Shown here: piece after piece, positions 1-64,000 of the stretch
Layout of the letters: each line of letters opens with the position of its first letter
How positions within the stretch are numbered: the first letter of the stretch is position 1
From: a virus
IMG/VR virus record: IMGVR_UViG_3300021961_000019
Length of the DNA: 64,000 nucleotides
Reading direction: 5' to 3' (one strand)
Notes under the pieces: generated by a model
Database searches by the model: none
What the model was told of the DNA's origin: nothing
Seen by the model: only the letters and a program-made list of their open reading frames with translations
Translations under genes and position numbers: made by a program

Positions 1-141
1 TTTCTTCACATCATAAAGATTGGACCGCATATACTTCTTAACTTTCTTATAAGACTTCAGAAGTTTTCCAACCTCATCCGTATGAATGATCACATTTGGT
101 TTTTGTTTTTCAACACCAAATCCAGTATTCTTTTCACTCAT
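1..141 (-). CDS. hypothetical protein, 3' end runs off window (MSEKNTGFGVEKQKPNVIIHTDEVGKLLKSYKKVKK...)
   Basis: Manually translated; ATG at 141 overlaps the stop of the upstream ORF (ATGA); open to position 1. Confidence 0.55.
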   Translation of the reverse strand, partial: MSEKNTGFGVEKQKPNVIIHTDEVGKLLKSYKKVKKYMRSNLYDVKK

Positions 142-425
142 TTTTTCTTCCTCTTACTTTTCGGTTCACATCCCCACAGTTTTGGATTAGTTCTTCCATA
201 CCCAAAGTCAATCTTTTGAACCGCTCCGGGTCCATACTTATCATAATAATAATCAAACAATTTCACCCGCTTAGGTGAACGAGTCAGGTCCATATATTCT
301 ACACCATCAACCACATACCAAATTAAATATCCATCATTAGGAAATGAAGAATCTTTAGCAATGTCTAATGTGGTCTTTTCAAGGAGAATTTGCAAACCAT
401 AATCTTTAGGATTTAGTTCTCTCAT
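138..425 (-). CDS. conserved cyanophage hypothetical protein
   Basis: 95 aa ORF in a tightly packed minus-strand run. Confidence 0.7.
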   Translation of the reverse strand: MRELNPKDYGLQILLEKTTLDIAKDSSFPNDGYLIWYVVDGVEYMDLTRSPKRVKLFDYYYDKYGPGAVQKIDFGYGRTNPKLWGCEPKSKRKKK

Positions 426-436
426 AGTCTAGTAAA

Positions 437-1027
437 TCAGGATCGATTTCCCCACACGATATCGGGGTATGCAGTTTGTACTACTTCAAAAGGAATATTA
501 TATCGATCTGTGAGTTTCTTATCCTTCACAAGGCAAAGAATGTCTGCTTCCCTTGGATGAAGTGCTTCAACAATACTAATGAAAATCGTTTCCCTACGAA
601 TTTGTGACAGGGTATTGTTGCCACCCCTCACAAAATTGTAAAGATGTACATACTCATTTCTAAGTGAAGTCTTAGCATCACCACGCAAATCTTGATCCTG
701 AGCAGAGAATGCATTCATGCCTTTGGCAACATTCTCACTTAAGGTTCCACTATTGACAGTTTGCTTTTCAATATCTGAATAAGGTACTGCTCCTTCAGGA
801 AGCATTGAGATCACACTCTCATCATAATTCCAGATGAAAAGAGACTTTAAAGATGGATGCTCATACTTTTGCAGAACTTCCACCTTTAAAGCTTTGCTTC
901 TTTGCTTTGATGCCAAATCCAAAATCTCAAAGATAAATGGATTTGTTGGTAGATCTAACGATACTTTTTTCCTAGTAGTCGTTTTCTTCTTCGTCGTAGT
1001 TGTAGTCATAATCGTCGCTATTTTCAA
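437..1027 (-). CDS. conserved T4-like cyanophage hypothetical protein
   Basis: 196 aa ORF with LPEGAVPY and YNFVRGGN segments recalled from cyanomyovirus proteins. Confidence 0.75.
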   Translation of the reverse strand: MKIATIMTTTTTKKKTTTRKKVSLDLPTNPFIFEILDLASKQRSKALKVEVLQKYEHPSLKSLFIWNYDESVISMLPEGAVPYSDIEKQTVNSGTLSENVAKGMNAFSAQDQDLRGDAKTSLRNEYVHLYNFVRGGNNTLSQIRRETIFISIVEALHPREADILCLVKDKKLTDRYNIPFEVVQTAYPDIVWGNRS

Positions 1028-1217
1028 ATCGGATTGCTATGATTTCATCTGGGATTAAATTTCCCTCACTATCGAACATTTCTGGGTGCATTGCCGGTAG
1101 TGAGGTCAAATATGCTTTTTCGTAATAGTGTTGCTTGGCCATCCATCCGATTACCCCGCCAACGAAAAAGAACATCACAGAAATTAAAGTTGTAATAGTC
1201 AGAGTTAGTGCTAACAT
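972..1217 (-). CDS. small membrane protein
   Basis: N-terminal hydrophobic helix followed by an acidic tail. Confidence 0.65.
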   Translation of the reverse strand: MLALTLTITTLISVMFFFVGGVIGWMAKQHYYEKAYLTSLPAMHPEMFDSEGNLIPDEIIAIRFENSDDYDYNYDEEENDY

Positions 1218-1234
1218 GACCGTCTCCCAGAGAG

Positions 1235-1456
1235 TTATTGTTTTCTAATGTTAAACGATAATTCAAAGTGAAAATGGAACTCCCTGCGAAAGAGAGCGAC
1301 CATCTTACCAAACTTTAAATTTAAAGTTTTTGGTCCGTCGTTTAGGTCCCTCCCTTTTTTCCTTAGCATTAATTCAAATCCACGGTCAATATCACCGGGA
1401 TCTTTATTTCTTCTTTTATTTATTCCAGATTTATTGGATTTTTCATTCGCCATCAA
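1235..1456 (-). CDS. hypothetical protein
   Basis: 73 aa ORF coupled to the glutaredoxin stop. Confidence 0.6.
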   Translation of the reverse strand: MMANEKSNKSGINKRRNKDPGDIDRGFELMLRKKGRDLNDGPKTLNLKFGKMVALFRREFHFHFELSFNIRKQ

Positions 1457-1695
1457 AGTACATTATTCTCACGTAGGTATTTAATTGTTTCGTGGCATCC
1501 ACCAAGTGCTCTATTGTCGTTCAAAACTACCTGAGGAAATGTAGCGCCTTCACCAAAAACATCCAAGAACTGATCATGAGTGAATGCTCCACTCTCTAGT
1601 GTATATGAGACGTAATCAATCTCCGCAAGTTTAAAGACTGTTTTAATCTTTTCACAATACACGCAGCCATCCTTAGAATAAACTGTGAATCTCAT
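1453..1695 (-). CDS. nrdC: glutaredoxin
   Basis: CVYC active site, TFPQV cis-Pro motif, LGGC; 80 aa. Confidence 0.9.
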   Translation of the reverse strand: MRFTVYSKDGCVYCEKIKTVFKLAEIDYVSYTLESGAFTHDQFLDVFGEGATFPQVVLNDNRALGGCHETIKYLRENNVL

Positions 1696-2066
1696 GACGC
1701 ATTATTCCTCCTTTGTCTATAGGTATACAAATTTGTTTGCTTTGGCGGCTTCATCCAGGTTTCAATTTTTTCCACTCTTTCCCAGGAAAAAAATTCTTGA
1801 TTTTCATACCACTCTCTCCAAGGAGTATGTCCCTTATCTGAGTTGCATTTTTTACAACTACACAATACGTTATGTGTATAGTCAACTCCCCCACTTGCTA
1901 GGGGGACTATATGATCTAAAGTTAATTCTTCTTCTGTAGAACCACAATACGCACATTCATAATTCCATCTCTCTTTAATCTCTTTTCTCCACATTCTCTT
2001 AGCATCTGCTGAAGAGTATGAATGAAGATTATAAAGATAATCTTCGGAAGAGTTGTAGAGTTGCAT
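1692..2066 (-). CDS. HNH endonuclease (McrA-like)
   Basis: CAYC...TLDHIVP...GG...N...SCKKCN motif. Confidence 0.9.
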   Translation of the reverse strand: MQLYNSSEDYLYNLHSYSSADAKRMWRKEIKERWNYECAYCGSTEEELTLDHIVPLASGGVDYTHNVLCSCKKCNSDKGHTPWREWYENQEFFSWERVEKIETWMKPPKQTNLYTYRQRRNNAS

Positions 2067-2073
2067 ATGAGTT

Positions 2074-2313
2074 TTATTGTTGAGGTGAACTGGTAGGAAT
2101 CACAGGACTTCTACTTCGATTCTTAATAACAATAAATGCATCACTTTGATACGTCGTGACTCCGTATGGTCTGTGCCATTTTGAATTTGCTGAGTCACTT
2201 TCTTGCAACCCACTTGAGGCACACCCACCAATTTGGATCTCAATTTGATCCCCGTCGTTCCAGTCCAACTCTTGGACAAAATATTCAATTTTCTCTAATA
2301 GTTCCTTATTCAT
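2074..2313 (-). CDS. hypothetical protein
   Basis: 79 aa ORF in operon orientation. Confidence 0.65.
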   Translation of the reverse strand: MNKELLEKIEYFVQELDWNDGDQIEIQIGGCASSGLQESDSANSKWHRPYGVTTYQSDAFIVIKNRSRSPVIPTSSPQQ

Positions 2314-2363
2314 ATCTTTCTAAGGACTACAAACAGTATATCATACCAGACCCGATCTGTCAA

Positions 2364-3011
2364 TTACAGAAGGGCAGGAATGAGATTTGTATTCTTCTTA
2401 ATATCCAGCGTCGTCGCACCAATACTAATAACTCTATTATTTGTATCAAATACGATATTATTGATTCCAACAACCTGATTGTAAATATCTTGAACTGTCG
2501 ATCCAACAGAAACAACTTCGTTCAGAATCTGCTCTGCAGTAGATGCAATTGAAACCTGATTTGGAATGATAGTATTTGCTTGTTGTTGTTCAATCTCCAA
2601 CATTCTTGCTTCCAGAGCATCAATTCCTGGGTTGTCCACAAATTGAACTGCAATCGGTTGTTGAAGGGTAATCAAAACACCATCGAACCTGAATGGATTA
2701 TCAAGTTCTTCTGTAGCAAGAATTCCACTTGTCACAAACAAATCAGCAAGACCCGAAGGTACACGAATTCTCCAATCGTTCGCAAGGAATGCGTAGAATG
2801 CCACCTTATTACCGCCACCAAGATCGTCCCCACCCACCGGACGGAAGGCAGGGAGATATTGTGCGTTTCCTTCATTTACCCACTGTTTCCAAAAACTGTA
2901 AACATATTGGACATTGAAGGTGGAAGTTGCGGCTCCCACCTCAATCTCTCTTATTGGGCCATTGAAAGTAAACTCATCGCTAGTTCCAGATACTATGAAC
3001 GGATTTGGCAT
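2364..3011 (-). CDS. probable virion/tail-associated protein
   Basis: YSFWKQWV...YLPAFRPVGG motif; C-terminal heptad-like segment; downstream of the 826 aa structural gene. Confidence 0.65.
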   Translation of the reverse strand: MPNPFIVSGTSDEFTFNGPIREIEVGAATSTFNVQYVYSFWKQWVNEGNAQYLPAFRPVGGDDLGGGNKVAFYAFLANDWRIRVPSGLADLFVTSGILATEELDNPFRFDGVLITLQQPIAVQFVDNPGIDALEARMLEIEQQQANTIIPNQVSIASTAEQILNEVVSVGSTVQDIYNQVVGINNIVFDTNNRVISIGATTLDIKKNTNLIPALL

Positions 3012-3050
3012 TACATCACAATAAAGAAGTTGTTAATAATAAACAGATTA

Positions 3051-5531
3051 TCAAGCAGGGTCAGAATATACCCTTTCAAGTGCTCCAGTTACGTTAATGG
3101 TTTGACCCTTAGAACGTGTGATCTGCGCGGTTGCAGATGCATACTGACCAGTCTGGAGACCAACTGCAACTACCCTTACGTTAGGTGCATATGTGTTGGA
3201 TGCGTCAGCACCACCAGAAGGAATTCTGTTTCTCTGGGAGTTCTTATCATAGTCATAAGTGAATTCATAAGAACCGCCGCCAGGAACAACAATACCGTCG
3301 ATGAATGCACCATCTTCTCTTTGAACAAGAGTTGCATTTGCTTCAGAGTAGTTAATGTCAAACTGGAAGAAGGTAATAATACCAGCGGATCCAGCAGGTG
3401 TCAAGGCAATTGTATTAATTCCGAGGTTGTTGTTTGCAACACAATCGGAATATGTTGAGTGAAGTCTGAACCTATCGGTTAAACCAACTCCAGATACATT
3501 GCCACCGTTTCCTGGTGTATTTGTGCCACTCTCAGTAACATCGCTATACAACTGTGGGGTAGTTCTAGCAACATCAGTAAATGTGTTTACATAGTAAGTA
3601 GAGGTTGTAAGACCTTGATCATTTACAGGATCGAAGACAAGAACAGTTTCAGTCAGACCAACTGTAGTATTGGTTTCTGGGAAGACTGCAACAACTTTCT
3701 GACCGTGAACAAATGGGTGATTAGGACCAGCACCAGTAACAAATTCATCTGTAGCATCGATAATACCACCAGTTACGCCACCAGTTCCAGCCTGACGATC
3801 AAAGGATGTGGAGAGTCCAGGAATTGGCTTGACACTATCCAGATCATAGAACATCCAGAACTTAGCATCTCCATCACCAGTAAAGTTATCGTTGAAGATC
3901 AGGTTGCCCTGCGCCAAGAATGGATAGAAGATCGCAGAAGAACCTGCAATCGCATTATTATCGTAGAAGTAAACGTTGTTAAGATCAGCGTTTCTTACAT
4001 TATTAATGAATACGCCCAGGTTGTTGGAACCAGAATCGCCAAATACATCCTCAACTCTTCTAACGTAAAGATCGTTACCAACGAATTCTAGCAGAGGTGG
4101 TACTGCCTGACCATAGCGATAATCATTATAGTAATCTGTTCCACCATTATTATAAGCAGACAGATCGTTGATGTTTGAAACACCGGCACCAGCAAGAATC
4201 TTACCAGGCTGTCTGAGCAGATAGTTGACCTTAGAGTAAACTGCCTGAAGTGGTTGCTCGTTAGCGTTAATAACGATGTTGAAGTTATAGCTGACACCAC
4301 CAACGTCATATGATACAGGATCTTGATAGAAGGAAACACCAATACCAGCATAACCAGCGGTTGCAATACCAGTTGCACCTTCATCAAGAATCGTTACGTT
4401 AACGTCAGAACCAGAAGATAGAGGAAGACGATATGCCTGATAGTTAAGTTGGCTTACACCGATCTGTGCGAGGTTCTGATCAGAATATGTTTTTGCTTCC
4501 TCTCTTGTGAAGATCTTGAAGTAGTCTTCTTTGTTGTAGAGAACGTTGGTGCCATCATCATCCTTAGTTCCATAGAACTGGAATGGTTCATTAGCAGCAC
4601 CACCATCTAGGGATACACCGAAGAAGAAGTCTTCAACAACTGCAGCAGATGTGAAAGAAACTGCTCTACCAACAGTAGAACCAGTTAATGATACGGTATT
4701 AATACCAGCAATCGCATCAGCGCGAGTAGTGTGAAGTGTGAACGAGTGTCCAACGCCAACAGGAATTACGCCCTTTACACCAACACCATTTCTTGCTTGA
4801 TAGTTGATGTAGAAAACGTTGTTATGATTAATTCCAGTAATAGCGTCATCATTAGAGTCTGTCTGATAAACAACAGCATCGCCTGTATAGAAGTATGACG
4901 CACCAGAAAGAGAGTTCTGATTTCCAACAGGACCATCAAAGACAATAGCATCTGTGGTGGCGTCAACACTTCCACTTGTATCGACTACGAAGGATGTTGT
5001 AATTCCTGGGTCAGTTGGATTGTAGTATACAGTACCAAATCCAGAAGGACCAATTGCAATAGCGCCCAGGGTGATGCATCCAAAATACTTTCTCTGAATG
5101 AGACCAGCAGCAGATCTTTCTGCCCATCCGGTGTCCTTGATCAGTTTTCTTGTAATGAACGCAGTAGAGACAGTAGAATCAACTGTTTCGTCATCTGGCA
5201 GCCAACCGTTAATAAATTCGAAGGACTCAGGAGTGATTGCCTCCATTGGGAAGGGGAAACGAATAGCAACGGGATCCTCTTTCCAGATATTCTTAAACTT
5301 GGAATAAAGTGTCTGTCCAGTAACACCTCCAGTATCACCATATCCCACCATCTCGGAACTAAGTCCAGCAGCAATTACACCGAAACGGGGTGCAGTGAGA
5401 GCAAATTTCTTATTTTCATAGTCAATCAGCATGTTTGCTGCTTGACCATCTTGAGCAGTTGTAGGATCTATACTTGTTCCGTAAGTATACTCGGAGTAGT
5501 ATAGATTATCGGGATCGGTAATCTTTGCCAT
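3051..5531 (-). CDS. large virion structural / tail-associated protein
   Basis: 826 aa, G/T/N/D-rich beta-type composition; TATAAATA late promoter upstream. Confidence 0.75.
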   Translation of the reverse strand: MAKITDPDNLYYSEYTYGTSIDPTTAQDGQAANMLIDYENKKFALTAPRFGVIAAGLSSEMVGYGDTGGVTGQTLYSKFKNIWKEDPVAIRFPFPMEAITPESFEFINGWLPDDETVDSTVSTAFITRKLIKDTGWAERSAAGLIQRKYFGCITLGAIAIGPSGFGTVYYNPTDPGITTSFVVDTSGSVDATTDAIVFDGPVGNQNSLSGASYFYTGDAVVYQTDSNDDAITGINHNNVFYINYQARNGVGVKGVIPVGVGHSFTLHTTRADAIAGINTVSLTGSTVGRAVSFTSAAVVEDFFFGVSLDGGAANEPFQFYGTKDDDGTNVLYNKEDYFKIFTREEAKTYSDQNLAQIGVSQLNYQAYRLPLSSGSDVNVTILDEGATGIATAGYAGIGVSFYQDPVSYDVGGVSYNFNIVINANEQPLQAVYSKVNYLLRQPGKILAGAGVSNINDLSAYNNGGTDYYNDYRYGQAVPPLLEFVGNDLYVRRVEDVFGDSGSNNLGVFINNVRNADLNNVYFYDNNAIAGSSAIFYPFLAQGNLIFNDNFTGDGDAKFWMFYDLDSVKPIPGLSTSFDRQAGTGGVTGGIIDATDEFVTGAGPNHPFVHGQKVVAVFPETNTTVGLTETVLVFDPVNDQGLTTSTYYVNTFTDVARTTPQLYSDVTESGTNTPGNGGNVSGVGLTDRFRLHSTYSDCVANNNLGINTIALTPAGSAGIITFFQFDINYSEANATLVQREDGAFIDGIVVPGGGSYEFTYDYDKNSQRNRIPSGGADASNTYAPNVRVVAVGLQTGQYASATAQITRSKGQTINVTGALERVYSDPA

Positions 5532-5567
5532 CTGGGGAATTCCTTTCTAAGAGCCTCTTACTTCTTT

Positions 5568-5575
5568 TATTTATA
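5568..5575 (-). promoter_or_regulatory. T4-type late promoter TATAAATA
   Basis: Exact gp55 consensus on the minus strand, about 37 nt upstream of the ATG at 5531. Confidence 0.8.
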
Positions 5576-5582
5576 TTGTGAA

Positions 5583-7295
5583 CTATTCTCCGCTAGGAGG
5601 GGTGTCATCACTATACACCCTATCCACTTTCAAGTCAACTGGTATATTTGTTGGGTCTGTTGATGCCGTTTGATTGGATAGGAATTGTGGGACATAATCA
5701 AGATTAACAATTCTAACATCAAATGTTGCTCCAACTCCAACACTAAACGAATATGTGCTGGTTCGATGATTTTCTGTTCCAATGCCAGCAAATTCAGTTG
5801 TGGTAATTCCTAAAGTTGGATTTATCTGAGATCGATCATATACTCTAATCTCTGTTCCATTTCCAGAAGGAACAACCGGAAGACCATTAATATTAACAGA
5901 CACGTTTGCATTAATAATTGTAGTGGATCCCGTTCCGGTATTACGAACCGAGGGTTGATTGCCTCCACCGGAAACATTAATGGTTATAAGACCACCTGAA
6001 CTATTTACAATTGCTGCATTGGCACTTCCAGTATTTTCTACTATGTTGGTTCCCGGTGTTCCAGAAAACCCCTCATAGACAACACCCACCATATCATATG
6101 TTCCAGATGATTTAAAATCAATTGCATGTCCAGTGGTGCCCAGACATTTAAATGTGCTATTAGATACTCTATCACAATTTGTTCCAAAACATGTCATCAT
6201 TCCATTATTATCTGGATTTGATGCTGCAATATTAAAAGTGCATCCATCAACATATCCGCCACCATGATTATATAATTCAATATCATCAAACGTGCAGTCA
6301 AATATATCAATCTTTGCAGTTCCATTCTCAACTTCATCGATTTCATGAAATCTCGTAAATCTTGAGTTGAAAACGGTTGTGTAACCTACACTTCCTTCCA
6401 GTCGTAAATCAGGTCTCGTATCAACAACTCCACCACCACTACTAATACCGATGAAGGTCATGTTTTCCATATAGATGTATGAGGCAGTGGATCCTGCGCC
6501 AGAATGAATATCTAAACCAGAAAACCCATTTGCAAATAATCCATCAGGAAATACAAGAATCCTTCCAGAATCCTCAAAAACTGTTGCCACATTTACCTGC
6601 CCTATGGTCACTCCTATTCCAAGTCTTCCAAATACGGAAATAATATTATCATTTTCAGACACATATCCGAATCGATTTCCTTGGGTTTCTTGGTCATATG
6701 TCACATAATTTGAGAATTTGCATGGAGTATCACCTGCAGTTCCACCAACCAACTGAAGCCCTCTTCCAACATCAATTGCGTCAATCACACAATTTTCAGC
6801 TTTAGACACAGCAGAAAACCCAGCTTGGACCTGAAAACCAAATGCAGTAATTGCTGTTAATGCTGGGGGTGTTCCACGTGTCGATGCCCATGCAGAAGAG
6901 GGAGCAAATGGCATCAGAATCCATCCACCTTTAATTGGGTAAGTATTAGATCCAATAAAGGTGTTGTAATAATTATTTGTTTCAGACGATCCACAAAAAA
7001 GATCAATTCCACCAGCACCTGTGGTTGGAGCAGCGTTATAGTTTGTAATATTCACTTTAAAGAAACAATGTGCTGTAGTTTGGGTGCTGCTCATATCAAC
7101 GTTGGACCCATGCACATAATGAATACCCCTACCAGCAGCAGAAATCTTTCTGGAGATTGCAGCAGCTCCTTGATAGTAAATATCGGGTTCTGTCACAGCA
7201 CCGGCACCACCGCCAGGACTATTCCACGTTCCTGTTGCTACGGCATCGGCAGCATTCAGTCTAGTATTATCTGCGATTACAAATGCTATTGCCAT
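5583..7295 (-). CDS. probable tail fibre/adhesin with beta-helix-like region
   Basis: 570 aa; repeated short beta motifs (FNSRF, FDCTF, VDGCTF, VSNSTF). Confidence 0.7.
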   Translation of the reverse strand: MAIAFVIADNTRLNAADAVATGTWNSPGGGAGAVTEPDIYYQGAAAISRKISAAGRGIHYVHGSNVDMSSTQTTAHCFFKVNITNYNAAPTTGAGGIDLFCGSSETNNYYNTFIGSNTYPIKGGWILMPFAPSSAWASTRGTPPALTAITAFGFQVQAGFSAVSKAENCVIDAIDVGRGLQLVGGTAGDTPCKFSNYVTYDQETQGNRFGYVSENDNIISVFGRLGIGVTIGQVNVATVFEDSGRILVFPDGLFANGFSGLDIHSGAGSTASYIYMENMTFIGISSGGGVVDTRPDLRLEGSVGYTTVFNSRFTRFHEIDEVENGTAKIDIFDCTFDDIELYNHGGGYVDGCTFNIAASNPDNNGMMTCFGTNCDRVSNSTFKCLGTTGHAIDFKSSGTYDMVGVVYEGFSGTPGTNIVENTGSANAAIVNSSGGLITINVSGGGNQPSVRNTGTGSTTIINANVSVNINGLPVVPSGNGTEIRVYDRSQINPTLGITTTEFAGIGTENHRTSTYSFSVGVGATFDVRIVNLDYVPQFLSNQTASTDPTNIPVDLKVDRVYSDDTPPSGE

Positions 7296-7663
7296 GTTCC
7301 TAAGTTTGGACAGTAATGGTATGAATGAAATTGTGGTCCTTCAGGAGGATCAAATTCTGCCATCAACAATTCTTCGTTCCTTTGAACCAAAGTGTTATAG
7401 TTTGGACCATAATGATTCTGAATCCATGTTGCAATCATCTGATCATCAACACTTTCAAATGGTGCGAAGTTCCCATCATATGGGGGTGTCAGATTTGTTG
7501 CATATGGAGTTCTTACAATACACATTTCTCCAGGACATATTGATACGAGTTTCCAATATGCCAAAATAACAGCATTCGGATAATCCGGATTGCTGTCATC
7601 AACAATAACATTTATAAGTTCAATATGAGTCTCTTTGTGCATCATAGGACATATTCTCTCCAA
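7286..7663 (-). CDS. putative tail fibre assembly/chaperone-like protein
   Basis: W...L...F.PFE.V....IA.WI pattern resembling small fibre-associated proteins; start probably at an internal Met. Confidence 0.5.
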   Translation of the reverse strand: MERICPMMHKETHIELINVIVDDSNPDYPNAVILAYWKLVSICPGEMCIVRTPYATNLTPPYDGNFAPFESVDDQMIATWIQNHYGPNYNTLVQRNEELLMAEFDPPEGPQFHSYHYCPNLGTWQ

Positions 7664-7904
7664 GTGCTTTGTGTTTTGCCTTAATTACAATATCGCAATT
7701 GGAATCATATTCCCCATATTCACCCGAATAGTTTATATCCAAGCAAACGGGAGTATGATCTGCAAGATAAGGAGCATCATCACCACCAATCTTTGGCACT
7801 GCCCACCCAAGAGCTTTAATCAGTTCGGGTTTGATAGTGATATGCAAATTTCCATGAACATCAAAGAAATGAGTCATGTGACGTTGAATAACAGGATCAA
7901 ACAT
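7620..7904 (-). CDS. hypothetical protein
   Basis: 94 aa ORF. Confidence 0.55.
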   Translation of the reverse strand: MFDPVIQRHMTHFFDVHGNLHITIKPELIKALGWAVPKIGGDDAPYLADHTPVCLDINYSGEYGEYDSNCDIVIKAKHKALGENMSYDAQRDSY

Positions 7905-7934
7905 ACTTAAACAAATTCAGAACTACACTATTTA

Positions 7935-9713
7935 TTATAGCACATTTACAGAGATTAGGTTGCCCCCACCATCATATGTAAACTCTTTACTGGGATAAAT
8001 TCCGGTTCCAACAATTGATGTAAGAATTCCAGATGGATTGTAATACAAAGTCTTTGTTCCCAAAGCAGTTGTGATTGTGGATAGAGTTCCCGCTTGATAA
8101 TCTAAAGTTTTATCTAAGTTGGAAACGAATTCTCCAGTAAAAGATGTCGCTGTAATTACACCAGTAACATTTACATCACCAACAACATCAAGGGCAACCT
8201 GCGGATCTTCACTATTAATACCAACGTTAGAATTTCTATAGATGTCATCTCCATCTTCTCTCCACAAGGAAGATGCTGCACCAGGACTGATGAACTTGAA
8301 TTTCCCGCTGGCAGCATCATAGGAGAGAACCTTTCCATCAGAAATGGTAGACCTATCAATATCATCCAAGAAGCGAAGATTGACCTCACCACCTCCACCA
8401 AGACTCATCAACTGCTGCTGAACGCGATTGATGAACAATCTGTAGTGTTGTTTCAGATCATCAAAGGTGACAAAATTTTGATCAAGGGGAGTGAGTGGAT
8501 CCTTATCCTCAGAAATTGGTTGTGGTGCGTTCTTAAGACGTTCGATTTCATGATAGATCTTGGCAATCTCATGACTCCAATCAACATCCTCCTTTGTATC
8601 AATATCAGAAACTTGCTTAGAAATTTTTCTAGTATTCAATTCAGCACGAATTAAATCATTCCTAAGACTTACAATCTGCTCCTGCAAATGTTCAGTATTT
8701 TCTACTTTGGTTTCCGAGATCAGTCGTAACCTAATACCCAACTGAGTGATTTGATTTTCTAGAGCACCAATCTCAGATTCATAATAGCGAACCTCTGGAA
8801 GTTCTGGAATACTCTCACGAACTTCTTCAATCAGATCAATCAGATCAAATAATTTATCATCATATTGCTGCAAGTCTGGAATGACAGGAATTGACTCCTG
8901 AACATCCACAATCATTTCGGCAAGTTGATCTATCTCCTGATCATAATCTTTAACTTCAGGAATTGAGTTCTTAACATTAGAAATCATCTCTGTGATTTCT
9001 TTCAACTCCGTATCATAATACTTAACCTTGGGAAGGTTAGATATTTCCTTTCGCAGAGATGCAAGTCTTTCATGAAGATGAGACTGAATCCCAATAAGTT
9101 CTTCTTTGGTTGAAGAGAGATCACTCTTTAATTTTTCTTCATTTGGAATGATCGTTTTCTCAAAATCATCCAGAAGAGTAAAGGTGAGTTTTTTTAATTC
9201 CTTAATCTTTGTTCCATGTAATTGGAACATTTCTGCAGCACTACTCTTTACATCATTCAGATCATTTCTTGTTTGGTCAATTGTACCCAAACCTTCACGA
9301 AGATTCTCAATATCTTCATCATAAGGAAGAGAAAGAATTGACTTACGAATATCCTCCAATTCTTCATAGACGGGAATCAAATCAAACCCGCCATTTAAAT
9401 TTTCTACAATAAGTGCCTCAAGTCTCTCAATCTCCTCATCATAAGATTTTGGATCTTGAATAGACTCTGATACTTCCTCAATTCTTTCGCGAAGAAGTTC
9501 AATAGGATCTTTCGGTTCCTCTACTTCCTCAACAACAGGTTCCTCAACGACCACTGGGGGATCCAATAGATCTTTCGGAGACCTGAGTTTTTTACTCTTA
9601 GCCTCTGCCTCTAATGCCAACTTCTCTAACAATTTGACACGATCTTTCTGCTCCCGTGCTTGTTGCTCACGAAATGCCTTCAGTTCAGTTGGTGATAATA
9701 GTTTTTTCTTCAT
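7935..9713 (-). CDS. coiled-coil protein with C-terminal tail-fibre-like domain
   Basis: E/K/L-rich heptads; C-terminal LDDIDR...DGKVLSYD and NVGINSEDP...LDVVGDVNVTG fibre motifs. Confidence 0.75.
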   Translation of the reverse strand: MKKKLLSPTELKAFREQQAREQKDRVKLLEKLALEAEAKSKKLRSPKDLLDPPVVVEEPVVEEVEEPKDPIELLRERIEEVSESIQDPKSYDEEIERLEALIVENLNGGFDLIPVYEELEDIRKSILSLPYDEDIENLREGLGTIDQTRNDLNDVKSSAAEMFQLHGTKIKELKKLTFTLLDDFEKTIIPNEEKLKSDLSSTKEELIGIQSHLHERLASLRKEISNLPKVKYYDTELKEITEMISNVKNSIPEVKDYDQEIDQLAEMIVDVQESIPVIPDLQQYDDKLFDLIDLIEEVRESIPELPEVRYYESEIGALENQITQLGIRLRLISETKVENTEHLQEQIVSLRNDLIRAELNTRKISKQVSDIDTKEDVDWSHEIAKIYHEIERLKNAPQPISEDKDPLTPLDQNFVTFDDLKQHYRLFINRVQQQLMSLGGGGEVNLRFLDDIDRSTISDGKVLSYDAASGKFKFISPGAASSLWREDGDDIYRNSNVGINSEDPQVALDVVGDVNVTGVITATSFTGEFVSNLDKTLDYQAGTLSTITTALGTKTLYYNPSGILTSIVGTGIYPSKEFTYDGGGNLISVNVL

Positions 9714-9817
9714 TCAATTCAAAAGAGACAAGAACCCCGTAGTGTATTTATTTTACCACAGACTTCCCCAGAGCGCCAGATGGGTGCTATAATGGTGGGG
9801 TAGTTCAAGGAAGCAAA

Positions 9818-9979
9818 ATGATCTTTACGACTCTGGCCGCTCTGTCCATCGTTGGATTTGTTGAAGTGGGACCTAACAAGTGCGTGGTTGATTTATACGA
9901 CTCCAGTATAAATAGTGTGACTAGTGTTTCAATCGAATGCAACACAAATCGTCAAATTAAGAAGGAGTCTGTATCGTGA
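9818..9979 (+). CDS. small hypothetical protein, 53 aa (MIFTTLAALSIVGFVEVGPNKC...)
   Basis: Manually translated; TGcTATAAT extended -10 at 9785-9793 and AAGGAAG RBS-like sequence upstream. Confidence 0.6.
   Translation: MIFTTLAALSIVGFVEVGPNKCVVDLYDSSINSVTSVSIECNTNRQIKKESVS
9907..9914 (+). promoter_or_regulatory. T4-type late promoter TATAAATA
   Basis: Exact consensus upstream of the SNase and M23 genes. Confidence 0.55.
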
Positions 9980-10105
9980 ATGAATTTCCGTGGGAAGTTG
10001 CGTTTGGTCTTTTCTTGGTTATGGCTGGAACCCTCTATTGGGTTTTCTCAATTCTACAAGAGGCAAACGCAGAAATGCGTGAAAAAAACAATTCAGAAAC
10101 CAAAG

Positions 10106-10495
10106 ATGTATAGGTATTACATTAAAGAAATTATCAAAATTATTGATGGGGATTCCCTTATTGCTTTAGTCGATTTGGGATTTCATCTTTATCTAGAAAA
10201 GAATATTAGACTGATGGATATTGATAGTCCAGAGTTGAGGACACTAGATGAAGAAATGAAGGCATATGGTCTAAGATCTAAAGAAAAGCTGGAAGAATAT
10301 CTAACATCCGGTGATGGGAGAATTATTCTTGACAGCATAAGCAACAAAGACAAATATGGTAGGGTCTTGGGCAACCTTTACAAAGAAGGTAAAGACGTAA
10401 CAGCAAGTGAATACATGATTGCAAATGGTTATGCATGGCCTTATAGTGGTGGAAGTAAGGATGATGAGCGACTAGAAACACTTAAACCGCTATGA
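10106..10495 (+). CDS. thermonuclease (staphylococcal nuclease-like)
   Basis: IIDGDS, IRLMDIDSPE and DKYGRVLG motifs; likely start at ATG 10106 rather than 9980. Confidence 0.9.
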   Translation: MYRYYIKEIIKIIDGDSLIALVDLGFHLYLEKNIRLMDIDSPELRTLDEEMKAYGLRSKEKLEEYLTSGDGRIILDSISNKDKYGRVLGNLYKEGKDVTASEYMIANGYAWPYSGGSKDDERLETLKPL

Positions 10496-10854
10496 TTTTA
10501 GGACTCTTGGCATCACTTACAATCCCAATTAGTGGAGTTGTAACACAAGGAATAGGACCCAGACATCAAGCGATTGATATTGCTTGTAAAGTTGGGGATC
10601 CTGTGTATGCTGCTCATGATGGTGTTGGAAGTGGATCAAGATCTCACACTCACGGAAATACATTTATTCTAGTCAGGTCCGATGGCCTCCAGACAAGTTA
10701 CAGTCATCTTGATACGATGAAGTCATCTGGCACATATAAATCTGGAGATCAGATTGGGACTTGTGGAAATACTGGAACATGGTCAACTGGCCCACATTTA
10801 CATTTTGAAGCAACTCGTATTGAAGTTCTAAGCACACTTTACAGTCCTTATTGA
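10492..10854 (+). CDS. M23 family metallopeptidase
   Basis: HQAID, YSHL and STGPHLHFE zinc motifs; N-terminal hydrophobic signal. Confidence 0.9.
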   Translation: MILGLLASLTIPISGVVTQGIGPRHQAIDIACKVGDPVYAAHDGVGSGSRSHTHGNTFILVRSDGLQTSYSHLDTMKSSGTYKSGDQIGTCGNTGTWSTGPHLHFEATRIEVLSTLYSPY

Positions 10855-10863
10855 TTTTTTATT

Positions 10864-11121
10864 ATGCTTTATGTGTATCAATTGAATGAGAATACTATCA
10901 TAACCCATGACGGGCACATACAAACCGGAGTATACAAAAACTATACAGTAGAAAGATTTCTAAAATTGGTCAATAAAAATGAGACCCTTTATACAGAGTC
11001 TCATTGGATTCCTGATATTTTTATTCACAGATATAAAAGAGCTAATTTTCAAAACCACCTGAAAGTTGCAACCGTAGGATCAACTGATAATAGTTCTGAA
11101 CAAATAGACATTTTCCGATAA
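10864..11121 (+). CDS. hypothetical protein
   Basis: 85 aa ORF continuing the + strand unit. Confidence 0.55.
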   Translation: MLYVYQLNENTIITHDGHIQTGVYKNYTVERFLKLVNKNETLYTESHWIPDIFIHRYKRANFQNHLKVATVGSTDNSSEQIDIFR

Positions 11122-11123
11122 TA

Positions 11124-11333
11124 TCATTTCTCATACTTTTTCTTTTCCTCGATCCACCAATCGGGGTCTTTTTTTGTCTGCCACTTTGGTTCAGGAATTC
11201 CATGATCAAAGTACCATTCCGAAATTGCACTTTTAATTGTCTCTGCAGTTTCAATCAATGTCTTCCTCCTCATCAACATCTCCATATGCATTTTCCACAT
11301 ATGGTCCTCTGATTCGTTCTGGTTCATGTGCAA
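11124..11333 (-). CDS. small hypothetical protein (true start probably near 11257)
   Basis: EWYFDHG.PEPKW..KKDPDWW segment resembles small cyanophage proteins. Confidence 0.5.
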   Translation of the reverse strand: MHMNQNESEDHMWKMHMEMLMRRKTLIETAETIKSAISEWYFDHGIPEPKWQTKKDPDWWIEEKKKYEK

Positions 11334-11442
11334 CGTAGTTAACTTCTTTACTTGATTCTGACAACCATAATGCCAACTTCATCACAACAAAAATAACTGC
11401 CAATGGAAGAAAACAAAGAGATACTATAATTGCATTATTCAT
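11251..11442 (-). CDS. small membrane protein
   Basis: N-terminal TM helix and acidic tail. Confidence 0.6.
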   Translation of the reverse strand: MNNAIIVSLCFLPLAVIFVVMKLALWLSESSKEVNYVAHEPERIRGPYVENAYGDVDEEEDID

Positions 11443-11443
11443 C

Positions 11444-12064
11444 TTATGAACTCCAAAGATTTCCTTCCTCTATTCTTCTTCGCGAAAGTCCTGCTTCCAC
11501 AGAAGTGCCTGGGTTACGATACAGATACAAAGCATCTGGAACTTTGGACCACTCACGATTCTTAAGAACGCGGGTAATTGTTGAGAAATCTGGAGATCCA
11601 TAAAAATATGCTCCCAAATTGTAAGCAAAGGATAGTAGAGCACCCCTTTGATTATCATTCATTTCATTCCAATGTGGAATTCTTTCCAGATTGGGAAGAT
11701 ATTTTTTGAGCAGAGACTCATACAGCAGTGCATCTGCTTCCGCCTGAGTAATTTTCTCTCCAATCTTAAATGTTTCCCCATTCATTCGAACCGTACTTCC
11801 CCACCCAATCGTAATAGGAAGACCTCCAGTAAGAGGATCATAATAAGATTTTAAATGACACCCCTCAAACTTCTTAATAAGTTCTACACCTGCTTGAGGA
11901 AGTTTGTCACGATCCACTTGCTCCAATGTCACTTTATTTCTATAAATTTTTGCAAACTGTTCCAGAACTGCTGGATCAACATTTTCTTGCAAATAATCCC
12001 ATGCTGCAATCTGATGGTGCTTTTGTTCATACCAAAAGGCAGCATCTACAAATTTAATACTCAT
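11444..12064 (-). CDS. GH24 lysozyme (endolysin-like)
   Basis: KFEG...YYDP...TIGWG (E-D-T triad); QRGALLSFAYNLG; GLSRRR.EE. Confidence 0.9.
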   Translation of the reverse strand: MSIKFVDAAFWYEQKHHQIAAWDYLQENVDPAVLEQFAKIYRNKVTLEQVDRDKLPQAGVELIKKFEGCHLKSYYDPLTGGLPITIGWGSTVRMNGETFKIGEKITQAEADALLYESLLKKYLPNLERIPHWNEMNDNQRGALLSFAYNLGAYFYGSPDFSTITRVLKNREWSKVPDALYLYRNPGTSVEAGLSRRRIEEGNLWSS

Positions 12065-12747
12065 TTAAATAATCGCCCCCATCCTGTTTTGTTTGTTTTC
12101 TGTGTCAACCAACGATATTCTAACACACCTTTTGTATAGATTGTACGCTTTCCATTAGTCACCGGTCCAGTATATCCATCATTCATTGATCCATATGGAT
12201 CGTTGACAACATAATCGCCAGAAGGAGTTTTTCCAATCACCACACACATATGACCACCATAAGGTCTGGTTAAAGGACCACGATGAAGTATACCAATAAT
12301 TACAGGTCTTCCCTCAGACAACTCCCTATCCAAATCATCAAATCCCAGATTCTGAACAAATTTACTTTCTACACCATAAGATCTGAGAACTCTTTCCTGA
12401 ACGCCATGATCAGGAGAATCGCCAATAGCAAACACCTTCCGGAGATATGCATCATCTCCCTTTGGACCTTTTAGAGTTCCAGGTTTTAGAAACTCCAAGC
12501 ACATCGCAGAAGCAGAACTATTACACGTTCTATCAGCATCTCTATAATTGTCGGTTTGAGGGAAAAATGGCACATCCAAAATATCAGATTTTGGCTTTGA
12601 TCTATAGATGTCAATCCATTTTGCCCCCTCATCCAACAAATCAGGATACTTCTCTTTAAGGTCAACTTCCAGTTGCTCCACAGCAGATACGTGCTTTGGA
12701 TTTTTTGGATCATAAAACGTAAAAAAGTTGTGAAGATCTACTGACAT
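12061..12747 (-). CDS. C39-like cysteine peptidase
   Basis: FPQTDN...RTCNSS, GGHM.VV.G, VNDPYG (Q/C/H/D catalytic pattern). Confidence 0.85.
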   Translation of the reverse strand: MSVDLHNFFTFYDPKNPKHVSAVEQLEVDLKEKYPDLLDEGAKWIDIYRSKPKSDILDVPFFPQTDNYRDADRTCNSSASAMCLEFLKPGTLKGPKGDDAYLRKVFAIGDSPDHGVQERVLRSYGVESKFVQNLGFDDLDRELSEGRPVIIGILHRGPLTRPYGGHMCVVIGKTPSGDYVVNDPYGSMNDGYTGPVTNGKRTIYTKGVLEYRWLTQKTNKTGWGRLFK

Positions 12748-12771
12748 TATTTTATTATTTTATCATCTAGC

Positions 12772-14028
<1,257 letters not shown>

Positions 14029-14050
14029 TCAATTTCTCCTATAAACCATT

Positions 14051-14073
14051 AAAAAGGGGGGGATATACCCCCC
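14051..14073 (-). terminator. rho-independent terminator after the beta-barrel gene
   Basis: GGGGGG-TATAT-CCCCCC(C)-TTTTT on the minus strand. Confidence 0.75.
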
Positions 14074-14096
14074 ACATATAATCTATCTATAATCAA

Positions 14097-14651
14097 TCAG
14101 AAACGCCATGCAGCGCCAATGGTGGGGACAAGAGTAGATCCATTGCCAAGACCATATTTCAGATCTCCGAAGAGAACGACATTCTCAGCAATCTCTCTTT
14201 CAACACCACCCTGAACATATCCAACAGTAGCATCGCGACGAGTTAGGATTCCGCGCTCAGGGCAATATCCCCAACGGCAGCGCCCCTTCTCACGGAATGC
14301 AACACCACCACCAACATAAACGTTGGTCTTTTCAGCAACAGCGAAATCATAGGTGAGACCCATGGCCGCTTCACTATAGTCGGAGAATGTAATTTGTGGT
14401 CGGAAAGAAAGTGGAGCCTTAACATCCAGTTCACGAAGATCTAGTCTACCAAGAACAGATGGAGCAGCACCTTGACCATTCACACCAATAGCAACGCCAG
14501 CACCAGCATATGATCCACGCAGACCCTTCTCAGGGGCAGCAGCAGGAACTACCTCAGCTGCAGGAGCAGCTGGGGCAGGGGCAACGTCTTGTGCAAGAGT
14601 TGGAGCAGCGAATCCAAAAATGGCAGCTACAGCAAACAGTTTTGTAAGCAT
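14097..14651 (-). CDS. outer-membrane beta-barrel protein
   Basis: Signal peptide, Pro/Ala linker, alternating amphipathic strands, C-terminal aromatic motif GAAWRF. Confidence 0.8.
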   Translation of the reverse strand: MLTKLFAVAAIFGFAAPTLAQDVAPAPAAPAAEVVPAAAPEKGLRGSYAGAGVAIGVNGQGAAPSVLGRLDLRELDVKAPLSFRPQITFSDYSEAAMGLTYDFAVAEKTNVYVGGGVAFREKGRCRWGYCPERGILTRRDATVGYVQGGVEREIAENVVLFGDLKYGLGNGSTLVPTIGAAWRF

Positions 14652-14679
14652 ATTAACTCCTAAGATAATGTACGAAGTT

Positions 14680-14687
14680 TATTTATA
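14680..14687 (-). promoter_or_regulatory. T4-type late promoter TATAAATA
   Basis: Exact consensus about 29 nt upstream of the beta-barrel ATG. Confidence 0.75.
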
Positions 14688-14734
14688 GGTTCAAATTGAA
14701 CCCCCAATATATTACCCCAATAGGTATTAATACG

Positions 14735-15535
14735 TCAAGTTTGTTGTGCCATTTGTGATGGTTCTGTGACACGTCCCAAGAATGGGTTATAGTCCATCAA
14801 CTTAGCAACATCTGTCTGAGCACCCATTTGAGTCCAATAGTTCAACAAACCGTCATGAGACTGGCGATGGAATGCATTAATATGCTCTGGGTGAATGGAC
14901 GATCCTAATTCAATCTTATAGAGGAACAATGGAATGCTATAAGTGTTTCCCGAATTGTATAGCAAGTCATCTGCTACGGCACGCGGCTTCACACCATTAT
15001 CCAGCTTAAACTTATCCCCTCGAACATGAAGTCTCAACATCTTTTCAGCATGATGCCGTGTGATTGCATAACATGCCGTTGAGAAGTCATTTACAAATCT
15101 CTTGTGAAGATGTACATGCAGATCTCCGGTGCAGATGATTGCCAACTGAAGAACATCCCAATCATAAGGAACTCTAGAGATTACATCTGCCCAGGTGAAA
15201 TTCCAGTATCTAGCGATGTCAATATTACAATCATCCTCCATAATGATTGCATAGGGACTATCAGAAGTTTCATACCAATGCTTAATCGCTTTCAGGTGTG
15301 ATGTGACACATCCAATCTCACCTGAAGACACTGCTTCTGGATATCTACCCTTAATAATATCACTCAAATCATCGTCTCTACCATCATATGCGGAGATTCT
15401 TGTATAATTCTCCAGTTCCCAATATTTGAACTGGTCCTCCATATACTCCCAACGTTCCGGTTGCCCGTCAAGATTGATCAAATAAACGGGACCAAAGTTG
15501 CGCAATTTATATGTTGATTTGTTTTTATCCATCAC
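14735..15535 (-). CDS. glycosyltransferase family 25
   Basis: VYLINLD...ER; EIGCVTSHL; IIMEDD. Confidence 0.85.
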   Translation of the reverse strand: MMDKNKSTYKLRNFGPVYLINLDGQPERWEYMEDQFKYWELENYTRISAYDGRDDDLSDIIKGRYPEAVSSGEIGCVTSHLKAIKHWYETSDSPYAIIMEDDCNIDIARYWNFTWADVISRVPYDWDVLQLAIICTGDLHVHLHKRFVNDFSTACYAITRHHAEKMLRLHVRGDKFKLDNGVKPRAVADDLLYNSGNTYSIPLFLYKIELGSSIHPEHINAFHRQSHDGLLNYWTQMGAQTDVAKLMDYNPFLGRVTEPSQMAQQT

Positions 15536-16245
15536 AAAGTCCTCAGAATATTATCCAGAAGTTTCATTTTTTGATTATATAGTTCAACTTTACCATCCCA
15601 CAATGACCCACCTCTAAAGTGAAGGAACTTTCCATCAAGGAAATGTTCCATATTATTAAGTTCAATTCCGCGATATGTTCCACCAAATGTTGGTTGAATG
15701 TCCTTTATGCACCAGTTATTTTCCTTAAGGAAGTAATATGTATGTCCTCCACTATCACACATTTCACCTTCAATATTTCCAAGGTTGAAATCTAGGTTTC
15801 CCTTCAGTTGCATTACCTTCTTCATATCAAAGAACATAATACCATTCCAGATATACTTGACATGACCTCTTGTGGATAGACCAGCACAAATCGGATAGTC
15901 TTCCATAATCTCATATGGATCAAATGATTCCATTAAGAACATGTCAGAATCTAGGAAAAGAACCAAGTCATCCTGACATTCTTTAGTAATGATATTGTCC
16001 CAAGTCCACTGGATTACACTATCGGTAGATGGAGACCCCACAGTAGGATTTCTATGTGGATATGGAATATATTTTACACGCTGATCTCTTGCAATATTCT
16101 GAAGTCCGAAAATAACTTCCTCTTCTTTTGCATCATCCAATACACAAAATTCATAATCACATTTCAGAAATCTCTGAAAATTAACTGCCTGAACAAGCAA
16201 AAAATATGGATTATTTACTGCCGCAGTAAAAATTTTAAACATCAA
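15532..16245 (-). CDS. putative GT-A fold glycosyltransferase
   Basis: LFLDSDMF DxD motif, WNGIMFFD, FLHFRGG. Confidence 0.6.
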   Translation of the reverse strand: MMFKIFTAAVNNPYFLLVQAVNFQRFLKCDYEFCVLDDAKEEEVIFGLQNIARDQRVKYIPYPHRNPTVGSPSTDSVIQWTWDNIITKECQDDLVLFLDSDMFLMESFDPYEIMEDYPICAGLSTRGHVKYIWNGIMFFDMKKVMQLKGNLDFNLGNIEGEMCDSGGHTYYFLKENNWCIKDIQPTFGGTYRGIELNNMEHFLDGKFLHFRGGSLWDGKVELYNQKMKLLDNILRTL

Positions 16246-16961
16246 ACTTTCCTCAAAACAACTTGATATTCATCCATGGCAATGTAGAATCCATTTTCTA
16301 GGAAATATGGAATGGAATACTTTGCCTTTCCATATTCACTCTTCTCATCCTGCCGCTGTGCCTGAACATTGCGAACATCATCAATCAGTATAATACCATT
16401 CTCACTAATCAGATCACGTTCTACAATAATCTTAGCCTCCCGCAATTGCAACTGAGCAGTATATTCAATCGGGGTCATATCTCCAGTGTCAATATAGAGG
16501 AAATCAATCTGCCCCTCACCACTTTCAAGAAATTCTTCAGAACTTACATGATAAAACTCAATATTATCAAGACCAGACACCATCCTCTGAGACCTAAGAA
16601 GATGTGCATTCTCAAGATCAATGGAGATTAGTTCAATATCTGTTCCTTGAATCAATTCACCAAACACTCTTGTGAAACATCCGGCACTCCAATCCCACAC
16701 GTCTGGATTTTCCGGTTGCCAATATTTCGGATCATCTTCATTACATCCAGGATACTTTCCGTCAACAAAACTCCTAGATGTTCCCATCTCAACAATGAGA
16801 TTAAACTTACGCTTCAGAAATTCCGTCCAACAATACTTAAAAGTATCATAACGAAGTTTGGGAAGTCTACCGAAATGTCCAAGTATTTCTTCATCGGAAT
16901 AATATCCGGACATACAATTGTCCATGTATTCCTTATATCTCTCAAGAGCATCATGACTCAT
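16242..16961 (-). CDS. class I SAM-dependent methyltransferase (Methyltransf_24-like)
   Basis: IVEMGT, ISID, IDFLYIDT, GIILIDD; likely start at MSHDAL. Confidence 0.75.
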   Translation of the reverse strand: MSHDALERYKEYMDNCMSGYYSDEEILGHFGRLPKLRYDTFKYCWTEFLKRKFNLIVEMGTSRSFVDGKYPGCNEDDPKYWQPENPDVWDWSAGCFTRVFGELIQGTDIELISIDLENAHLLRSQRMVSGLDNIEFYHVSSEEFLESGEGQIDFLYIDTGDMTPIEYTAQLQLREAKIIVERDLISENGIILIDDVRNVQAQRQDEKSEYGKAKYSIPYFLENGFYIAMDEYQVVLRKV

Positions 16962-17979
16962 AGATTCGTCTCCACTGATCAAGTGTTTTCATGGAATGTT
17001 CTTCTGCACATTCCTTTATTATAGCACAAATTTCATCTTTATTGTCGTTGATGATTTCAATACACTCTTTGATTTGTGAATGGTCATCAAAGTAGACAGC
17101 ATATTTAGAATAGTATTCATTATACCATTCAACCATACTAACAGTATCCTTAGTAACTCCCGTACTAAAAAAGTATCTTGGCATTCTTGACATCTTGAAA
17201 AAATACTCTTCACTTGGAAGTATTACCGGCATATTCATTTGCATCAATTCAAATGCCGTGAACTTTGAATATGCATCTGGATGCATTAGGAAACATGTAA
17301 AATTTTCAGTAATGGTTTTTAATTCTTGAGGTCCACGATATTTGGCATGATGTGCAGTAAGTCCCTGCTCTTCACATATCAGTTTACTATCCTGAAAGAT
17401 GTTGTCGTTGTGATATCTAGAAACTAGAATATCTCCTTTCATATCACCATCTTTTAGATCATGATCCCCACTAAACCCAACCAGATTATCAACAGTATCT
17501 TTATCTGATAGAGCATCTTCAATCGTTTTTCCTATCGGTCTAACAGTTTCATGGTCACAATAGATGTTGTACTGTGCCATCCAAACTCTTTCAAATTCAG
17601 TGTATGGAATGACCTTTACGCGATCAAGATCCAATGCTTGCCTAAACAGATTATAATATTCGGCATCACCGTGCATATCATAATCAAATCTATTGGAAAC
17701 CCAAATATTTAATTTTCCATGAAACTCATCAAAGTTTTGAAGAAAGATTCTTGAGATGGGTGCAGTATCACTTGTGGTGATAAAATCAAATTGATTAAAA
17801 TAATCCTTATGTTCTTCCCAAATTTGGTTTGCCAAATCTTTGGTCATCTTGTAAGAATCATACGGAAGCACACCATCCCAATGAGAAAATTGAGACTCCA
17901 ATTCAAATCCCAATTGTTTAACAACATATTGATGATCCTTTAGGCAACCATAATGATGTGATAAATGCAGAACCCTCAT
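16951..17979 (-). CDS. putative GT-B fold glycosyltransferase
   Basis: 342 aa; located in the glycan island; similarity is by fold pattern only. Confidence 0.5.
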   Translation of the reverse strand: MRVLHLSHHYGCLKDHQYVVKQLGFELESQFSHWDGVLPYDSYKMTKDLANQIWEEHKDYFNQFDFITTSDTAPISRIFLQNFDEFHGKLNIWVSNRFDYDMHGDAEYYNLFRQALDLDRVKVIPYTEFERVWMAQYNIYCDHETVRPIGKTIEDALSDKDTVDNLVGFSGDHDLKDGDMKGDILVSRYHNDNIFQDSKLICEEQGLTAHHAKYRGPQELKTITENFTCFLMHPDAYSKFTAFELMQMNMPVILPSEEYFFKMSRMPRYFFSTGVTKDTVSMVEWYNEYYSKYAVYFDDHSQIKECIEIINDNKDEICAIIKECAEEHSMKTLDQWRRIYES

Positions 17980-18923
17980 AATACTCTAAACATATCCTGA
18001 ATACGATTTACATATGTGTGATGATCACGAACAAAATTCATTGCATCGCGCAATTTAGATTCTGTACAATTTCTTGAATCTTCTACAAGACGATCATAGA
18101 GTACCTCCAGATCTGAATGACATGTGAAGTGTGTTCCAAAAACGTCTTCAATTCCTTCATGATTCGATCCTGTCCATCTACCGTAACTAATGTTTTTAAA
18201 CAATCTACATGGATAATACCTACCCATTCTCAAATGAGGTTCATCCCGAATATCTACAGAGATATATGATCTCCTCACTAAATCAATGTTCGTATTGATG
18301 TCAAATTCAACATTCGAATTTATTGCTTGCCATCCCCCCACATTCACAAAAAACTTTCCATTTTTATTGCAAATTTGTTCAAACTGTTTAATATTTACAC
18401 CTTGAGGAGTTCCAACAAAGTAAATTTCATTTACACTCTCATCAAATAATTGTGGTTCAATCTGATCAATCTCATCAGGAAGAAGATCTGTTGCCCACAT
18501 TGTAGTCAACGTCTTTGTCCTCTCATGAAAATAATGATGCTGACCAAGATATTCTACTTCCATATCATGAGGCCACTTAGAATTCCATTCCGGAACCCAG
18601 CGATCAGAAAAGAAAACAAAATTATAATAATGCGGATGAGTTAATCTTGCTCCCGTTTGATTCCCAGTCAACTCAAAAGGACGATCTGAGAAGTGATCAA
18701 AATATACACAATCAGGTCTGATTGGCATCTTCTTACACACATTGGTCTCTGTGATGAATACAGTGTCAGAAAAATCAACACTACTTACATCATCATTATC
18801 ATCAAACCATTCAGTCTCATATCCAAGTTCCTGAAGTGCTCTCCAGTATCCAAAGTGAACATAAGAGTGTGTATGGGTTCCGATCTTGTGTCCCCATACA
18901 ACTGCTTTCTTAAATGTTTTCAC
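17976..18923 (-). CDS. putative glycosyltransferase (YkvP/CgeB-like C-terminus)
   Basis: IYFVGT, RLFKNISYG, HTYVNRIQ C-terminal motif. Confidence 0.6.
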   Translation of the reverse strand: MKTFKKAVVWGHKIGTHTHSYVHFGYWRALQELGYETEWFDDNDDVSSVDFSDTVFITETNVCKKMPIRPDCVYFDHFSDRPFELTGNQTGARLTHPHYYNFVFFSDRWVPEWNSKWPHDMEVEYLGQHHYFHERTKTLTTMWATDLLPDEIDQIEPQLFDESVNEIYFVGTPQGVNIKQFEQICNKNGKFFVNVGGWQAINSNVEFDINTNIDLVRRSYISVDIRDEPHLRMGRYYPCRLFKNISYGRWTGSNHEGIEDVFGTHFTCHSDLEVLYDRLVEDSRNCTESKLRDAMNFVRDHHTYVNRIQDMFRVL

Positions 18924-19833
18924 TCAACCAATCTCCCAATCTGATAGTAGGTTCCCAACCAAAGTCATTCTTAATTTTAGTAATGTCTGCTCTAGAATGC
19001 AACACTTCACCCAGTCTTGGGGGAAGGTGAATTTGATAATCAGAAATCATTCTGGCAATATGCTCAATCGCTATGGATTCTCCAGTTCCAACATTATAAA
19101 CACCACCATACTTGTCTAAAGTAACAGTCGCCGCCTGAAGATTTGCTCTGACAACATCAACGACATTTACAAAATCTCTTGTCTGGAACCCCTCTCCGAC
19201 AATTGTTAATGGTTTACCTTCTTCTTTCTGTCTCCTAAAAATTCCCATCACCGGAGCATATTGACCCTGAGATGGTTGACGATTTCCATATACGTTAAAA
19301 TAACGGAAAGTAATTGTCTCCATTCCGTATAGTTCATAATACATTTTGCATAGTTGCTCTCCAGTATATTTGGAGATAGAATATGTATTAAAACAATCTG
19401 TAGTATTTGTCTCCACACTTGGAAGGAAGAGACTGTTGCCATAAACAGCAGAAGTTGAGGAGAATACGAATCTTTTTACACCATGAGAACGTGATGCTTC
19501 CAGAGCATTAGTTGTCGATAGAATATTATTTCGCATCGACTCATTTGGATATTCGACGCAATATTGAATAGACACCTCGGATGCCATATGATAAACACAA
19601 TCAACACCTTCAAACAGATGTTGAACCTTATCATATTCTGTCAGGTCTTCTACAAAGTAAGTGGCATTCCTATTAAAATGCGGAGTTCCTTTAGATGATA
19701 AATTGTCTACAACAACAACCTCATGTCCACAATCAACAAGAAGATCTACAAGATTTGATCCAATAAATCCACACCCACCAGTCACCAACGTTTTCAGTTT
19801 TAATTCCATTAATTTGTCCTCAAAGGCAACCAA
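18910..19833 (-). CDS. NAD-dependent epimerase/dehydratase (UDP-glucose 4-epimerase-like)
   Basis: TGGCGFIGS, SSTSAVYG, YSISK, RYFNVYG. Confidence 0.9.
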   Translation of the reverse strand: MVAFEDKLMELKLKTLVTGGCGFIGSNLVDLLVDCGHEVVVVDNLSSKGTPHFNRNATYFVEDLTEYDKVQHLFEGVDCVYHMASEVSIQYCVEYPNESMRNNILSTTNALEASRSHGVKRFVFSSTSAVYGNSLFLPSVETNTTDCFNTYSISKYTGEQLCKMYYELYGMETITFRYFNVYGNRQPSQGQYAPVMGIFRRQKEEGKPLTIVGEGFQTRDFVNVVDVVRANLQAATVTLDKYGGVYNVGTGESIAIEHIARMISDYQIHLPPRLGEVLHSRADITKIKNDFGWEPTIRLGDWLSENI

Positions 19834-20447
19834 TATCTCTTATTAAACATATAACATTCATCTGTCGGATAAGATGTCAATTTTTGTTTCGTTGCTTCCA
19901 AAGAACTTGTTTGGAAGAACATAGGATCATCTACGGAATATACATTAAAATATTTTTGCACCTCAGCAAATCCAATATCATGATGATCTTCAATTTGATA
20001 TCCATGCTCAGCAATTCTCTTGCACAGAGAAGTGTAATCCTTCGAAAGATACACTATGGCATGAGCACCAACCATATTATAGATCCTGAGCAGGTTCTTG
20101 TCAATCCTATCATACTGGTTGAATGGTCCAGAATGAGAATTCATCCTACCCCAAGATGAGACACCAAGATACAACGCATCAGCATCGTCGGGAATTTCAA
20201 TCTCTTCACGGAAAAAGAGTGGAACACAATCATCCTCCAGCAAAATAAATGGAGGTTCAATCATACCAAGTGCTTCGGCATGAGAATATGCACAACCCGC
20301 CTTTCCAATTTCAGTCTCCTTTCCAGGAACTCTAGTCACATTCTTGAAACATAAGGCACTAAGAAAATGCTCAAGTCTCATTCTCCGCTCAAGATCTCTG
20401 TCAAGATTGATGTAGAGAACTGGAAGATCTGTCAACTTTAATTTCAT
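19809..20447 (-). CDS. glycosyltransferase family 25-like
   Basis: LYINLDRD.ERR, GCAYSH, LLEDD. Confidence 0.75.
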   Translation of the reverse strand: MKLKLTDLPVLYINLDRDLERRMRLEHFLSALCFKNVTRVPGKETEIGKAGCAYSHAEALGMIEPPFILLEDDCVPLFFREEIEIPDDADALYLGVSSWGRMNSHSGPFNQYDRIDKNLLRIYNMVGAHAIVYLSKDYTSLCKRIAEHGYQIEDHHDIGFAEVQKYFNVYSVDDPMFFQTSSLEATKQKLTSYPTDECYMFNKRYWLPLRTN

Positions 20448-21148
20448 GTTCTCAACTCCTTATGATTTTTCTGAAGTGCGATGATTTTTGGTTCGTATGG
20501 ATAGTTTGGATTATTGTAGAATTCTTCTGCCCAACAGTATGATGGTGTCAGACTTTTTGCTGGAGGATTGTCGATCAAATAACGATTCATATGTGACTCA
20601 TCGTGCCAGAGAGCAACCACACCATTCTCAAGATCCTTATTTACTCTGTCAGCGATCACTTCAGACATTTCAATAAACTCTTTGGTTCTTCCACCATTAA
20701 ATCCACCGGCATAATAAGTTTTTCCTGTGCCAGGTGGAACATACGCAAGAGACTTTGGATTCCTATCATAAGACATATCCATAATGCTATGAAATGATTG
20801 ATAGGGATGTTGAGTGGCAACTACGCCATCAGCAAGAACTTCTGTTCCCACTGGATTATCAATCCTCATGTCAGCATCAAAGTAGAAGCAATAATCATGC
20901 TGAAGAATATAATCCCTTTCCTTTACGAAGTAATTATACCTCTTTAAAGTTGGCATTGGCCAAGGTTCATGATCGATATAATGAACACGAACATTATCAG
21001 ATGTTTCCTCAATTTCGTGATCAGTAAAAAGCAGACAATTTATCTCTGCTTCTGGAATAAACTTTTCCGCAATATCATCATAAAGTTTTTCAACAAATTG
21101 CAAGTATTTGTTAGTTGCAATTGTAAGGATGCAAATTTTCATAATCAA
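20444..21148 (-). CDS. glycosyltransferase family 6 (ABO-like alpha-1,3-Gal/GalNAc transferase)
   Basis: IATNKY, FDADM, YYAGGFNGG, WHDESHMNRY. Confidence 0.92.
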   Translation of the reverse strand: MIMKICILTIATNKYLQFVEKLYDDIAEKFIPEAEINCLLFTDHEIEETSDNVRVHYIDHEPWPMPTLKRYNYFVKERDYILQHDYCFYFDADMRIDNPVGTEVLADGVVATQHPYQSFHSIMDMSYDRNPKSLAYVPPGTGKTYYAGGFNGGRTKEFIEMSEVIADRVNKDLENGVVALWHDESHMNRYLIDNPPAKSLTPSYCWAEEFYNNPNYPYEPKIIALQKNHKELRT

Positions 21149-22005
21149 ACATCACCTCTTAGTGCCATTCTAATCCCATCTTCCAAAGAAATCTTCGGCG
21201 TATAAAAACTCAACATTCTAGCATTATTAGATACTCTATACTGAACTCCAACTGGAGCATCTAAAATATGATTAACCTCTGGGGTGTATCCACGAATATC
21301 ACAAACAAGATCACAAAGTTGATTAAATGAAGTCGCCACTCCAGATCCAAGATTTACAGGAACTGTAATGTCCAAATTGATTGCCTCATCAACAGCGTCA
21401 ACAATATCACGAATGTGAATAAAATCACGAACCTGATTACCATCGCCCCAAATATCAAACGGGTTCATCAACCTATTTGCTCTATTGATGTATGAAGGAA
21501 ATGGATAATCCAAATCCTGATCTGTACCATAACCACTAAAGGGTCTGAATACGTGTGTCTTAATTCCCTCAGCACTCAGAAACTGAAGTAGAAACTCCCC
21601 AGTAAGTTTTGCCCATCCATAGGTCATATCGGGGTTACTTACATTTGACAGATCTATATCATTCTCAACCAACTGATATTTTCCCACTTGGAGTTTTGTG
21701 GGATACGCAGCAGATGACGAAAAATAGACAATTCTTCCTGGTTTGGTTCTAAGTGCCCAATTGCACATCTCAGAATCAATCGACAGGTCTGTGGCAACAG
21801 ATAGAGGATCTTTGTCGATTGTTTGTCGTCCACCAACAATTGCAGCAAGGTGAACAACCAGATCGAACTTATCCTCAGAAGTTTTAAAGAAATCTCTACA
21901 ATCATTTCCATCTTTCAGATCAATACCAACAATATCATGATCTGCATATTTCATCATAAAGTATTTTCCAACAAATCCTTTATGACCAGTAATTAATATT
22001 TTCAT
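21145..22005 (-). CDS. NAD-dependent epimerase/dehydratase
   Basis: TGHKGFVG, SSSAAYP, YGWAK, WGDGNQVRDFIH. Confidence 0.88.
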   Translation of the reverse strand: MKILITGHKGFVGKYFMMKYADHDIVGIDLKDGNDCRDFFKTSEDKFDLVVHLAAIVGGRQTIDKDPLSVATDLSIDSEMCNWALRTKPGRIVYFSSSAAYPTKLQVGKYQLVENDIDLSNVSNPDMTYGWAKLTGEFLLQFLSAEGIKTHVFRPFSGYGTDQDLDYPFPSYINRANRLMNPFDIWGDGNQVRDFIHIRDIVDAVDEAINLDITVPVNLGSGVATSFNQLCDLVCDIRGYTPEVNHILDAPVGVQYRVSNNARMLSFYTPKISLEDGIRMALRGDV

Positions 22006-22889
22006 TACAATTTAATCCAAGAATCGGGACATACATCAGAGTGATCAAGAGTGTTTAAAGATCCACCCCACTTATCTTTATTGGGACATACAATAGGTCT
22101 TGTCCTATTCTCCTGTAACCAGGCACCCCACCAACTGAACGAACTATTACTAATTATACCACCATTACAGAGAGACATCAAGCATAAGTCATTATAAGGA
22201 ACTAATGCACTCTGTTCATATCCTTGGTTTTTAATAAATGAATTCGTTGGAAGTCTATCGTCCGTCTCAGAAAAATAAAATCTGTCGGAATCAAACATAG
22301 ATTGGGCTTTGCACCATTCTATATCATCCGAAAATATTAGAACAGGAATTTCCCTATCAAAATAAGATAATGCCTCACCAAAATAATCTAATGGCAAATT
22401 GTAGTGATGTTGTGGACGTTTGACAAAATCACCTCTCCTAACATGAAGAAACATGGGAGTTTGCTCCAAAGAATCAATCAACTCCTTACATTCACCATAT
22501 ATGTCATCTACAAATTGAAAGTCTCTACGAACATCACTTTCAATATGTTTAAACCACTTCTCCGATTGAAAAAACCCACAGATTGTCACATTATCAGGAC
22601 ACTCATCCATAAATTCTTGATTGTATTGAAATGTTGTAGAATGGCATGGATCGTCAGAAGTTCGATGTCTATATGTGTAAGTTCCAATATACCCAACATT
22701 TTTTGTGCCGGACAATTGAAAGACTTCGTGAAGAAGATAATTGGACACCCTAGTATCATCGTTTGGGGGAATGCAATACTCATATCCATGATATGCTGCA
22801 ATACCCTTTAAGGCAGCATACTGAAACATAGTATTGCCCAACCACCCCTTTCTACCAAGTTCATCAAATCCAATCATAATCAATCCCAC
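22005..22889 (-). CDS. glycosyltransferase family 11 (alpha-1,2-fucosyltransferase-like)
   Basis: GWLGNTMFQYA, FFQSEKWF, LHVRRGDF, FSDD, NSSFSWWGAWL. Confidence 0.92.
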   Translation of the reverse strand: MGLIMIGFDELGRKGWLGNTMFQYAALKGIAAYHGYEYCIPPNDDTRVSNYLLHEVFQLSGTKNVGYIGTYTYRHRTSDDPCHSTTFQYNQEFMDECPDNVTICGFFQSEKWFKHIESDVRRDFQFVDDIYGECKELIDSLEQTPMFLHVRRGDFVKRPQHHYNLPLDYFGEALSYFDREIPVLIFSDDIEWCKAQSMFDSDRFYFSETDDRLPTNSFIKNQGYEQSALVPYNDLCLMSLCNGGIISNSSFSWWGAWLQENRTRPIVCPNKDKWGGSLNTLDHSDVCPDSWIKL

Positions 22890-22902
22890 AAAACATCAAA
22901 TT

Positions 22903-23895
22903 TTATTTACCTTTTTCCGCATTTTTTCGTCTTAGATTTTCTCTTAATGCATTTGCTCTATCCTGAGAGGCAAGAAATTCTGACCTTCTCCTCATTTTAT
23001 CTTCTAATTCTTTTTCTTCTGGTGTCATAATTCTTTCGGGCAATATTAATGGAAATATATTTCTATACCAAATTGGATCATTTTTCCACGGAAGCCAAAT
23101 TACATTTTGCTTGCGATTCTTACTATAATATAACCTAGAGAAATTATTTAGGTTTGATGCCCTAATCAATAAATTGTCACATAGACTCAACATATACATC
23201 TCTAAGAATGAATCTTGCCAATATCTTCTTTGTGTGAAATTTTGAAGGTGAAATGCACTACTATCTTCACCCCATCCCCGAACCCTATTACTTAGATTTG
23301 GAAGAAAAGAAACCTTATATTTCGTTCCAAAATTTTCTACTATTTCGTCTATTGATTCCTGATTATCCGATGCAACAAATATATTTACATCATCAATCCC
23401 ATCTCTTTTCATAATCGAAAGTGTGTATTTAAGCATGGCATCATAATGCATAAAATCCCACGTGCCCAATCTTTTGTGTGCATATAGCATATCAGTTGCT
23501 CTGATATGAACACCTACTGATGGAATAGAATCGGAAACTAAATGGGAGTGTTCATTTATCAAAGACTTCATTTCCGCATTCAATTTCATCGCCTTAGCAA
23601 TGTTTGACATTTGCAAAAATTTATCAGAGTTTTCTATCTGATGATTCATATCAAAAGATGGATAGACCTTAGCAGAAATTCTTTGAAAAAAATTTGGATC
23701 CAAAACCGGCATTCCATACCATTCAGGTTCCTCTAAAATATAATAGAATGGATTTTCTCCATCAACATTAATTGCACGTTCATCAATGCATTTTAAATAA
23801 TAATCTTCATGAACTCCAATCTCATGAAGATTTTCTACTGCGATAATGAATTTACTGAATACCCCACCACCACCTACTAGTAGTTCTGTATTCAT
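22903..23895 (-). CDS. putative fucosyltransferase-like GT (NodZ/O-FucT-like)
   Basis: VGVHIRATD, IFVASDN, EMYMLSLCD motifs. Confidence 0.6.
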   Translation of the reverse strand: MNTELLVGGGGVFSKFIIAVENLHEIGVHEDYYLKCIDERAINVDGENPFYYILEEPEWYGMPVLDPNFFQRISAKVYPSFDMNHQIENSDKFLQMSNIAKAMKLNAEMKSLINEHSHLVSDSIPSVGVHIRATDMLYAHKRLGTWDFMHYDAMLKYTLSIMKRDGIDDVNIFVASDNQESIDEIVENFGTKYKVSFLPNLSNRVRGWGEDSSAFHLQNFTQRRYWQDSFLEMYMLSLCDNLLIRASNLNNFSRLYYSKNRKQNVIWLPWKNDPIWYRNIFPLILPERIMTPEEKELEDKMRRRSEFLASQDRANALRENLRRKNAEKGK

Positions 23896-23921
23896 ATTTT
23901 TTATGGATATCTTGTGATTAT

Positions 23922-24887
23922 TTAGATCCTATTCATCCATACGGTAATCATCTCATCAATCATGCTGTTGAAGGTATACTTTGGATCCCAACCAAGAACC
24001 TCACGAATTTCATGAGAATCTCCACGAAGATACTTAAGTTCTTCTGCTCTCATGTAAATCGGATTCTGTACAACATAATCTTGATAGTTCAAGTCAAGAG
24101 CAGTAAAGACGTATTCACACAATTCCCTTACTGTCCGCGTTTCGCCAGTTGCAACAACCCAATCTCTAGGAGTTTCATGAGTCAAGAGAAGATGCATGGC
24201 GCGAACATAATCATAAGAATGTCCCCAATCACGACTGGAATCCATATTTCCCAGTTCAAGTTTATCACGAAGACCCTTCTTAATCTCAACAGCACCCTTC
24301 ACAACTTTATGCGTTACAAAGTTTGTTCCTCTACGTGGAGATTCGTGATTAAACAGAATTCCATTACACGCATGAAGTTTATAAGCATTACGATAGTGAC
24401 GGGTAAGATTATATCCCATCACCTTGGAACATCCATATGGACTAACTGGATTCATAGGAGTTGTCAGTCGTTGACATCCATCCTCATCCACAGAATTACC
24501 AAACATCTCTGAAGAACTTGCCTGATAGAATTTTGCATCAGGAACAACTGTGCGATACGCTTCTAGCATATTCAACACACCAAGAGAATTTGTCTTAATA
24601 GTAAATGACGGGACATCAAAACTAACCCGCACATGACTCATGGCAGCGAGATTATAGATCTCATCTGGTTGAACCTTTTCAACAACACGATAAAGAGAGT
24701 GCTCATCCAGAAGATCCGCATAGTGGCGATGGAGATTTCCATCAATATGACCAAGACGTGAACTCTGGTTTTCTGCTACGGATTGGCGACGAACTATTCC
24801 ATGAACTTCATATCCAAGTTCCAAAAGGTGTTCAGCAAGATACGAACCATCCTGCCCAGTAATTCCAGTAATTAATGCTCTTTTCAC
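23922..24887 (-). CDS. gmd: GDP-mannose 4,6-dehydratase
   Basis: GITGQDGSYLAE, LAAMSHV, QASSSEMFG, SPYGCSK, NHESPRRG. Confidence 0.95.
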   Translation of the reverse strand: MKRALITGITGQDGSYLAEHLLELGYEVHGIVRRQSVAENQSSRLGHIDGNLHRHYADLLDEHSLYRVVEKVQPDEIYNLAAMSHVRVSFDVPSFTIKTNSLGVLNMLEAYRTVVPDAKFYQASSSEMFGNSVDEDGCQRLTTPMNPVSPYGCSKVMGYNLTRHYRNAYKLHACNGILFNHESPRRGTNFVTHKVVKGAVEIKKGLRDKLELGNMDSSRDWGHSYDYVRAMHLLLTHETPRDWVVATGETRTVRELCEYVFTALDLNYQDYVVQNPIYMRAEELKYLRGDSHEIREVLGWDPKYTFNSMIDEMITVWMNRI

Positions 24888-25477
24888 TTATTAAAAACCT
24901 CCATGTTTCTAAGATCAGGATAATCCGATGTATCCCACCGTCTAGGTTCTGTTGCAATTGCTTGCGGCAATTTATCCAATCCAAGTTGAGCAGTTTCTGG
25001 GGTCATGTAATAGTGATGCCCCATCATTTTAATATCCTGCTGTCGCCATGGACTCCCCCTCATTCTACCATCATATGAGAAAGGTTCCAAATAATCCCTA
25101 GTTTCTTTATTATCCAGAAGAATCATTCCACCTCTACCCAAACTTAGGTGCTTCTGGAACTGAAAACTAAGGCACATATAAGTGCCAGGAATATAACTAT
25201 CGCGCTGCCAAAGGACAGCGGCATCAATAATGTTGGTATGCCCAAGATAGTAATAATCTTTCCAGTCATCCTCACGCCAAGACCATTCAATCCCAAGTTT
25301 AATGGGAAGGAATGGCACGGAAATATAAGTGTGAGCAGGAACAGTAATCTTTCCATACCCCTCATACCTCAGACACAATTCTAAAGCATGTGTGCAAGAA
25401 TCAACTGCCAAAGCATGAGGAGCGCCAAAAAATTCTGCTACTTGATTCTCAAGTTCAGTTACTGCATCAAACGACAT
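24884..25477 (-). CDS. DegT/DnrJ/EryC1/StrS-family aminotransferase, short form
   Basis: AVDSCTHAL, PAHTY, SFQFQKHL (PLP lysine), GRGGMI; only 197 aa. Confidence 0.8.
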   Translation of the reverse strand: MSFDAVTELENQVAEFFGAPHALAVDSCTHALELCLRYEGYGKITVPAHTYISVPFLPIKLGIEWSWREDDWKDYYYLGHTNIIDAAVLWQRDSYIPGTYMCLSFQFQKHLSLGRGGMILLDNKETRDYLEPFSYDGRMRGSPWRQQDIKMMGHHYYMTPETAQLGLDKLPQAIATEPRRWDTSDYPDLRNMEVFNK

Positions 25478-26057
25478 TATTCAGATCCTCCAAATATTGT
25501 GCTTCGAGTTCAAGCATTTTTTTAGATCTGTTCTTAAGTTTCTTCACAGGAGAACCAAAATAAACTCCCCATTCATCTAAACTCTTAGTTACTAAAGACA
25601 TCGCACCAACAGATGCTCCCTCCCCGATCTTCACGCCAGGAAGAACTACGCTAGAAGAACCAATAATAACATGTCTTCCAATATGAATTGGTTTAATAAT
25701 CTCTGTCTTATACTTGGACGGCACTGTTGGATTTGTTAGGCATTTTCCACTATAATCGTCCGAACCACTATAGAGTTTCACACCATGGGACAATCCACTA
25801 AAATCCTCCATAACAATTCCGCCGTGAGATGCGATCAAACAGTATGCAGCGATATGAATATTTGATCCCACAACCAATTTGCCGCGTGTTGATGTGATTG
25901 TTGTATATCCATCGATTCTAACATTATTACCGATAGAAATATTATTCAGACCAACAATTGTCGCATCTTTGCTAATGAGAACGTTCTTCCCAATACTCGC
26001 AAATCCAGCATCTAGAAGATCATTTTCAGTATAATATCCGTTGTTAAACATGCCCAT
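25467..26057 (-). CDS. left-handed beta-helix O/N-acetyltransferase
   Basis: Hexapeptide repeats (IGKNV, IGNNV, IGRHV, IGEGA), GSPVK. Confidence 0.9.
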   Translation of the reverse strand: MGMFNNGYYTENDLLDAGFASIGKNVLISKDATIVGLNNISIGNNVRIDGYTTITSTRGKLVVGSNIHIAAYCLIASHGGIVMEDFSGLSHGVKLYSGSDDYSGKCLTNPTVPSKYKTEIIKPIHIGRHVIIGSSSVVLPGVKIGEGASVGAMSLVTKSLDEWGVYFGSPVKKLKNRSKKMLELEAQYLEDLNNVV

Positions 26058-26232
26058 TCATCAAGTCCCCCTTCAAAATTTCAATCTTAATAAGTAATAG
26101 TGTTTTTGTGGTTTCGCGAAGAAACTGTTTCTGCTCTCTACCCAAATTATATCGCATACTCCAAAAATGTGCAACAATTTCAAGTAACTGATTTACTTGA
26201 GTAGTATCCAACCCGGAGTGCGATTTTTCCAT
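26044..26232 (-). CDS. hypothetical protein
   Basis: 62 aa ORF filling the gap between the cupin and acetyltransferase genes. Confidence 0.4.
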   Translation of the reverse strand: MEKSHSGLDTTQVNQLLEIVAHFWSMRYNLGREQKQFLRETTKTLLLIKIEILKGDLMNGHV

Positions 26233-26233
26233 A

Positions 26234-26656
26234 TCAATTTAGAAATACCTTATCAAACTCAACACCTTGATACGGTCCTGTCTTATATTCATACACAACC
26301 GTATCATCTTCTAAAATATCATATGTATGTCCACCTTCGAACGTCATAGAGCAATCCCCGCGATGTAGAATATGACTCTCAAGTAACTGATCGTCAACAT
26401 CATACATATGAACCCTAACAGATCCTTGAATCACCACCCACGACTCCTGCGCTATTGTCTGATCAACACCAGGGACCTTTTTCCAAATGTGTTTGTGTGC
26501 TCGGAAAGTTTTCCCAGCATCCATCTTCAAAGTTGCTAATTGAAGGAATTCGTGATCTGGGGCAACATTTGTCCTTTCAGTAATCTCATCAAATCGATTA
26601 ATCAAATGAAGAAGCAGACCTTCTTGTACTTTTGAATAAACGTGGTGCATACTCAT
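26234..26656 (-). CDS. cupin-fold protein (WbuC-like sugar-nucleotide enzyme)
   Basis: AHKH...QESWVVIQG...GGHTY...EYKTGPY. Confidence 0.8.
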   Translation of the reverse strand: MSMHHVYSKVQEGLLLHLINRFDEITERTNVAPDHEFLQLATLKMDAGKTFRAHKHIWKKVPGVDQTIAQESWVVIQGSVRVHMYDVDDQLLESHILHRGDCSMTFEGGHTYDILEDDTVVYEYKTGPYQGVEFDKVFLN

Positions 26657-27459
26657 TCACCTCTTTTAGTACCATAAATGATGACATTAGGTGCTCCATG
26701 AGCAGAGTCATCTTCAATTTCAAGTTCAAAATATTTGGACGCTAGATCAATAAATCCATCAGAATTAATATTTCCCTTGGTGAAATTATTATACACCATG
26801 TAAATTCTTTCTGCATGTACAATAACGTCATTAAAGTAATGCATTTGAATTTCTTCACTACACTCAGAGAATGCATAATTGCTGATTACAAGATCCGCAC
26901 CAACAACCTCATCCAACTCAAAGCACGAAAGTTGTGAGGTTCTTCCTTCAAGATCGGGGAACTGTCCCAAATATTTGTTTGATAGTCCATTCACATCCGG
27001 CAAATCAACAATAAGATACTGATCATAATCTACAAATGAACTTAGAACCTTGCAAAGACCACCATACCCACCACCAATCTCAACAATATTATCCAGATCA
27101 GAAACTTGATCTCCAACAAAGTTAAGAATATCTAAAGAATTTTTAATGTATCTAATTGTTGATGGGGATATTTCTCCAAATTTATCATATGAGAAAATCT
27201 CAGCATTTCCATAAAGATCATTCTCTTTGCATTTCTGCAATTGATCCTCAGTAATGAGACTGGGATTTTTCATCTGATCAACTAAGATCAATCCACCCTC
27301 ATATGTTGCATGTTCCAAAATGACACGATAACTAGGATCACGTTTGAAATTAGCAAATCTCTGTTCATTGGCGCAGAAATTTCTACATGCTGCCAGATAA
27401 TTTGTAATGTCCTGCTCAGGAACATTCCATTCACAATAACCCATCAAATCCTCTCCCAT
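26653..27459 (-). CDS. putative sugar O-methyltransferase
   Basis: STIRY, IVEIGGGYGGL, IVDL, ISNYAFSEC. Confidence 0.85.
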   Translation of the reverse strand: MGEDLMGYCEWNVPEQDITNYLAACRNFCANEQRFANFKRDPSYRVILEHATYEGGLILVDQMKNPSLITEDQLQKCKENDLYGNAEIFSYDKFGEISPSTIRYIKNSLDILNFVGDQVSDLDNIVEIGGGYGGLCKVLSSFVDYDQYLIVDLPDVNGLSNKYLGQFPDLEGRTSQLSCFELDEVVGADLVISNYAFSECSEEIQMHYFNDVIVHAERIYMVYNNFTKGNINSDGFIDLASKYFELEIEDDSAHGAPNVIIYGTKRGE

Positions 27460-28298
27460 TCAGTAGGTATTAAATCCTTAGTGTCCTTATCCGCATAAGC
27501 AGAACCGAACCACATTTTTGGTGCAATAACTTTTTTATTTGGATTGGCGATCAACCATGCCCCCCACCAACTCATGCTGCTATTAGCAATTATAGCATGA
27601 TCGCACAGAGACATCAAGCACAGATCCACATACGGAACCAATGCACCATCATCATAGACATGTTCCGGTTCGGAGAAAAGAAACCTATCCGGAGCAAAGA
27701 ACTCCTGCTCCTTACACCAATCAATTGCATCAGAGAATACGATGATTGGCATATCTTCAGGGAACCTCTTTAATGCTTCCTCATAGTATTCAAGAGGTTG
27801 CACAGGATGCTGATCTTGAATATTGACATACGCCCACTTAAATCCTCTTTTATCAGCAAGGTTAGGATCTCCCCGGCGAACATGAAGGAAGGCAACTTCT
27901 TGCCCCTCAAACTCACTCATGAATTCCTTACATGGTTCCAACCATTCACTCCGAAAAACAAAGTCCTTGCGAAGATCTTCTTCAACATGTTTGAAGTATT
28001 TTTCGGATTGGAAGAAACCACAGATGTTCACACCATCTGGGCAGGTGTTGAACAGTTCCTCATCAAAGTGATAATGCCTTTCCTGAACGGTATTTTGATT
28101 TCTCAACCAAGCAACATTCCCGTTTGTAGTGAGTTCAAATGCTTCAAGCAATCCATAGTTATCAATTTGAAGATTTGGATCGTATGAAGGAATTGTATAA
28201 TCAAATCCCCGATGAGCAGCAATTCCCTTCAGGGCAGCATATTGGAACATTTGATTTCCCAAACGTCCCATCCTTCCAATATTATTAAACCCAAGCAT
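27444..28298 (-). CDS. glycosyltransferase family 11 (alpha-1,2-fucosyltransferase-like), second copy
   Basis: GRLGNQMFQYA, LHVRRGD, NSSMSWWGAWL. Confidence 0.92.
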   Translation of the reverse strand: MLGFNNIGRMGRLGNQMFQYAALKGIAAHRGFDYTIPSYDPNLQIDNYGLLEAFELTTNGNVAWLRNQNTVQERHYHFDEELFNTCPDGVNICGFFQSEKYFKHVEEDLRKDFVFRSEWLEPCKEFMSEFEGQEVAFLHVRRGDPNLADKRGFKWAYVNIQDQHPVQPLEYYEEALKRFPEDMPIIVFSDAIDWCKEQEFFAPDRFLFSEPEHVYDDGALVPYVDLCLMSLCDHAIIANSSMSWWGAWLIANPNKKVIAPKMWFGSAYADKDTKDLIPTEWERI

Positions 28299-29142
28299 GT
28301 TTCATTTCCTCAAATACTCTTGCAATTCCCTTATCGATTGGAGTTTTGGGCATCCACCAACCAGTTATATAAGTGTCTGCTTCATTCCTCTTATCCATCT
28401 GAACACTATCCTTGGCAATTCCAGGTTTGATCTTAACGTCATAATGACCAATCAAATTAAATTGACCTTGAATAATTTCAGCAATTTCTTTAATAGAAGT
28501 TGACCTGAAAGATGTGATATGAAGAGGATCTTCGGGTTTAAAGTCTGTATAATGTTCCATAACAGTCTCTAGACCTTCACAACAATCTTCTGCATACAAG
28601 AACTGACGCTCTTCTGTTCCGTCAGTCATCATTTCAAATTCACGCTCTTCAAATCCCCTACGAATAAAGTCGGTAATTACATGAGACTTTTCAAGATCCT
28701 TTTCAATGCCATACACGTTCCAGAACTTAACAATTAATCCTTTAAGATTAGTTGTATAAAGTTCACCAACTCTCTTCATCACACCATATGGAGAGTAACT
28801 CATATTACTCATCTGGGATGATGCAAAGATAAATCTCTTTCTATGCTTTTCAAGCAAACCAAATACGTTTGCCATCATGCGAGTATTGTTGTCAATGAAC
28901 TGGAATGTGTGTTGATACTTTTTCAAGTAGCGAGAACCACCAACATCAAAGGCAAGAAAGAATACGAAATCAGAATCCATAATCCTTTCCTCAAGAAGAG
29001 GATTTGGAATCATTCGTAGATCTTCATGAGGATTATTTACCAGATCAAATTCATAAACGTAGTGCCCCTTCTTTCTAAGGTATTCAACAAGATAGGCACC
29101 AATCTGTCCAGAAGAACCTAATACTGTAATTTTCATATTCAA
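28285..29142 (-). CDS. NAD-dependent epimerase/dehydratase
   Basis: GSSGQIG, ASSQM, YGVMK, FWNVYG. Confidence 0.85.
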   Translation of the reverse strand: MNMKITVLGSSGQIGAYLVEYLRKKGHYVYEFDLVNNPHEDLRMIPNPLLEERIMDSDFVFFLAFDVGGSRYLKKYQHTFQFIDNNTRMMANVFGLLEKHRKRFIFASSQMSNMSYSPYGVMKRVGELYTTNLKGLIVKFWNVYGIEKDLEKSHVITDFIRRGFEEREFEMMTDGTEERQFLYAEDCCEGLETVMEHYTDFKPEDPLHITSFRSTSIKEIAEIIQGQFNLIGHYDVKIKPGIAKDSVQMDKRNEADTYITGWWMPKTPIDKGIARVFEEMKHAWV

Positions 29143-30201
29143 TCAATCCTTTGCAATTTGTTCAGAAATCCACTCATAGGTTCTGCGAATACCCTCTTGC
29201 AAACTCTGAGAGTAATCCCATCCCAGTTTTTCACGAATGAGATCATTATTTGAATTACGTCCACGAACACCCAGAGGTGCATCAAGTTTATGAACTTTGA
29301 TCACCACCTTGCGGGCAACTGTAGCGGCAATATCAACCAATTCGTTGATGGAGACCATCTCCTCAGATCCAATATTCACTGGACCAATAAAATCAGAATC
29401 CACCAACCGGCGGGTTGCTTCCACACACTCATCCACATACAGGAAGGATCGGGTCTGCAGACCGTCTCCCCAGACCTCCACAGCGCCCCCTGCATCGGGC
29501 AGATACGCGACCTTACGACAGATGGCAGCAGGTGCCTTCTCACGACCCCCCTGCCAGGTTCCCTCAGGTCCAAAGATGTTGTGATATCGTGCGACCCTCA
29601 CAGGAATGCCATGATTCTTATGATAAGCGAAATAAAGACGCTCGGAGAATAGTTTTTCCCATCCATACTCAGAATCAGGAGCAGCGGGGTATGCATCACC
29701 CTCACGCAACCCAGGATTCATCGGATCCATTTGTATATGCTCAGGATAAGCACATGCGGAAGATGAGTAGAAAATTTTGGTCTTATTTACGCTCTTCCAA
29801 TCATTCAATTCGCGAACAGATTCAAGCACATTCAGATTGATTGCGCAAGAATTATGCATAATTTCAGCATCGTTTTCGCCACTAAATACAAATCCAGCGC
29901 CACCCATATCGGCAGCAAACTGATAAATTTCATCAAAAGTATCAACATGTTTTGAAGGAACGAACTTGTAAAAATTGCCAAGATATCCTTTAAATTGAAC
30001 CACACGTTCAACCAAAGTCTTATCACGAAGATCACCAACTACAAACTCATTTGCGGCAGTTTCTGAAAATTCTGGTCGCTTCAAATCAACACCGCGAACC
30101 CAATATCCTTCGGATCGCAGTCTCTTTACCATGTGACTTCCAATAAATCCACCAGCACCAAGAACGAGTGCCGTCTTCTTATATTCACCCATAGAAACCA
30201 T
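29143..30201 (-). CDS. GDP-mannose 3',5'-epimerase-like SDR
   Basis: AADMGGAGF, SSSACAYP, YGWEK, GGREKAPAAICRK, WGDGLQTRSF. Confidence 0.85.
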   Translation of the reverse strand: MVSMGEYKKTALVLGAGGFIGSHMVKRLRSEGYWVRGVDLKRPEFSETAANEFVVGDLRDKTLVERVVQFKGYLGNFYKFVPSKHVDTFDEIYQFAADMGGAGFVFSGENDAEIMHNSCAINLNVLESVRELNDWKSVNKTKIFYSSSACAYPEHIQMDPMNPGLREGDAYPAAPDSEYGWEKLFSERLYFAYHKNHGIPVRVARYHNIFGPEGTWQGGREKAPAAICRKVAYLPDAGGAVEVWGDGLQTRSFLYVDECVEATRRLVDSDFIGPVNIGSEEMVSINELVDIAATVARKVVIKVHKLDAPLGVRGRNSNNDLIREKLGWDYSQSLQEGIRRTYEWISEQIAKD

Positions 30202-30218
30202 AGTATCTGTTCATATTT

Positions 30219-30247
30219 AGTATACAAAAAATGGGGGCAGTTGTCAA
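30219..30247 (-). promoter_or_regulatory. sigma70-type promoter TTGACA-N17-TATACT, overlapped by a late-type CTAAATA
   Basis: Near-consensus hexamers with 17 nt spacer upstream of the glycan island. Confidence 0.8.
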
Positions 30248-30254
30248 CCCCCAC

Positions 30255-30338
30255 CATCACTCAGTATTAGCTCGCCACCAATTCTTTGTCTGGAAATTGG
30301 AAACCAGGCGGGAGAGAGTCCCATCCGCACCAGGGCAA
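30255..30338 (-). ncRNA. wcaG-type RNA motif
   Basis: Two UGGUG elements, GCGG..GGGA/UCCC..CCGC stem, CCAAUU/AAUUGG hairpin with CUGG/CCAG pseudoknot; upstream of an epimerase gene; family recalled from memory. Confidence 0.75.
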
Positions 30339-30340
30339 GA

Positions 30341-30613
30341 TTATTGTCGTTCCGAGACAAAATTATTAATTGATTCTGCTTGATCAAGCACATCTTCCAA
30401 AGTTGGAAAACTTGGGTAATCCAACTTTACAACATTGTCTGGATCATCATTCCAGACACGTACAGTATCATACTCAATTGAAAACTGATCATTAAGCATT
30501 TCGTATGCTTGCTTGAATACTTCGAATCGAAGTTGATATGGTGTCATAATTTTACTCCTGTGTGTATGTGTGTTTAAAGGGTCATTGACTCCACCAGTTC
30601 TGTTATAGTCCAT
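30341..30613 (-). CDS. conserved T4-like phage hypothetical protein (likely start MTPYQLRFEVF)
   Basis: MTPYxLRxE...FP...A..I..FV pattern. Confidence 0.7.
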   Translation of the reverse strand: MDYNRTGGVNDPLNTHTHRSKIMTPYQLRFEVFKQAYEMLNDQFSIEYDTVRVWNDDPDNVVKLDYPSFPTLEDVLDQAESINNFVSERQ

Positions 30614-30622
30614 CCGTGACTA

Positions 30623-31066
30623 TTATTGTTCGTTCTCAAACCTAAATCCCAATTTTTTAAGGGGATTGACTACCGCTTCATGAAGACCATCCAAAATATA
30701 TTTTTCCCATCTATATTTGCTATGGTTGGAATCAATTTTTAGAGTATCAATTCCATTATATTTCATATGAACTGTAACATTTACCGTATGATAATCTACG
30801 TTTGGAAACATACTTTCCTCAAGGGAAACGAACTCAACCAACTCCAAACAAACTCCCAATTCTTCAATTGACTTGCGAATTGCAGCATTTGTCCACGATT
30901 CATTCTTATGAATTCTTCCTCCAGGAATCCACCACAATCCTTTGGCAGGTTCTTCCTTACGCATGAGTAATAGATACTCATTATTCGGATTCGTAACTAC
31001 CAAATCAACACAAACTGTTGGCATCACCTCCCTAATCTTCAAATACAAGTCTTGATCGATGTGCAT
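30623..31066 (-). CDS. NUDIX hydrolase, GDP-mannose mannosyl hydrolase-like
   Basis: VDLVV...LL.R..EPAKG.W.IPGGRI.KNE. Confidence 0.85.
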   Translation of the reverse strand: MHIDQDLYLKIREVMPTVCVDLVVTNPNNEYLLLMRKEEPAKGLWWIPGGRIHKNESWTNAAIRKSIEELGVCLELVEFVSLEESMFPNVDYHTVNVTVHMKYNGIDTLKIDSNHSKYRWEKYILDGLHEAVVNPLKKLGFRFENEQ

Positions 31067-31067
31067 C

Positions 31068-31307
31068 TTAGGGTCCCAGAAGATCGTAGAGTTTACTTAT
31101 TTCTATGGTTGTGAAGAATCCACACAAAACTAACGAATCCCACATTTTTAAAAAATATAGTGAAGGGAGAATCAATGTTCCTCCAAGGAGTTTAATGCAT
31201 AGACCTACACTAACATCTCCCCACAAAAGGACAATATATCCAAGAATTAATAATCCATTACCAACATACCGCCAAAATGTAGGATGCTCAAAGAATACAT
31301 TTTTCAT
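31068..31307 (-). CDS. small membrane protein
   Basis: Three hydrophobic segments. Confidence 0.6.
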   Translation of the reverse strand: MKNVFFEHPTFWRYVGNGLLILGYIVLLWGDVSVGLCIKLLGGTLILPSLYFLKMWDSLVLCGFFTTIEISKLYDLLGP

Positions 31308-31322
31308 CGCACTAGTCTCTAT

Positions 31323-31556
31323 TTAGTCGTCCTTGACATAAGAAGGAACACCTTCTGGATCTAACCACTTAGCGTATTCAATGTCCTCCATCGCTAGTGA
31401 ACATTGCATCACATTATCAAAGAGATAAATGTCATGCCAACGCTTTGTGTAATAATCCTGTTTTTGCATACGGTAATCTGGTCTACCGTTAATTTCAAGA
31501 ATACCAACTTCTACAAATCGATATCCTTCACGCTCAAGAAGAACTTTTGGTTTCAT
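31323..31556 (-). CDS. conserved cyanophage hypothetical protein
   Basis: 77 aa ORF. Confidence 0.7.
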   Translation of the reverse strand: MKPKVLLEREGYRFVEVGILEINGRPDYRMQKQDYYTKRWHDIYLFDNVMQCSLAMEDIEYAKWLDPEGVPSYVKDD

Positions 31557-31687
31557 GCGGTGATGTAAATATAATGCGAATGTTGTTGTTTAAACGCATC
31601 AATTTGTTCTTGTGTCTCAAAGAACTTACGCAAAACAACATTCGGATATTCTGCGTATTGATACTTAACTTCGATTAGATTTTTCAT
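31553..31687 (-). CDS. small hypothetical protein, 44 aa (MKNLIEVKYQY...)
   Basis: Manually translated; coupled by overlaps to both neighbours. Confidence 0.6.
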   Translation of the reverse strand: MKNLIEVKYQYAEYPNVVLRKFFETQEQIDAFKQQHSHYIYITA

Positions 31688-31902
31688 CATGCAACCTCCA
31701 GAGATTCCAGGTCACTGAGAACATAATCCATGAGCATTTCATAGTCATCCAGAGGATCGCCGGAGAATACGACGCCCGCATTCTCATAATAACGACGCAC
31801 TTTCTTGTAAAGTTTCGGATTCTTTACATCAAGATAGAAATCACCTTGTGCAGCACAGCGCAGGGTCTGCAGATCTTTCTTGAATTTCGAAACGATAGTC
31901 AT
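31687..31902 (-). CDS. conserved cyanophage hypothetical protein
   Basis: 71 aa; LDVKNPKLYKKVRRYY. Confidence 0.7.
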   Translation of the reverse strand: MTIVSKFKKDLQTLRCAAQGDFYLDVKNPKLYKKVRRYYENAGVVFSGDPLDDYEMLMDYVLSDLESLEVA

Positions 31903-31925
31903 GATTAGTAACTGATTACCTTTTA

Positions 31926-31954
31926 ATTATAGTGCCTTGACCGGGTGTGGTCAA
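31926..31954 (-). promoter_or_regulatory. sigma70-type promoter TTGACC-N17-TATAAT
   Basis: Near-perfect consensus; the -35 box lies inside a CTTGACC/GGTCAAG inverted repeat. Confidence 0.85.
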
Positions 31955-31962
31955 GTCATGAG

Positions 31963-31980
31963 GACAGTTTGTGAACTGTC
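31963..31980. repeat. palindrome GACAGTT-N4-AACTGTC (perfect copy)
   Basis: Further copies at 33007-33024, 36461-36478 and 38902-38919. Confidence 0.8.
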
Positions 31981-31981
31981 A

Positions 31982-32054
31982 TACCCGTGGTCGGATTCGA
32001 ACCGACCCTGAAAAGATTTTAAGTCTTCTGCCTCTTCCGCTGGGCTACACGGGC
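31982..32054 (-). tRNA. tRNA-Leu(TAA), short variable loop
   Basis: Cloverleaf, loop CTTAAAA, A73, 5-nt variable region. Confidence 0.85.
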
Positions 32055-32130
32055 TGGTGCTCCTTGAGGGAATTGAACCCACCTTAGGCGAATTATGAGT
32101 TCGCTGCATTCACCAGATTGCTAAAGGAGC
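32055..32130 (-). tRNA. tRNA-Ile2(CAT), lysidine type; CCA encoded
   Basis: Loop CTCATAA; C4:G69 and C5:G68 TilS-type determinants; A73. Confidence 0.8.
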
Positions 32131-32133
32131 AAA

Positions 32134-32205
32134 TGGGACTGCGGAGAATTGAACTCCGTTCACACCGTTATAAGCAGTGGGCCTTAACCAATAGGCGACA
32201 GTCCC
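32134..32205 (-). tRNA. tRNA-Ile(TAT)
   Basis: Cloverleaf, loop CTTATAA. Confidence 0.9.
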
Positions 32206-32216
32206 AAGAAAAACAC

Positions 32217-32384
32217 TCAAGGTGCTTCGTCGTGCTCGCTATACATTCGTATGAGGTCATCATCTGCTGGACACATCACAACTTGATCGCTTCCATTTGT
32301 GATGCCCAACCTTTCCCCACGCTCAACTCTATCTAACATTTCGTCCCAACGTTCAAGGAATTCATCAACCGAATAGATTTCCAT
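32217..32384 (-). CDS. small protein, Phd/YefM antitoxin-like, 55 aa (MEIYSVDEFLERWDEMLDRVERGE...)
   Basis: Manually translated; SV.EF...W.E.LDRV..GE.I.IT pattern. Confidence 0.55.
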   Translation of the reverse strand: MEIYSVDEFLERWDEMLDRVERGERLGITNGSDQVVMCPADDDLIRMYSEHDEAP

Positions 32385-32426
32385 AAGTTAGAGTTCAACC
32401 TCAGTAAATTGTGGGATTTCTCCCAA

Positions 32427-32500
32427 TCGGAATGGCAGGATTCGAACCTGCGACCCTCTGTTCCCAAAACAGATGCGCTACCAAACTGCGCTACACCCCG
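32427..32500 (-). tRNA. tRNA-Pro(TGG)
   Basis: Cloverleaf, loop TTTGGGA. Confidence 0.92.
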
Positions 32501-32508
32501 GTGTTATT

Positions 32509-32537
32509 ATCATAATGCTATTTACTCTTTTTGTCAA
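32509..32537 (-). promoter_or_regulatory. sigma70-type promoter TTGACA-N17-TATGAT upstream of tRNA-Pro
   Basis: Hexamers and 17 nt spacer read directly. Confidence 0.75.
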
Positions 32538-32766
32538 CCTCCTTTTTTCTACGCTTCAGTTCTTGCTTAACTGCCTTTCCACCACTACGATCCACTACAA
32601 GTTTTTGAATTTCCTTTTTGGTCGGTTTACGTGTTGGACCTTCATGCCTTTGAAGTGTATAGGTCTTAACACCATCAACTTCTTTGTAAGTTCCAGGAAC
32701 TGCATGTGGGGGAGTTCCAGACTTTTTCCCTTCACAGATTTGATAGAATTCTCTATAAGTAAGCAT
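32518..32766 (-). CDS. small basic protein with capsid-targeting-like N-terminus (MLTYREFYQICE)
   Basis: Track ORF 32518-32781; ATAAATA late-type promoter at 32791-32797. Confidence 0.6.
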   Translation of the reverse strand: MLTYREFYQICEGKKSGTPPHAVPGTYKEVDGVKTYTLQRHEGPTRKPTKKEIQKLVVDRSGGKAVKQELKRRKKEVDKKSK

Positions 32767-32777
32767 CGTAGTTCCAA

Positions 32778-32939
32778 TCACTTATGATTATATTTATCAA
32801 ATGGAGCCCAGTGTTGCCAACCATACTTATGAATGGCCCAAATACCCATAATAGGAACAAAAACCAATAGAGCACTCATAATCCCTAGGGAAACTGGATT
32901 TTGCATGACTGTCCTAACAATAAATTGAATAGTGTGCAT
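32778..32939 (-). CDS. small membrane protein, 53 aa (MHTIQFIVRTVMQNPVSLG...)
   Basis: Manually translated; one TM helix and a GWQHWAPF tail. Confidence 0.6.
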   Translation of the reverse strand: MHTIQFIVRTVMQNPVSLGIMSALLVFVPIMGIWAIHKYGWQHWAPFDKYNHK

Positions 32940-33015
32940 GATCAGTAATCCATTTGTCTGATATTTACATCATAAACCCCCCAAAGGGAATGGGGGGTCG
33001 ATTTGGGACACTTTC

Positions 33016-34119
33016 TCAACTGTCCACTCTACACATGTTGTCATGAATTTGATTCCGCTTCGGATTTTCCCGAACCTCATGTCCACCAAATTTATTTCGC
33101 ATACCATTCAATATGCGATTTGCAAAATCTCCTAATCTGCGACTCTCAAACCGCGCAAATAGCGCACTAGAAAGGACAGGAGCGGGAACCCCAAGGTCCA
33201 CAGCGGTAGAAACAGTCCAACGACCCTCACCACTATCGGAAACCCCTCCAGAGAATGATTCAAGTCCACTATCGCTGCGCAGAACAGAAGCGGTAAGGTC
33301 AAGTAACCAGCTGCCAACAACACTACCGCGACGCCAAAGCTCAGCCACCTCAGAAACATCAATATCGTATTGATAACTCTCCGGATCAAACATAGGAGCA
33401 ACTCCGGCATCACCCTCTTTGACATATTGTGACCCAAGATTCGCGTTATGCAGAATATTAAATCCTTCAGCATATGCTTGCATGATTCCATACTCAATTC
33501 CATTATGAACCATCTTCACAAAGTGCCCTGCGCCAGGACCACCACAATGTAACCACCCAAGTTCTGCAGAAGTTACGTCTGAGTCATAATTGGTGCGTTG
33601 TGCGGTATTGATGCTTGGGGCGAGCGCGTTGAAGATGGGGCTACAATAGGCGACTGCAGAATTTCTGCCTCCAACCATAAGACAGTATCCACGCTCCATA
33701 CCGTACACACCACCAGAAGTACCACAGTCAATATATTCGACGCCATACTGATCATGAATCCTTTCCGCTCGACGGCGGCTCTCCTTAAAATTGCTATTGC
33801 CATGATCAATAATAATATCTCCACGGCGACAAAATGGTAATAATTCATTAAGTGTTTCCTCCACAGTTTCTGCTGGAACCACCAGCATATAAACAGCACG
33901 TTCTTCACCTTGGAGAACATGTGAAAGGTTTTCAATGCTGGTGACTACACCACTAATTGCACCTTGCTCATACAAAGTAACTGCTGCAGCATAATTTCTG
34001 CGATATCCCCAAACATGAATCTGATCGTTTGTTTCTTGCAACAGTCGTCTGGAACGTTGAATAATTCTACGAGACATACCCTCGCCCAGGCGACCAAGAC
34101 CTATCATTCCAACACGCAT
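33016..34119 (-). CDS. gnd: 6-phosphogluconate dehydrogenase (decarboxylating)
   Basis: GMIGLGRLG, IIDHGNS, DCGTSGG, GAGHFVKMVHNGIEYG, VSDSGEGRW. Confidence 0.95.
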   Translation of the reverse strand: MRVGMIGLGRLGEGMSRRIIQRSRRLLQETNDQIHVWGYRRNYAAAVTLYEQGAISGVVTSIENLSHVLQGEERAVYMLVVPAETVEETLNELLPFCRRGDIIIDHGNSNFKESRRRAERIHDQYGVEYIDCGTSGGVYGMERGYCLMVGGRNSAVAYCSPIFNALAPSINTAQRTNYDSDVTSAELGWLHCGGPGAGHFVKMVHNGIEYGIMQAYAEGFNILHNANLGSQYVKEGDAGVAPMFDPESYQYDIDVSEVAELWRRGSVVGSWLLDLTASVLRSDSGLESFSGGVSDSGEGRWTVSTAVDLGVPAPVLSSALFARFESRRLGDFANRILNGMRNKFGGHEVRENPKRNQIHDNMCRVDS

Positions 34120-34123
34120 AATA

Positions 34124-34399
34124 CTAGTCCTCCTCTTCTAATTCATCTTCATACGTGGATGGTTCTTCAAATAACTCTTCCATCTTCCGTTGCAAAATCA
34201 TCTTTTGCAGTGCTTTTAGATCGTCATCTTCCAGTTTCATCACAATCAATTCTTCTCCTGCTTTCACACCACGCATTTCTGGATGTATTTTATATTCTGG
34301 ACACTTAATATATCCATGAGTTTCTTTCATGACAATCATTCCATGAATGACCAAACTAAGGGCCACCAAGAATAATACTAGAAAGATTATGGGAATCAC
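34124..34399 (-). CDS. small membrane-anchored hypothetical protein
   Basis: N-terminal TM helix, HPEM..VK.GEEL motif. Confidence 0.65.
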   Translation of the reverse strand: MIPIIFLVLFLVALSLVIHGMIVMKETHGYIKCPEYKIHPEMRGVKAGEELIVMKLEDDDLKALQKMILQRKMEELFEEPSTYEDELEEED

Positions 34400-34572
34400 A
34401 TTACGTTCCTCATGGCGTTTACAACAGTAATTAATCCATGGGTATAAAATGCAAGAACAGTTGCTCCAAGCACAGAACTAATCAATGTTGCAGTTCTGTT
34501 ATGCTTAGCCATCGCCTGTTTGATTGATTCATCAATCATTCTTTGAGTTTCTTCACGATCACTTTCAGACAT
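34396..34572 (-). CDS. small membrane protein, 58 aa (MSESDREETQRMIDESIKQAMAKHNR...)
   Basis: Manually translated; overlaps the next start. Confidence 0.6.
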   Translation of the reverse strand: MSESDREETQRMIDESIKQAMAKHNRTATLISSVLGATVLAFYTHGLITVVNAMRNVM

Positions 34573-34584
34573 AACAATATATAT

Positions 34585-34734
34585 TTAAAAGAATTTTTTT
34601 GGAAGGTCTTCCATTGGGTCCTTACCAGATCTCAGGATTGCACAAGCTCTTGAATAATACATGTTGTTTGTATTTCCAGAGGCTTCCATAGCTTCCTTGA
34701 TTTTTTTCCAGTTCTCTAGATTATGTGCATCCAT
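34585..34734 (-). CDS. small hypothetical protein, 49 aa (MDAHNLENWKKIK...)
   Basis: Manually translated. Confidence 0.6.
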   Translation of the reverse strand: MDAHNLENWKKIKEAMEASGNTNNMYYSRACAILRSGKDPMEDLPKKFF

Positions 34735-34758
34735 TAGTTTTTTTATCTTTAAGGACAA

Positions 34759-34844
34759 CGGTGAGTCAGGGATTCGAACCCTGGGAGGCTACTAACCTCG
34801 TCGGTTTTCAAGACCGATGCCATCAACCACTCGACCAACTCACC
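34759..34844 (-). tRNA. tRNA-Ser(TGA)
   Basis: Loop CTTGAAA, long variable arm, G73. Confidence 0.92.
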
Positions 34845-34869
34845 AAATTGCTTCTATTATAATAACATA

Positions 34870-35121
34870 TTAGCGAATCTCAAAGTCCAATTTCTTAACT
34901 TTTCTTTGTCTTCTAGACTCTTGATAGGCAAGATCTTCATTCGATAAGACTCCGCCACATTTAGTTTTTGTTGGTGGAGTGATTAAAACAACCTTATTCA
35001 AATCAATTGCTGTAATTTTATCATTACTAATTGTTGTCATATTATCACAACCACAAGATATAGGTTTTGATAGATGATTCTCTATCTCCCTATTACAAAT
35101 TTTACATCTAACTCTCATCAT
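34870..35121 (-). CDS. conserved cyanophage hypothetical protein (Cys-containing)
   Basis: C..C...CGC.N pattern. Confidence 0.65.
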   Translation of the reverse strand: MMRVRCKICNREIENHLSKPISCGCDNMTTISNDKITAIDLNKVVLITPPTKTKCGGVLSNEDLAYQESRRQRKVKKLDFEIR

Positions 35122-35191
35122 TCAACTCATCGATACAATATTTAGATACTTCAAAACCGCGTTCTGCGGCAAATGGAAATATTCAATTGTA

Positions 35192-35263
35192 TGGGCGATA
35201 CTGGATTCGAACCAGTGACTTACCACTTGTAAGGAGGCCACTCTACCGCTGAGTTAATCGCCC
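35192..35263 (-). tRNA. tRNA-Val(TAC)
   Basis: Loop CTTACAA; one U-U mismatch in the anticodon stem. Confidence 0.85.
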
Positions 35264-35275
35264 ACGTCAAGTTAT

Positions 35276-35551
35276 TTATGAAAGAGAAATAGCAAGATCT
35301 AAGGCACGTTTTGCTGAAGGAGCGATTGGATATCCAAGATGAAGACCATCTTTATCATATTGATACTCCTCAGATCTGTATAATTGAAATCCAAAAAGAT
35401 CATCTGTGGGAGATCCAACATCCCATACTGATACTGGTCTTACAAAATAAATCCCAGCATTCGCAACAACACGCCACCCAATTTCCACAAATCCCAGACC
35501 ACGAAGAGCACATTCTAATTTTAACGAATACCCTGCATCGTGCAAATTCAT
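35276..35551 (-). CDS. hypothetical protein
   Basis: 91 aa ORF between tRNAs. Confidence 0.6.
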   Translation of the reverse strand: MNLHDAGYSLKLECALRGLGFVEIGWRVVANAGIYFVRPVSVWDVGSPTDDLFGFQLYRSEEYQYDKDGLHLGYPIAPSAKRALDLAISLS

Positions 35552-35599
35552 AGGTTCGGTTTACCGTAACTATGAATTTATTTATTCCCCGGAAGGGGA

Positions 35600-35671
35600 A
35601 GCGGCTGATCGGATTCGAACCGACGACGTTCTGCTTGGAAGGCAGACATTCTACCACTGAATTACAACCGC
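35600..35671 (-). tRNA. tRNA-Gly(TCC)
   Basis: Loop CTTCCAA, U73. Confidence 0.92.
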
Positions 35672-35675
35672 AAAG

Positions 35676-35752
35676 TGGGGGCGGGAGTTGGATTTGAACC
35701 AACGTTCTGCGGCTTATGAGACCGCCGTGATACCTGACTTCACTATCCCGCT
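35676..35752 (-). tRNA. tRNA-Met(CAT), initiator-like; CCA encoded
   Basis: Unpaired A1:C72, GCGGGA acceptor, loop CTCATAA. Confidence 0.75.
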
Positions 35753-35754
35753 AT

Positions 35755-35970
35755 ATTTGGGTGGGTGGTGAGATTCTATCATACTCACAATCAGGAGGTC
35801 GCACTGATAGTAACGTTTCCTGACACTCTCGGACTCCTTGATAGTGGATTCGCATGTCTCTGGTCTCCCAGTCACATGGCGGGCATCACCCCTGTCCTAA
35901 TATACATTATCCCGTGCATGACCGCATAGGATTTTTCTGTCACACCCTTTGGAAATCCGTCGATCTCCAA
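35755..35970 (-). ncRNA. candidate structured ncRNA (about 215 nt) between tRNA-Ala and tRNA-Met
   Basis: At least six hairpins, one GNRA loop and loop-loop complementarity seen by eye; not covered by any credible ORF. Confidence 0.6.
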
Positions 35971-36041
35971 TGGAGAATAGGAGAATCGAACTCCTAATAA
36001 GTGCTTGCAAAGCACCCGTTATACCGTTTAACTAATTCCCC
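35971..36041 (-). tRNA. tRNA-Ala(TGC)
   Basis: Loop TTTGCAA, G3:U70. Confidence 0.92.
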
Positions 36042-36049
36042 ATGTTTTT

Positions 36050-36078
36050 ATTTTAAACGACAATCATGAGATTGTCAA
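36050..36078 (-). promoter_or_regulatory. sigma70-type promoter TTGACA-N17-TAAAAT upstream of tRNA-Ala
   Basis: Hexamers and 17 nt spacer; the -35 box abuts the tRNA-Thr 3' end. Confidence 0.75.
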
Positions 36079-36150
36079 GCCCCCGACAAGACTTGAACTT
36101 GCGACATCGGCTTTACAAAAGCCGCGCTCTACCAGCTGAGCTACAAGGGC
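36078..36150 (-). tRNA. tRNA-Thr(TGT)
   Basis: Loop TTTGTAA. Confidence 0.92.
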
Positions 36151-36205
36151 GAATGAGTCGGATATGATGATCCCGACTCTTATGGAAGAACCGAAGTCCA
36201 TCCAA

Positions 36206-36278
36206 CTGGGGTGGCAGGGATCGAACCTGCGACCTAGATGTTAACAGCATCCCGCTACTACCGCTGAGCTACACCCCA
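36206..36278 (-). tRNA. tRNA-Asn(GTT)
   Basis: Loop CTGTTAA, G73. Confidence 0.9.
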
Positions 36279-36285
36279 TTAATTT

Positions 36286-36357
36286 AACGTGGATTGGGAA
36301 TCGAACCCAAACTCCATGTGTGTTGTCCACCCGTCCTGACCACTAGACTACCCACGT
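36286..36357 (-). ncRNA. tRNA-like RNA / pseudo-tRNA with unpaired anticodon arm
   Basis: Paired acceptor (ACGTGGG/TCCACGT), D arm and T arm (TTGGG-TTCGATT-CCCAA); anticodon arm GGTGG-ACAACAC-ACATG cannot pair. Confidence 0.7.
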
Positions 36358-36421
36358 ATGATGGGTTAAGTGTGATATGCCTCATAAGGACATAACAGGG
36401 ACTTAACCTCTGTCACTTTAT

Positions 36422-36450
36422 ATAGTAACAAACTTTTGATGGGTTGTCAA
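36422..36450 (-). promoter_or_regulatory. sigma70-type promoter TTGACA-N17-TACTAT for the left tRNA sub-cluster
   Basis: Hexamers and 17 nt spacer; palindrome copy at 36461-36478 upstream. Confidence 0.8.
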
Positions 36451-36478
36451 CCCCCCATGTTCCAGTTTCCAAACTGTC

Positions 36479-36949
36479 CTATCCCATCACATATTCTATC
36501 CATTCAGTTACACCACTTTTCTGAACGTCCAGGTAGACCCTATTAAAAGGTGCTACAGGTTCTTTCTTCAAAGTCATGTTAGTTTCTGACAGAAGTTTGT
36601 TTCCCTTTTTCAAGTTACATTTAGTGCAACAGGCAACTAGGTTTTCCCATGTTTCCCGTCCACCTTTTGAACGTGGAATCACATGATCCAGTGTCAGATC
36701 CTTATCAGATCCACAATACTGGCACTCATGATCATCTCTCTTGTATATTAGAGCTCTTGTTGGATAAGATCCCCTACCCATATGAAAGGGAATATGTACA
36801 TAATTGACCAAACGTATTACTCGCTTGGTGATAAGCCTTGCCTTCTCTTTAAAGAGAAGAACTATAGCTCTCTTCCAATTAGTGAATTGCAATGGTTCAT
36901 ATGAACTGTTCAGAACCAATACTGTTGAATACGGTTCTACTAATTCCAT
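36479..36949 (-). CDS. HNH endonuclease
   Basis: RD...CQYCG...TLDHVIPRSKGG...WENLV..C..CN..KG. Confidence 0.92.
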   Translation of the reverse strand: MELVEPYSTVLVLNSSYEPLQFTNWKRAIVLLFKEKARLITKRVIRLVNYVHIPFHMGRGSYPTRALIYKRDDHECQYCGSDKDLTLDHVIPRSKGGRETWENLVACCTKCNLKKGNKLLSETNMTLKKEPVAPFNRVYLDVQKSGVTEWIEYVMG

Positions 36950-36980
36950 AGTCCTATCACACTGTAATGTTATTTAGAGG

Positions 36981-37053
36981 CGTCCCTTGAGAGATTCGAA
37001 CTCCCGACACATAGGTTCGTAGCCTACTGCTCTGTCCACTGAGCTAAAAGGAC
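36981..37053 (-). tRNA. tRNA-Arg(ACG)
   Basis: Loop CTACGAA. Confidence 0.92.
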
Positions 37054-37054
37054 T

Positions 37055-37129
37055 TGGCGAAGGGCCAGAGACTTGAACTCTGAACTTTGGTTTTGGAGAC
37101 CAAGATGTTACCAATTACACCAACCCAAC
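37055..37129 (-). tRNA. tRNA-Trp(CCA); CCA end encoded
   Basis: Loop CTCCAAA, G73; two U-U mismatches in the acceptor stem. Confidence 0.8.
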
Positions 37130-37130
37130 G

Positions 37131-37206
37131 TGGTATCCGTGAGAGGACTCGAACCTCCAACAAATAGATCCTTAGTCTATTGCCTCTTCCATTGGGCTAC
37201 ACGGAT
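37131..37206 (-). tRNA. tRNA-Leu(AAG), short variable loop; CCA encoded
   Basis: Loop CTAAGGA (G37), A73, 5-nt variable region. Confidence 0.85.
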
Positions 37207-37207
37207 T

Positions 37208-37281
37208 TGGTTCCAGAACTAGGACTCGAACCTAGATAAACGCCTTCAAAGGGCGGTGTCCTGCCATTAGACGATTCTGGA
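37208..37281 (-). tRNA. tRNA-Gln(TTG); CCA encoded
   Basis: Loop CTTTGAA. Confidence 0.9.
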
Positions 37282-37282
37282 T

Positions 37283-37360
37283 TGGAGTTCAGGGTGGGAT
37301 TCGAACCCACGGTAAAGAAGTTTTGCAGACTTCCGCATTCGACCACTCTGCCACCTGAAC
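37283..37360 (-). tRNA. tRNA-Cys(GCA); CCA encoded
   Basis: Loop CTGCAAA, U73. Confidence 0.92.
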
Positions 37361-37392
37361 ATTGAACTATCTGGACTTTCCGGATAGTTGAG

Positions 37393-37464
37393 AGCCCTTA
37401 GTGAGAATCAAACTCACGACCGCATTCTTACCAAGAATGTGTTCTATCACTGAACTATAAGGGC
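37393..37464 (-). tRNA. tRNA-Thr(GGT)
   Basis: Loop TTGGTAA; D-loop AGTGATA and T-loop TTTGATT. Confidence 0.85.
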
Positions 37465-37466
37465 GG

Positions 37467-37540
37467 GGTGTAGGACGGGACTTGAACCCGCATAAACCAG
37501 ATTCACAATCTGGCGCATTGGCCAATTATGCTACCTACAC
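37467..37540 (-). tRNA. tRNA-His(GTG)
   Basis: Loop TTGTGAA, C73; genomic base at -1 is T. Confidence 0.88.
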
Positions 37541-37541
37541 A

Positions 37542-37615
37542 TGGCAGTAGATGGATTTGAACCACCGACCATAGGAATATGAGACCCGTGCTCTACCAAA
37601 CTGAGCTATACTGCC
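37542..37615 (-). tRNA. tRNA-Met(CAT), elongator-like, weak anticodon stem
   Basis: GGC acceptor, A73, loop CTCATAT; stem CGGGT/TCCTA has 2 mismatches. Confidence 0.65.
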
Positions 37616-37617
37616 AA

Positions 37618-37708
37618 CGGAAGTGGTTGGATTCGAACCAACGGTGCCTATTACTAGACACGGAATCTTAGCAGGATTCTGCGATAAGCCTGACTCTGCC
37701 ACACTTCC
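37618..37708 (-). tRNA. tRNA-Ser(GCT)
   Basis: Loop CTGCTAA, long variable arm, G73. Confidence 0.92.
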
Positions 37709-37762
37709 TCAATGTTGCCTTGAATTATCCTAAAGTTGTTTTGGGTTGCTTCAAGGCAACAA

Positions 37763-37834
37763 TGGAACCGACAAGATTTGAACTTGTGACCGCTCGGTTA
37801 TCAGCCGAGTGCTCTACCGCTGAGCTACGGTTCC
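37763..37834 (-). tRNA. tRNA-Ile(GAT)
   Basis: Loop CTGATAA. Confidence 0.93.
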
Positions 37835-37837
37835 AAG

Positions 37838-37911
37838 AGGGAACAGTCGGACTTGAACCGACAACACCATGATCTTCAGTCATGTGCTCTACCAATTGGA
37901 GCTATGTTCCC
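37838..37911 (-). tRNA. tRNA-Phe(GAA)
   Basis: Loop CTGAAGA. Confidence 0.9.
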
Positions 37912-37913
37912 AA

Positions 37914-37985
37914 TAGTCCTAACGGGATTCGAACCCGTGTTCTCACCTTGAAAGGGTGATGACCTAACCGCTAGTCGATAGGACC
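37914..37985 (-). tRNA. tRNA-Glu(TTC)
   Basis: Loop CTTTCAA. Confidence 0.92.
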
Positions 37986-37988
37986 AGG

Positions 37989-38060
37989 CGACCCATAGGG
38001 GATTCGAACCCCTGATACCTCTTAGACAGAGAGGCGTGATCACCACTTCACTAATGGGCC
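37989..38060 (-). tRNA. tRNA-Asp(GTC)
   Basis: Loop CTGTCTA, G73. Confidence 0.92.
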
Positions 38061-38135
38061 TGGAGCGGACTACGGGATTTGAACCCGTGACATCAACCTT
38101 GGCAAGGTTGCGTTCTACCACTGAACTAAATCCGC
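38061..38135 (-). tRNA. tRNA-Gly(GCC); CCA encoded
   Basis: Loop TTGCCAA, U73. Confidence 0.93.
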
Positions 38136-38139
38136 AAGG

Positions 38140-38230
38140 TGGGAGAGGAGGGAATTGAACCCCCGATGGTTCCGATGTAACGGTTTTACAGACCGCAGCC
38201 ACACATATTGCCAACAGTAGCCACTCTCCC
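38140..38230 (-). tRNA. tRNA-Tyr(GTA)
   Basis: Loop CTGTAAA, long variable region, enlarged D-loop. Confidence 0.85.
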
Positions 38231-38267
38231 GAACAGTTTATGTTTAACGACCGAACTGCGGCGGTGC

Positions 38268-38343
38268 AGGGGGCATCTGGGATTCGAACCCAGGACTAAC
38301 CGATTAAGAGTCGGATACTCTGACCTGACTGAGTTAATGCCCC
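38268..38343 (-). tRNA. tRNA-Lys(CTT)
   Basis: Loop CTCTTAA. Confidence 0.9.
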
Positions 38344-38346
38344 TTA

Positions 38347-38419
38347 TGGGTCTGGTGGGACTCGAACCCACGATCCACCGGTTAAAAGCCGGGTGCGCTC
38401 GCCGCTTAGCTACAGACCC
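38347..38419 (-). tRNA. tRNA-Lys(TTT)
   Basis: Loop CTTTTAA. Confidence 0.9.
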
Positions 38420-38468
38420 AATAAAGGTTTAAATTTTCAAGGTTCAATCAAAAACTATCACAGGCAAC

Positions 38469-38501
38469 AAAAAAGGGGAGGAAACCTTAGTTTCTCTCCC
38501 C
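38469..38501 (-). terminator. rho-independent terminator
   Basis: GGGGAG-A-GAAAC-TAAG-GTTTC-CTCCCC-TTTTTT on the minus strand. Confidence 0.75.
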
Positions 38502-38526
38502 TGTTCTTGCTTTTATGGATTACATG

Positions 38527-38634
38527 TTACATGTGTTTATCCATACCCGCAAACAGGGGAGCTCCCTCAATATGCTGCCAGGTGCGGCCGCAATCGAGAT
38601 TGCTAAACTTAATTGTGAGCATTGGATAAGACAT
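38527..38634 (-). CDS. 35-aa peptide (MSYPMLTIKFSNLDCGRTWQHIEGAPLFAGMDKHM)
   Basis: Manually translated; flanked by TATAAATA (38655-38662) and a terminator. Confidence 0.55.
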   Translation of the reverse strand: MSYPMLTIKFSNLDCGRTWQHIEGAPLFAGMDKHM

Positions 38635-38719
38635 TGTTTTCGACCTAAGTGTTTTATTTATAGGGTTTTAATTTTTGCGTTACAAAAATTAACAGGAGCA
38701 ATCAATCAAGATTGCTAAG

Positions 38720-38793
38720 CACCCCAGGTAGGATTCGAACCTACGACTCACGCTTTAGAAGAGCGTTACTCTATTCCACTGAGTTACTGAGGC
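38720..38793 (-). tRNA. tRNA-Arg(TCT)
   Basis: Loop CTTCTAA. Confidence 0.93.
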
Positions 38794-38864
38794 ATATATG
38801 TTTTGGGAATTGACCAACCGATTTAAGTCTTACGACGTGTGGTGGTCAGTTCCCTCACTCTTTA

Positions 38865-38893
38865 ATAATACACGGTTTTGGGGATCCGGTCAA
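38865..38893 (-). promoter_or_regulatory. sigma70-type promoter TTGACC-N17-TATTAT at the head of the tRNA cluster
   Basis: Hexamers and 17 nt spacer; palindrome at 38902-38919 upstream. Confidence 0.8.
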
Positions 38894-38895
38894 CC

Positions 38896-39363
38896 CTAGT
38901 GGACAGTTTCTGAAGTGTCACCCAGGTGGTCAACGAACAGAATTCCGTTCAAATGATCAACCTCGTGCTGAATGATCCTTGCCGTAAGATCATTATACAC
39001 CTCAAAGCAGGGTTTGCCTTTCATGTTACGATATTTTACATGAACTTGATTTGATCTTAACACGGCACCGAATGTATTGGGACAACTCAAACATCCCTCC
39101 TCCATCAATTGAGTATCTTCACTCAACTTAGTGATTTCCGGATTAATCATCACAATCTCAGTATCGCGATGTTTTACTACAATAATTCTCTTGGAAATTC
39201 CCACCTGTGGGGCAGCAATTCCAATTCCTTGATATTTATTCATGACTTCAATCATCTTGAAGCACAAAACTCTAGTGACATCATCAATCTTAGCCACTCT
39301 GGGAGCGACTCTTCTCAAGACCTTCGATCCTACTGTTTGAAGTTCCATGACCCTATCGACCAA
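38896..39363 (-). CDS. def: peptide deformylase
   Basis: GIGIAAPQVG, EEGCLS, QHEVDHLNG. Confidence 0.95.
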   Translation of the reverse strand: MVDRVMELQTVGSKVLRRVAPRVAKIDDVTRVLCFKMIEVMNKYQGIGIAAPQVGISKRIIVVKHRDTEIVMINPEITKLSEDTQLMEEGCLSCPNTFGAVLRSNQVHVKYRNMKGKPCFEVYNDLTARIIQHEVDHLNGILFVDHLGDTSETVH

Positions 39364-39374
39364 TTTTTCCTATT

Positions 39375-39890
39375 CTACTTATCGTCTGAGGATTGTCTGC
39401 TTTTTTGTAATATTTCTTTTTGTATTGGGGTGCCAACACTTTCGATCATATTCTCATTACTGAATGCCCACTTTCTGAGGTTAGGATCTAAAATTTCCTT
39501 CTTTTCTTCAACATACCAAGGAGCACGTATTCCAATTGCATCTCCAAGTTGATATGCCTTTGGTGCAAATTGGTCTGGTGCTTGGGGGCCCATCTCAAGA
39601 CTTCTTCTATACTCATTTAAAGCATAAGTTACATCAGACTTAACTCTATAATCTAATAATTCTTTATCTTCAATAAATCTTCGATTTAAATTCTCTTTAA
39701 CTTCAGTAAATACGGGATCCTCGTCAGGCAATTCTAAATTAATCAATCGTCTAATCTCATCATAAATTTGATAAATTAACTTATCTTCAATTACAATATT
39801 CTGCTTGGCAAGGCTAAAAAGAATCCACCCAATCAGAGATCCAATGATCATGGCAGGAATAGTCCTACGTCCAAATAAGTTAATTCTCAT
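39375..39890 (-). CDS. hypothetical membrane-anchored protein
   Basis: TM helix; ELLDYRVKSDV motif shared with the neighbour. Confidence 0.65.
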   Translation of the reverse strand: MRINLFGRRTIPAMIIGSLIGWILFSLAKQNIVIEDKLIYQIYDEIRRLINLELPDEDPVFTEVKENLNRRFIEDKELLDYRVKSDVTYALNEYRRSLEMGPQAPDQFAPKAYQLGDAIGIRAPWYVEEKKEILDPNLRKWAFSNENMIESVGTPIQKEILQKSRQSSDDK

Positions 39891-40285
39891 TTTACTTTAA
39901 ATTTGTCAAGTTCGGGAGGATCGCCAAGATATACTCTATTTTTTAACAAAAAATATGATACTTCATACTCAGAGATTGCTTGATCAACATCAGATGAGAT
40001 CCGATAATCTAAAAATTCCTGATGCTTGATTATATAGTCGTTTAAAACTTCAATTCCATATTGCCTTTGTATTCGATCTATAATGATCACCAAATCCCTT
40101 TTATTTACCCAAGGGAGTAATGTAATTATGTCAATTAGTCCCTCAAATATAACTCCAAACTTAACATAATGAAATATATCTCTTGGTTGCTCTCCTCTCT
40201 CAATATGCAAGATATTGTGCTCAGGATTCTTTTTTCTTTTTACGATCTTCTCTAAGAGATCTTTCATATTCCTCCAGGGCAGCAT
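39887..40285 (-). CDS. hypothetical protein
   Basis: EFLDYRISSDV motif. Confidence 0.65.
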   Translation of the reverse strand: MLPWRNMKDLLEKIVKRKKNPEHNILHIERGEQPRDIFHYVKFGVIFEGLIDIITLLPWVNKRDLVIIIDRIQRQYGIEVLNDYIIKHQEFLDYRISSDVDQAISEYEVSYFLLKNRVYLGDPPELDKFKVK

Positions 40286-40583
40286 CTACCAGATCCTTTG
40301 GATCCCGTTCTTTCACATCCGTATCCGATAATTCTATGTTTATTTTTGGGACTACCTCACTAGTTTCATAATCATATTGAACTTCCAATCCCAAAGGAAC
40401 TTTATCATGATTTATAGCAAAAGTATCAATATTCTCCAATCCAACAGAAAATTGACCAAGTTCAACTTCTGGATTAATTAGTTCCGTCTCTATAGAAATA
40501 TCTGCACTCGTTGCTGCCGTTCTTTTTATTGGTTCAAAAAAATTATCATATGGAGTTTCTTTTTGTTTAGACTTCTTATCCAT
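40221..40583 (-). CDS. hypothetical protein
   Basis: 120 aa; TATAAATA at 40636-40643 upstream. Confidence 0.6.
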   Translation of the reverse strand: MDKKSKQKETPYDNFFEPIKRTAATSADISIETELINPEVELGQFSVGLENIDTFAINHDKVPLGLEVQYDYETSEVVPKINIELSDTDVKERDPKDLVDAALEEYERSLREDRKKKKES

Positions 40584-40606
40584 CAGTATAAGTTTTTATT
40601 CCTACT

Positions 40607-40633
40607 AAAAAGGTGGGAGTTTCCCCCCACCTC
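40607..40633 (-). terminator. rho-independent terminator
   Basis: AGGTGGG-GGGAAACT-CCCACCT-TTTT on the minus strand. Confidence 0.7.
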
Positions 40634-40652
40634 GGTATTTATAATATTTCAA

Positions 40653-41495
40653 CTACCATTTTTTCATTAATGGATTTGGTGTTTTTGGTTTAATAGTATT
40701 CACCACTTTAGGAACCTCACTTACATCAACTGAATCTCCATTTTCATTAACCACTTCAGTTGCGGTATAAAGACGATTCAAATAACCATTTGAATAATGA
40801 GTGCGAGCACCGTGGATTCCCCAACCCAACCATGTGTATGCATGTCTCATATATCCATTTACAGATTTACCACCTGCCTTCAAAGCAGGTTCAATACTTC
40901 TCCACTGTGGCTCTGTGACCATGTAGCGAAGTTGAGTATCAATATGTGAAGGATTTCCACCATAACGACTTGCGAAATTTCCCAACCCGCGATAACGATT
41001 AGAGGAAGTCCACTGAATAATTCCATAACCACCAGAGTGGCAGCTGCCATATGAAATTCTGGCACCACCTTCACAGATATTGGAAACAAACATGGACTCT
41101 TGCTTGATGTTGCCCATAACAGTAGCAAGGGCATGACGATCAGTGATTCCACGTTGCTGCAAGAAATCAAGAGTCTTTTGCTCATTAGCATTACAACCCT
41201 TACATGCTATTCTAGTAACAGTTTTAGGTTCTGCCAAAACTTCTTTGGCAGTCTCTAGCACACTCTTCACGCTAGTTTTTTCACCTTCGACCTTTACTGT
41301 ATTTGTCTTTGCAGATCCCATATTACGGAGTTCTGCAATTGTTTCTGCGATTGATTGTTTTTTCTGAACCACCACCGGGGTGGAGGGTTCACCTTCTGGA
41401 GCGACTTGGGCATATGTTGTACCCATTGTTGAAGTTGTAATCGCACCACCTAGAACGGTGGTCGCCAACAAAATGTTTGCGTATTTAAAAAGCAT
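40653..41495 (-). CDS. phage tail lysozyme-like (Phage_lysozyme2) cell-wall hydrolase with signal peptide
   Basis: ATVMGNIKQES, GYGIIQWT, QLRYM; hydrophobic N-terminus. Confidence 0.8.
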   Translation of the reverse strand: MLFKYANILLATTVLGGAITTSTMGTTYAQVAPEGEPSTPVVVQKKQSIAETIAELRNMGSAKTNTVKVEGEKTSVKSVLETAKEVLAEPKTVTRIACKGCNANEQKTLDFLQQRGITDRHALATVMGNIKQESMFVSNICEGGARISYGSCHSGGYGIIQWTSSNRYRGLGNFASRYGGNPSHIDTQLRYMVTEPQWRSIEPALKAGGKSVNGYMRHAYTWLGWGIHGARTHYSNGYLNRLYTATEVVNENGDSVDVSEVPKVVNTIKPKTPNPLMKKW

Positions 41496-41649
41496 AGTAG
41501 TTTCCTAGAACTCGACATCCGTTTGTAAGTGCAACCCCTCATTTCAGAGGAACTATACCCACGGCACATTTTTAAAAGTAGAAAAAATGTAAACAAAAAA
41601 AGGGGGAAGAGTCCTACCCCCACTAAAGCATTATGTATTACATTACTAT

Positions 41650-41994
41650 TTATGTGTTTTCATACAGGTTTTGAATGTAATCATTGTCAATACATAAATA
41701 CTCAAGATCTGAGTGTCCATCATATTCAAGCCACTCACGAAATTCATCTTCAATGGCAATGGCATTAGCATTATCACTATGTACTTGATGACGATCTTGA
41801 ACGATCTCGCCAATTCTTGATACTGCCCAATCCCTCACATAACTGCAGATGTGACCATCATACGACTGAGAATCGTAAAGATCATAATCAACATCGTTCA
41901 TAACATTCTCTTGAGTGTTCCCCATCACTATAGCAGGTTTTGGTGTGAATGCAAGCAACATGTCAAGAAACCTTAACACAAATACGAAAAACAT
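41650..41994 (-). CDS. conserved cyanophage hypothetical protein (likely start at MNDVDY)
   Basis: Acidic; RDWAVSRI...EF.EW. Confidence 0.55.
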   Translation of the reverse strand: MFFVFVLRFLDMLLAFTPKPAIVMGNTQENVMNDVDYDLYDSQSYDGHICSYVRDWAVSRIGEIVQDRHQVHSDNANAIAIEDEFREWLEYDGHSDLEYLCIDNDYIQNLYENT

Positions 41995-42005
41995 AAGAAT
42001 TACAA

Positions 42006-42440
42006 ATGAATTGGCAATACAACGGAACAGATTATGAAGGCCCGACCAAAGCTTTGGAAGGATTTGTATACCTAATTACCAACAAAACTAATGGAAAGAA
42101 GTATGTAGGTAAAAAAAATTTTTGGACCCGAAGAAAGGATCCAAAAACTGGAAGAAGAAAAACTAAAGAGGGTGCTTGGAAATCTTACTACGGTTCCTGT
42201 GACGAACTAAAAGATGACGTAAAATCCTTGGGTCCAGACAATTTCATCCGGGAAATTCTATATCTTTGCCCACACAAAAAATCTATGTCATACTATGAGA
42301 CATATGAGCAATTCAGAAGAAATGTCATAATGGATGAAACATATTACAACACAAATATTGAAGGAAAATACTTTTCCAGCGAATGCCTATCGATCTACGG
42401 AATCGTCTCCATTAATGAATCTCTCACACTTCCCGTTTAG
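42006..42440 (+). CDS. GIY-YIG (Seg-like) endonuclease
   Basis: GFVYLITN..NGKKYVGKK, YYGS, REILYLC, YYNTNI. Confidence 0.88.
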   Translation: MNWQYNGTDYEGPTKALEGFVYLITNKTNGKKYVGKKNFWTRRKDPKTGRRKTKEGAWKSYYGSCDELKDDVKSLGPDNFIREILYLCPHKKSMSYYETYEQFRRNVIMDETYYNTNIEGKYFSSECLSIYGIVSINESLTLPV

Positions 42441-42575
42441 GCAAATACAAGCACGTGCTGAGCGGAGATATACTGCCCTCAATACCATTCTACTGAGATT
42501 GTATAAGATAAATCCAACTAAAGACAATTTAACTAGAATTTGAAAAACTATATTTTCCATATTATCCGCCCGCAC
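42387..42575 (-). CDS. small hypothetical protein
   Basis: 62 aa with a hydrophobic N-terminus. Confidence 0.35.
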   Translation of the reverse strand: MRADNMENIVFQILVKLSLVGFILYNLSRMVLRAVYLRSARACICLNGKCERFINGDDSVDR

Positions 42576-42783
42576 AATCTATGTTATAGGACTCATAATA
42601 ATCATAGTCCCCCCCAAACATAAAATCATCCCATTCTGCTGCTTCCCGATAAGCATCCAAACAAACATCTTCACTATCAGCAACAGGAGGTGTGGGAGTC
42701 AATGGTTCAATTGCATCCATTTCTTTCCACACTCTAGCAAATTCATCAAAGTTTAAATCCTGCGAAGGTTGATTCTGTGACAT
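42562..42783 (-). CDS. acidic hypothetical protein (likely start MSQNQP)
   Basis: Part of track ORF 42562-42924 beyond the nrdB overlap. Confidence 0.5.
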   Translation of the reverse strand: MSQNQPSQDLNFDEFARVWKEMDAIEPLTPTPPVADSEDVCLDAYREAAEWDDFMFGGDYDYYESYNIDCAGG

Positions 42784-43927
42784 CCTGTTTAATTCCTCCA
42801 ACGATGTAAGATTCCACTTCCGTTTCTTGAGGTGCAACTTGCAAACCTTTTGATGAAATCCAATGCTCAGTCCACGGAAGTGGATTGTTTTTTGCGACAA
42901 TATCATAAACTGGTTTGAGACCAATCGCTTTCAATCTACGATTAGCAATCCACTCAACATATTGCTGAAGGAGTTTGTCATTCAACCCAATCATACTACC
43001 ATCTTTGAAAAGATAGTCGGCCCAAACCTTTTCTTCGTTCACTGCCCTATCAAACATAGCATACACCCAATCCTGCTCTTCCTTAGCAATTTTCTGCATT
43101 TCCGGATCATCACCGTCGCGCCACTTATTCAAGATATTTTGAGTAAGTGCTAGGTGTTGGTTTTCGTCTCTCGCGATGAGAGAGATGATTTTAGCTGATC
43201 CTTCCATAAGCTTAAGTTCACCAAAGGCGAAACTGCAAGCAAAACTAACGTAAAAGCGAATACCTTCAAGAATATTAACGTTTGCGACTGCTCTGTATAG
43301 TTTTCGTTTAACATCGGTGAGTGATTCCTGTGCGTAATGTACTCCTTCAAGGCGATGACGCCAAGCATCCGATGTACCGTACATGTGTGCAGAATTGATG
43401 AAATCATCATAGGATTCTGTTACGCTTTTTGAACGCTCCAGAATTCTTTCATCCTCAATAATCGTATCAAAAACATCAGATGGATCTGAATAAACATTTT
43501 TGATAATATATGTATATGAACGACTATGGATCATTTCCATAAATCCCCACACTTCCATACATGCCTCCAATTCAGGAAGAGAGCAATATGGAATAAACGC
43601 CATTCCAGGACCGCGACCCTGAACGGAATCCAACATAATCTGATATTTAAGATTTGAAGTATAGATATGCTTCTGCTCGGGACGAAGAGTTTGATAATCT
43701 CCACGATCTTTTTGCAAGGACACTTCTTCCGGTCTCCAAAAGTATCCAAGTTGTTGAGTTGTAAGTTTCTCAAAAATTGGATACTTGTAAGAATCATATC
43801 TTTGTACACCTAAAGGTTGCCCAAAAAACATAGGTTGCTTTTTGGTATTGACTTTATTTCGATTAAAAACGGTCATCCCTTCGGGCATACTTACTCCTTT
43901 ATCTACAGATTCATTAAATTTATTCAT
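42746..43927 (-). CDS. nrdB: ribonucleotide reductase class Ia, beta subunit
   Basis: FWRPEEV, DSVQGR, EMIHSRSY, LEGIRFYVSF, IARDENQH, APQETE. Confidence 0.97.
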   Translation of the reverse strand: MNKFNESVDKGVSMPEGMTVFNRNKVNTKKQPMFFGQPLGVQRYDSYKYPIFEKLTTQQLGYFWRPEEVSLQKDRGDYQTLRPEQKHIYTSNLKYQIMLDSVQGRGPGMAFIPYCSLPELEACMEVWGFMEMIHSRSYTYIIKNVYSDPSDVFDTIIEDERILERSKSVTESYDDFINSAHMYGTSDAWRHRLEGVHYAQESLTDVKRKLYRAVANVNILEGIRFYVSFACSFAFGELKLMEGSAKIISLIARDENQHLALTQNILNKWRDGDDPEMQKIAKEEQDWVYAMFDRAVNEEKVWADYLFKDGSMIGLNDKLLQQYVEWIANRRLKAIGLKPVYDIVAKNNPLPWTEHWISSKGLQVAPQETEVESYIVGGIKQDVTESTFAGFKL

Positions 43928-43981
43928 TTCACAAAAGCATGGCAGAGAATAATTTCATCAAATATAATCTTATTTAACAAG

Positions 43982-46288
43982 TTAGATTTTGCAACTTTCA
44001 CACTCCTCTTCAGAGTCCTCAAGAATAGAATTGAGCAGACAATCAAGTTCAACTGTCCTAGAAATATTCTCCTCAACTACATCACTCTTCAGATCATAAG
44101 TGTTCTGATAGTAAGAGGTTTTCCATCCATACTTATAAGTTGTCAGAAGATCTGTTGCCATCACCGAGACCGGGACTTCGTTGTTTGAATAGTTTTCTGG
44201 ATTGTAACTCCAGTTTCCGGAGATTGCTTGATCGAAGAACTTTTGCAATACTGCAACAACGTTGATGTACCCAGTATTGTTAGGCATATCCCAAAGAAGA
44301 GTGTAATTGTTCTTAAGGGATCCATACTGAGGAACAATCTGTTTAAGGGGGCCCTTCTTGCTCTTCTTAATGGACAAGTAATCTCTAGGTGGTTCAATTC
44401 CGTTTGTTGCGTTTGACACAACGGAACTGCTCTCAGAAGGCATTTGTGCGGACAACGTGCTATGTCGCAATCCATATGTTTGAATGTCGGATCGTAATGT
44501 TTCCCAATCATGTTGATAAGCAATCGAAGAAATGTCGTCTACCTCTTTTTTGTAAGTATCAATTGGAAGAATGCCATCCGCATACTTGGTTCTACCGAAG
44601 GATGAACAATGACCCTTCTCCTGTGCCAACTGATTAGATGCTTTCAAGAGGTAATACTGGAATGATTCTGCAAGACCGTGAGCAGCGTCCCATGCCTCCT
44701 GAGAGTCGTATTTGAACCCCAGTCTGGCAAGATAATGGGCAAGACCGATGAACCCCACTCCAAGCGATCTACGTGCCTTTGTGGCGTTCTCTGCTGCCTT
44801 GACGGGATAGTGTTGATAATCGATCAGCTCATCCAAAGAACGGACAGAAAGATCGCAAAGTTCTTCCAACTCATCATCAGACTTTACCTTGCCAACATTT
44901 ACTGCAGACAGAATGCACAGGGCGATCTCACCCACAATATCATCAATATGTTGGAGGGGATCTGTTGGGAGGGTAATCTCTTGGCAGAGATTGCTCATAT
45001 TTACCTTGTCCTTAAATGATGAGTGAGAATTGCAATGGTCAATATTCATGATATAAATTCGACCAGTTTCAGCCCTCTCCTTCAGTAGATCAAGGATTAG
45101 ATCTTGTGCCTTTAAAGATTTCTTGGGGATCTCTTCGCAGGTCTCATAATACTCATAAAGTTCATCAAATCTATCAGTTCCAAATGATTCATACAGACCA
45201 GGAACATCATGCGGACTAAAGAGAGTAATGTTGCCACCAGAAATAAATCTCTCATAGAAGATTTTGCTGAGTTGAATTGAATAGTCCAACTTACGAACAC
45301 GATTATCTTCAGTTCCCTTGTTGTTCTTAAGAACAAGAATGTCTTCTATTTCTTGGTGCCAGATTGGGAAGTGGACTGTCGCGGATCCACCTCGTATGCC
45401 ATTTTGCGTGCAACATCTGACAGTTGCTTCAAACTTCTTGAGAAATGGTACAACACCTGTGTGTTGAACTTCTCCCCCTCTGATTTTACTGTTGATGCCA
45501 CGGATGCGACCAGCGTTGATGCCGATCCCCGCCCTCTGTGCAACGTATCTGCCAATAGCCATATCAGAGCTAAAGATAGAATCGAGGGTGTCATCAACAT
45601 CAACAAGAACACAACTAGCAAATTGTCTAATTGGTGTTCTAACCCCTGCCATGATTGGGGTTGGGATGTTGATTTTGTGTTTGGAGATTGCGTCATAATA
45701 TCGTCTCACATAGGACATTCGGGTTTCTTTTGGATACTCTGCAAAGATTGTCAGAGCAATCATCATGTACATGAATTGTGGAGTTTCAAATACTCTACCA
45801 CTGCTTCTATCTTGCACGAGGTACTTATCAACGACCTGGCGTAAACCTGCATAAGTGAATAAGAAGTCACGATTATGATCAATATACGAATCAGCTCGCT
45901 CAATCTCTTCTTTAGAGTATTTTGTGAAAATTTCATGATCGTATAGTTGCTGCTGAACACATTGGACAATATGCACCTCCAGAGAAGGAAGTTCTTTCAT
46001 TCTTCCATATAGAGACTTTCTCAGAGAAAATAGAAGAAGTCTTGCCGCAACAAATTGATAATTTGGATGCTCCAGATCAATCAGATCACTAGCAGAGCGA
46101 ATCAAAATCTCTTGAATCTCAGCGGTTGTGATTCCATCATAAAATTGAATACCTGAAGTCATTTCAACCTGACTTGCAGACACTCCAGAAAGACCTTGAC
46201 AGGCGGCATCCACCATCAGATGCATCTTTTCAAGATTGATGGGTTCGATAGAACCATTCCTTTTAAGTACCTTTAATCCGTTGCTCAT
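43982..46288 (-). CDS. nrdA: ribonucleotide reductase class Ia, alpha subunit
   Basis: ATP cone, PTPIMAG, ASCVL, SNLCQEI, KTSYY; no intein. Confidence 0.97.
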   Translation of the reverse strand: MSNGLKVLKRNGSIEPINLEKMHLMVDAACQGLSGVSASQVEMTSGIQFYDGITTAEIQEILIRSASDLIDLEHPNYQFVAARLLLFSLRKSLYGRMKELPSLEVHIVQCVQQQLYDHEIFTKYSKEEIERADSYIDHNRDFLFTYAGLRQVVDKYLVQDRSSGRVFETPQFMYMMIALTIFAEYPKETRMSYVRRYYDAISKHKINIPTPIMAGVRTPIRQFASCVLVDVDDTLDSIFSSDMAIGRYVAQRAGIGINAGRIRGINSKIRGGEVQHTGVVPFLKKFEATVRCCTQNGIRGGSATVHFPIWHQEIEDILVLKNNKGTEDNRVRKLDYSIQLSKIFYERFISGGNITLFSPHDVPGLYESFGTDRFDELYEYYETCEEIPKKSLKAQDLILDLLKERAETGRIYIMNIDHCNSHSSFKDKVNMSNLCQEITLPTDPLQHIDDIVGEIALCILSAVNVGKVKSDDELEELCDLSVRSLDELIDYQHYPVKAAENATKARRSLGVGFIGLAHYLARLGFKYDSQEAWDAAHGLAESFQYYLLKASNQLAQEKGHCSSFGRTKYADGILPIDTYKKEVDDISSIAYQHDWETLRSDIQTYGLRHSTLSAQMPSESSSVVSNATNGIEPPRDYLSIKKSKKGPLKQIVPQYGSLKNNYTLLWDMPNNTGYINVVAVLQKFFDQAISGNWSYNPENYSNNEVPVSVMATDLLTTYKYGWKTSYYQNTYDLKSDVVEENISRTVELDCLLNSILEDSEEECESCKI

Positions 46289-47262
46289 ATCCGTTTCCAA
46301 TGTGTGAACTTTACTCTTGCCTCTAAACCCTGATATACGTTTGATTCTACAATATCTTGAACATTATGTCCAGCAAGAACCATGTCATTGATGTCTTTCT
46401 CAACAATAGATGATGGCCAGATCACGACCTTATCTCCTCTGTCGATTGCTTTGGAGATTCTTGCGGTGATGTCTCTACTGCGCGGTTCGTTATCAAAAAC
46501 ATAAATATAATCGCTCCAATCAAACGACCCAAGATCGATATCGGCCCCGCACATAGCAACGCTATTTTTAATAAAGGTCGAGTCGAACGGTCCTTCGATG
46601 ATGTAGATGGGAGAGCGAACATCCACCTGATCGAATCCATAAATTTTTGGCGCATCGTCTTCAAGCATTATAGTAATGTATTTAACCTTGGAAGACTTTT
46701 CTAAAGATCTTCCTTGCAACCCGATTAGTCGGTCTTTATATATTAAAGGAATAACGATCCTTGGTTCGTCATATTCCACGTTGCTAAAGACGTGATTGAG
46801 TGTATTAACCCATGCTTTGAACTTATCGGTGTAATAAAATTTATCTGGATTTAGTTTTCTACTTTCCAGAAATGTTTTGGATTGATAATTTGTAGACGCC
46901 TTAGGCAAATCCAAAACAACCTTCTTCTTAAAGACAGGTTTTTCAAATTCAAAATCCGGCTTCTCTGCAGTAAAATTTCTCCCGGTATGTCCTTCTTTGA
47001 ATTTCTCAAAGACATACTCCTTATGCATCGTAATGTCTAACTGCTTAAGAAAATTGTTGAAAGAAATATTCAACCCGCAGTTATGGCATTTATAGTTTGT
47101 ATTATTTTTTACTTGGTAGAGATATCCTCTTGCTTTATTCTTATTCTTCTGAGAATCGCCGCACAAGGGGCATCTAAAGTTAAAAAGGTCATTCTTCACC
47201 CTTTTAAACTTTTGAAGTCTTGAAGAAACAAGATTGATGTATTTCACATCAATAAAATCCAT
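46285..47262 (-). CDS. gp61: DNA primase (T4 gp61 homolog)
   Basis: RCPLCGDS...CHNC zinc finger; IIEGPFDS; DNEPR; KDINDM. Confidence 0.95.
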   Translation of the reverse strand: MDFIDVKYINLVSSRLQKFKRVKNDLFNFRCPLCGDSQKNKNKARGYLYQVKNNTNYKCHNCGLNISFNNFLKQLDITMHKEYVFEKFKEGHTGRNFTAEKPDFEFEKPVFKKKVVLDLPKASTNYQSKTFLESRKLNPDKFYYTDKFKAWVNTLNHVFSNVEYDEPRIVIPLIYKDRLIGLQGRSLEKSSKVKYITIMLEDDAPKIYGFDQVDVRSPIYIIEGPFDSTFIKNSVAMCGADIDLGSFDWSDYIYVFDNEPRSRDITARISKAIDRGDKVVIWPSSIVEKDINDMVLAGHNVQDIVESNVYQGLEARVKFTHWKRI

Positions 47263-47455
47263 AACGAAAGAGGTCCCCGAATATTCTTCAGTCTAGCAGA
47301 CTAGATTCGTTTGTCAAGTATTTGGTGAGCCAATTCTGTGATGATTGATGTCCATTTTATCACAGAATTGGTGTTCTTCTGCAGCAAATATAATGATATC
47401 GGTTTTTCGGTTTTGACCTTTTTCATAGTGGCATCGAAGCCCATTCTGGCATTAT

Positions 47456-47950
47456 TTAGATGTTGTCACTCACATTTTTATGCACAAGACTCTGATAAGG
47501 TCTTTCAACAGTTGTCCTTTCCATCCTTGCCTTTGGAATGGTATTTGTCCACACTCCAGATGCCAACTGAGACAGAGTAGCGGCAACTGTTACAAGAACT
47601 GCTCCAATTCCAATAACCATCCACTTAACTCTTGTGACATCATCAATCTTTTGTTCAAGATCATCCATGTCAGGAAGTTTATCCAACCTACTCTCCAATT
47701 CGTCAATCTTCTCTAGACAGAATTGAACTGATTCATCGTTTCTGTTACTAACATTATCAATAAGTGACTTCATGCTGTCACTATGCTTGTAAAACTGCTC
47801 AATTTTTTCATTCTGAACTGCCAGCATTTTCAGAATGTTTGAGTTTACATCGTTAATCTTATTGATCGCCCTCTCCAACTTATCCACAACCGTGACAAAA
47901 TCCACCAATCTCTGCTCCAAGATGGCTATTTTTATCTCTTCGTTTGGCAT
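47456..47950 (-). CDS. coiled-coil protein with C-terminal TM helix
   Basis: Heptad pattern followed by WMVIGIGAVLV. Confidence 0.65.
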   Translation of the reverse strand: MPNEEIKIAILEQRLVDFVTVVDKLERAINKINDVNSNILKMLAVQNEKIEQFYKHSDSMKSLIDNVSNRNDESVQFCLEKIDELESRLDKLPDMDDLEQKIDDVTRVKWMVIGIGAVLVTVAATLSQLASGVWTNTIPKARMERTTVERPYQSLVHKNVSDNI

Positions 47951-48016
47951 AGTCGTTTATGCGAAGTTTCTGCAACCCAAAGATCTTTTATTATTTTGAA
48001 TGGCACTAACGTATAT

Positions 48017-48232
48017 CTATTTATCCTCCAAGTCTTTCACCCATTTCTTGTATGTGTTGGAAACCTTTCGATAATCAACTTTCTTTCTTCTATTCATGAA
48101 CTTTAGAAGGGGATCAAATCCAGCAACAGGGCCCTCTGCTGGGGAGGATGCACTCATACCTCCCTGAGTTCCAGGGGCATTTGCCACCATCATTTCCCGA
48201 ATAGTTTGAATTACCCTATCAATCTTCTTCAT
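48017..48232 (-). CDS. small conserved late protein (likely start MKKIDRVIQTIRE)
   Basis: Part of track ORF 48017-48292; GPVAGFDP motif. Confidence 0.55.
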   Translation of the reverse strand: MKKIDRVIQTIREMMVANAPGTQGGMSASSPAEGPVAGFDPLLKFMNRRKKVDYRKVSNTYKKWVKDLEDK

Positions 48233-48614
48233 CGTCCTTCTTGTAGATCTGTTGCAATTCTTTGTAGCAATCAAGGTCAATCGGAATATCATGAAAAAAG
48301 CATTTAGGGAACTCTGGCAGTCTATTCATAAACAGAATGAATGTTTTTGTGACTGACCACAGTTCCTGCTCCAACTTATAAAAAAGCATAGGAGTTGCTG
48401 CATCACCAAATATATTATATAAAATCATAAAGTGATTAATTAGAAGGTGAGTTTTTAGCTCACCCGTGCTTTTATATCGCTTTAAGAGTCTTTTAATATA
48501 TTTGAAATAATTAAGATCCTTATCAAAATCCTCTTTCGTTACTGATTGAGGATTTTGATAGTTCTTTATAGCGAATAATAGAAAATTATCACTGTTCAGT
48601 TCATTAAACTGCAT
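48219..48614 (-). CDS. conserved T4-like phage hypothetical protein
   Basis: NFLLFAIKNY.NP...F.KDL..FKYIKRLL...LL.NH. Confidence 0.8.
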   Translation of the reverse strand: MQFNELNSDNFLLFAIKNYQNPQSVTKEDFDKDLNYFKYIKRLLKRYKSTGELKTHLLINHFMILYNIFGDAATPMLFYKLEQELWSVTKTFILFMNRLPEFPKCFFHDIPIDLDCYKELQQIYKKDDEED

Positions 48615-48635
48615 AAACCCCTATTCGCAATTTTA

Positions 48636-49379
48636 TCAAACGATCTCTAGTTGATCTGTACCAAGTCCAACGGAAGATCCACCAGATCCAGCACCGCCAA
48701 TGTGGCGAAGAAGATCTGCAGAGAATGTGCTAGTAACACCAGCGGCACCACTCATATCGGTGATGACTCCAACAAATCCGTAATCAAGATTGATGGAAAT
48801 CTTTTCACCAGGAAGATTTGGTGCAGTAAATGAGAATGAAACTCTGTTTGTAACCTGACCATTATAATCCGTAGATGCTCTCAGACCATAATTATTGAAA
48901 TGATTGTAAACTGTTCCAACACCATAGGAAACTGCAGTTGCAACAATTGCAGTGCTGTTGGAAACTAGAAGATCAATAGTTGCTCCGGCAGAAACATGCA
49001 CCAATTCGTTGAATACCAGATGAACATGTCCAGTTGCAAGAGTTCCAATACCCGAAGTTGCTCCACCATCAGCACTAATGATAGATGCTCTGTTTGGATC
49101 CTCAAAGAATACTGCAACAGGAGTTGCCAAACTGAGACCAGTTTCATTAGCTGCTGTACTTGTAGTATTGAGACCAGCAACGGATACTAAGACTTCATCG
49201 TAATAGTTCTGTGATGCACCAGAGTGCTCATCACTACCATATCTTCTATAAACCCAACCACGTTCGTCAGCAAAACAATTCCAAGGCGTATTTGTCCTGT
49301 CATTTTCGTCCAAATGCTTTGGAAGCGCATAATTATTTGCTACTGTTTCAGTGGTTGTCGAAATACCCCAAAGAGCCAT
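48636..49379 (-). CDS. probable virion structural protein
   Basis: MALWG start, G/T/S-rich; TATAAATA at 49414-49421. Confidence 0.7.
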   Translation of the reverse strand: MALWGISTTTETVANNYALPKHLDENDRTNTPWNCFADERGWVYRRYGSDEHSGASQNYYDEVLVSVAGLNTTSTAANETGLSLATPVAVFFEDPNRASIISADGGATSGIGTLATGHVHLVFNELVHVSAGATIDLLVSNSTAIVATAVSYGVGTVYNHFNNYGLRASTDYNGQVTNRVSFSFTAPNLPGEKISINLDYGFVGVITDMSGAAGVTSTFSADLLRHIGGAGSGGSSVGLGTDQLEIV

Positions 49380-49420
49380 TTTACTTACCTGTCTATGAAA
49401 ATTGTGCTAAGAATATTTAT

Positions 49421-49449
49421 AAAAAGAGGAGACCCAAAGATCTCCCCCG
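49421..49449 (-). terminator. rho-independent terminator
   Basis: GGGGAGATC-TTTG-GGTCTCCTC-TTTTT. Confidence 0.7.
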
Positions 49450-49473
49450 ATGCTATACCCAAAATTAACTATC

Positions 49474-49689
49474 TCAAGGTGTTGGATCTACAGCACCTTT
49501 TTGCTTCAGAACCTCTTGTACTCTGAGGAGAAGGAAAGAAACAAGTCCGTTGGACTTGACCTTTGGCCATGCTCCAAGAAGTTCAGAGAGGATGAAAGCA
49601 ACTGTTGCAAGTGCTGCCTGATTTGCATGGACCCATGCAAGAATTGCGGCGAGTTCCATAAAATTACCTCCAATAGGTTGGATATCCAA
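49474..49689 (-). CDS. small membrane protein (possible holin)
   Basis: Two short hydrophobic helices; the holin call is a guess. Confidence 0.45.
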   Translation of the reverse strand: MDIQPIGGNFMELAAILAWVHANQAALATVAFILSELLGAWPKVKSNGLVSFLLLRVQEVLKQKGAVDPTP

Positions 49690-49691
49690 TA

Positions 49692-49964
49692 CTATTTATC
49701 CAAATTAGACTCGTATTTTTTAGTCTTTGGATTCCATTTCCTAACTTCACCCTTTCTCAAGGGTGGAGTGTCATCATGCCTCGTTTTCCAATGTTTACCA
49801 AATTTCATTCTCATCTTTCTTTCCAAATTCTCTCTCTCCGACTCATCATCTTTTTCACGTTCCCTAGAGGACAAATATCCTGCAAAAGGTTCACTAGTTT
49901 CATACCTCATATTTCTTCGGAAATAATCAATTACGAAGTCAATTTTCTTGTCGAAATTGTCCAT
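49692..49964 (-). CDS. hypothetical protein
   Basis: 90 aa, highly charged. Confidence 0.6.
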   Translation of the reverse strand: MDNFDKKIDFVIDYFRRNMRYETSEPFAGYLSSREREKDDESERENLERKMRMKFGKHWKTRHDDTPPLRKGEVRKWNPKTKKYESNLDK

Positions 49965-52753
49965 CAGTCCCTCGCAGAATAATACTTCTCTCTTGCCTTT
50001 GCTTCTCCCCTCTCTTTGGAAGTATGACCATGCTTGATCACTCTATCAACCTGACGATTAGCCAGTCTACGTTGAGTCTCTGAAGGAGTTTCCTTCTGAC
50101 CTCTCACCTTTGGTTCTTGGCGGGATCCAGGAAACTTCGTCTCATGCTCCTTCTCTGCCCTGTGCTTGAGGTTGGTGATGCCCGCCTTAAGACGTTGCTC
50201 ACGACCCTTTCTTGCCGCTGCCAGCGACTTCATAGCGGCATCTCTACGTGCCTGCTTCGCGGCATCAGGTGCTGCCCCATGCCTATCTGCTGCTGTAGAC
50301 TCGCCAAGTTCTCCAAGTGCTTTTTGCTTACGAATCTTCTTAGGATTCTTGGTCTTGTCTGCAGAGTAGTTATTATCATCCTCATTATCAGGATCTACAG
50401 CACTACGATGTCTGGTGCGTCTTTCTTCATCATCCATATTTGCACGACTTCTCTTTGCTTCATCGGGAGAATATTTTCTACCGCTGTTGTACCATTCTTT
50501 ACCTACATGACCTCTCTTTTCAGCATCAGCAGATGCCTCTCTACGCTTATTCTTCTGACGATTTGCTTTGAAGTCTTTCATGGTCATGCCTTCTTCAAGT
50601 TCATCTTCAAACTCAACTTCCTCTGTATTCATAGGAAGTTTGTTTTGCTGTTGCAGTCTCAACTTCTGCTTCTCAAGTTGCTGCTTCTTCATTTGCAACC
50701 TCTTCATATTCTGAAGTTGCTGCTTCCTTAGATTTTCCTGTCGCTTGTCAGCACTAGTTTGAGTTGCTCTTACATCATCATCAGCGGTTGTTTCTTCCTG
50801 ATCAACAATTGCAGACTCTTTCACTTCAGGCAGTTCACTACGCTTAGTCTTAGCATAGTCACGAAGTTGCTTAGTGGTCATGGTTTTGGCCAGTTTGGCA
50901 ACTGTCACAGAAGGTGCTTCCATTTCACCCGTCTTGGTTGCATATGCCATACCCATCAGTTTTTGCTGCTTAGCAGAAACTGCTTCTTCCTTCATAGCAT
51001 CAGCAACTCTTTGTGCTGCCTTTCTAATACCACGCTTCAGAGAAGTCTTTGCTCTCTGAACCTTTGGTTCTGCAGCAACCTTCAATTCTCTTGCCTTATT
51101 ATATGCCTTCACGGCAAGTTTTCCAAGAATTTCTTTTGCTCTTGACTTGACACTTCTCTTTTTGGGGCCCTCTGTATCATGACCATAAGTTACTGTTGCC
51201 TCAATAAGTGCTTCGCTTGCAAGGTCAAGATCATATCCTTCAAGAACCAATTCTTCCAGAATTTGCTCAATATCAAACTCCTCTCTATTAAGTTGCTTTT
51301 TCTCAGCAGGAGTTAAAGCACCTCTCTGTGCTCCTCTTGCTGCTTGCTTTGACTTCACCTTAGGATCATCAGACTTGTGACCATATCCATGGAGACCAGG
51401 GGAAGAAGAAGTGGTCTTACGGAAATCACCTCTTTGTGCTCTGGCAAGATTTTGTCTCTGCTTTTCTTTATTAGCATCACCAAAGGTTGGTCTGTCTGCT
51501 AGTTTGGTTGCTCTATCAGCAGCCTCACCGCCACCAGTTGACTTAGCAATCTTATTACGAATTGCGGTCTCATCATGACCACGTTTCGCCATCGCGGTTG
51601 CTTCATCAATTTCTGAGACCAGAGGATCTGGTGTAATCAAATCAACAAATTCAACATAGTCATTTCCATTTGCATCCTGAATAGTGACAGACTCTTTGGG
51701 AACACAATTCGGGACCTTTTTACCACCCTTCTTCTTCATTCCTACTTGCTGATATCCATCCCAACAAGGATCATCACTCACTTCTTTTGCCTCAAGAACC
51801 ACTCCACCAATCTCAGAAATTGCGGCAGTCACTTCCTCAGTCTTGAGGTTTGGGTTGAGGATGACTTTATTGTTTACCTTCTTTTCCTTAATTTCATTTT
51901 CACCCTCATCTTCCTTTGGAGCAACTACTTCACGAAGATCATTTCTCCAGTTTGAGAAGGCTTCCTTTCTTACTTTCTTTTCCTTCGCTGGGTTTGGTTT
52001 TACTGCCTTTCCACCGGGAGGATTATTCTTACCAGAAACACCCCTATTTGCTTCTGCTTCGTCATGATCAAAGTCAGGATCCTCCATAGGATCATACCAC
52101 CCTTTACCCTCACTTACACCATGAGACTTATCTTTAGCAATCGCAGCAGAACGCTTTTGTCTACGATTCAAAAGATACTTATCTGTCTTATCATGGTCGC
52201 CATCATTATCAATATCCTTATCCTCTTTGCCAACGGGATCAAGACCCTTACCAGACTTTACTTTTGCAGTTTGTTCACCACGCGATGCTTCTGCATCATA
52301 TGCCTTTCCATAGTGGGTCATTTCGACCGACTTAATATTTGGATTTGCACGAAGTTGACTAATCTTTTCGCGGGTTGCTCTTCTAACGTAACTTCTACCA
52401 GTTTCCTTATCAGTAACACGAATCTGATATTTCTCAACTGGACCTTCCTTCTCTTCCTTAACTGGAGAGGGGTTTACCAGACCCAACTTTTCCTTAACAG
52501 CAAGTTTCTCAGGACCGGTCATAGTTGTATGACCCATATACTGACCATATGCCTGATCTACCTTAACACCTTCTCTCTTAGAGCGATATCTAATATCATA
52601 TACCGCTTGACGAACACGTTTAGCGGATGATTCTTCATCATCCTTACCCTTCTCAACATGCTTGCCAGAATCAGATCTTGACTTACCTAACTTAGGTTCA
52701 AAGACCTCTTTCATATAAACATCAGAGATCGCATTTAGAGGATTGACGGTCAT
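49964..52753 (-). CDS. large charged protein, probable internal head/virion protein
   Basis: 929 aa, K/E/R/D-rich; modules DPCWDGY.QVGMKKK, AVSAKQQKLMG, DKDIDNDGD; ATAAATA at 52785-52791. Confidence 0.7.
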   Translation of the reverse strand: MTVNPLNAISDVYMKEVFEPKLGKSRSDSGKHVEKGKDDEESSAKRVRQAVYDIRYRSKREGVKVDQAYGQYMGHTTMTGPEKLAVKEKLGLVNPSPVKEEKEGPVEKYQIRVTDKETGRSYVRRATREKISQLRANPNIKSVEMTHYGKAYDAEASRGEQTAKVKSGKGLDPVGKEDKDIDNDGDHDKTDKYLLNRRQKRSAAIAKDKSHGVSEGKGWYDPMEDPDFDHDEAEANRGVSGKNNPPGGKAVKPNPAKEKKVRKEAFSNWRNDLREVVAPKEDEGENEIKEKKVNNKVILNPNLKTEEVTAAISEIGGVVLEAKEVSDDPCWDGYQQVGMKKKGGKKVPNCVPKESVTIQDANGNDYVEFVDLITPDPLVSEIDEATAMAKRGHDETAIRNKIAKSTGGGEAADRATKLADRPTFGDANKEKQRQNLARAQRGDFRKTTSSSPGLHGYGHKSDDPKVKSKQAARGAQRGALTPAEKKQLNREEFDIEQILEELVLEGYDLDLASEALIEATVTYGHDTEGPKKRSVKSRAKEILGKLAVKAYNKARELKVAAEPKVQRAKTSLKRGIRKAAQRVADAMKEEAVSAKQQKLMGMAYATKTGEMEAPSVTVAKLAKTMTTKQLRDYAKTKRSELPEVKESAIVDQEETTADDDVRATQTSADKRQENLRKQQLQNMKRLQMKKQQLEKQKLRLQQQNKLPMNTEEVEFEDELEEGMTMKDFKANRQKNKRREASADAEKRGHVGKEWYNSGRKYSPDEAKRSRANMDDEERRTRHRSAVDPDNEDDNNYSADKTKNPKKIRKQKALGELGESTAADRHGAAPDAAKQARRDAAMKSLAAARKGREQRLKAGITNLKHRAEKEHETKFPGSRQEPKVRGQKETPSETQRRLANRQVDRVIKHGHTSKERGEAKAREKYYSARD

Positions 52754-52767
52754 TTTTCAACGCTGTG

Positions 52768-53973
52768 CTATTTCTTCTTATACTTATTTATGAAATTTTT
52801 AATACTCTTGGTTTGAGTCATACGCATCAAATATTTTAGAAGAGAATCAGTTCCAACCAATCTTTTATCAGATGAGACTCCAGATTGATCGGTCCATTCA
52901 ACAACATCACGAATCCAAGGTTTGAATAGAATATTATCCTCAGTCACACAAATCAAATAATTTGCACCTCTGCGAATGATCTTACCAACAAATCCAGTAT
53001 TAAGGTTCTCAACAACATCCCCAACATTAAAAATATTTCCCCTGATATATTCATCTCTCAATCCATTGGAATCATATTTTGGAGCAATTTCCCACAAACT
53101 ATACGACTCAGAAACCTTCATACTCTTTCTAAGAGTATTATAAAGTTGTTTTGTAGTTTCGTCATCCAAAGTGGAAGGAACTCCCTTTCGGAAAGTTGCA
53201 AAGTCTCCCTCTGCTGCTGCCTTCCTCAATTTAGATGCTGACATACCACTCACATCATCAGCATCCGGATCACGTTCTCCAGCAGAAACTACCTGAATAT
53301 CTTTGAAGTCATACAACTTACCATTATATTCTGTAGACAATTTCTCAAACTCTGATTGGCGATCACTTCCCACAACAATATTAACTGAAGAATAACCGTC
53401 AGCATGTGCTTGCTTGAGAACATCAAAAATGGTCTTTGACTTCACATCGTTCACAATTCTCTCACCATGCTTTGGATACATTTTACGCATTACTGCAATT
53501 TTAGTATCCGGATCTAATGGATTTTTCTTTGAATCACTAGATCTAGACGGATAGATTTTATAGTCCCCCTTACCAGCAACGGTTGCAACTCTATCCAACA
53601 ACTTTTCATGTCCGGTAGTTGGGGGGTTAAATCTACCGAAAGCAATAGTGAGTGTTCCCTTATCTTCAACCTCTTCTTCACCACCCTCAGGTTGCTGAGA
53701 TTGTGCCTGAGGTTGCGGTGCTTGTGGGGCAGATTGTTGAACTTGAGTAGCGGCGATTTGTTGATTCGCAGATGTTCTTTCCTGAGGAGGATCCTGTCCA
53801 GGTCTCTGATTTTTATTATAAAACTTTAATTTACCACCCTCAGTTTTTGCTACAAACTCTCCGTCTTTATCATACCACCCACCATGACCATCTCCAGTCA
53901 GTCCAAGCCGTCTTGCTTGCATAACTGCCTGTGATTTGCCTGCTTCGGAAAGAAATCGGGAAAAACTTTTCAT
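52768..53973 (-). CDS. HIGH-superfamily nucleotidylyltransferase (cytidyltransferase-like)
   Basis: FGRFNPPTTGH, VVGSDR, SASKLR; TATAAATA at 53973-53980 and 53994-54001. Confidence 0.85.
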   Translation of the reverse strand: MKSFSRFLSEAGKSQAVMQARRLGLTGDGHGGWYDKDGEFVAKTEGGKLKFYNKNQRPGQDPPQERTSANQQIAATQVQQSAPQAPQPQAQSQQPEGGEEEVEDKGTLTIAFGRFNPPTTGHEKLLDRVATVAGKGDYKIYPSRSSDSKKNPLDPDTKIAVMRKMYPKHGERIVNDVKSKTIFDVLKQAHADGYSSVNIVVGSDRQSEFEKLSTEYNGKLYDFKDIQVVSAGERDPDADDVSGMSASKLRKAAAEGDFATFRKGVPSTLDDETTKQLYNTLRKSMKVSESYSLWEIAPKYDSNGLRDEYIRGNIFNVGDVVENLNTGFVGKIIRRGANYLICVTEDNILFKPWIRDVVEWTDQSGVSSDKRLVGTDSLLKYLMRMTQTKSIKNFINKYKKK

Positions 53974-54003
53974 ATTTATAATTCTTGCATTTTTATTTAT
54001 ATT

Positions 54004-55197
54004 TCAATCAGATGACCAATTTTTATCTGCGGTAAAGTTTGCTCGCGAAAATTCAAGTCTATCAACAAGTTTTAAGGCAGATCCAGATTTGATTGCAACA
54101 AATCCCTCTGGCGCAGTAACTTTGTATCCATCACCAGTTCTCAGGAATGTTCCAAAGTCCTTCACCATTTCAAGTTTACGAATTACAATATTTTTTGCCT
54201 TCTGCAAATTAATATAAGAAGCGACTGTAAAATATACAGATCTGCTATTCTTGGTCAAGAAGGTTAATCCATCTGCCTTAATCTTTGCATATTTATCTCT
54301 AGCAGCAGGAGTTTTTTTACTACCAATCTCCTTATCCAAAAGTGAAGAATAGTAAGTCTTGAATCCTTCAGAAACTTTTTTCACATTAGTGATAGGGTTG
54401 CCAGACCGAATGTATGTATTGAAATATTGCTTAAACAAAGTGGATAGTAAGAATTTACCATCACCAGTCTCACCCAAAATATCTAAAAATGCAGATGCTT
54501 GCTTCAAAGATCCAGTCGCCATATTTACGGCAGACTTATATTTTTGATGCTCAGTTGGTGAAAAATTAGCAGCGCCGGAAGCATCACTAAATGATGCTGT
54601 TGCAGCATAAACATCAGGACAATCTTGGAATTTAGAAATGTCCACACCAAAGGATGCATTCATACTTTCCAAAGATGATCCACTATATTCAGTATGAAAA
54701 ACAATTCCAACTTTTGCCCTTGAGATTTTAGATCCAAGTTTCGAATCAACCGGGACAGTATATACAATAGTATTTGGTTGGAAACTATGAACTCGTTCTC
54801 CAGCAATTGTCTTAATACTCACATCATCCGTGAAAAGAAGGTCTCCCTGAATTACATTTGTAATTCCAAGTTTGGGAAGATGCTCTAGACATGCCTTTAG
54901 TTTAGATGCTAGTTGCCCAGAATAATTTTGATCTATATCGCCGGAAGTAAACATCAACTTCGGATTTGTTTTTGCAAAAACAGATTTTGTTCCAACAAAA
55001 AAGCATCCTGTGACAGGTTCAATTCCACAGATTACGGCAGGTGCTCCATCCCACTTTGTTGTGATGCGGATAGAAGATCTTGGTTCCGTGAGCATAGTTC
55101 CAAGCTCATTTAAAAATGTAATTGCATTTTTTCCGCCAGCAGAACCATGATTTAAAATATCATCTTCAAGGTGTTCAAGGTGAGTGTTTTTTGCCAT
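54004..55197 (-). CDS. conserved cyanophage protein with ligase-like nucleotidyltransferase motifs
   Basis: TKWDG, IQGDLL, EGFVA, LKLVD; family recalled as DUF6267-like. Confidence 0.65.
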   Translation of the reverse strand: MAKNTHLEHLEDDILNHGSAGGKNAITFLNELGTMLTEPRSSIRITTKWDGAPAVICGIEPVTGCFFVGTKSVFAKTNPKLMFTSGDIDQNYSGQLASKLKACLEHLPKLGITNVIQGDLLFTDDVSIKTIAGERVHSFQPNTIVYTVPVDSKLGSKISRAKVGIVFHTEYSGSSLESMNASFGVDISKFQDCPDVYAATASFSDASGAANFSPTEHQKYKSAVNMATGSLKQASAFLDILGETGDGKFLLSTLFKQYFNTYIRSGNPITNVKKVSEGFKTYYSSLLDKEIGSKKTPAARDKYAKIKADGLTFLTKNSRSVYFTVASYINLQKAKNIVIRKLEMVKDFGTFLRTGDGYKVTAPEGFVAIKSGSALKLVDRLEFSRANFTADKNWSSD

Positions 55198-56501
55198 CAG
55201 TTAATAAGTCTCCTAATATTTGCAAACTGTCCTTTCAATAGGTGCTTTAGTTCCGGTGCGATTGTGGCAAAGAATTGTGGTTGAGAATGGAAATCCCCCT
55301 TGTATCGAAGTTCCACACAAAGAAGTCTAAATTCTCCCTTGAAAACATCAAAGAAAACCTTGGCAGCATCTGCCTTTTCCGTCTTGTCTGTATCCAGTTT
55401 AATATGGGCAGACTCCTTTGACAGGGCTGCTAGGACACATTGAACACTGTCTATCCCGATGGCATCGCCAGATCCCATACTGATATTTCCTTTTTTACAT
55501 TCACCAACACCAGTGACCAACACAAATTCAAATTTGTTCTGAACTAGATCCTCCAGTGTATCCTGCAACCTACTCTTAAGAACAAGATTGATTAGAGAAT
55601 CTGCGAATAAATCCGCATGTTCATCCATAATGTCAAGGAAACCTTTATATAAAGGATTGACTGTATTACCAATGCTCTGCAACTTCTTATTCACATAGTC
55701 TCGCATATCATTATGCGCTTTGGACTCGGAAGCAACTAATGATGGATCATCGCTAATTGCACGAACATCCTTAATATTAATCAGGAACACATATTCAGTT
55801 TTATTTGCCTTTCTTCTTGGAACCTTCGCATTCCACAATTGCTCATCAGTTGCAGTATTCCAATTATCCACACGATCAATCTTACCAATCAATTTTAATG
55901 GACCATCTTCCTTTGCTTCGCGGATCACACCTGCAAAGAATTTTTGTCTATGCGCCAACAATTCAGTCTTCACAGTATTAAACTTAGTGCCCTCCATCAG
56001 GGTGTCAAACGCCTTGTTAATAATTGTTGGATCTTGTGCTGTCGATTTTGGTTTCTTCTTCAGCGAAATGCCAACATAATGATCAGTTCCGTATCTAAAA
56101 ATAACATCGGATGAATTATAATCTGCCATTCCAAAAGCATTAATCTTAAACTTCTGAACCTCTGTTGGCCAACGAGTTCCAGTTAAAAATACTTTGGTTG
56201 GACTTGCTGCTGAAATAGTATCATAAGCATCTGTCTTTAGATATGAGCGAATTGCTTTCATCGCTGACATACCAACAAGTAGATCAGTATATACTTGATC
56301 AGTATTGCTGCCATCGAGTCTCATCTTCTTGAGGAAATCGTTCTTAACGTTTCCAATTCCCTCAACATTAGTTCCTTCAACATTTGCAATCACATCATTA
56401 AGTAATGCTTGCAGTTTGTTTGTGTCTCTGGCAGCTGCGTTTATTTCGGTGTCACTAATGAAGGCAACTCCAGCCAACATTCCTTCAGATGGTTCAGCCA
56501 T
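55197..56501 (-). CDS. putative PD-(D/E)xK nuclease-fold protein
   Basis: SSDVIF...GISLKK; stop overlaps the next start (TGATG). Confidence 0.5.
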   Translation of the reverse strand: MAEPSEGMLAGVAFISDTEINAAARDTNKLQALLNDVIANVEGTNVEGIGNVKNDFLKKMRLDGSNTDQVYTDLLVGMSAMKAIRSYLKTDAYDTISAASPTKVFLTGTRWPTEVQKFKINAFGMADYNSSDVIFRYGTDHYVGISLKKKPKSTAQDPTIINKAFDTLMEGTKFNTVKTELLAHRQKFFAGVIREAKEDGPLKLIGKIDRVDNWNTATDEQLWNAKVPRRKANKTEYVFLINIKDVRAISDDPSLVASESKAHNDMRDYVNKKLQSIGNTVNPLYKGFLDIMDEHADLFADSLINLVLKSRLQDTLEDLVQNKFEFVLVTGVGECKKGNISMGSGDAIGIDSVQCVLAALSKESAHIKLDTDKTEKADAAKVFFDVFKGEFRLLCVELRYKGDFHSQPQFFATIAPELKHLLKGQFANIRRLIN

Positions 56502-56537
56502 TCTTACTATTGTGTTTTGTCCTATTTATTTAATCAT

Positions 56538-56562
56538 AAAAAAACCCCCCGGAGGGGGGGGT
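56538..56562 (-). terminator. rho-independent terminator ending the replication unit
   Basis: ACCCCCC(CC)-TCC-GGGGGGT-TTTTTT on the minus strand. Confidence 0.75.
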
Positions 56563-56565
56563 GAT

Positions 56566-56859
56566 CTATGCAGCAGATTCGGAATAGAATCGGAGACTAT
56601 ACACATCACCTTCTCTACTAACCGAATTCAATGTTCTAAATGCTTCAGGTCTTTTTTCAAAGATAGAACTAACCTCAGAAACACCTTGGAAACGACGAAC
56701 TCGGCACCTAGTTCCATCAGGAAGATCACCAATCACAAATTCAGAAAAGTAATCTTTCACCTCATTACAAACACCCCTAAGTTCATCATCAACTTCTTGT
56801 GAAGATTCAACCCACTCCATCCACTCTTGAAAATTGTCAGTTTGTGCGCAACTCATCAC
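56566..56859 (-). CDS. hypothetical protein
   Basis: 97 aa, coupled to mazG. Confidence 0.55.
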   Translation of the reverse strand: MMSCAQTDNFQEWMEWVESSQEVDDELRGVCNEVKDYFSEFVIGDLPDGTRCRVRRFQGVSEVSSIFEKRPEAFRTLNSVSREGDVYSLRFYSESAA

Positions 56860-57269
56860 AAATCTCCTTCAATACGATTTTCGGAACGATAAACTCTAAA
56901 AGCACCTTCGGGATAACGAGCACTCAGTTTCTCAACATTCATAGAGAGAATTTCGTTAAAGTCAGTATCAAGTGCCATACATGCTTGAGCAAGATACCAA
57001 CACATATCACCAAGTTCCCGTTTCATATGAAAAACATTCTCCTCATTATAGGGTTTCCCTTGTAGGAAGATCTTTTTCACAACTTCAGTAAATTCACCCG
57101 CTTCAGCAGTCAGACCAAGAGCAGCGGTCAGCAGTTGGGGAACATTTGCTCCAAGTTCACCCAGTTCAGCAAGACGTGCCTCTAAAACATCCGGACTGAG
57201 ACTTGGTGCGCTAGTAACACCCCGAACAAACTCAATATACATCTTTTGGTCTACAACCTTTTCACTCAT
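56856..57269 (-). CDS. mazG: MazG-like nucleoside triphosphate pyrophosphohydrolase
   Basis: LTAEAGEFTEVVKK...RELGDMCWY...N.EKL..RYP. Confidence 0.92.
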   Translation of the reverse strand: MSEKVVDQKMYIEFVRGVTSAPSLSPDVLEARLAELGELGANVPQLLTAALGLTAEAGEFTEVVKKIFLQGKPYNEENVFHMKRELGDMCWYLAQACMALDTDFNEILSMNVEKLSARYPEGAFRVYRSENRIEGDL

Positions 57270-57280
57270 TACACATCCTC

Positions 57281-58669
57281 CTAGAATTTAAAAGAGTCAA
57301 ATTTTTTGTTTTGGAATTTTTCCTCAGTCCTATCATTATAGTCAATATCATGTCCGCTGTCAACTAAATCATTCTGAGCGGTCTGCTCAACATCATACAG
57401 TCTCATCTTTGCTCTGTCAATACCAACCACAAACCTCTTGTAGACTGTCGGATCATTATAACGATTCTTAAGTTGCTTTACAAGGATTTGTCCGAGTTGC
57501 TCCAGATCTTCAGTAGAAATAAGGGCAAACATAAGATCAGCAGTAGCAGGGAGGCCAAAGGATTCACTAGTATCAGTAAGTTCGACATCGTTGCTACTAT
57601 AACCAGAACGAGTGGTCTGCGTGGCAGAAACGATAGGGACGTTTGCTTCAACAGCCAATCCTCTAAGCTCTTCAGCAATTGCTTTGATATAGCTATATGA
57701 ATTGACAGAAAGGTTCGTCCTATACCTAGAGGAAGAACATATATTAAGGTAATCAACGAAAATAATATCAGGACAAAATGACTTTTTAAGATGTAAATCA
57801 TTTAACAACGACCTAAAGTGCCCAGAATGTGCAGAAGCAGTTGGATATTCCTTAATTATAAGAGTACCTTGCGTCTTCTTTGAAAGTTTATTGACTTTTG
57901 TTTCAAACATATCTTTTGGCAGTTTCACAATATCCTGAATCGGAACGTTCAAAAGATTTGCATCGATTCTTTCTGCGATTTTTTCTTCAGACATCTCCAT
58001 CGTAATATACAAAACATTTTTGCCTTGAAGCAAAACTGCTGCTGCCATATGACACATGAATAAAGATTTGCCCACACCAGTTCCTGCGAGGGCAATATTT
58101 AAAGTCTTTCTTGGAAGACCACCTTTAGTAATCTTGTTGAAGTAATCCAGATCAAATGGAATACGATCTTCCTTTCTATGATAACTCTCATATCTTGCTT
58201 CAAAGTCATTCAAATAATCATGACCGATATGATTGTCAAAAGAAACTGCTAATGCATCTTGTAAGATGGAAGGAATGGAATCCCTAGATCTTTTTTCATC
58301 CTTGCCATCAGCGATTGAAATTGCATCAATCAACGACAAGTAAATAGCACGATCTCTACACCACTTTTCGGTAGTGTTTACCAACCAAGAATATTCAGAA
58401 ACACTCTCATCCAAAGATTGAATGAGACCGCGAATATCTTTGAATTCAGAATCATTAATATCCTTCCTATTCTCAACTTCAATAGAAAGGACCTCCTTCG
58501 TTGCAGTTTTATTATACTCCTCAATAAAGGATCGTATTTCTTCAAATACAATTCTCTGATTCTTATCCTCAAAATATTCCGCCTTAATAAAGGGTATTAC
58601 CTTTCGGCAATACTCCTCATTGTATACTAAGTTCTTAAGGATTAGAAGTTCAATTGTTTCCATTATCAA
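57281..58669 (-). CDS. gp41: replicative DNA helicase (T4 gp41 homolog)
   Basis: LAGTGVGKS, ITMEMSE, KEYPT, IFVDYLNIC, SATQTTR, SESFGLPATAD. Confidence 0.97.
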   Translation of the reverse strand: MIMETIELLILKNLVYNEEYCRKVIPFIKAEYFEDKNQRIVFEEIRSFIEEYNKTATKEVLSIEVENRKDINDSEFKDIRGLIQSLDESVSEYSWLVNTTEKWCRDRAIYLSLIDAISIADGKDEKRSRDSIPSILQDALAVSFDNHIGHDYLNDFEARYESYHRKEDRIPFDLDYFNKITKGGLPRKTLNIALAGTGVGKSLFMCHMAAAVLLQGKNVLYITMEMSEEKIAERIDANLLNVPIQDIVKLPKDMFETKVNKLSKKTQGTLIIKEYPTASAHSGHFRSLLNDLHLKKSFCPDIIFVDYLNICSSSRYRTNLSVNSYSYIKAIAEELRGLAVEANVPIVSATQTTRSGYSSNDVELTDTSESFGLPATADLMFALISTEDLEQLGQILVKQLKNRYNDPTVYKRFVVGIDRAKMRLYDVEQTAQNDLVDSGHDIDYNDRTEEKFQNKKFDSFKF

Positions 58670-58687
58670 TAATTCAAGTTTTTACTA

Positions 58688-59692
58688 TCAAGAACCGTAA
58701 CTAAATTCCCTCCGAGCAACCTCATCAAGTTTTTCCATCACTTCTGGAGTGAAATAGATCTCAGGATCTTTCAGGATTGACTTTGCATAAACCTTTTTGC
58801 CGTCAAACTCATAACGACCCGCTACATTCTTCCAGAGTCCACCAAGTTCACCAAGTTCCAAAAGACCATAAAAACGATCAAGGCCGCGCTCATCATAATA
58901 CAAACGGACTTCAACATCCTTATTCTCCTTACTTAAACGCGACTTATGAGTTTTTGCCTTGATAATATTTCCAACGACTTCTGTTCCGTCTTTTTCTTTT
59001 TTCTTTGTGAGATAGATGATCGTGGAAGCAGCATACTTAAGACCACTACCTCCACCCATCTCTTTTGTAGGAACGTAGGCACCGATAACATCATATGTGT
59101 GATTAGTAACCAGCATTGGAATGTTTGCTTGACCCAGTTTTAGGGTCAGCATCCGGAATGCACCTTTAATCAGTTGAGATTTTGTCATGTCGCGAACTTG
59201 TTTGTCGTTCAGCGCGTCTGTGATCTCCTTCTCTGTTGAGAGCATACCTAAAGAGTCTAGCACGAACATGCAGGGTTGTCTATCGTCTTCTGGTTTCTTA
59301 AGATAGAGGTCTACTGCCTTAAGTGCTTTACTTCGAAATTCTTCTACTGTGACAACATTAACCACGACAAGACGTGATGTATCGACGCCGCGACTTGTAA
59401 GTAATGACTTGGTGATAGCAGCCTCAGTATCAAAATATAAACAGTATCCAGTAGGATTAGTATCAAGAAAATTCTTAACCACGGCAAGAGAAAAGAAAGT
59501 TTTTCCCGTAGAAGACTCACCCGCAATTGCTGTGATTTTATTAGCAGATACACCACCAAAAACACTCCCACTAACAAGAGCGTTAAATATGTACGAACCT
59601 GTGTCAACATAATTTTCAGTCTCATCAATTTCAGATGCCAATTTGGTGTAATCATCACCAATTTCTTTAACAATATCCTTAAGAAAGTCCAT
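58688..59692 (-). CDS. uvsX: RecA-like recombinase UvsX
   Basis: AGESSTGKT, YFDTE, VLDSLG, GGGSGLKY; likely start at MDFLKDI. Confidence 0.95.
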   Translation of the reverse strand: MDFLKDIVKEIGDDYTKLASEIDETENYVDTGSYIFNALVSGSVFGGVSANKITAIAGESSTGKTFFSLAVVKNFLDTNPTGYCLYFDTEAAITKSLLTSRGVDTSRLVVVNVVTVEEFRSKALKAVDLYLKKPEDDRQPCMFVLDSLGMLSTEKEITDALNDKQVRDMTKSQLIKGAFRMLTLKLGQANIPMLVTNHTYDVIGAYVPTKEMGGGSGLKYAASTIIYLTKKKEKDGTEVVGNIIKAKTHKSRLSKENKDVEVRLYYDERGLDRFYGLLELGELGGLWKNVAGRYEFDGKKVYAKSILKDPEIYFTPEVMEKLDEVARREFSYGS

Positions 59693-59852
59693 ACGTGCGC
59701 TCCGCTTCACTGACAATAACTGCGTCTCTATCTTCCAATTCTTTTTTATATGCCGGAACTTCTTCTGGCTTATGATATCCAATAAAAATAACTTGTGGAT
59801 ATTTTTTATAATAAAATTGTATCTCTATAAGAGGTTCGTGTTTGTGTTTCAT
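59679..59852 (-). CDS. small hypothetical protein, 57 aa (MKHKHEPLIEIQFYYKK...)
   Basis: Manually translated; TAATG overlap with the gp43 stop. Confidence 0.55.
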   Translation of the reverse strand: MKHKHEPLIEIQFYYKKYPQVIFIGYHKPEEVPAYKKELEDRDAVIVSEAERTYGLS

Positions 59853-62347
59853 TATAGGAAAAATGATTCCAGATTTGTGCTTTTTTCAACTCTCCACCCA
59901 ATAGCATCCAAGATAATCCTAAGTGGTTCCAGGAAAGACTTCTCAAATTGTAAGTTGTAATCAACATACATGTCAAGTCCAAATTCCTTTGGAAGAGTCT
60001 GAATGAATGAAATAACATTCTCATGAATTGGATTTGGTTTTTTCAAGTAACAAAACTTGATTTTTTCACCATTTTGTATAGGTGAATATTTATTGGAAAC
60101 TCCTTTATCATTCACATAATGATTATATAAAAGAGCACCTCTAACATGAATTGGAGTTCCTTTAGCATAAATGTTGCTATAAGAACGGTACTTGTTCACA
60201 TCAGAAACTGAACGTGGGAAAGCAATCTCTTCTGCTGGAAGTTTTTTAAAGTCAGAACGACACTTATCAATATAATTGATTACATCATCCTCAGTACCTT
60301 CAACCATCATCCTAAGAGCATCCTTAATCATTTGTCTGCAAGGTGCTGGTGTTGAAGACTTAATTGCCTCCAATCCCATAATCTTCAGTTTAGACTTTTC
60401 GTAGCGAACACCTTCACTATCCCACACGTTAAGAATGTAACGCTTCTTGGCAGTCCAGATTCCACGATCCGCAATATTCTCACGTTTCATGAACATCTTC
60501 TGGTCATACGCATTCACGTATTCGGCCAGTTCTTTGTAAGAACCCTCAATATACTTCTCAAATTCCAACGTACAGACCTTATCAAGGAACGAAACAACGC
60601 CCTCAGTAGTTTTCTCTCTTCCGGCGAATATAGTCTCAACAAAAGGACCCATATTAAGATAGATGGAATCAGTATCTGAAGCAATAACATAATCAACTCC
60701 TTCGGTCTTAAGAATCTTATTCAAGTATGTATTCATTCGATTTTCGATCCAGCGGATAGATACTTGCCCAGAAAGTGTAATTGCTTCTGCATTCGCGAGT
60801 TTGTAATATCGAAAATACTGATTACCGATAGCACCATAAGCAGAGTTGAGCTGAATCTTACGAGCCATCTGGATATTGTTACACCGTGCAATTTCCTTCT
60901 CAAGGGATTTTGTGGGAGTTTTTTCATACTCTCGTTTCGCTGCAAGCATTTTCTTTTTATAGATCGTTCTCTCCTTATAGATCTTCTCCATCAATTCTGG
61001 AAGAAATCCACGCTTTGTAGTGTCAAACAGAGCGCCATTTGCGCAAACTGTTCTCCCATCAAGATCAGAAAGATCTACTTCCTTATTCAAGATTTTTGAA
61101 ACAGATACTTGCGGATGACGTTCATCAAGCAAAGTCTCAGGACTAATGTTATATTGCATGATCAAGTGTGGATATAGAGAGTTAAGGTCAAAACTCACCA
61201 CCCAATCATAGACGCCCGGTTTTGGTTCCTTTACATATGCTCCTGCATATTTTTCATTCTTAGCGGTTCTCTCCTTAGGTGGAATTACAATATTCCTCTT
61301 CTTCAAGTAATTGAAGATAATATTGTCCCACATGCGAACCTGATAGAACACATCCACAAAGTTCACCTTTGCGTCAAATGCCATAGTAATGGCGAGTTCA
61401 ATCAACTTCATCTTGTCTTCCAATCGGTCAACAAGTTCCACGTCAACGATGTTATATTCTACAAATTTCTGCCAGTCGTTTGTATAGAAATCTTTGAACG
61501 TCTCATACTCAGAGTGGTCCAATTTCTTCTGACCAAGTTCGACAAAGGCAATATGATCCAATCGATAAGATTCTTGTGCCTTGTATGTAAACTTCTTATA
61601 AAGATCCAGATAGTCAAGTTGTGTCAATCCACCCACATCATAAACGATGTGCTCACGACCAGTTAAGACAATTTTGCCTTCAGTCACCAATCCCCAAGGA
61701 GAAAATCTACGAGCAAGTTTCTCACCAAGAACCTTATACAAGCGACCACAGATATATGGAACGTCATATAGTTGAACATTCCACCCGGTAATAACTTCAG
61801 GCAGATGTTCCATCCAATATTCCATAAACCTACTGAGAAGTTTATGTTCTGTATCACACTCAACGTATGTCAGGTTCTTTCTGTCATGCTTGAAAGGTTT
61901 CCTGCCCCAAGTCATCAGTTTCTTGGTGGCATAATCCTGAAGTGTGATTGTAAGAATTTCTTCTGAGCATGATGCCGTATCCGGGAATCCGTGCTCAGAT
62001 GCAACCTCAATATCAATTGTGGTCAGTTTAATCTTGTTGATGTCAAACTTAATCTCATCCTCAGGATACTTATCACTAATGTACTGACACACATAGCGAT
62101 CATTTCCATGGACTTTAAATCCTTCAACATTTTCATATCTGGAAAAGAAGTCCCTACAATCGCGCACAAGACCGGGTTGAACCTCTTCAACATACTCACC
62201 CTCTAGTGTCTGATATTTTGTTTTCTTCTTGGAAGGCACGTAAAGGGAAGGATAATACTCCTCCTTAAACATTACGTGCTTTCCATCTTCATATCCACGA
62301 ATCAGGAATTGATTCCCAATCATCTGTACATTTGTGTAGAAGCGCAT
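59852..62347 (-). CDS. gp43: family B DNA polymerase (T4 gp43 homolog)
   Basis: DIEV exonuclease motif, SFDLNSLYPH, KIQLNSAYG, ASDTDS; no intein. Confidence 0.98.
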   Translation of the reverse strand: MRFYTNVQMIGNQFLIRGYEDGKHVMFKEEYYPSLYVPSKKKTKYQTLEGEYVEEVQPGLVRDCRDFFSRYENVEGFKVHGNDRYVCQYISDKYPEDEIKFDINKIKLTTIDIEVASEHGFPDTASCSEEILTITLQDYATKKLMTWGRKPFKHDRKNLTYVECDTEHKLLSRFMEYWMEHLPEVITGWNVQLYDVPYICGRLYKVLGEKLARRFSPWGLVTEGKIVLTGREHIVYDVGGLTQLDYLDLYKKFTYKAQESYRLDHIAFVELGQKKLDHSEYETFKDFYTNDWQKFVEYNIVDVELVDRLEDKMKLIELAITMAFDAKVNFVDVFYQVRMWDNIIFNYLKKRNIVIPPKERTAKNEKYAGAYVKEPKPGVYDWVVSFDLNSLYPHLIMQYNISPETLLDERHPQVSVSKILNKEVDLSDLDGRTVCANGALFDTTKRGFLPELMEKIYKERTIYKKKMLAAKREYEKTPTKSLEKEIARCNNIQMARKIQLNSAYGAIGNQYFRYYKLANAEAITLSGQVSIRWIENRMNTYLNKILKTEGVDYVIASDTDSIYLNMGPFVETIFAGREKTTEGVVSFLDKVCTLEFEKYIEGSYKELAEYVNAYDQKMFMKRENIADRGIWTAKKRYILNVWDSEGVRYEKSKLKIMGLEAIKSSTPAPCRQMIKDALRMMVEGTEDDVINYIDKCRSDFKKLPAEEIAFPRSVSDVNKYRSYSNIYAKGTPIHVRGALLYNHYVNDKGVSNKYSPIQNGEKIKFCYLKKPNPIHENVISFIQTLPKEFGLDMYVDYNLQFEKSFLEPLRIILDAIGWRVEKSTNLESFFL

Positions 62348-62363
62348 TATATAAATCTAAAAT

Positions 62364-62606
62364 TCAAGAGTGATCGTTCTGATAGTGAGAGGATGTTACG
62401 ATGTCATCATAAGCGGTTGGTAGATTGCCGCAACTACCTTGTCTCGCCTTCATTCTATTCAGTTTATCAATACCTAGAAGGATTGCTTCATCATCGGTAA
62501 TGATTGAAGAGAGTTGCCTCTTCTCATTTGTTGAGCGTGGTTGGCGCAACTCACATTTATGGTAAGATTCTTTTCGATACGTTCTGCTCATTTTACTAGG
62601 CTCCAA
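62364..62606 (-). CDS. small hypothetical protein (likely start MSRTYRK)
   Basis: 80 aa ORF. Confidence 0.55.
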   Translation of the reverse strand: MEPSKMSRTYRKESYHKCELRQPRSTNEKRQLSSIITDDEAILLGIDKLNRMKARQGSCGNLPTAYDDIVTSSHYQNDHS

Positions 62607-62860
62607 TACTTTTCTTCAATAACTCCCTTCGGTTTAACCAGAGTTAGAATTTTATCGGATGAAATCATATACGAATTCTCATTCGTATATTCCATTAACC
62701 AAGGCTCCAAAGTGATATTATTTGAATCAACCTTGAGAACAAATGGTTCAACTAATTTGCAGTTTGGATCTCCAATTTCTGCATATACTTCTTCAATCTG
62801 AGAGACCAACACTAAGCTCCCGGTCAAGATCAGAACTCTCAGCAACTTCCCCTCTTCCAT
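62588..62860 (-). CDS. conserved cyanophage hypothetical protein
   Basis: GDPNCKLVEPF...LEPWL. Confidence 0.7.
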   Translation of the reverse strand: MEEGKLLRVLILTGSLVLVSQIEEVYAEIGDPNCKLVEPFVLKVDSNNITLEPWLMEYTNENSYMISSDKILTLVKPKGVIEEKYWSLVK

Positions 62861-63140
62861 CTAAAACCTCATTCAGATACATGTTCTTCAAACTTTCTAC
62901 GGGTTCAACCACCGTAACTACCCAATCTGTAATAATCGGGACTACTTTATCTGCCGACAAACTAGGCCAACTACACAGGGTCAGATTAATTTTGTCGGGG
63001 GCATTATCAGTTGGCGGAGCAATAAGAACTTCACATGGATGCTCAAGAATATAAGTCACCACACGATCATCCACATACCCCTCCTTAATATCGGAGATGA
63101 CATGCTCACCCGATTTCAAAATTGCAAGTTTAACGCTCAT
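62793..63140 (-). CDS. conserved cyanophage hypothetical protein
   Basis: MSVKLAILKSGE.VISDIKE...DWVVT.VEP. Confidence 0.7.
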   Translation of the reverse strand: MSVKLAILKSGEHVISDIKEGYVDDRVVTYILEHPCEVLIAPPTDNAPDKINLTLCSWPSLSADKVVPIITDWVVTVVEPVESLKNMYLNEVLDGRGEVAESSDLDRELSVGLSD

Positions 63141-63176
63141 TCAACCTCCTATACACACATCTATCATAGCACGGAA

Positions 63177-63887
63177 TTACCTGAGAGACAAGCTGTTGAC
63201 CTTAAGATTTCTTAAATGCTCACTCATCTTATCAAGATATCCGCGATTACGCAACTCCTTGAACACCAGATTTTCTACAGCAAATTCACCTCCCTTCTGA
63301 ATCGAAGATGATCTCATGTTTCTAAACTTTTCCTTAAGTTTCATGAATGCATCACGATCATCTGCACGATTATTAATCAAGAAATCAATCTTTTCCATAT
63401 AATGCTTAACCTTACTAGCAATACACGGATCTGAAAGATTGACTTGTTTATGAACTGGTTTGCGGATCCACTTACTTTTTTGTAGGGAAAAAATTCCCTG
63501 ATCTGATGGGAAAGGTTCTCTAATGTCTTGAGCATACAATTCTACATCATGTCCATATATTTTAATGTCATGAGTTAATGCCCACAGTTGCTTCTTATCT
63601 TTCAAGTAGTCATCAATTAAATCTGGGCAATTAGCAATCTCTCTCTTGTCAACCAGTAGATGCAAATCCAAATCAGAATATTTTGTATAGTTGTAATTTG
63701 CATTTCCACCAACCAGAGTAATATCCTTAATTGCAGAATTTGGAATATTAGCAAATTCTGCCCACTCACCAGCGATACGCAAAAGTGCTTCTCTAACATC
63801 AACTTTAATATTATCATCATCCCAGACTTTAGGATTTAGTCGGTCATGATAGCGTAAGGTTAATTGTAATTCTTTAAATGTTTTCAT
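63177..63887 (-). CDS. Pol-beta superfamily nucleotidyltransferase
   Basis: LVGGNANYNYTKYSDLDLH...DVELY (hG[GS]...DxD plus third acid). Confidence 0.8.
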   Translation of the reverse strand: MKTFKELQLTLRYHDRLNPKVWDDDNIKVDVREALLRIAGEWAEFANIPNSAIKDITLVGGNANYNYTKYSDLDLHLLVDKREIANCPDLIDDYLKDKKQLWALTHDIKIYGHDVELYAQDIREPFPSDQGIFSLQKSKWIRKPVHKQVNLSDPCIASKVKHYMEKIDFLINNRADDRDAFMKLKEKFRNMRSSSIQKGGEFAVENLVFKELRNRGYLDKMSEHLRNLKVNSLSLR

Positions 63888-63973
63888 CTTAGAGAAACCC
63901 AGAAAAAGAGGAAGATTCCTTGATATGTGCCAAAGAATCTTCCGCGCCGACGATATTCAATACTATTTAGAAT

Positions 63974-64000
63974 TTACAAATAATCCCGTCTCTTATGAGT
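63974..64000 (-). CDS. 3' end of probable small heat-shock protein (…THKRRDYL*)
   Basis: The H(K/R)RxDYL ending and position upstream of gp43 resemble cyanophage hsp20; only 8 codons visible. Confidence 0.45.
   Translation of the reverse strand, partial: THKRRDYL

Follow-up and report, generated by a model that had tools for sequence, protein, structure and literature searches.

The 64,000-nucleotide stretch of viral DNA analysed here (the window) carries a run of 30 tRNA genes on its minus strand, and within this run a gap of 218 nt (35970–35753, minus strand) separates tRNA-Ala(UGC) from tRNA-Met(CAU). The neighbouring genes gnd, peptide deformylase and NUDIX are typical of cyanophages, a block of sugar-nucleotide genes with a wcaG RNA ahead of it is present in the window, and at the DNA level the region is most similar to Synechococcus phages. 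A preliminary description of the sequence had placed a structured RNA directly after tRNA-Ala and ending at tRNA-Met, and the tRNAs found at 36041–35971 and from 35752 confirm both boundaries. The element itself proved to be a manA RNA, and the features of the locus, in the direction of transcription, are as follows.

36050–36078, minus strand: promoter-like site TTGACA-17-TAAAAT, 11 of 12 consensus positions; a candidate from a consensus scan only
35971–36041, minus strand: tRNA-Ala(UGC), 65.1 bits, with G3:U70, discriminator A35971 and no encoded CCA
35753–35970, minus strand: predicted processed manA RNA, 218 nt, its ends deduced from the flanking tRNAs
35676–35752, minus strand: tRNA-Met(CAU), 60.7 bits; its 5′ end is the expected RNase P site that would set the 3′ end of manA
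35600–35671, minus strand: tRNA-Gly(UCC), 69.7 bits, the next gene of the run

The promoter-like site at 36078–36050 ends ∼8 nt before tRNA-Ala. There is no spacer (0 nt) on the 5′ side of manA: the UUG right after A35971 already belongs to the element, U35970 being its first paired base. On the 3′ side the unpaired tail is 5–10 nt long, and the ten nucleotides ACCCAAAUAU separate the closing helix, which ends at 35763, from the start of tRNA-Met at 35752. No terminator-like site was found in these ten nucleotides, and the 5–10 unpaired nt before tRNA-Met contain no ribosome-binding site that could be hidden.

The element is a full-length manA-class RNA of a T4-like cyanophage, and thus belongs to a family that has been in Rfam since 2010. 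The covariance model RF01745 matched the minus strand at 35969–35758 at 86.2 bits (gathering score, 55.2), with an E-value of 1.4e-20 in a search over the 64-kb window; the score was the same in a 501-nt search. The alignment spans model positions 1–192 of 192, so that the match is not a fragment. The preliminary description had presented the RNA as novel whilst suggesting an Rfam scan, for manA especially. The scan returned manA over the full model, and a match to a described family was the very result that had been named there as ending the claim to novelty. The score of the window copy is low for the family (86 bits, compared with 160–197 bits for Prochlorococcus-phage copies). Helix 6 is longer in the window copy than in the RF01745 model, which accounts for the mismatches at this helix in the alignment.

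All of the family helices could be located in the window, comprising the 5′ hairpin, the closing stem and two multistem junctions. The conserved unpaired junction bases (GUGAC.GAA.AA, UAA.GU, GAA before helix 7 and CC after helix 8) are all present, as are the complementary loop pairs of the family, here UGAU with AUCA and CUAUCA with UGAUAG. These junction blocks form invariant or nearly invariant columns in the two alignments described below, although the GUGAC.GAA.AA and UAA.GU blocks belonged to the search pattern, so that the sequences gathered with it were in part bound to share them. The only open reading frames that overlap the element have 47–54 codons, some of them extending into the tRNAs, and the substitutions follow the pattern of a base-paired RNA; a protein-coding reading was accordingly rejected. 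The manA-II motif of Leptotrichia is a different RNA.

manA was first described as a riboswitch candidate located in 5′ UTRs (Weinberg et al. 2010, Genome Biol 11:R31, PMC2864571). The sequences in that report came from T4-like cyanophages, two gamma-proteobacteria and marine metagenomes, and a single ‘pseudoknot?’ was proposed with weak support. The location in protein-gene 5′ UTRs is the reason for the Rfam type of manA, ‘Cis-reg’. With RF01745 the window copy shares the full-length, above-threshold match, the nine helices, the junction bases and the T4-like cyanophage host type, which falls within the expected range of T4-like cyanophages and marine gamma-proteobacteria; it also has a wcaG RNA nearby, as is seen in other cyanophages. 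It differs from typical copies in its position, with a tRNA directly on both sides in place of a protein-gene 5′ UTR, and in having no space for an expression platform. The 5′ UTR location is a feature of context and not of the RNA itself, and it is lacking also throughout the sub-clade of the window copy, and for the copy annotated as manA in the isolate phage S-CREM1.

Among isolate phages, a blastn search with the element gave S-CREM1 as the sole match, with 73% identity to a region annotated as manA. For this reason homologues were gathered from IMG/VR with degenerate patterns taken from the conserved core, which yielded ∼105 distinct manA sequences, four close relatives of the window copy and 44 loci of the sub-clade to which the window copy belongs. 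A pattern variant, GGTHGTG, gave three loci, of which L155 alone was manA. Three false pattern matches that are not manA (L048, L052 and L104) were left out, and apart from these Rfam confirmed every locus that was spot-checked. The 3′ ends of the collected copies were set by alignment to the window.

In a tree of 61 representatives, the window copy falls in a divergent, low-scoring clade (82–119 bits) that also contains S-CREM1, L002, L036, L023, L101, L157 and L160. The isolate S-B43 carries a manA with a score within this range and a matching arrangement of tRNAs. The relatives S-CREM1, S-B43 and S-H68 are Kyanoviridae. Two alignments were made, one of the family (A2, 61 sequences) and one of the sub-clade (A3, 32 sequences). 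In A2, 89.8% of cells are paired and 37 of 53 pairs show compensatory changes; the corresponding values in A3 are 92.1% and 47 of 69, and in neither case did any of 500 shuffles do as well. Sliding the partners by 1–3 columns roughly halved the pairing in both alignments.

The window RNA folds with a minimum free energy of −69.4 kcal/mol (z = −3.1), and none of 200 dinucleotide shuffles folded as well. Together with the RF01745 match and the covarying helices, this bears out the multi-helix structured RNA that had been proposed. The hairpins of the preliminary description, and its closing GGGUG/CACCC pair, were all found on the minus strand where it had put them, and ACUAUCA (plus-strand positions 35839–35845 and 35805–35811) and UGAUAG (35776–35781) are likewise present. 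The helices are listed below.

35949–35970, minus strand: helix 1, the 5′-terminal hairpin UUGGAGAUC-GACG-GAUUUCCAA; 8 of 9 pairs changed on both sides in the sub-clade
35943–35947 with 35763–35767, minus strand: helix 2, the closing pair GGGUG (35947–35943) with CACCC (35767–35763); compensatory changes at 4 of its 5 pairs, with 99% of cells paired
35909–35932, minus strand: helix 3, hairpin AUCCU..UGCG/UGCA..GGGAU, located in the window and in the sub-clade alignment
35881–35892, minus strand: helix 5, hairpin GGG-GUGAUG-CCC; UGAU of its loop (35888–35885) pairs with AUCA of loop 7
35853–35878, minus strand: helix 6, extended hairpin CAUGU..CUGG-GAGA-CCAG..ACAUG with a GNRA loop; in the sub-clade, compensatory changes at 8 of its 9 pairs
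35835–35848, minus strand: helix 7, hairpin UCC-ACUAUCAA-GGA, with the inner ACUAUCA (35845–35839)
35790–35824, minus strand: helix 8, stem GUCAGGA (35824–35818) / UCCUGAU (35796–35790); 7 of 7 stem pairs compensatory
35768–35788, minus strand: helix 9, hairpin GUGAG-UAUGAUAGAAU-CUCAC, with UGAUAG (35781–35776); 100% of cells paired

Helix 2 closes the entire manA fold, and the alignments show that all nine helices are conserved with compensatory changes.

The first point to note about the loops is that, over ∼108 manA sequences, each ACUAUCA has a covarying partner of its own, GUGAUG for the inner copy and UGAUAG for the outer copy. The GUGAUG loop (35889–35884), whose pairing with the inner ACUAUCA is conserved, had been overlooked in the preliminary description; its proposal that the loops take part in loop–loop pairing nevertheless holds, for two covarying pairs, loop 5 with loop 7 and loop 8 with loop 9. 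In the second of these pairs, the loop of helix 8 holds the outer ACUAUCA (35811–35805), whose CUAUCA pairs with UGAUAG of loop 9. Four core pairs of this helix are formed in at least 92% of cases in A2, and the whole helix is 93% formed in the sub-clade (A3), with 5 of 6 pairs compensatory. The loop 8/loop 9 versions encountered include CUGUA/UACAG, AAUGUA/UACAUU, UUAUGU/ACAUAA, UGUCA/UGACA, GGCU/AGCC, ACAU/AUGU, CUACUA/UAGUAG and the CUAUCA/UGAUAG of the window. When the loop 8 and loop 9 partners were swapped between sequences, the mean helix length fell from 5.04 to 4.23, and none of 2000 permutations was as good as the true partners.

The pairing of loop 5 with loop 7 (GUG(G/A)UG with an ACCA-type loop) is nearly invariant, with 97–98% of cells paired in A2 and A3. 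The family consensus is UGGU with ACCA, which has become UGAU with AUCA in the window copy and its relatives L157 and L160. This compensatory double change from G-C to A-U is found in the window lineage only and represents one evolutionary event; the sisters L173 and L188 retain UGGU with ACCA and have outer loops (8 and 9) identical to those of the window. In S-CREM1, loop 5 is the consensus GUGGUG and loop 7 is GACCU, giving three pairs, and no cross-pairing between loops 7 and 9 is possible. In nature, to judge from these substitutions, both kissing interfaces are kept complementary. As they have been kept so through many independent double changes, the contacts may be taken to matter in vivo. 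On covariation alone, intramolecular and intermolecular loop pairing are indistinguishable. A T-box-like idea, in which UGGU of loop 5 reads the ACCA 3′ end of a tRNA and ACCA of loop 7 acts as an internal mimic, was rejected for the window because its lineage has changed both loops, to UGAU and AUCA, which are unable to pair with a CCA end.

Structures of other members of the family have recently been described by cryo-EM (Ren et al., bioRxiv 10.64898/2026.07.01.735769, July 2026). According to this preprint, several manA RNAs assemble into closed oligomers built on pentamers, among them octamers, decamers and a T=1 shell of 60 subunits. Kissing loops between molecules, termed L5–L7′ and L8–L9′, hold the pentamer together, and one variant has in addition an L6–P6′ GNRA–receptor contact. 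The assemblies were obtained by refolding in vitro in 10 mM Mg with annealing at 50°C, and the preprint reports no covariation, genomic context or in vivo data. From the order of the helices and the GNRA loop of helix 6, we infer that the covarying loop 5–loop 7 and loop 8–loop 9 pairs are L5–L7′ and L8–L9′; with the numbering matched in this way, the GNRA loop of helix 6 in the window (GAGA) would correspond to L6. The imaged RNAs differ from the window copy in being other family members assembled in vitro. A further difference is that in the window lineage the two interfaces (UGAU/AUCA and UGAUAG/CUAUCA) are now cross-compatible.

The sub-clade of the window is built into tRNA arrays and not placed before a protein gene. 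In 29 of its 31 distinct sequences, the 3′ end of a tRNA lies at −1 to +2 nt relative to the first base of manA. Seven tRNA types occupy this flush upstream position: Arg(UCU) in nine cases, Gly(UCC) in eight, Ile(UAU) in six, Ala(UGC) in three, and Leu, Asn and Met in one each. For one of the two remaining loci there is too little upstream sequence, and in the other the nearest upstream tRNA is 175 nt away. A tRNA starts no more than 12 nt after manA in 17 of the 31 sequences, and 15 of the 31 have a tRNA on both sides. In the isolate S-B43, whose record does not annotate manA, the order is tRNA, 1 nt, manA, 1 nt, tRNA. The closest annotated copy, which lies in the window's sub-clade, is that of S-CREM1 (OP535465, 10215–10429; Zheng et al. 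2023, PMC9964418). Its arrangement is like that of the window, tRNA-Leu/manA/tRNA-Asn with spacers of 0–1 nt and wcaG upstream, but the flanking tRNAs differ, and its tRNA context receives no comment in that paper (PMC9964418). Since the flush junction is kept whilst the neighbouring tRNA differs among close relatives, selection appears to act on the junction itself.

A sigma-70 promoter close to consensus, with 9 or more of 12 positions matching and its TTGACA usually perfect, stands before manA in 95 of the 97 main-clade copies, and the −10 box ends 0–10 nt before the first hairpin. In both clades, therefore, manA would stand at the 5′ end of an RNA, as a result of promoter initiation in the main clade and of tRNA 3′ processing in the sub-clade. 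RNase P cleaves at the 5′ end of tRNAs, and cyanobacterial RNase Z cleaves CCA-less precursors after the discriminator. Release of the RNA by tRNA processing had been anticipated in the preliminary description, and it is strongly supported on comparative grounds by the upstream tRNA that abuts manA in 29 of the 31 sub-clade sequences. It follows from this arrangement that tRNA-processing enzymes probably release the window manA as a free RNA.

Other readings of the element have to be weighed against release as a free RNA. A conformational switch was proposed in the preliminary description, with loop 9 (UGAUAG) alternating between the two ACUAUCA loops in mutually exclusive pairings. In the window itself this has some appeal, as loop 7 with loop 9 and loop 8 with loop 9 would both form six Watson–Crick pairs of equal predicted energy (−6.3 kcal/mol each), compared with −2.4 kcal/mol for loop 7 with loop 5. 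Moreover, the window copy and L160 carry, relative to L157, an extra change in loop 7 (AAUAUCA to ACUAUCA), which raises the match to loop 9 from five to six pairs. Comparison with the rest of the family does not support the proposal: over the whole family only 24% of cells show the alternative pairing, and a helix of at least 5 bp is seen in just 3 of 108 members, all of one lineage. For the inner ACUAUCA and UGAUAG, 55% of sub-clade cells are paired, a value attained by 417 of 500 shuffles and thus no higher than chance. The closest sisters, L173 and L188, have loops 8 and 9 as in the window and a loop 7 that is unable to pair with loop 9 (+0.2 kcal/mol). The resemblance of loop 7 to the partner of loop 9 seems to be incidental to the compensatory change that kept loop 5 paired with loop 7. 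The competing pairing is predicted to be thermodynamically possible in the window's lineage only, where it may lead to mis-pairing or a lineage-specific rearrangement. A conserved switch is therefore not indicated, and we regard switching by loop 9 as very unlikely.

A second reading follows the classification of manA as a 5′ UTR riboswitch candidate (PMC2864571), and would make the window copy a cis-regulatory leader that senses a metabolite and controls tRNA-Met, tRNA-Gly and a 91-codon ORF (35551–35276). Such a role is in keeping with the main clade, where about half of the copies in the collected sample lie 8–50 nt ahead of an ORF. The commonest downstream gene is that for the gp32 single-stranded-DNA-binding protein (18 copies), followed by transaldolase (∼10); DUF6561, Hsp20, phosphomannomutase, mannose-6-P isomerase, 2OG-Fe(II) oxygenases and small ORFs also occur, as do terminator-like hairpins and tRNA-Asn or tRNA-Gly. 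Some sub-clade members (L023 and L101) also have the order tRNA, manA, ORF. However, the window copy has neither a terminator/antiterminator nor a hidden ribosome-binding site to serve as an expression platform, and the 5–10 unpaired nt before tRNA-Met leave no space for either; a classical riboswitch mechanism is thus not available to it. The 15 sub-clade copies sandwiched between tRNAs tell against a leader in the same way, no one pathway is common to the downstream genes across the family, and no ligand has been reported in the literature that we found on manA. We consider a riboswitch-like leader unlikely for the window copy. Alternatively, the element could be a functionless manA copy that recombination has carried into the tRNA array, where it is merely tolerated. 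Cyanophage tRNA arrays are prone to recombination, that of the window has an HNH endonuclease gene inside it, and the flanking tRNAs vary between relatives. Yet every helix of the array-embedded sub-clade stays paired through compensatory changes (47 of 69 pairs), the family-invariant junction bases are all kept, and so are both loop–loop pairings. The flush junction, too, is kept despite the changing tRNA neighbour, pointing to selection on the RNA and its ends, and a mere passenger is in our view extremely improbable.

The explanation that we favour, and hold to be reasonably probable, is that the element is a manA-class RNA of a tRNA-array sub-clade, cut out by tRNA processing to act as a compact, free molecule that would bind other copies through two kissing loops, and not a conserved switch. 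It would share a transcript with tRNA-Ala, tRNA-Met and tRNA-Gly, for which the sigma-70-like promoter at 36078–36050 is the probable start. RNase Z or an equivalent 3′-end activity would then cut after A35971 of the CCA-less tRNA-Ala, and RNase P would cut at the 5′ end of tRNA-Met. The outcome would be a freed RNA of ∼218 nt whose ends are precisely set and which lacks an expression platform. If the window RNA behaves like the manA RNAs in the preprint (bioRxiv 10.64898/2026.07.01.735769), both loop–loop pairings would form between molecules and give closed, pentamer-based oligomers, which in an infected cell might serve as a scaffold or to sequester something.

A broader and more tentative suggestion, which we put forward as possible but doubtful, is that manA as a whole is primarily a phage RNA that is free, assembles with itself and depends on having exact ends, rather than an mRNA leader. 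The sub-clade is flush with tRNAs in 29 of 31 cases and has no expression platform, and the rest of the family starts at strong promoters, which together suggest selection for a free 5′ end at a defined position, and in many cases for an RNA that is itself free. The 5′ end would be set in the main clade by initiation at a consensus early promoter, and in the window's clade tRNA processing would set both ends. The latter clade would in this way supply many identical protomers of ∼215 nt, to be joined by the two covarying kissing loops into pentamer-based shells, which have been observed until now in vitro only. Should this be true, the tRNA-array copies would be the first genomic evidence for RNA cages as a biological form, in a family that has been filed as cis-regulatory and has been without a known function for 16 years. 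Whilst the RNA is not new, the tRNA-flush sub-clade and the covarying kissing interfaces may be of interest to RNA specialists.

The set of genes downstream of main-clade copies agrees in part with the published list (PMC2864571), and it indicates no single ligand. In ∼20 main-clade loci manA is followed by a conserved, unnamed element for which there was no Rfam match. With regard to the position of manA among tRNA genes, a parallel is offered by phage T4. The stable RNAs of T4 known as species 1 and 2 (rnaC and rnaD) lie within its tRNA cluster and are cut from a common precursor by tRNA-processing enzymes; we know of no function for them. The likeness to the window manA is one of mode only, by analogy, both being non-tRNA RNAs in a phage tRNA cluster. 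In comparison with rnaC and rnaD, manA is larger, constitutes a family of its own and is mostly found outside tRNA clusters.

A conserved element of ~40 nt lies 5-15 nt 3' of main-clade manA, the clade in which nearly all copies start just after a promoter-like site, in ~20 loci. Its pattern is (A)GACC-UAAGAUGCA-ACUC..GAGU-NGGGCAGAU-GGUC(U), with a covarying inner stem and invariant internal loops, and it is usually followed by a run of U residues. A comparison of the element with Rfam gave no match, even at E 10. An example from the collected manA homologues is:

L018:3488-3535 (+), ~40-nt element 3' of manA

The element is also present in L016, L019, L026, L031, L056, L062, L069, L071, L090, L098, L107, L113 and L119-L121.

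The gene most frequently found immediately 3' of main-clade manA encodes the phage single-stranded-DNA-binding protein gp32 (18 of ~100 copies), an assignment made by Pfam PF08804 (E 8e-47). The IMG/VR loci with this order include L008-L010, L025, L029, L037, L039, L051, L053-L055 and L070, among others. gp32 does not appear in the manA gene list as quoted from the original description (Weinberg et al. 2010; PMC2864571).

Among isolates, a manA with the arrangement and score range of the tRNA-flanked sub-clade was found in Synechococcus phage S-B43 (MN018232):

L161:2385-2595, unannotated manA, 82.5 bits

It is flanked by two unannotated tRNAs with 1-nt spacers, and the MN018232 record annotates zero RNA genes across this tRNA/manA/tRNA stretch, which is common to S-B05, RB11-B and S-H68.

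The window carries a second RNA motif:

30264-30362 (-), wcaG RNA (RF01761), 76.2 bits

It lies directly 5' of an ORF (30201-29143) resembling NAD-dependent epimerases and GDP-mannose dehydratases, the typical partner of this orphan motif.

Within the window's tRNA array, ~440 nt upstream of tRNA-Ala, an HNH endonuclease ORF is inserted (36479-36949, -; Pfam HNH_5, E 1.5e-16). Two hairpins follow tRNA-Gly (35560-35600, -), CCCC-UUCC-GGGG and then a 9-bp AAUUCAUAG/CUAUGAAUU; both are without a U-run, and they could represent a transcription-unit end or a processing site. Other RNAs occur near manA in relatives. The phage contig L036 encodes a cyanobacterial-type tmRNA (1705-1955, +; RF01851, 116.6 bits) inside a 17-tRNA array, ~500 nt upstream of its manA. 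In two further loci a manA/tRNA-Asn pair is preceded, at a distance of a few hundred nt, by a match to the glutamine riboswitch aptamer model RF01739 that scores barely over threshold at 38 bits; the aptamer occupies L061:2333-2381 and L078:4173-4221 (+).

Follow-up and report, generated by a model that had tools for sequence, protein, structure and literature searches.

The protein encoded at positions 54004..55197 of the viral DNA analysed here belongs to the family DUF6267 and is most likely a functional, strongly diverged polynucleotide ligase that falls into the lysyl-AMP superfamily and has an RNA-ligase-like shape; catalysis, cofactor, substrate and packaging are what we infer. The combination of a ligase fold with strictly conserved catalytic residues makes a novel type of strand-joining enzyme probable, in phages for which no other ligase is apparent. 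To the more specific reading that it joins strands via an AMP carried by Lys 48 (K48) and is used for break repair or counter-defence, we assign a probability of slightly less than one half. What was observed directly are the motifs and how well they are conserved, the fold, the linkage and fusion of genes, the leaders and the promoter boxes; the protein is best described as an architecturally unusual new branch of a known superfamily.

The window, i.e. the whole stretch of 64,000 nucleotides that was analysed, is that of a T4-like phage of the cyanomyovirus type. The open reading frame (ORF) under study is the following:

54004..55197, minus strand: DUF6267 ORF with ATG start, 397 amino acids, predicted ligase-type covalent nucleotidyltransferase fold

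The protein matches the Pfam family PF19782 (DUF6267) over its full length, with residues 4-392 on profile positions 1-376 (E 1.8e-132, 442.7 bits at a Pfam cut-off of 27), and phrog_455, which is annotated as 'unknown function' (E 1.8e-124). An earlier interpretation of the same ORF, made from the letters alone and called the sequence-only reading below, had described this family as annotated only as hypothetical or DUF. In agreement with this statement, both PF19782 and phrog_455 stand for unknown function, and 'hypothetical protein' is the label in all 70 phage records with a listed annotation, out of 466 records that match. These 466 records stem nearly all from cyanomyoviruses; further carriers are Pelagibacter, Methylophilales, Stenotrophomonas, Vibrio and Pseudoalteromonas phages. 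The closest isolate is Synechococcus phage S-8S53, with 61% identity in this protein; an identical copy of the protein is encoded on a 196-kb contig. In a database clustered at 90% identity, at least 8000 homologues were found (8000 of 8000 scored candidates), and 2551 cluster representatives exist at 50% identity. Among marine viruses, T4-like cyanophages and pelagiphages are some of the most abundant; with 466 phage records and thousands of metagenomic relatives, the family is still called hypothetical. In the literature searched, there was no paper on DUF6267, and the papers returned on cyanophages and RNA ligase do not concern the family, judging by title and abstract.

Conserved motifs and predicted fold

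The following motifs were located in the protein:

55162..55182, minus strand: N-terminal HLEHLED motif; H6, E8, H9, E11 and D12 conserved
55042..55062, minus strand: motif I, TTKWDGA, residues 46-52; K48, D50 and G51 invariant
54982..54999, minus strand: motif Ia-like FVGTKS, residues 67-72; F67 and K71 invariant
54832..54855, minus strand: motif III-like VIQGDLLF, residues 115-122; D119 invariant
54754..54777, minus strand: motif IIIa-like PNTIVYTV, residues 141-148; Y146 invariant
54091..54111, minus strand: motif IV, PEGFVAI, residues 363-369; E364 and G365 invariant
54058..54078, minus strand: motif V-like ALKLVDR, residues 374-380; K376 invariant

Motifs I, Ia-like, III, IV and V, which the sequence-only reading had claimed in canonical order, were all located at the positions quoted for them. 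Conservation was determined from an alignment of 105 DUF6267 homologues with 35-72% identity. The residues K48, D50, G51, K71, D119, Y146, E364, G365 and K376 are invariant in all 105 sequences, and R380 occurs in 104. Three cyanophage versions of about 295 residues, which have about 31% identity, keep the same key residues. As the key residues are invariant in 105 homologues and kept in these remote versions, the motif arrangement is beyond chance. The lysine of KWDG, whose variation among homologues had been named beforehand as an argument against a nucleotidyltransferase, is invariant in the 105 sequences and in the three remote ones.

The family deviates from the canonical motifs by an aspartate in place of the glutamate in motif III and by V378 in place of the second lysine of motif V. 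That lysine is essential in the T4 RNA ligases, where motif V reads KIK (Rnl1) or KCK (Rnl2), compared to KLV in DUF6267. Position 378 is valine or isoleucine in 104 of the 105 homologues and lysine in none of them.

DUF6267 has no detectable sequence-profile similarity to the nick-sealing RNA ligases Rnl5, T4 Rnl2 and REL1 (PF09414). With hhalign, the DUF6267 profile gave a probability below 1% against T4 Rnl2, both as a single sequence and as a 35-sequence profile, and below 3% against T4 gp30; in the comparisons with Rnl2 and gp30 the motifs were misaligned. The protein did not match PF09414 even at E 10, and it matched neither PF01068 nor PF01653. When phmmer and the 105-sequence profile were run against all PDB sequences, no ligase was found, merely low-complexity Lys-rich matches; likewise, phmmer with T4 Rnl1 against 270 DUF6267 proteins produced spurious local matches only. 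The profile PF09511 (RNA_lig_T4_1), which covers T4 Rnl1 and the ligase domain of fungal Trl1, gave weak matches below the Pfam threshold in 4 of 105 family members, with a best E of 6e-4, and no match for the 397-residue protein of this window. A feature search of the ESM Atlas returned one weak lead, a viral cluster containing PF09414, whose score of 0.75 is below the useful range.

A local likeness to T4 Rnl1 was seen around motifs IV and V. In an ungapped HMM match, the family consensus 'apEGfVaidksgnavKL' was aligned with 'nIEGYVAVMKDGSHFKI', i.e. Rnl1 residues 225-241; E364 would thus correspond to E227 and K376 to K240, and V378 would stand at the position of Rnl1 K242. The spacing between motifs IV and V is the same in the family consensus and in Rnl1 (EGFVA...K and EGYVA...K), with the copy of the window being one residue shorter. 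The context of motif I (ITTKWDGA) also resembles that of Rnl1 (ILTKEDGS); moreover, both proteins are phage-encoded.

The structure of the protein was modeled by means of AlphaFold2 with an alignment of homologues as input, which gave a mean pLDDT of 94 and a pTM of 0.91. VIA-align was then used to compare the model exhaustively with 48,161 representative chains, and a second look followed. The best 17 rows of the search were all ligases, i.e. covalent nucleotidyltransferases, and the best 34 rows of the second look were all ligases; 166-194 residues were aligned among the top matches. The matches and their VIA-align Z-values are:

Naegleria gruberi RNA ligase (NgrRnl, Rnl5): Z 8.8, 184 residues, rmsd 3.8
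T. brucei REL1: Z 8.1, 194 residues
T4 Rnl2: Z 7.9, 176 residues
fungal Trl1: Z 7.0-7.5
T4 Rnl1: Z 6.6 in the exhaustive search, 7.5 in the second look
archaeal Rnl3: Z 6.9
DNA ligases: Z 5.5-6.4
capping enzymes: Z about 5 (5.1 in the exhaustive search), further down the list
S. aureus LigA adenylation domain: Z 4.5

Note that Z-values of 7-9 exceed the background of which the tool warns by no more than a moderate margin. A Foldseek search of the PDB yielded nothing at E <= 0.001, ligases being found among the insignificant rows only, and BFVD contained weak matches to viral 'RNA ligase' entries. The comparison of structures by which the sequence-only reading was to be checked was positive with VIA-align, where ligases occupied all top ranks; with Foldseek against the PDB, no match was significant. 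A uniform list of ligases that coincides with the motif pattern leaves a shared fold as the only reasonable reading. The proposed class of a covalent, RNA-ligase-like nucleotidyltransferase is supported, with RNA ligases as best matches at Z-values of up to 8.8.

Based on the aligned ranges, catalytic positions can be related to those of known enzymes. Residues 2-389 of the model align to residues 52-252 of T4 Rnl1; taking the ends of this range, K48 would fall close to K99, and K376 close to K240. For Rnl2, the pairing of model residue 385 with residue 233 would put K376 at about K225. From the motif pattern and this arithmetic, K48 is predicted to be the AMP-accepting lysine. The aligned ranges and the local Rnl1 match agree with respect to V378 and K242, which fits the earlier claim that the second lysine of motif V is replaced by valine.

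The model contains no OB domain, as had been proposed; two short helices (residues 380-396) close it after motif V. It does contain an additional domain:

54172..54558, minus strand: inserted five-helix basic domain of the AlphaFold2 model, residues 214-342

This insert of about 130 residues is placed between the half carrying motifs I to IIIa and the hairpin of motifs IV and V. Its net charge is +13, versus -5 for the rest of the 397-residue protein; the family medians are +7 for the insert and +1 for the rest. In the cyanophage versions of about 295 residues, the insert is shorter.

A comparison with the known enzymes shows what is common and what is specific. Rnl5, T4 Rnl2 and REL1, the best structural matches to the core, have motifs I, III, IIIa, IV and V in the same order as DUF6267, and none of these proteins possesses an OB domain of the DNA-ligase type. 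In contrast, the helical domain of DUF6267 lies inside the core before motif IV, whereas it is appended at an end in Rnl5, Rnl2 and REL1, and DUF6267 differs from these three by the valine in motif V, the aspartate in motif III and the extra HLEHxED, the invariant N-terminal motif of the family. The helical tRNA-specificity domain of Rnl1 is C-terminal, again unlike the internal domain of DUF6267. With T4 gp30 and the other ATP-dependent DNA ligases (PF01068), DUF6267 has the superfamily fold in common, yet it lacks their OB domain, motif VI and N-terminal DNA-binding domain. Capping enzymes (PF01331) likewise have this fold, with Z-values below those of RNA and DNA ligases. The sequence-only reading was silent on the helical insert, as well as on the gene partnership and on the leader of most relatives that are described below.

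Neighbouring genes, late promoter boxes and leaders

The gene is part of a conserved array, in which the genes of the gp43 polymerase, UvsX, the gp41 helicase, MazG, a small ORF and a 434-residue ORF precede DUF6267; a 'cytidylyltransferase', a highly charged protein of 929 residues, primase and NrdA/NrdB follow. The same order is found in S-8S53, S-CAM1, S-RIM8 and S-SSM5. The elements next to DUF6267 are:

56562-56544, minus strand: strong intrinsic terminator closing the early MazG unit
56530-56523, minus strand: cyanophage late-type box AATAAATA, 22 nt before the nuclease-like gene
55197..56501, minus strand: upstream coupled 434-residue protein, phrog_3060, HinP1I/MspI-like PD-(D/E)xK nuclease fold
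53973..54001, minus strand: two late promoter boxes of the T4 type (TATAAATA), located after the stop of DUF6267 and before the start of the HIGH-superfamily nucleotidyltransferase (HIGH NTase)
52768..53973, minus strand: HIGH-superfamily (cytidylyltransferase-like) nucleotidyltransferase, PF01467 match
49964..52753, minus strand: highly charged protein of 929 residues directly downstream of the HIGH NTase, syntenic in relatives

Whether the 929-residue protein is a member of this module is uncertain. The window also contains 30 tRNA genes.

The stop codon of the 434-residue ORF and the start of the DUF6267 ORF share one base (TGATG), which suggests translational coupling of the two. The model of the 434-residue protein has a pLDDT of 85.5 and shows the conserved residues D132...S146-L-K148. 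Its closest structural matches are HinP1I (Z 7.6, 215 residues) and MspI (Z 7.2); the next one (Z 4.9) is another PD-(D/E)xK nuclease. In this case as well, Foldseek found nothing in the PDB at E <= 0.001. The proteins directly upstream of DUF6267 in other loci have no Pfam match, and the nuclease-like family could be linked to one further cluster of upstream proteins only (hhalign probability 94%).

The HIGH NTase is the constant partner of DUF6267, whereas T4 Rnl1 works with Pnkp. Of 80 IMG/VR loci, 79 could be analysed; in most of those that extend far enough, it is encoded at most four genes downstream of DUF6267. Fusions of DUF6267 with the HIGH NTase (CTP_transf_like) occur in many phages and in both orders, for example in a 591-residue protein of S-PM2. 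The enzyme carries the motifs FGRFNPPTxGH and MSASK(M/L)R and is weakly similar to NadR and archaeal NMNAT (E 0.3-0.9). At some loci, the same polypeptide contains a further domain, namely a P-loop kinase of the PNK type, a Pol-beta NTase, an adenylate kinase or an ATP-grasp domain of the RimK type.

This partnership speaks in favour of a different use of the lysyl-NMP chemistry, in which no strands are joined: DUF6267 might cap or adenylylate 5'-ends of phage DNA or RNA, or consume a dinucleotide made by the HIGH NTase, such as NAD+. A plain ATP-dependent ligase has no role for an NMNAT-like enzyme to which it is recurrently fused or adjacent, and the valine at position 378 as well as the extra invariant HLEHxED at the N-terminus would suit a deviating reaction. 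Capping enzymes have the same fold (Z about 5), and an enzyme packaged without ATP could carry out a single reaction if it had been charged beforehand. Set against this are the scores of the capping enzymes and of the NAD+-dependent LigA, which are clearly below those of the RNA ligases, the lack of an OB or Ia domain in DUF6267, the weak NMNAT assignment of the partner, and the fact that the literature searched offered no precedent. We regard this use as rather unlikely.

With respect to expression, a perfect sigma-70 box precedes MazG. Behind the terminator of the MazG unit, the nuclease-like gene is preceded by its late-type box; NATAAATA has been reported as the late promoter of cyanophages (PMC2984593).

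An N-terminal extension in front of KN(T/L)HLEH is found in 87 of the 105 homologues, and in 83 of these it ends in (L/I/V/M/F/T)xE. The typical leader is MKSFKQFLxE, with MKxFxxFLxE as the general type (83/105), and HLEHLED follows in most homologues directly after the predicted cleavage site. The leader of these 83 homologues closely resembles that of the T4 internal proteins IPII and IPIII (MKTYQEFIAE/A as read from the T4 genome, the slash marking the cleavage site), which targets internal proteins to the prohead (PMC3012670). In other respects, the T4 internal proteins differ from DUF6267, being of small size and basic and having no ligase-type enzyme fold. A leader of this kind is also present in the HIGH NTase of the window, which starts with MKSFSRFLSE/AGK. 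The upstream protein also bears a leader in Melnitz and HTVC008M. The DUF6267 protein of the window itself has no leader (it starts with MAKNTHLEH), no in-frame start exists upstream, and the closest clade is without a leader, too. In the virion proteome of S-CREM2, the cytidylyltransferase was detected, which is frequent according to the authors; the ORF upstream of S-CREM2 ORF154, which is the presumed DUF6267 orthologue, is absent from the excerpt of the virion protein list (PMC10665884).

As the T4 internal proteins are mostly non-enzymatic (PMC3012670), the likeness of the leader-bearing homologues raises the question of whether DUF6267 is a catalytically dead protein with a ligase fold, e.g. 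a nucleic-acid-binding internal head protein. The incomplete motif V and the basic helical domain would be compatible with such a function. On the other hand, all residues expected for nucleotidyl transfer stay invariant down to about 30% identity, in contrast to the freely varying surface positions, a pattern that is typical of enzymes. A dead protein is for this reason very improbable.

Ligase content of related phages and possible role

Cyanomyoviruses have been reported to be without gp30 homologues (PMC2984593, PMC1079782). Since 2005, T4-like cyanophages and pelagiphages have been described as having neither a DNA ligase nor the RNA repair enzymes of T4. We searched eight related phage genomes. 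A canonical DNA ligase or an Rnl2-type ligase is absent from seven of them: five had no match to PF01068, PF01653 and PF09414, and two more had none to PF01068 and PF01653. Among these seven genomes, two are 100% complete, and five were those searched with PF09414. A search with PF09511 gave no match in the related genomes, but the control was equally silent. Homologues of T4 gp30 occur in 2644 phage records; cyanophages are not among the ten commonest names. DUF6267 is a candidate for the missing ligase of the T4-like marine phages. Stenotrophomonas phage DLP6 carries DUF6267 together with a canonical ATP-dependent DNA ligase (PF01068). As this phage has both, DUF6267 and the PF01068 ligase are not simple substitutes, which weakens the view of DUF6267 as a mere replacement of gp30.

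DUF6267 could nevertheless be the functional equivalent of T4 gp30, i.e. the phage's own DNA ligase, which seals Okazaki fragments and also closes nicks in concatemers, either ahead of packaging or while it proceeds. For such a ligase, the position of the gene inside the replication block (gp43-UvsX-gp41-MazG-...-primase-NrdAB) of phages without gp30 would be the expected one; the seven genomes without canonical ligase matches, the missing cyanophages among the commonest gp30-bearing names and the DNA restriction endonuclease fold of the 434-residue neighbour are in line with it as well. However, the model agrees better with RNA ligases than with DNA ligases (Z 7-8.8 versus 5.5-6.4), and the OB domain is missing. 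The unit has late-type boxes behind a terminator in place of an early promoter, and the capsid-targeting leader of most homologues would be odd for an enzyme of the replisome. In addition, DLP6 has a canonical DNA ligase besides DUF6267, and the host LigA could cover replication. Altogether, a gp30 equivalent is a doubtful assignment, though one of some weight.

We therefore return to the reading of DUF6267 as a strand-joining enzyme for break repair or counter-defence, rather than a replisome ligase for Okazaki fragments. In the reaction that the motifs would predict, Lys 48 of KWDG attacks ATP and forms enzyme-AMP; D119, Y146, E364-G365 and K376 would hold nucleotide and metal. The AMP would then be transferred to a 5'-phosphate end, for subsequent joining of this end with a 3'-OH. 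As for the helical insert, its basic bundle may serve as a nucleic-acid clamp and thus take the role played by an OB or C-terminal domain in other ligases. The partners of DUF6267 would be the HIGH-type adenylyltransferase-like enzyme, encoded next to it or fused with it, and the restriction-endonuclease-fold protein. Judging from the promoter boxes, it would be made late; in most related phages, it would presumably be loaded into the capsid by means of the leader and delivered with the DNA, while the copy of the window appears to have lost this leader.

Joining these parts leads to a more far-reaching and more tentative picture. DUF6267 may constitute a new family of polynucleotide ligases, with an internal helical clamp and KLV as motif V, and belong to a late-made break-repair kit together with the HIGH-type adenylyltransferase and the restriction-endonuclease-fold protein. 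Most T4-like marine phages would pack this kit into the head via the leader and inject it along with the genome, the ligase possibly being pre-charged with AMP in order to act before ATP or NAD+ of the cell can be used; cyanomyoviruses would then encode no other ligase. Such a set of enzymes, which is possibly injected and comprises the ligase-like protein, the HIGH NTase and the nuclease-like protein, with the addition of a kinase or Pol-beta NTase in relatives, may protect against nucleases of the host. An internal clamp and a single lysine in motif V would also make such a ligase of enzymological interest and might serve as a reagent.

With regard to the substrate, an RNA heal-and-seal role would be compatible with the PNK-type kinases and Pol-beta NTases encoded at related loci, as well as with the window's 30 tRNA genes.

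Transcription signals and the nuclease-like upstream neighbour

Five features flank the DUF6267 ORF, which encodes the predicted ligase-type nucleotidyltransferase:

57335-57363: sigma-70 promoter of perfect consensus (TTGACA-17-TATAAT), within the end of gp41
56544-56562: strong, GC-rich terminator, at the end of the early unit of MazG and a 97-aa ORF
55197-56501, minus strand: 434-aa protein, directly upstream of DUF6267
52768-53973, minus strand: HIGH-superfamily nucleotidyltransferase (HIGH NTase), downstream of DUF6267
49964-52753: 929-aa protein, extremely charged (rich in K, E, R and D), directly 3' of the HIGH NTase

As judged from its sequence, the promoter drives MazG and the 97-aa ORF; the terminator sits just ahead of the late-type unit which contains the DUF6267 ORF.

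The 434-aa protein belongs to phrog_3060, an uncharacterised family. Its predicted fold resembles that of HinP1I and MspI, both of them restriction endonucleases of the monomeric kind, and its catalytic motif is a D...SxK variant. Cyanomyoviruses degrade host DNA by a route not yet described (PMC2984593), and the 434-aa protein could be tied to this route.

Downstream proteins here and in other marine phages

The HIGH NTase begins with a putative capsid-targeting leader resembling those of the T4 internal proteins IPII and IPIII (MKSFSRFLSEA, with the predicted cleavage point between E and A). Its linker is rich in Q and P, and other loci encode its conserved C-terminal domain of about 100 aa separately, as a small protein. 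The PHROG matches of the charged 929-aa protein are patchy and concern unknown PHROGs only; pieces of it reappear in downstream genes of related loci.

In five IMG/VR loci of other marine phages (L030, L042, L060, L057, L048), large leader-bearing fusion proteins lie downstream of DUF6267. These variously combine P-loop (PNK/zeta-type) kinase, Pol-beta NTase, HIGH NTase, DUF5824, or RimK ATP-grasp with Zn-protease domains.

Other genes of the window

The gp61-type primase is apparently encoded by two ORFs (46285-47262 and 47456-47950), separated by about 190 nt and matching successive stretches of the phrog_451 profile (positions 3-135 and 131-461). An intron or an inserted element could separate the two parts, or the gene could be truly split.

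Many ORFs at 12-30 kb gave no match in the PHROG search. An array (31982-38793) holds 30 tRNA genes, all on the minus strand, which serve nearly all amino acids. Three further genes were located:

36479-36949: HNH endonuclease ORF, within the tRNA array
29143-30201: nucleotide-sugar epimerase, auxiliary metabolic
33016-34119: 6-phosphogluconate-dehydrogenase-like gene, auxiliary metabolic

The latter two are of auxiliary metabolic types typical of cyanophages.
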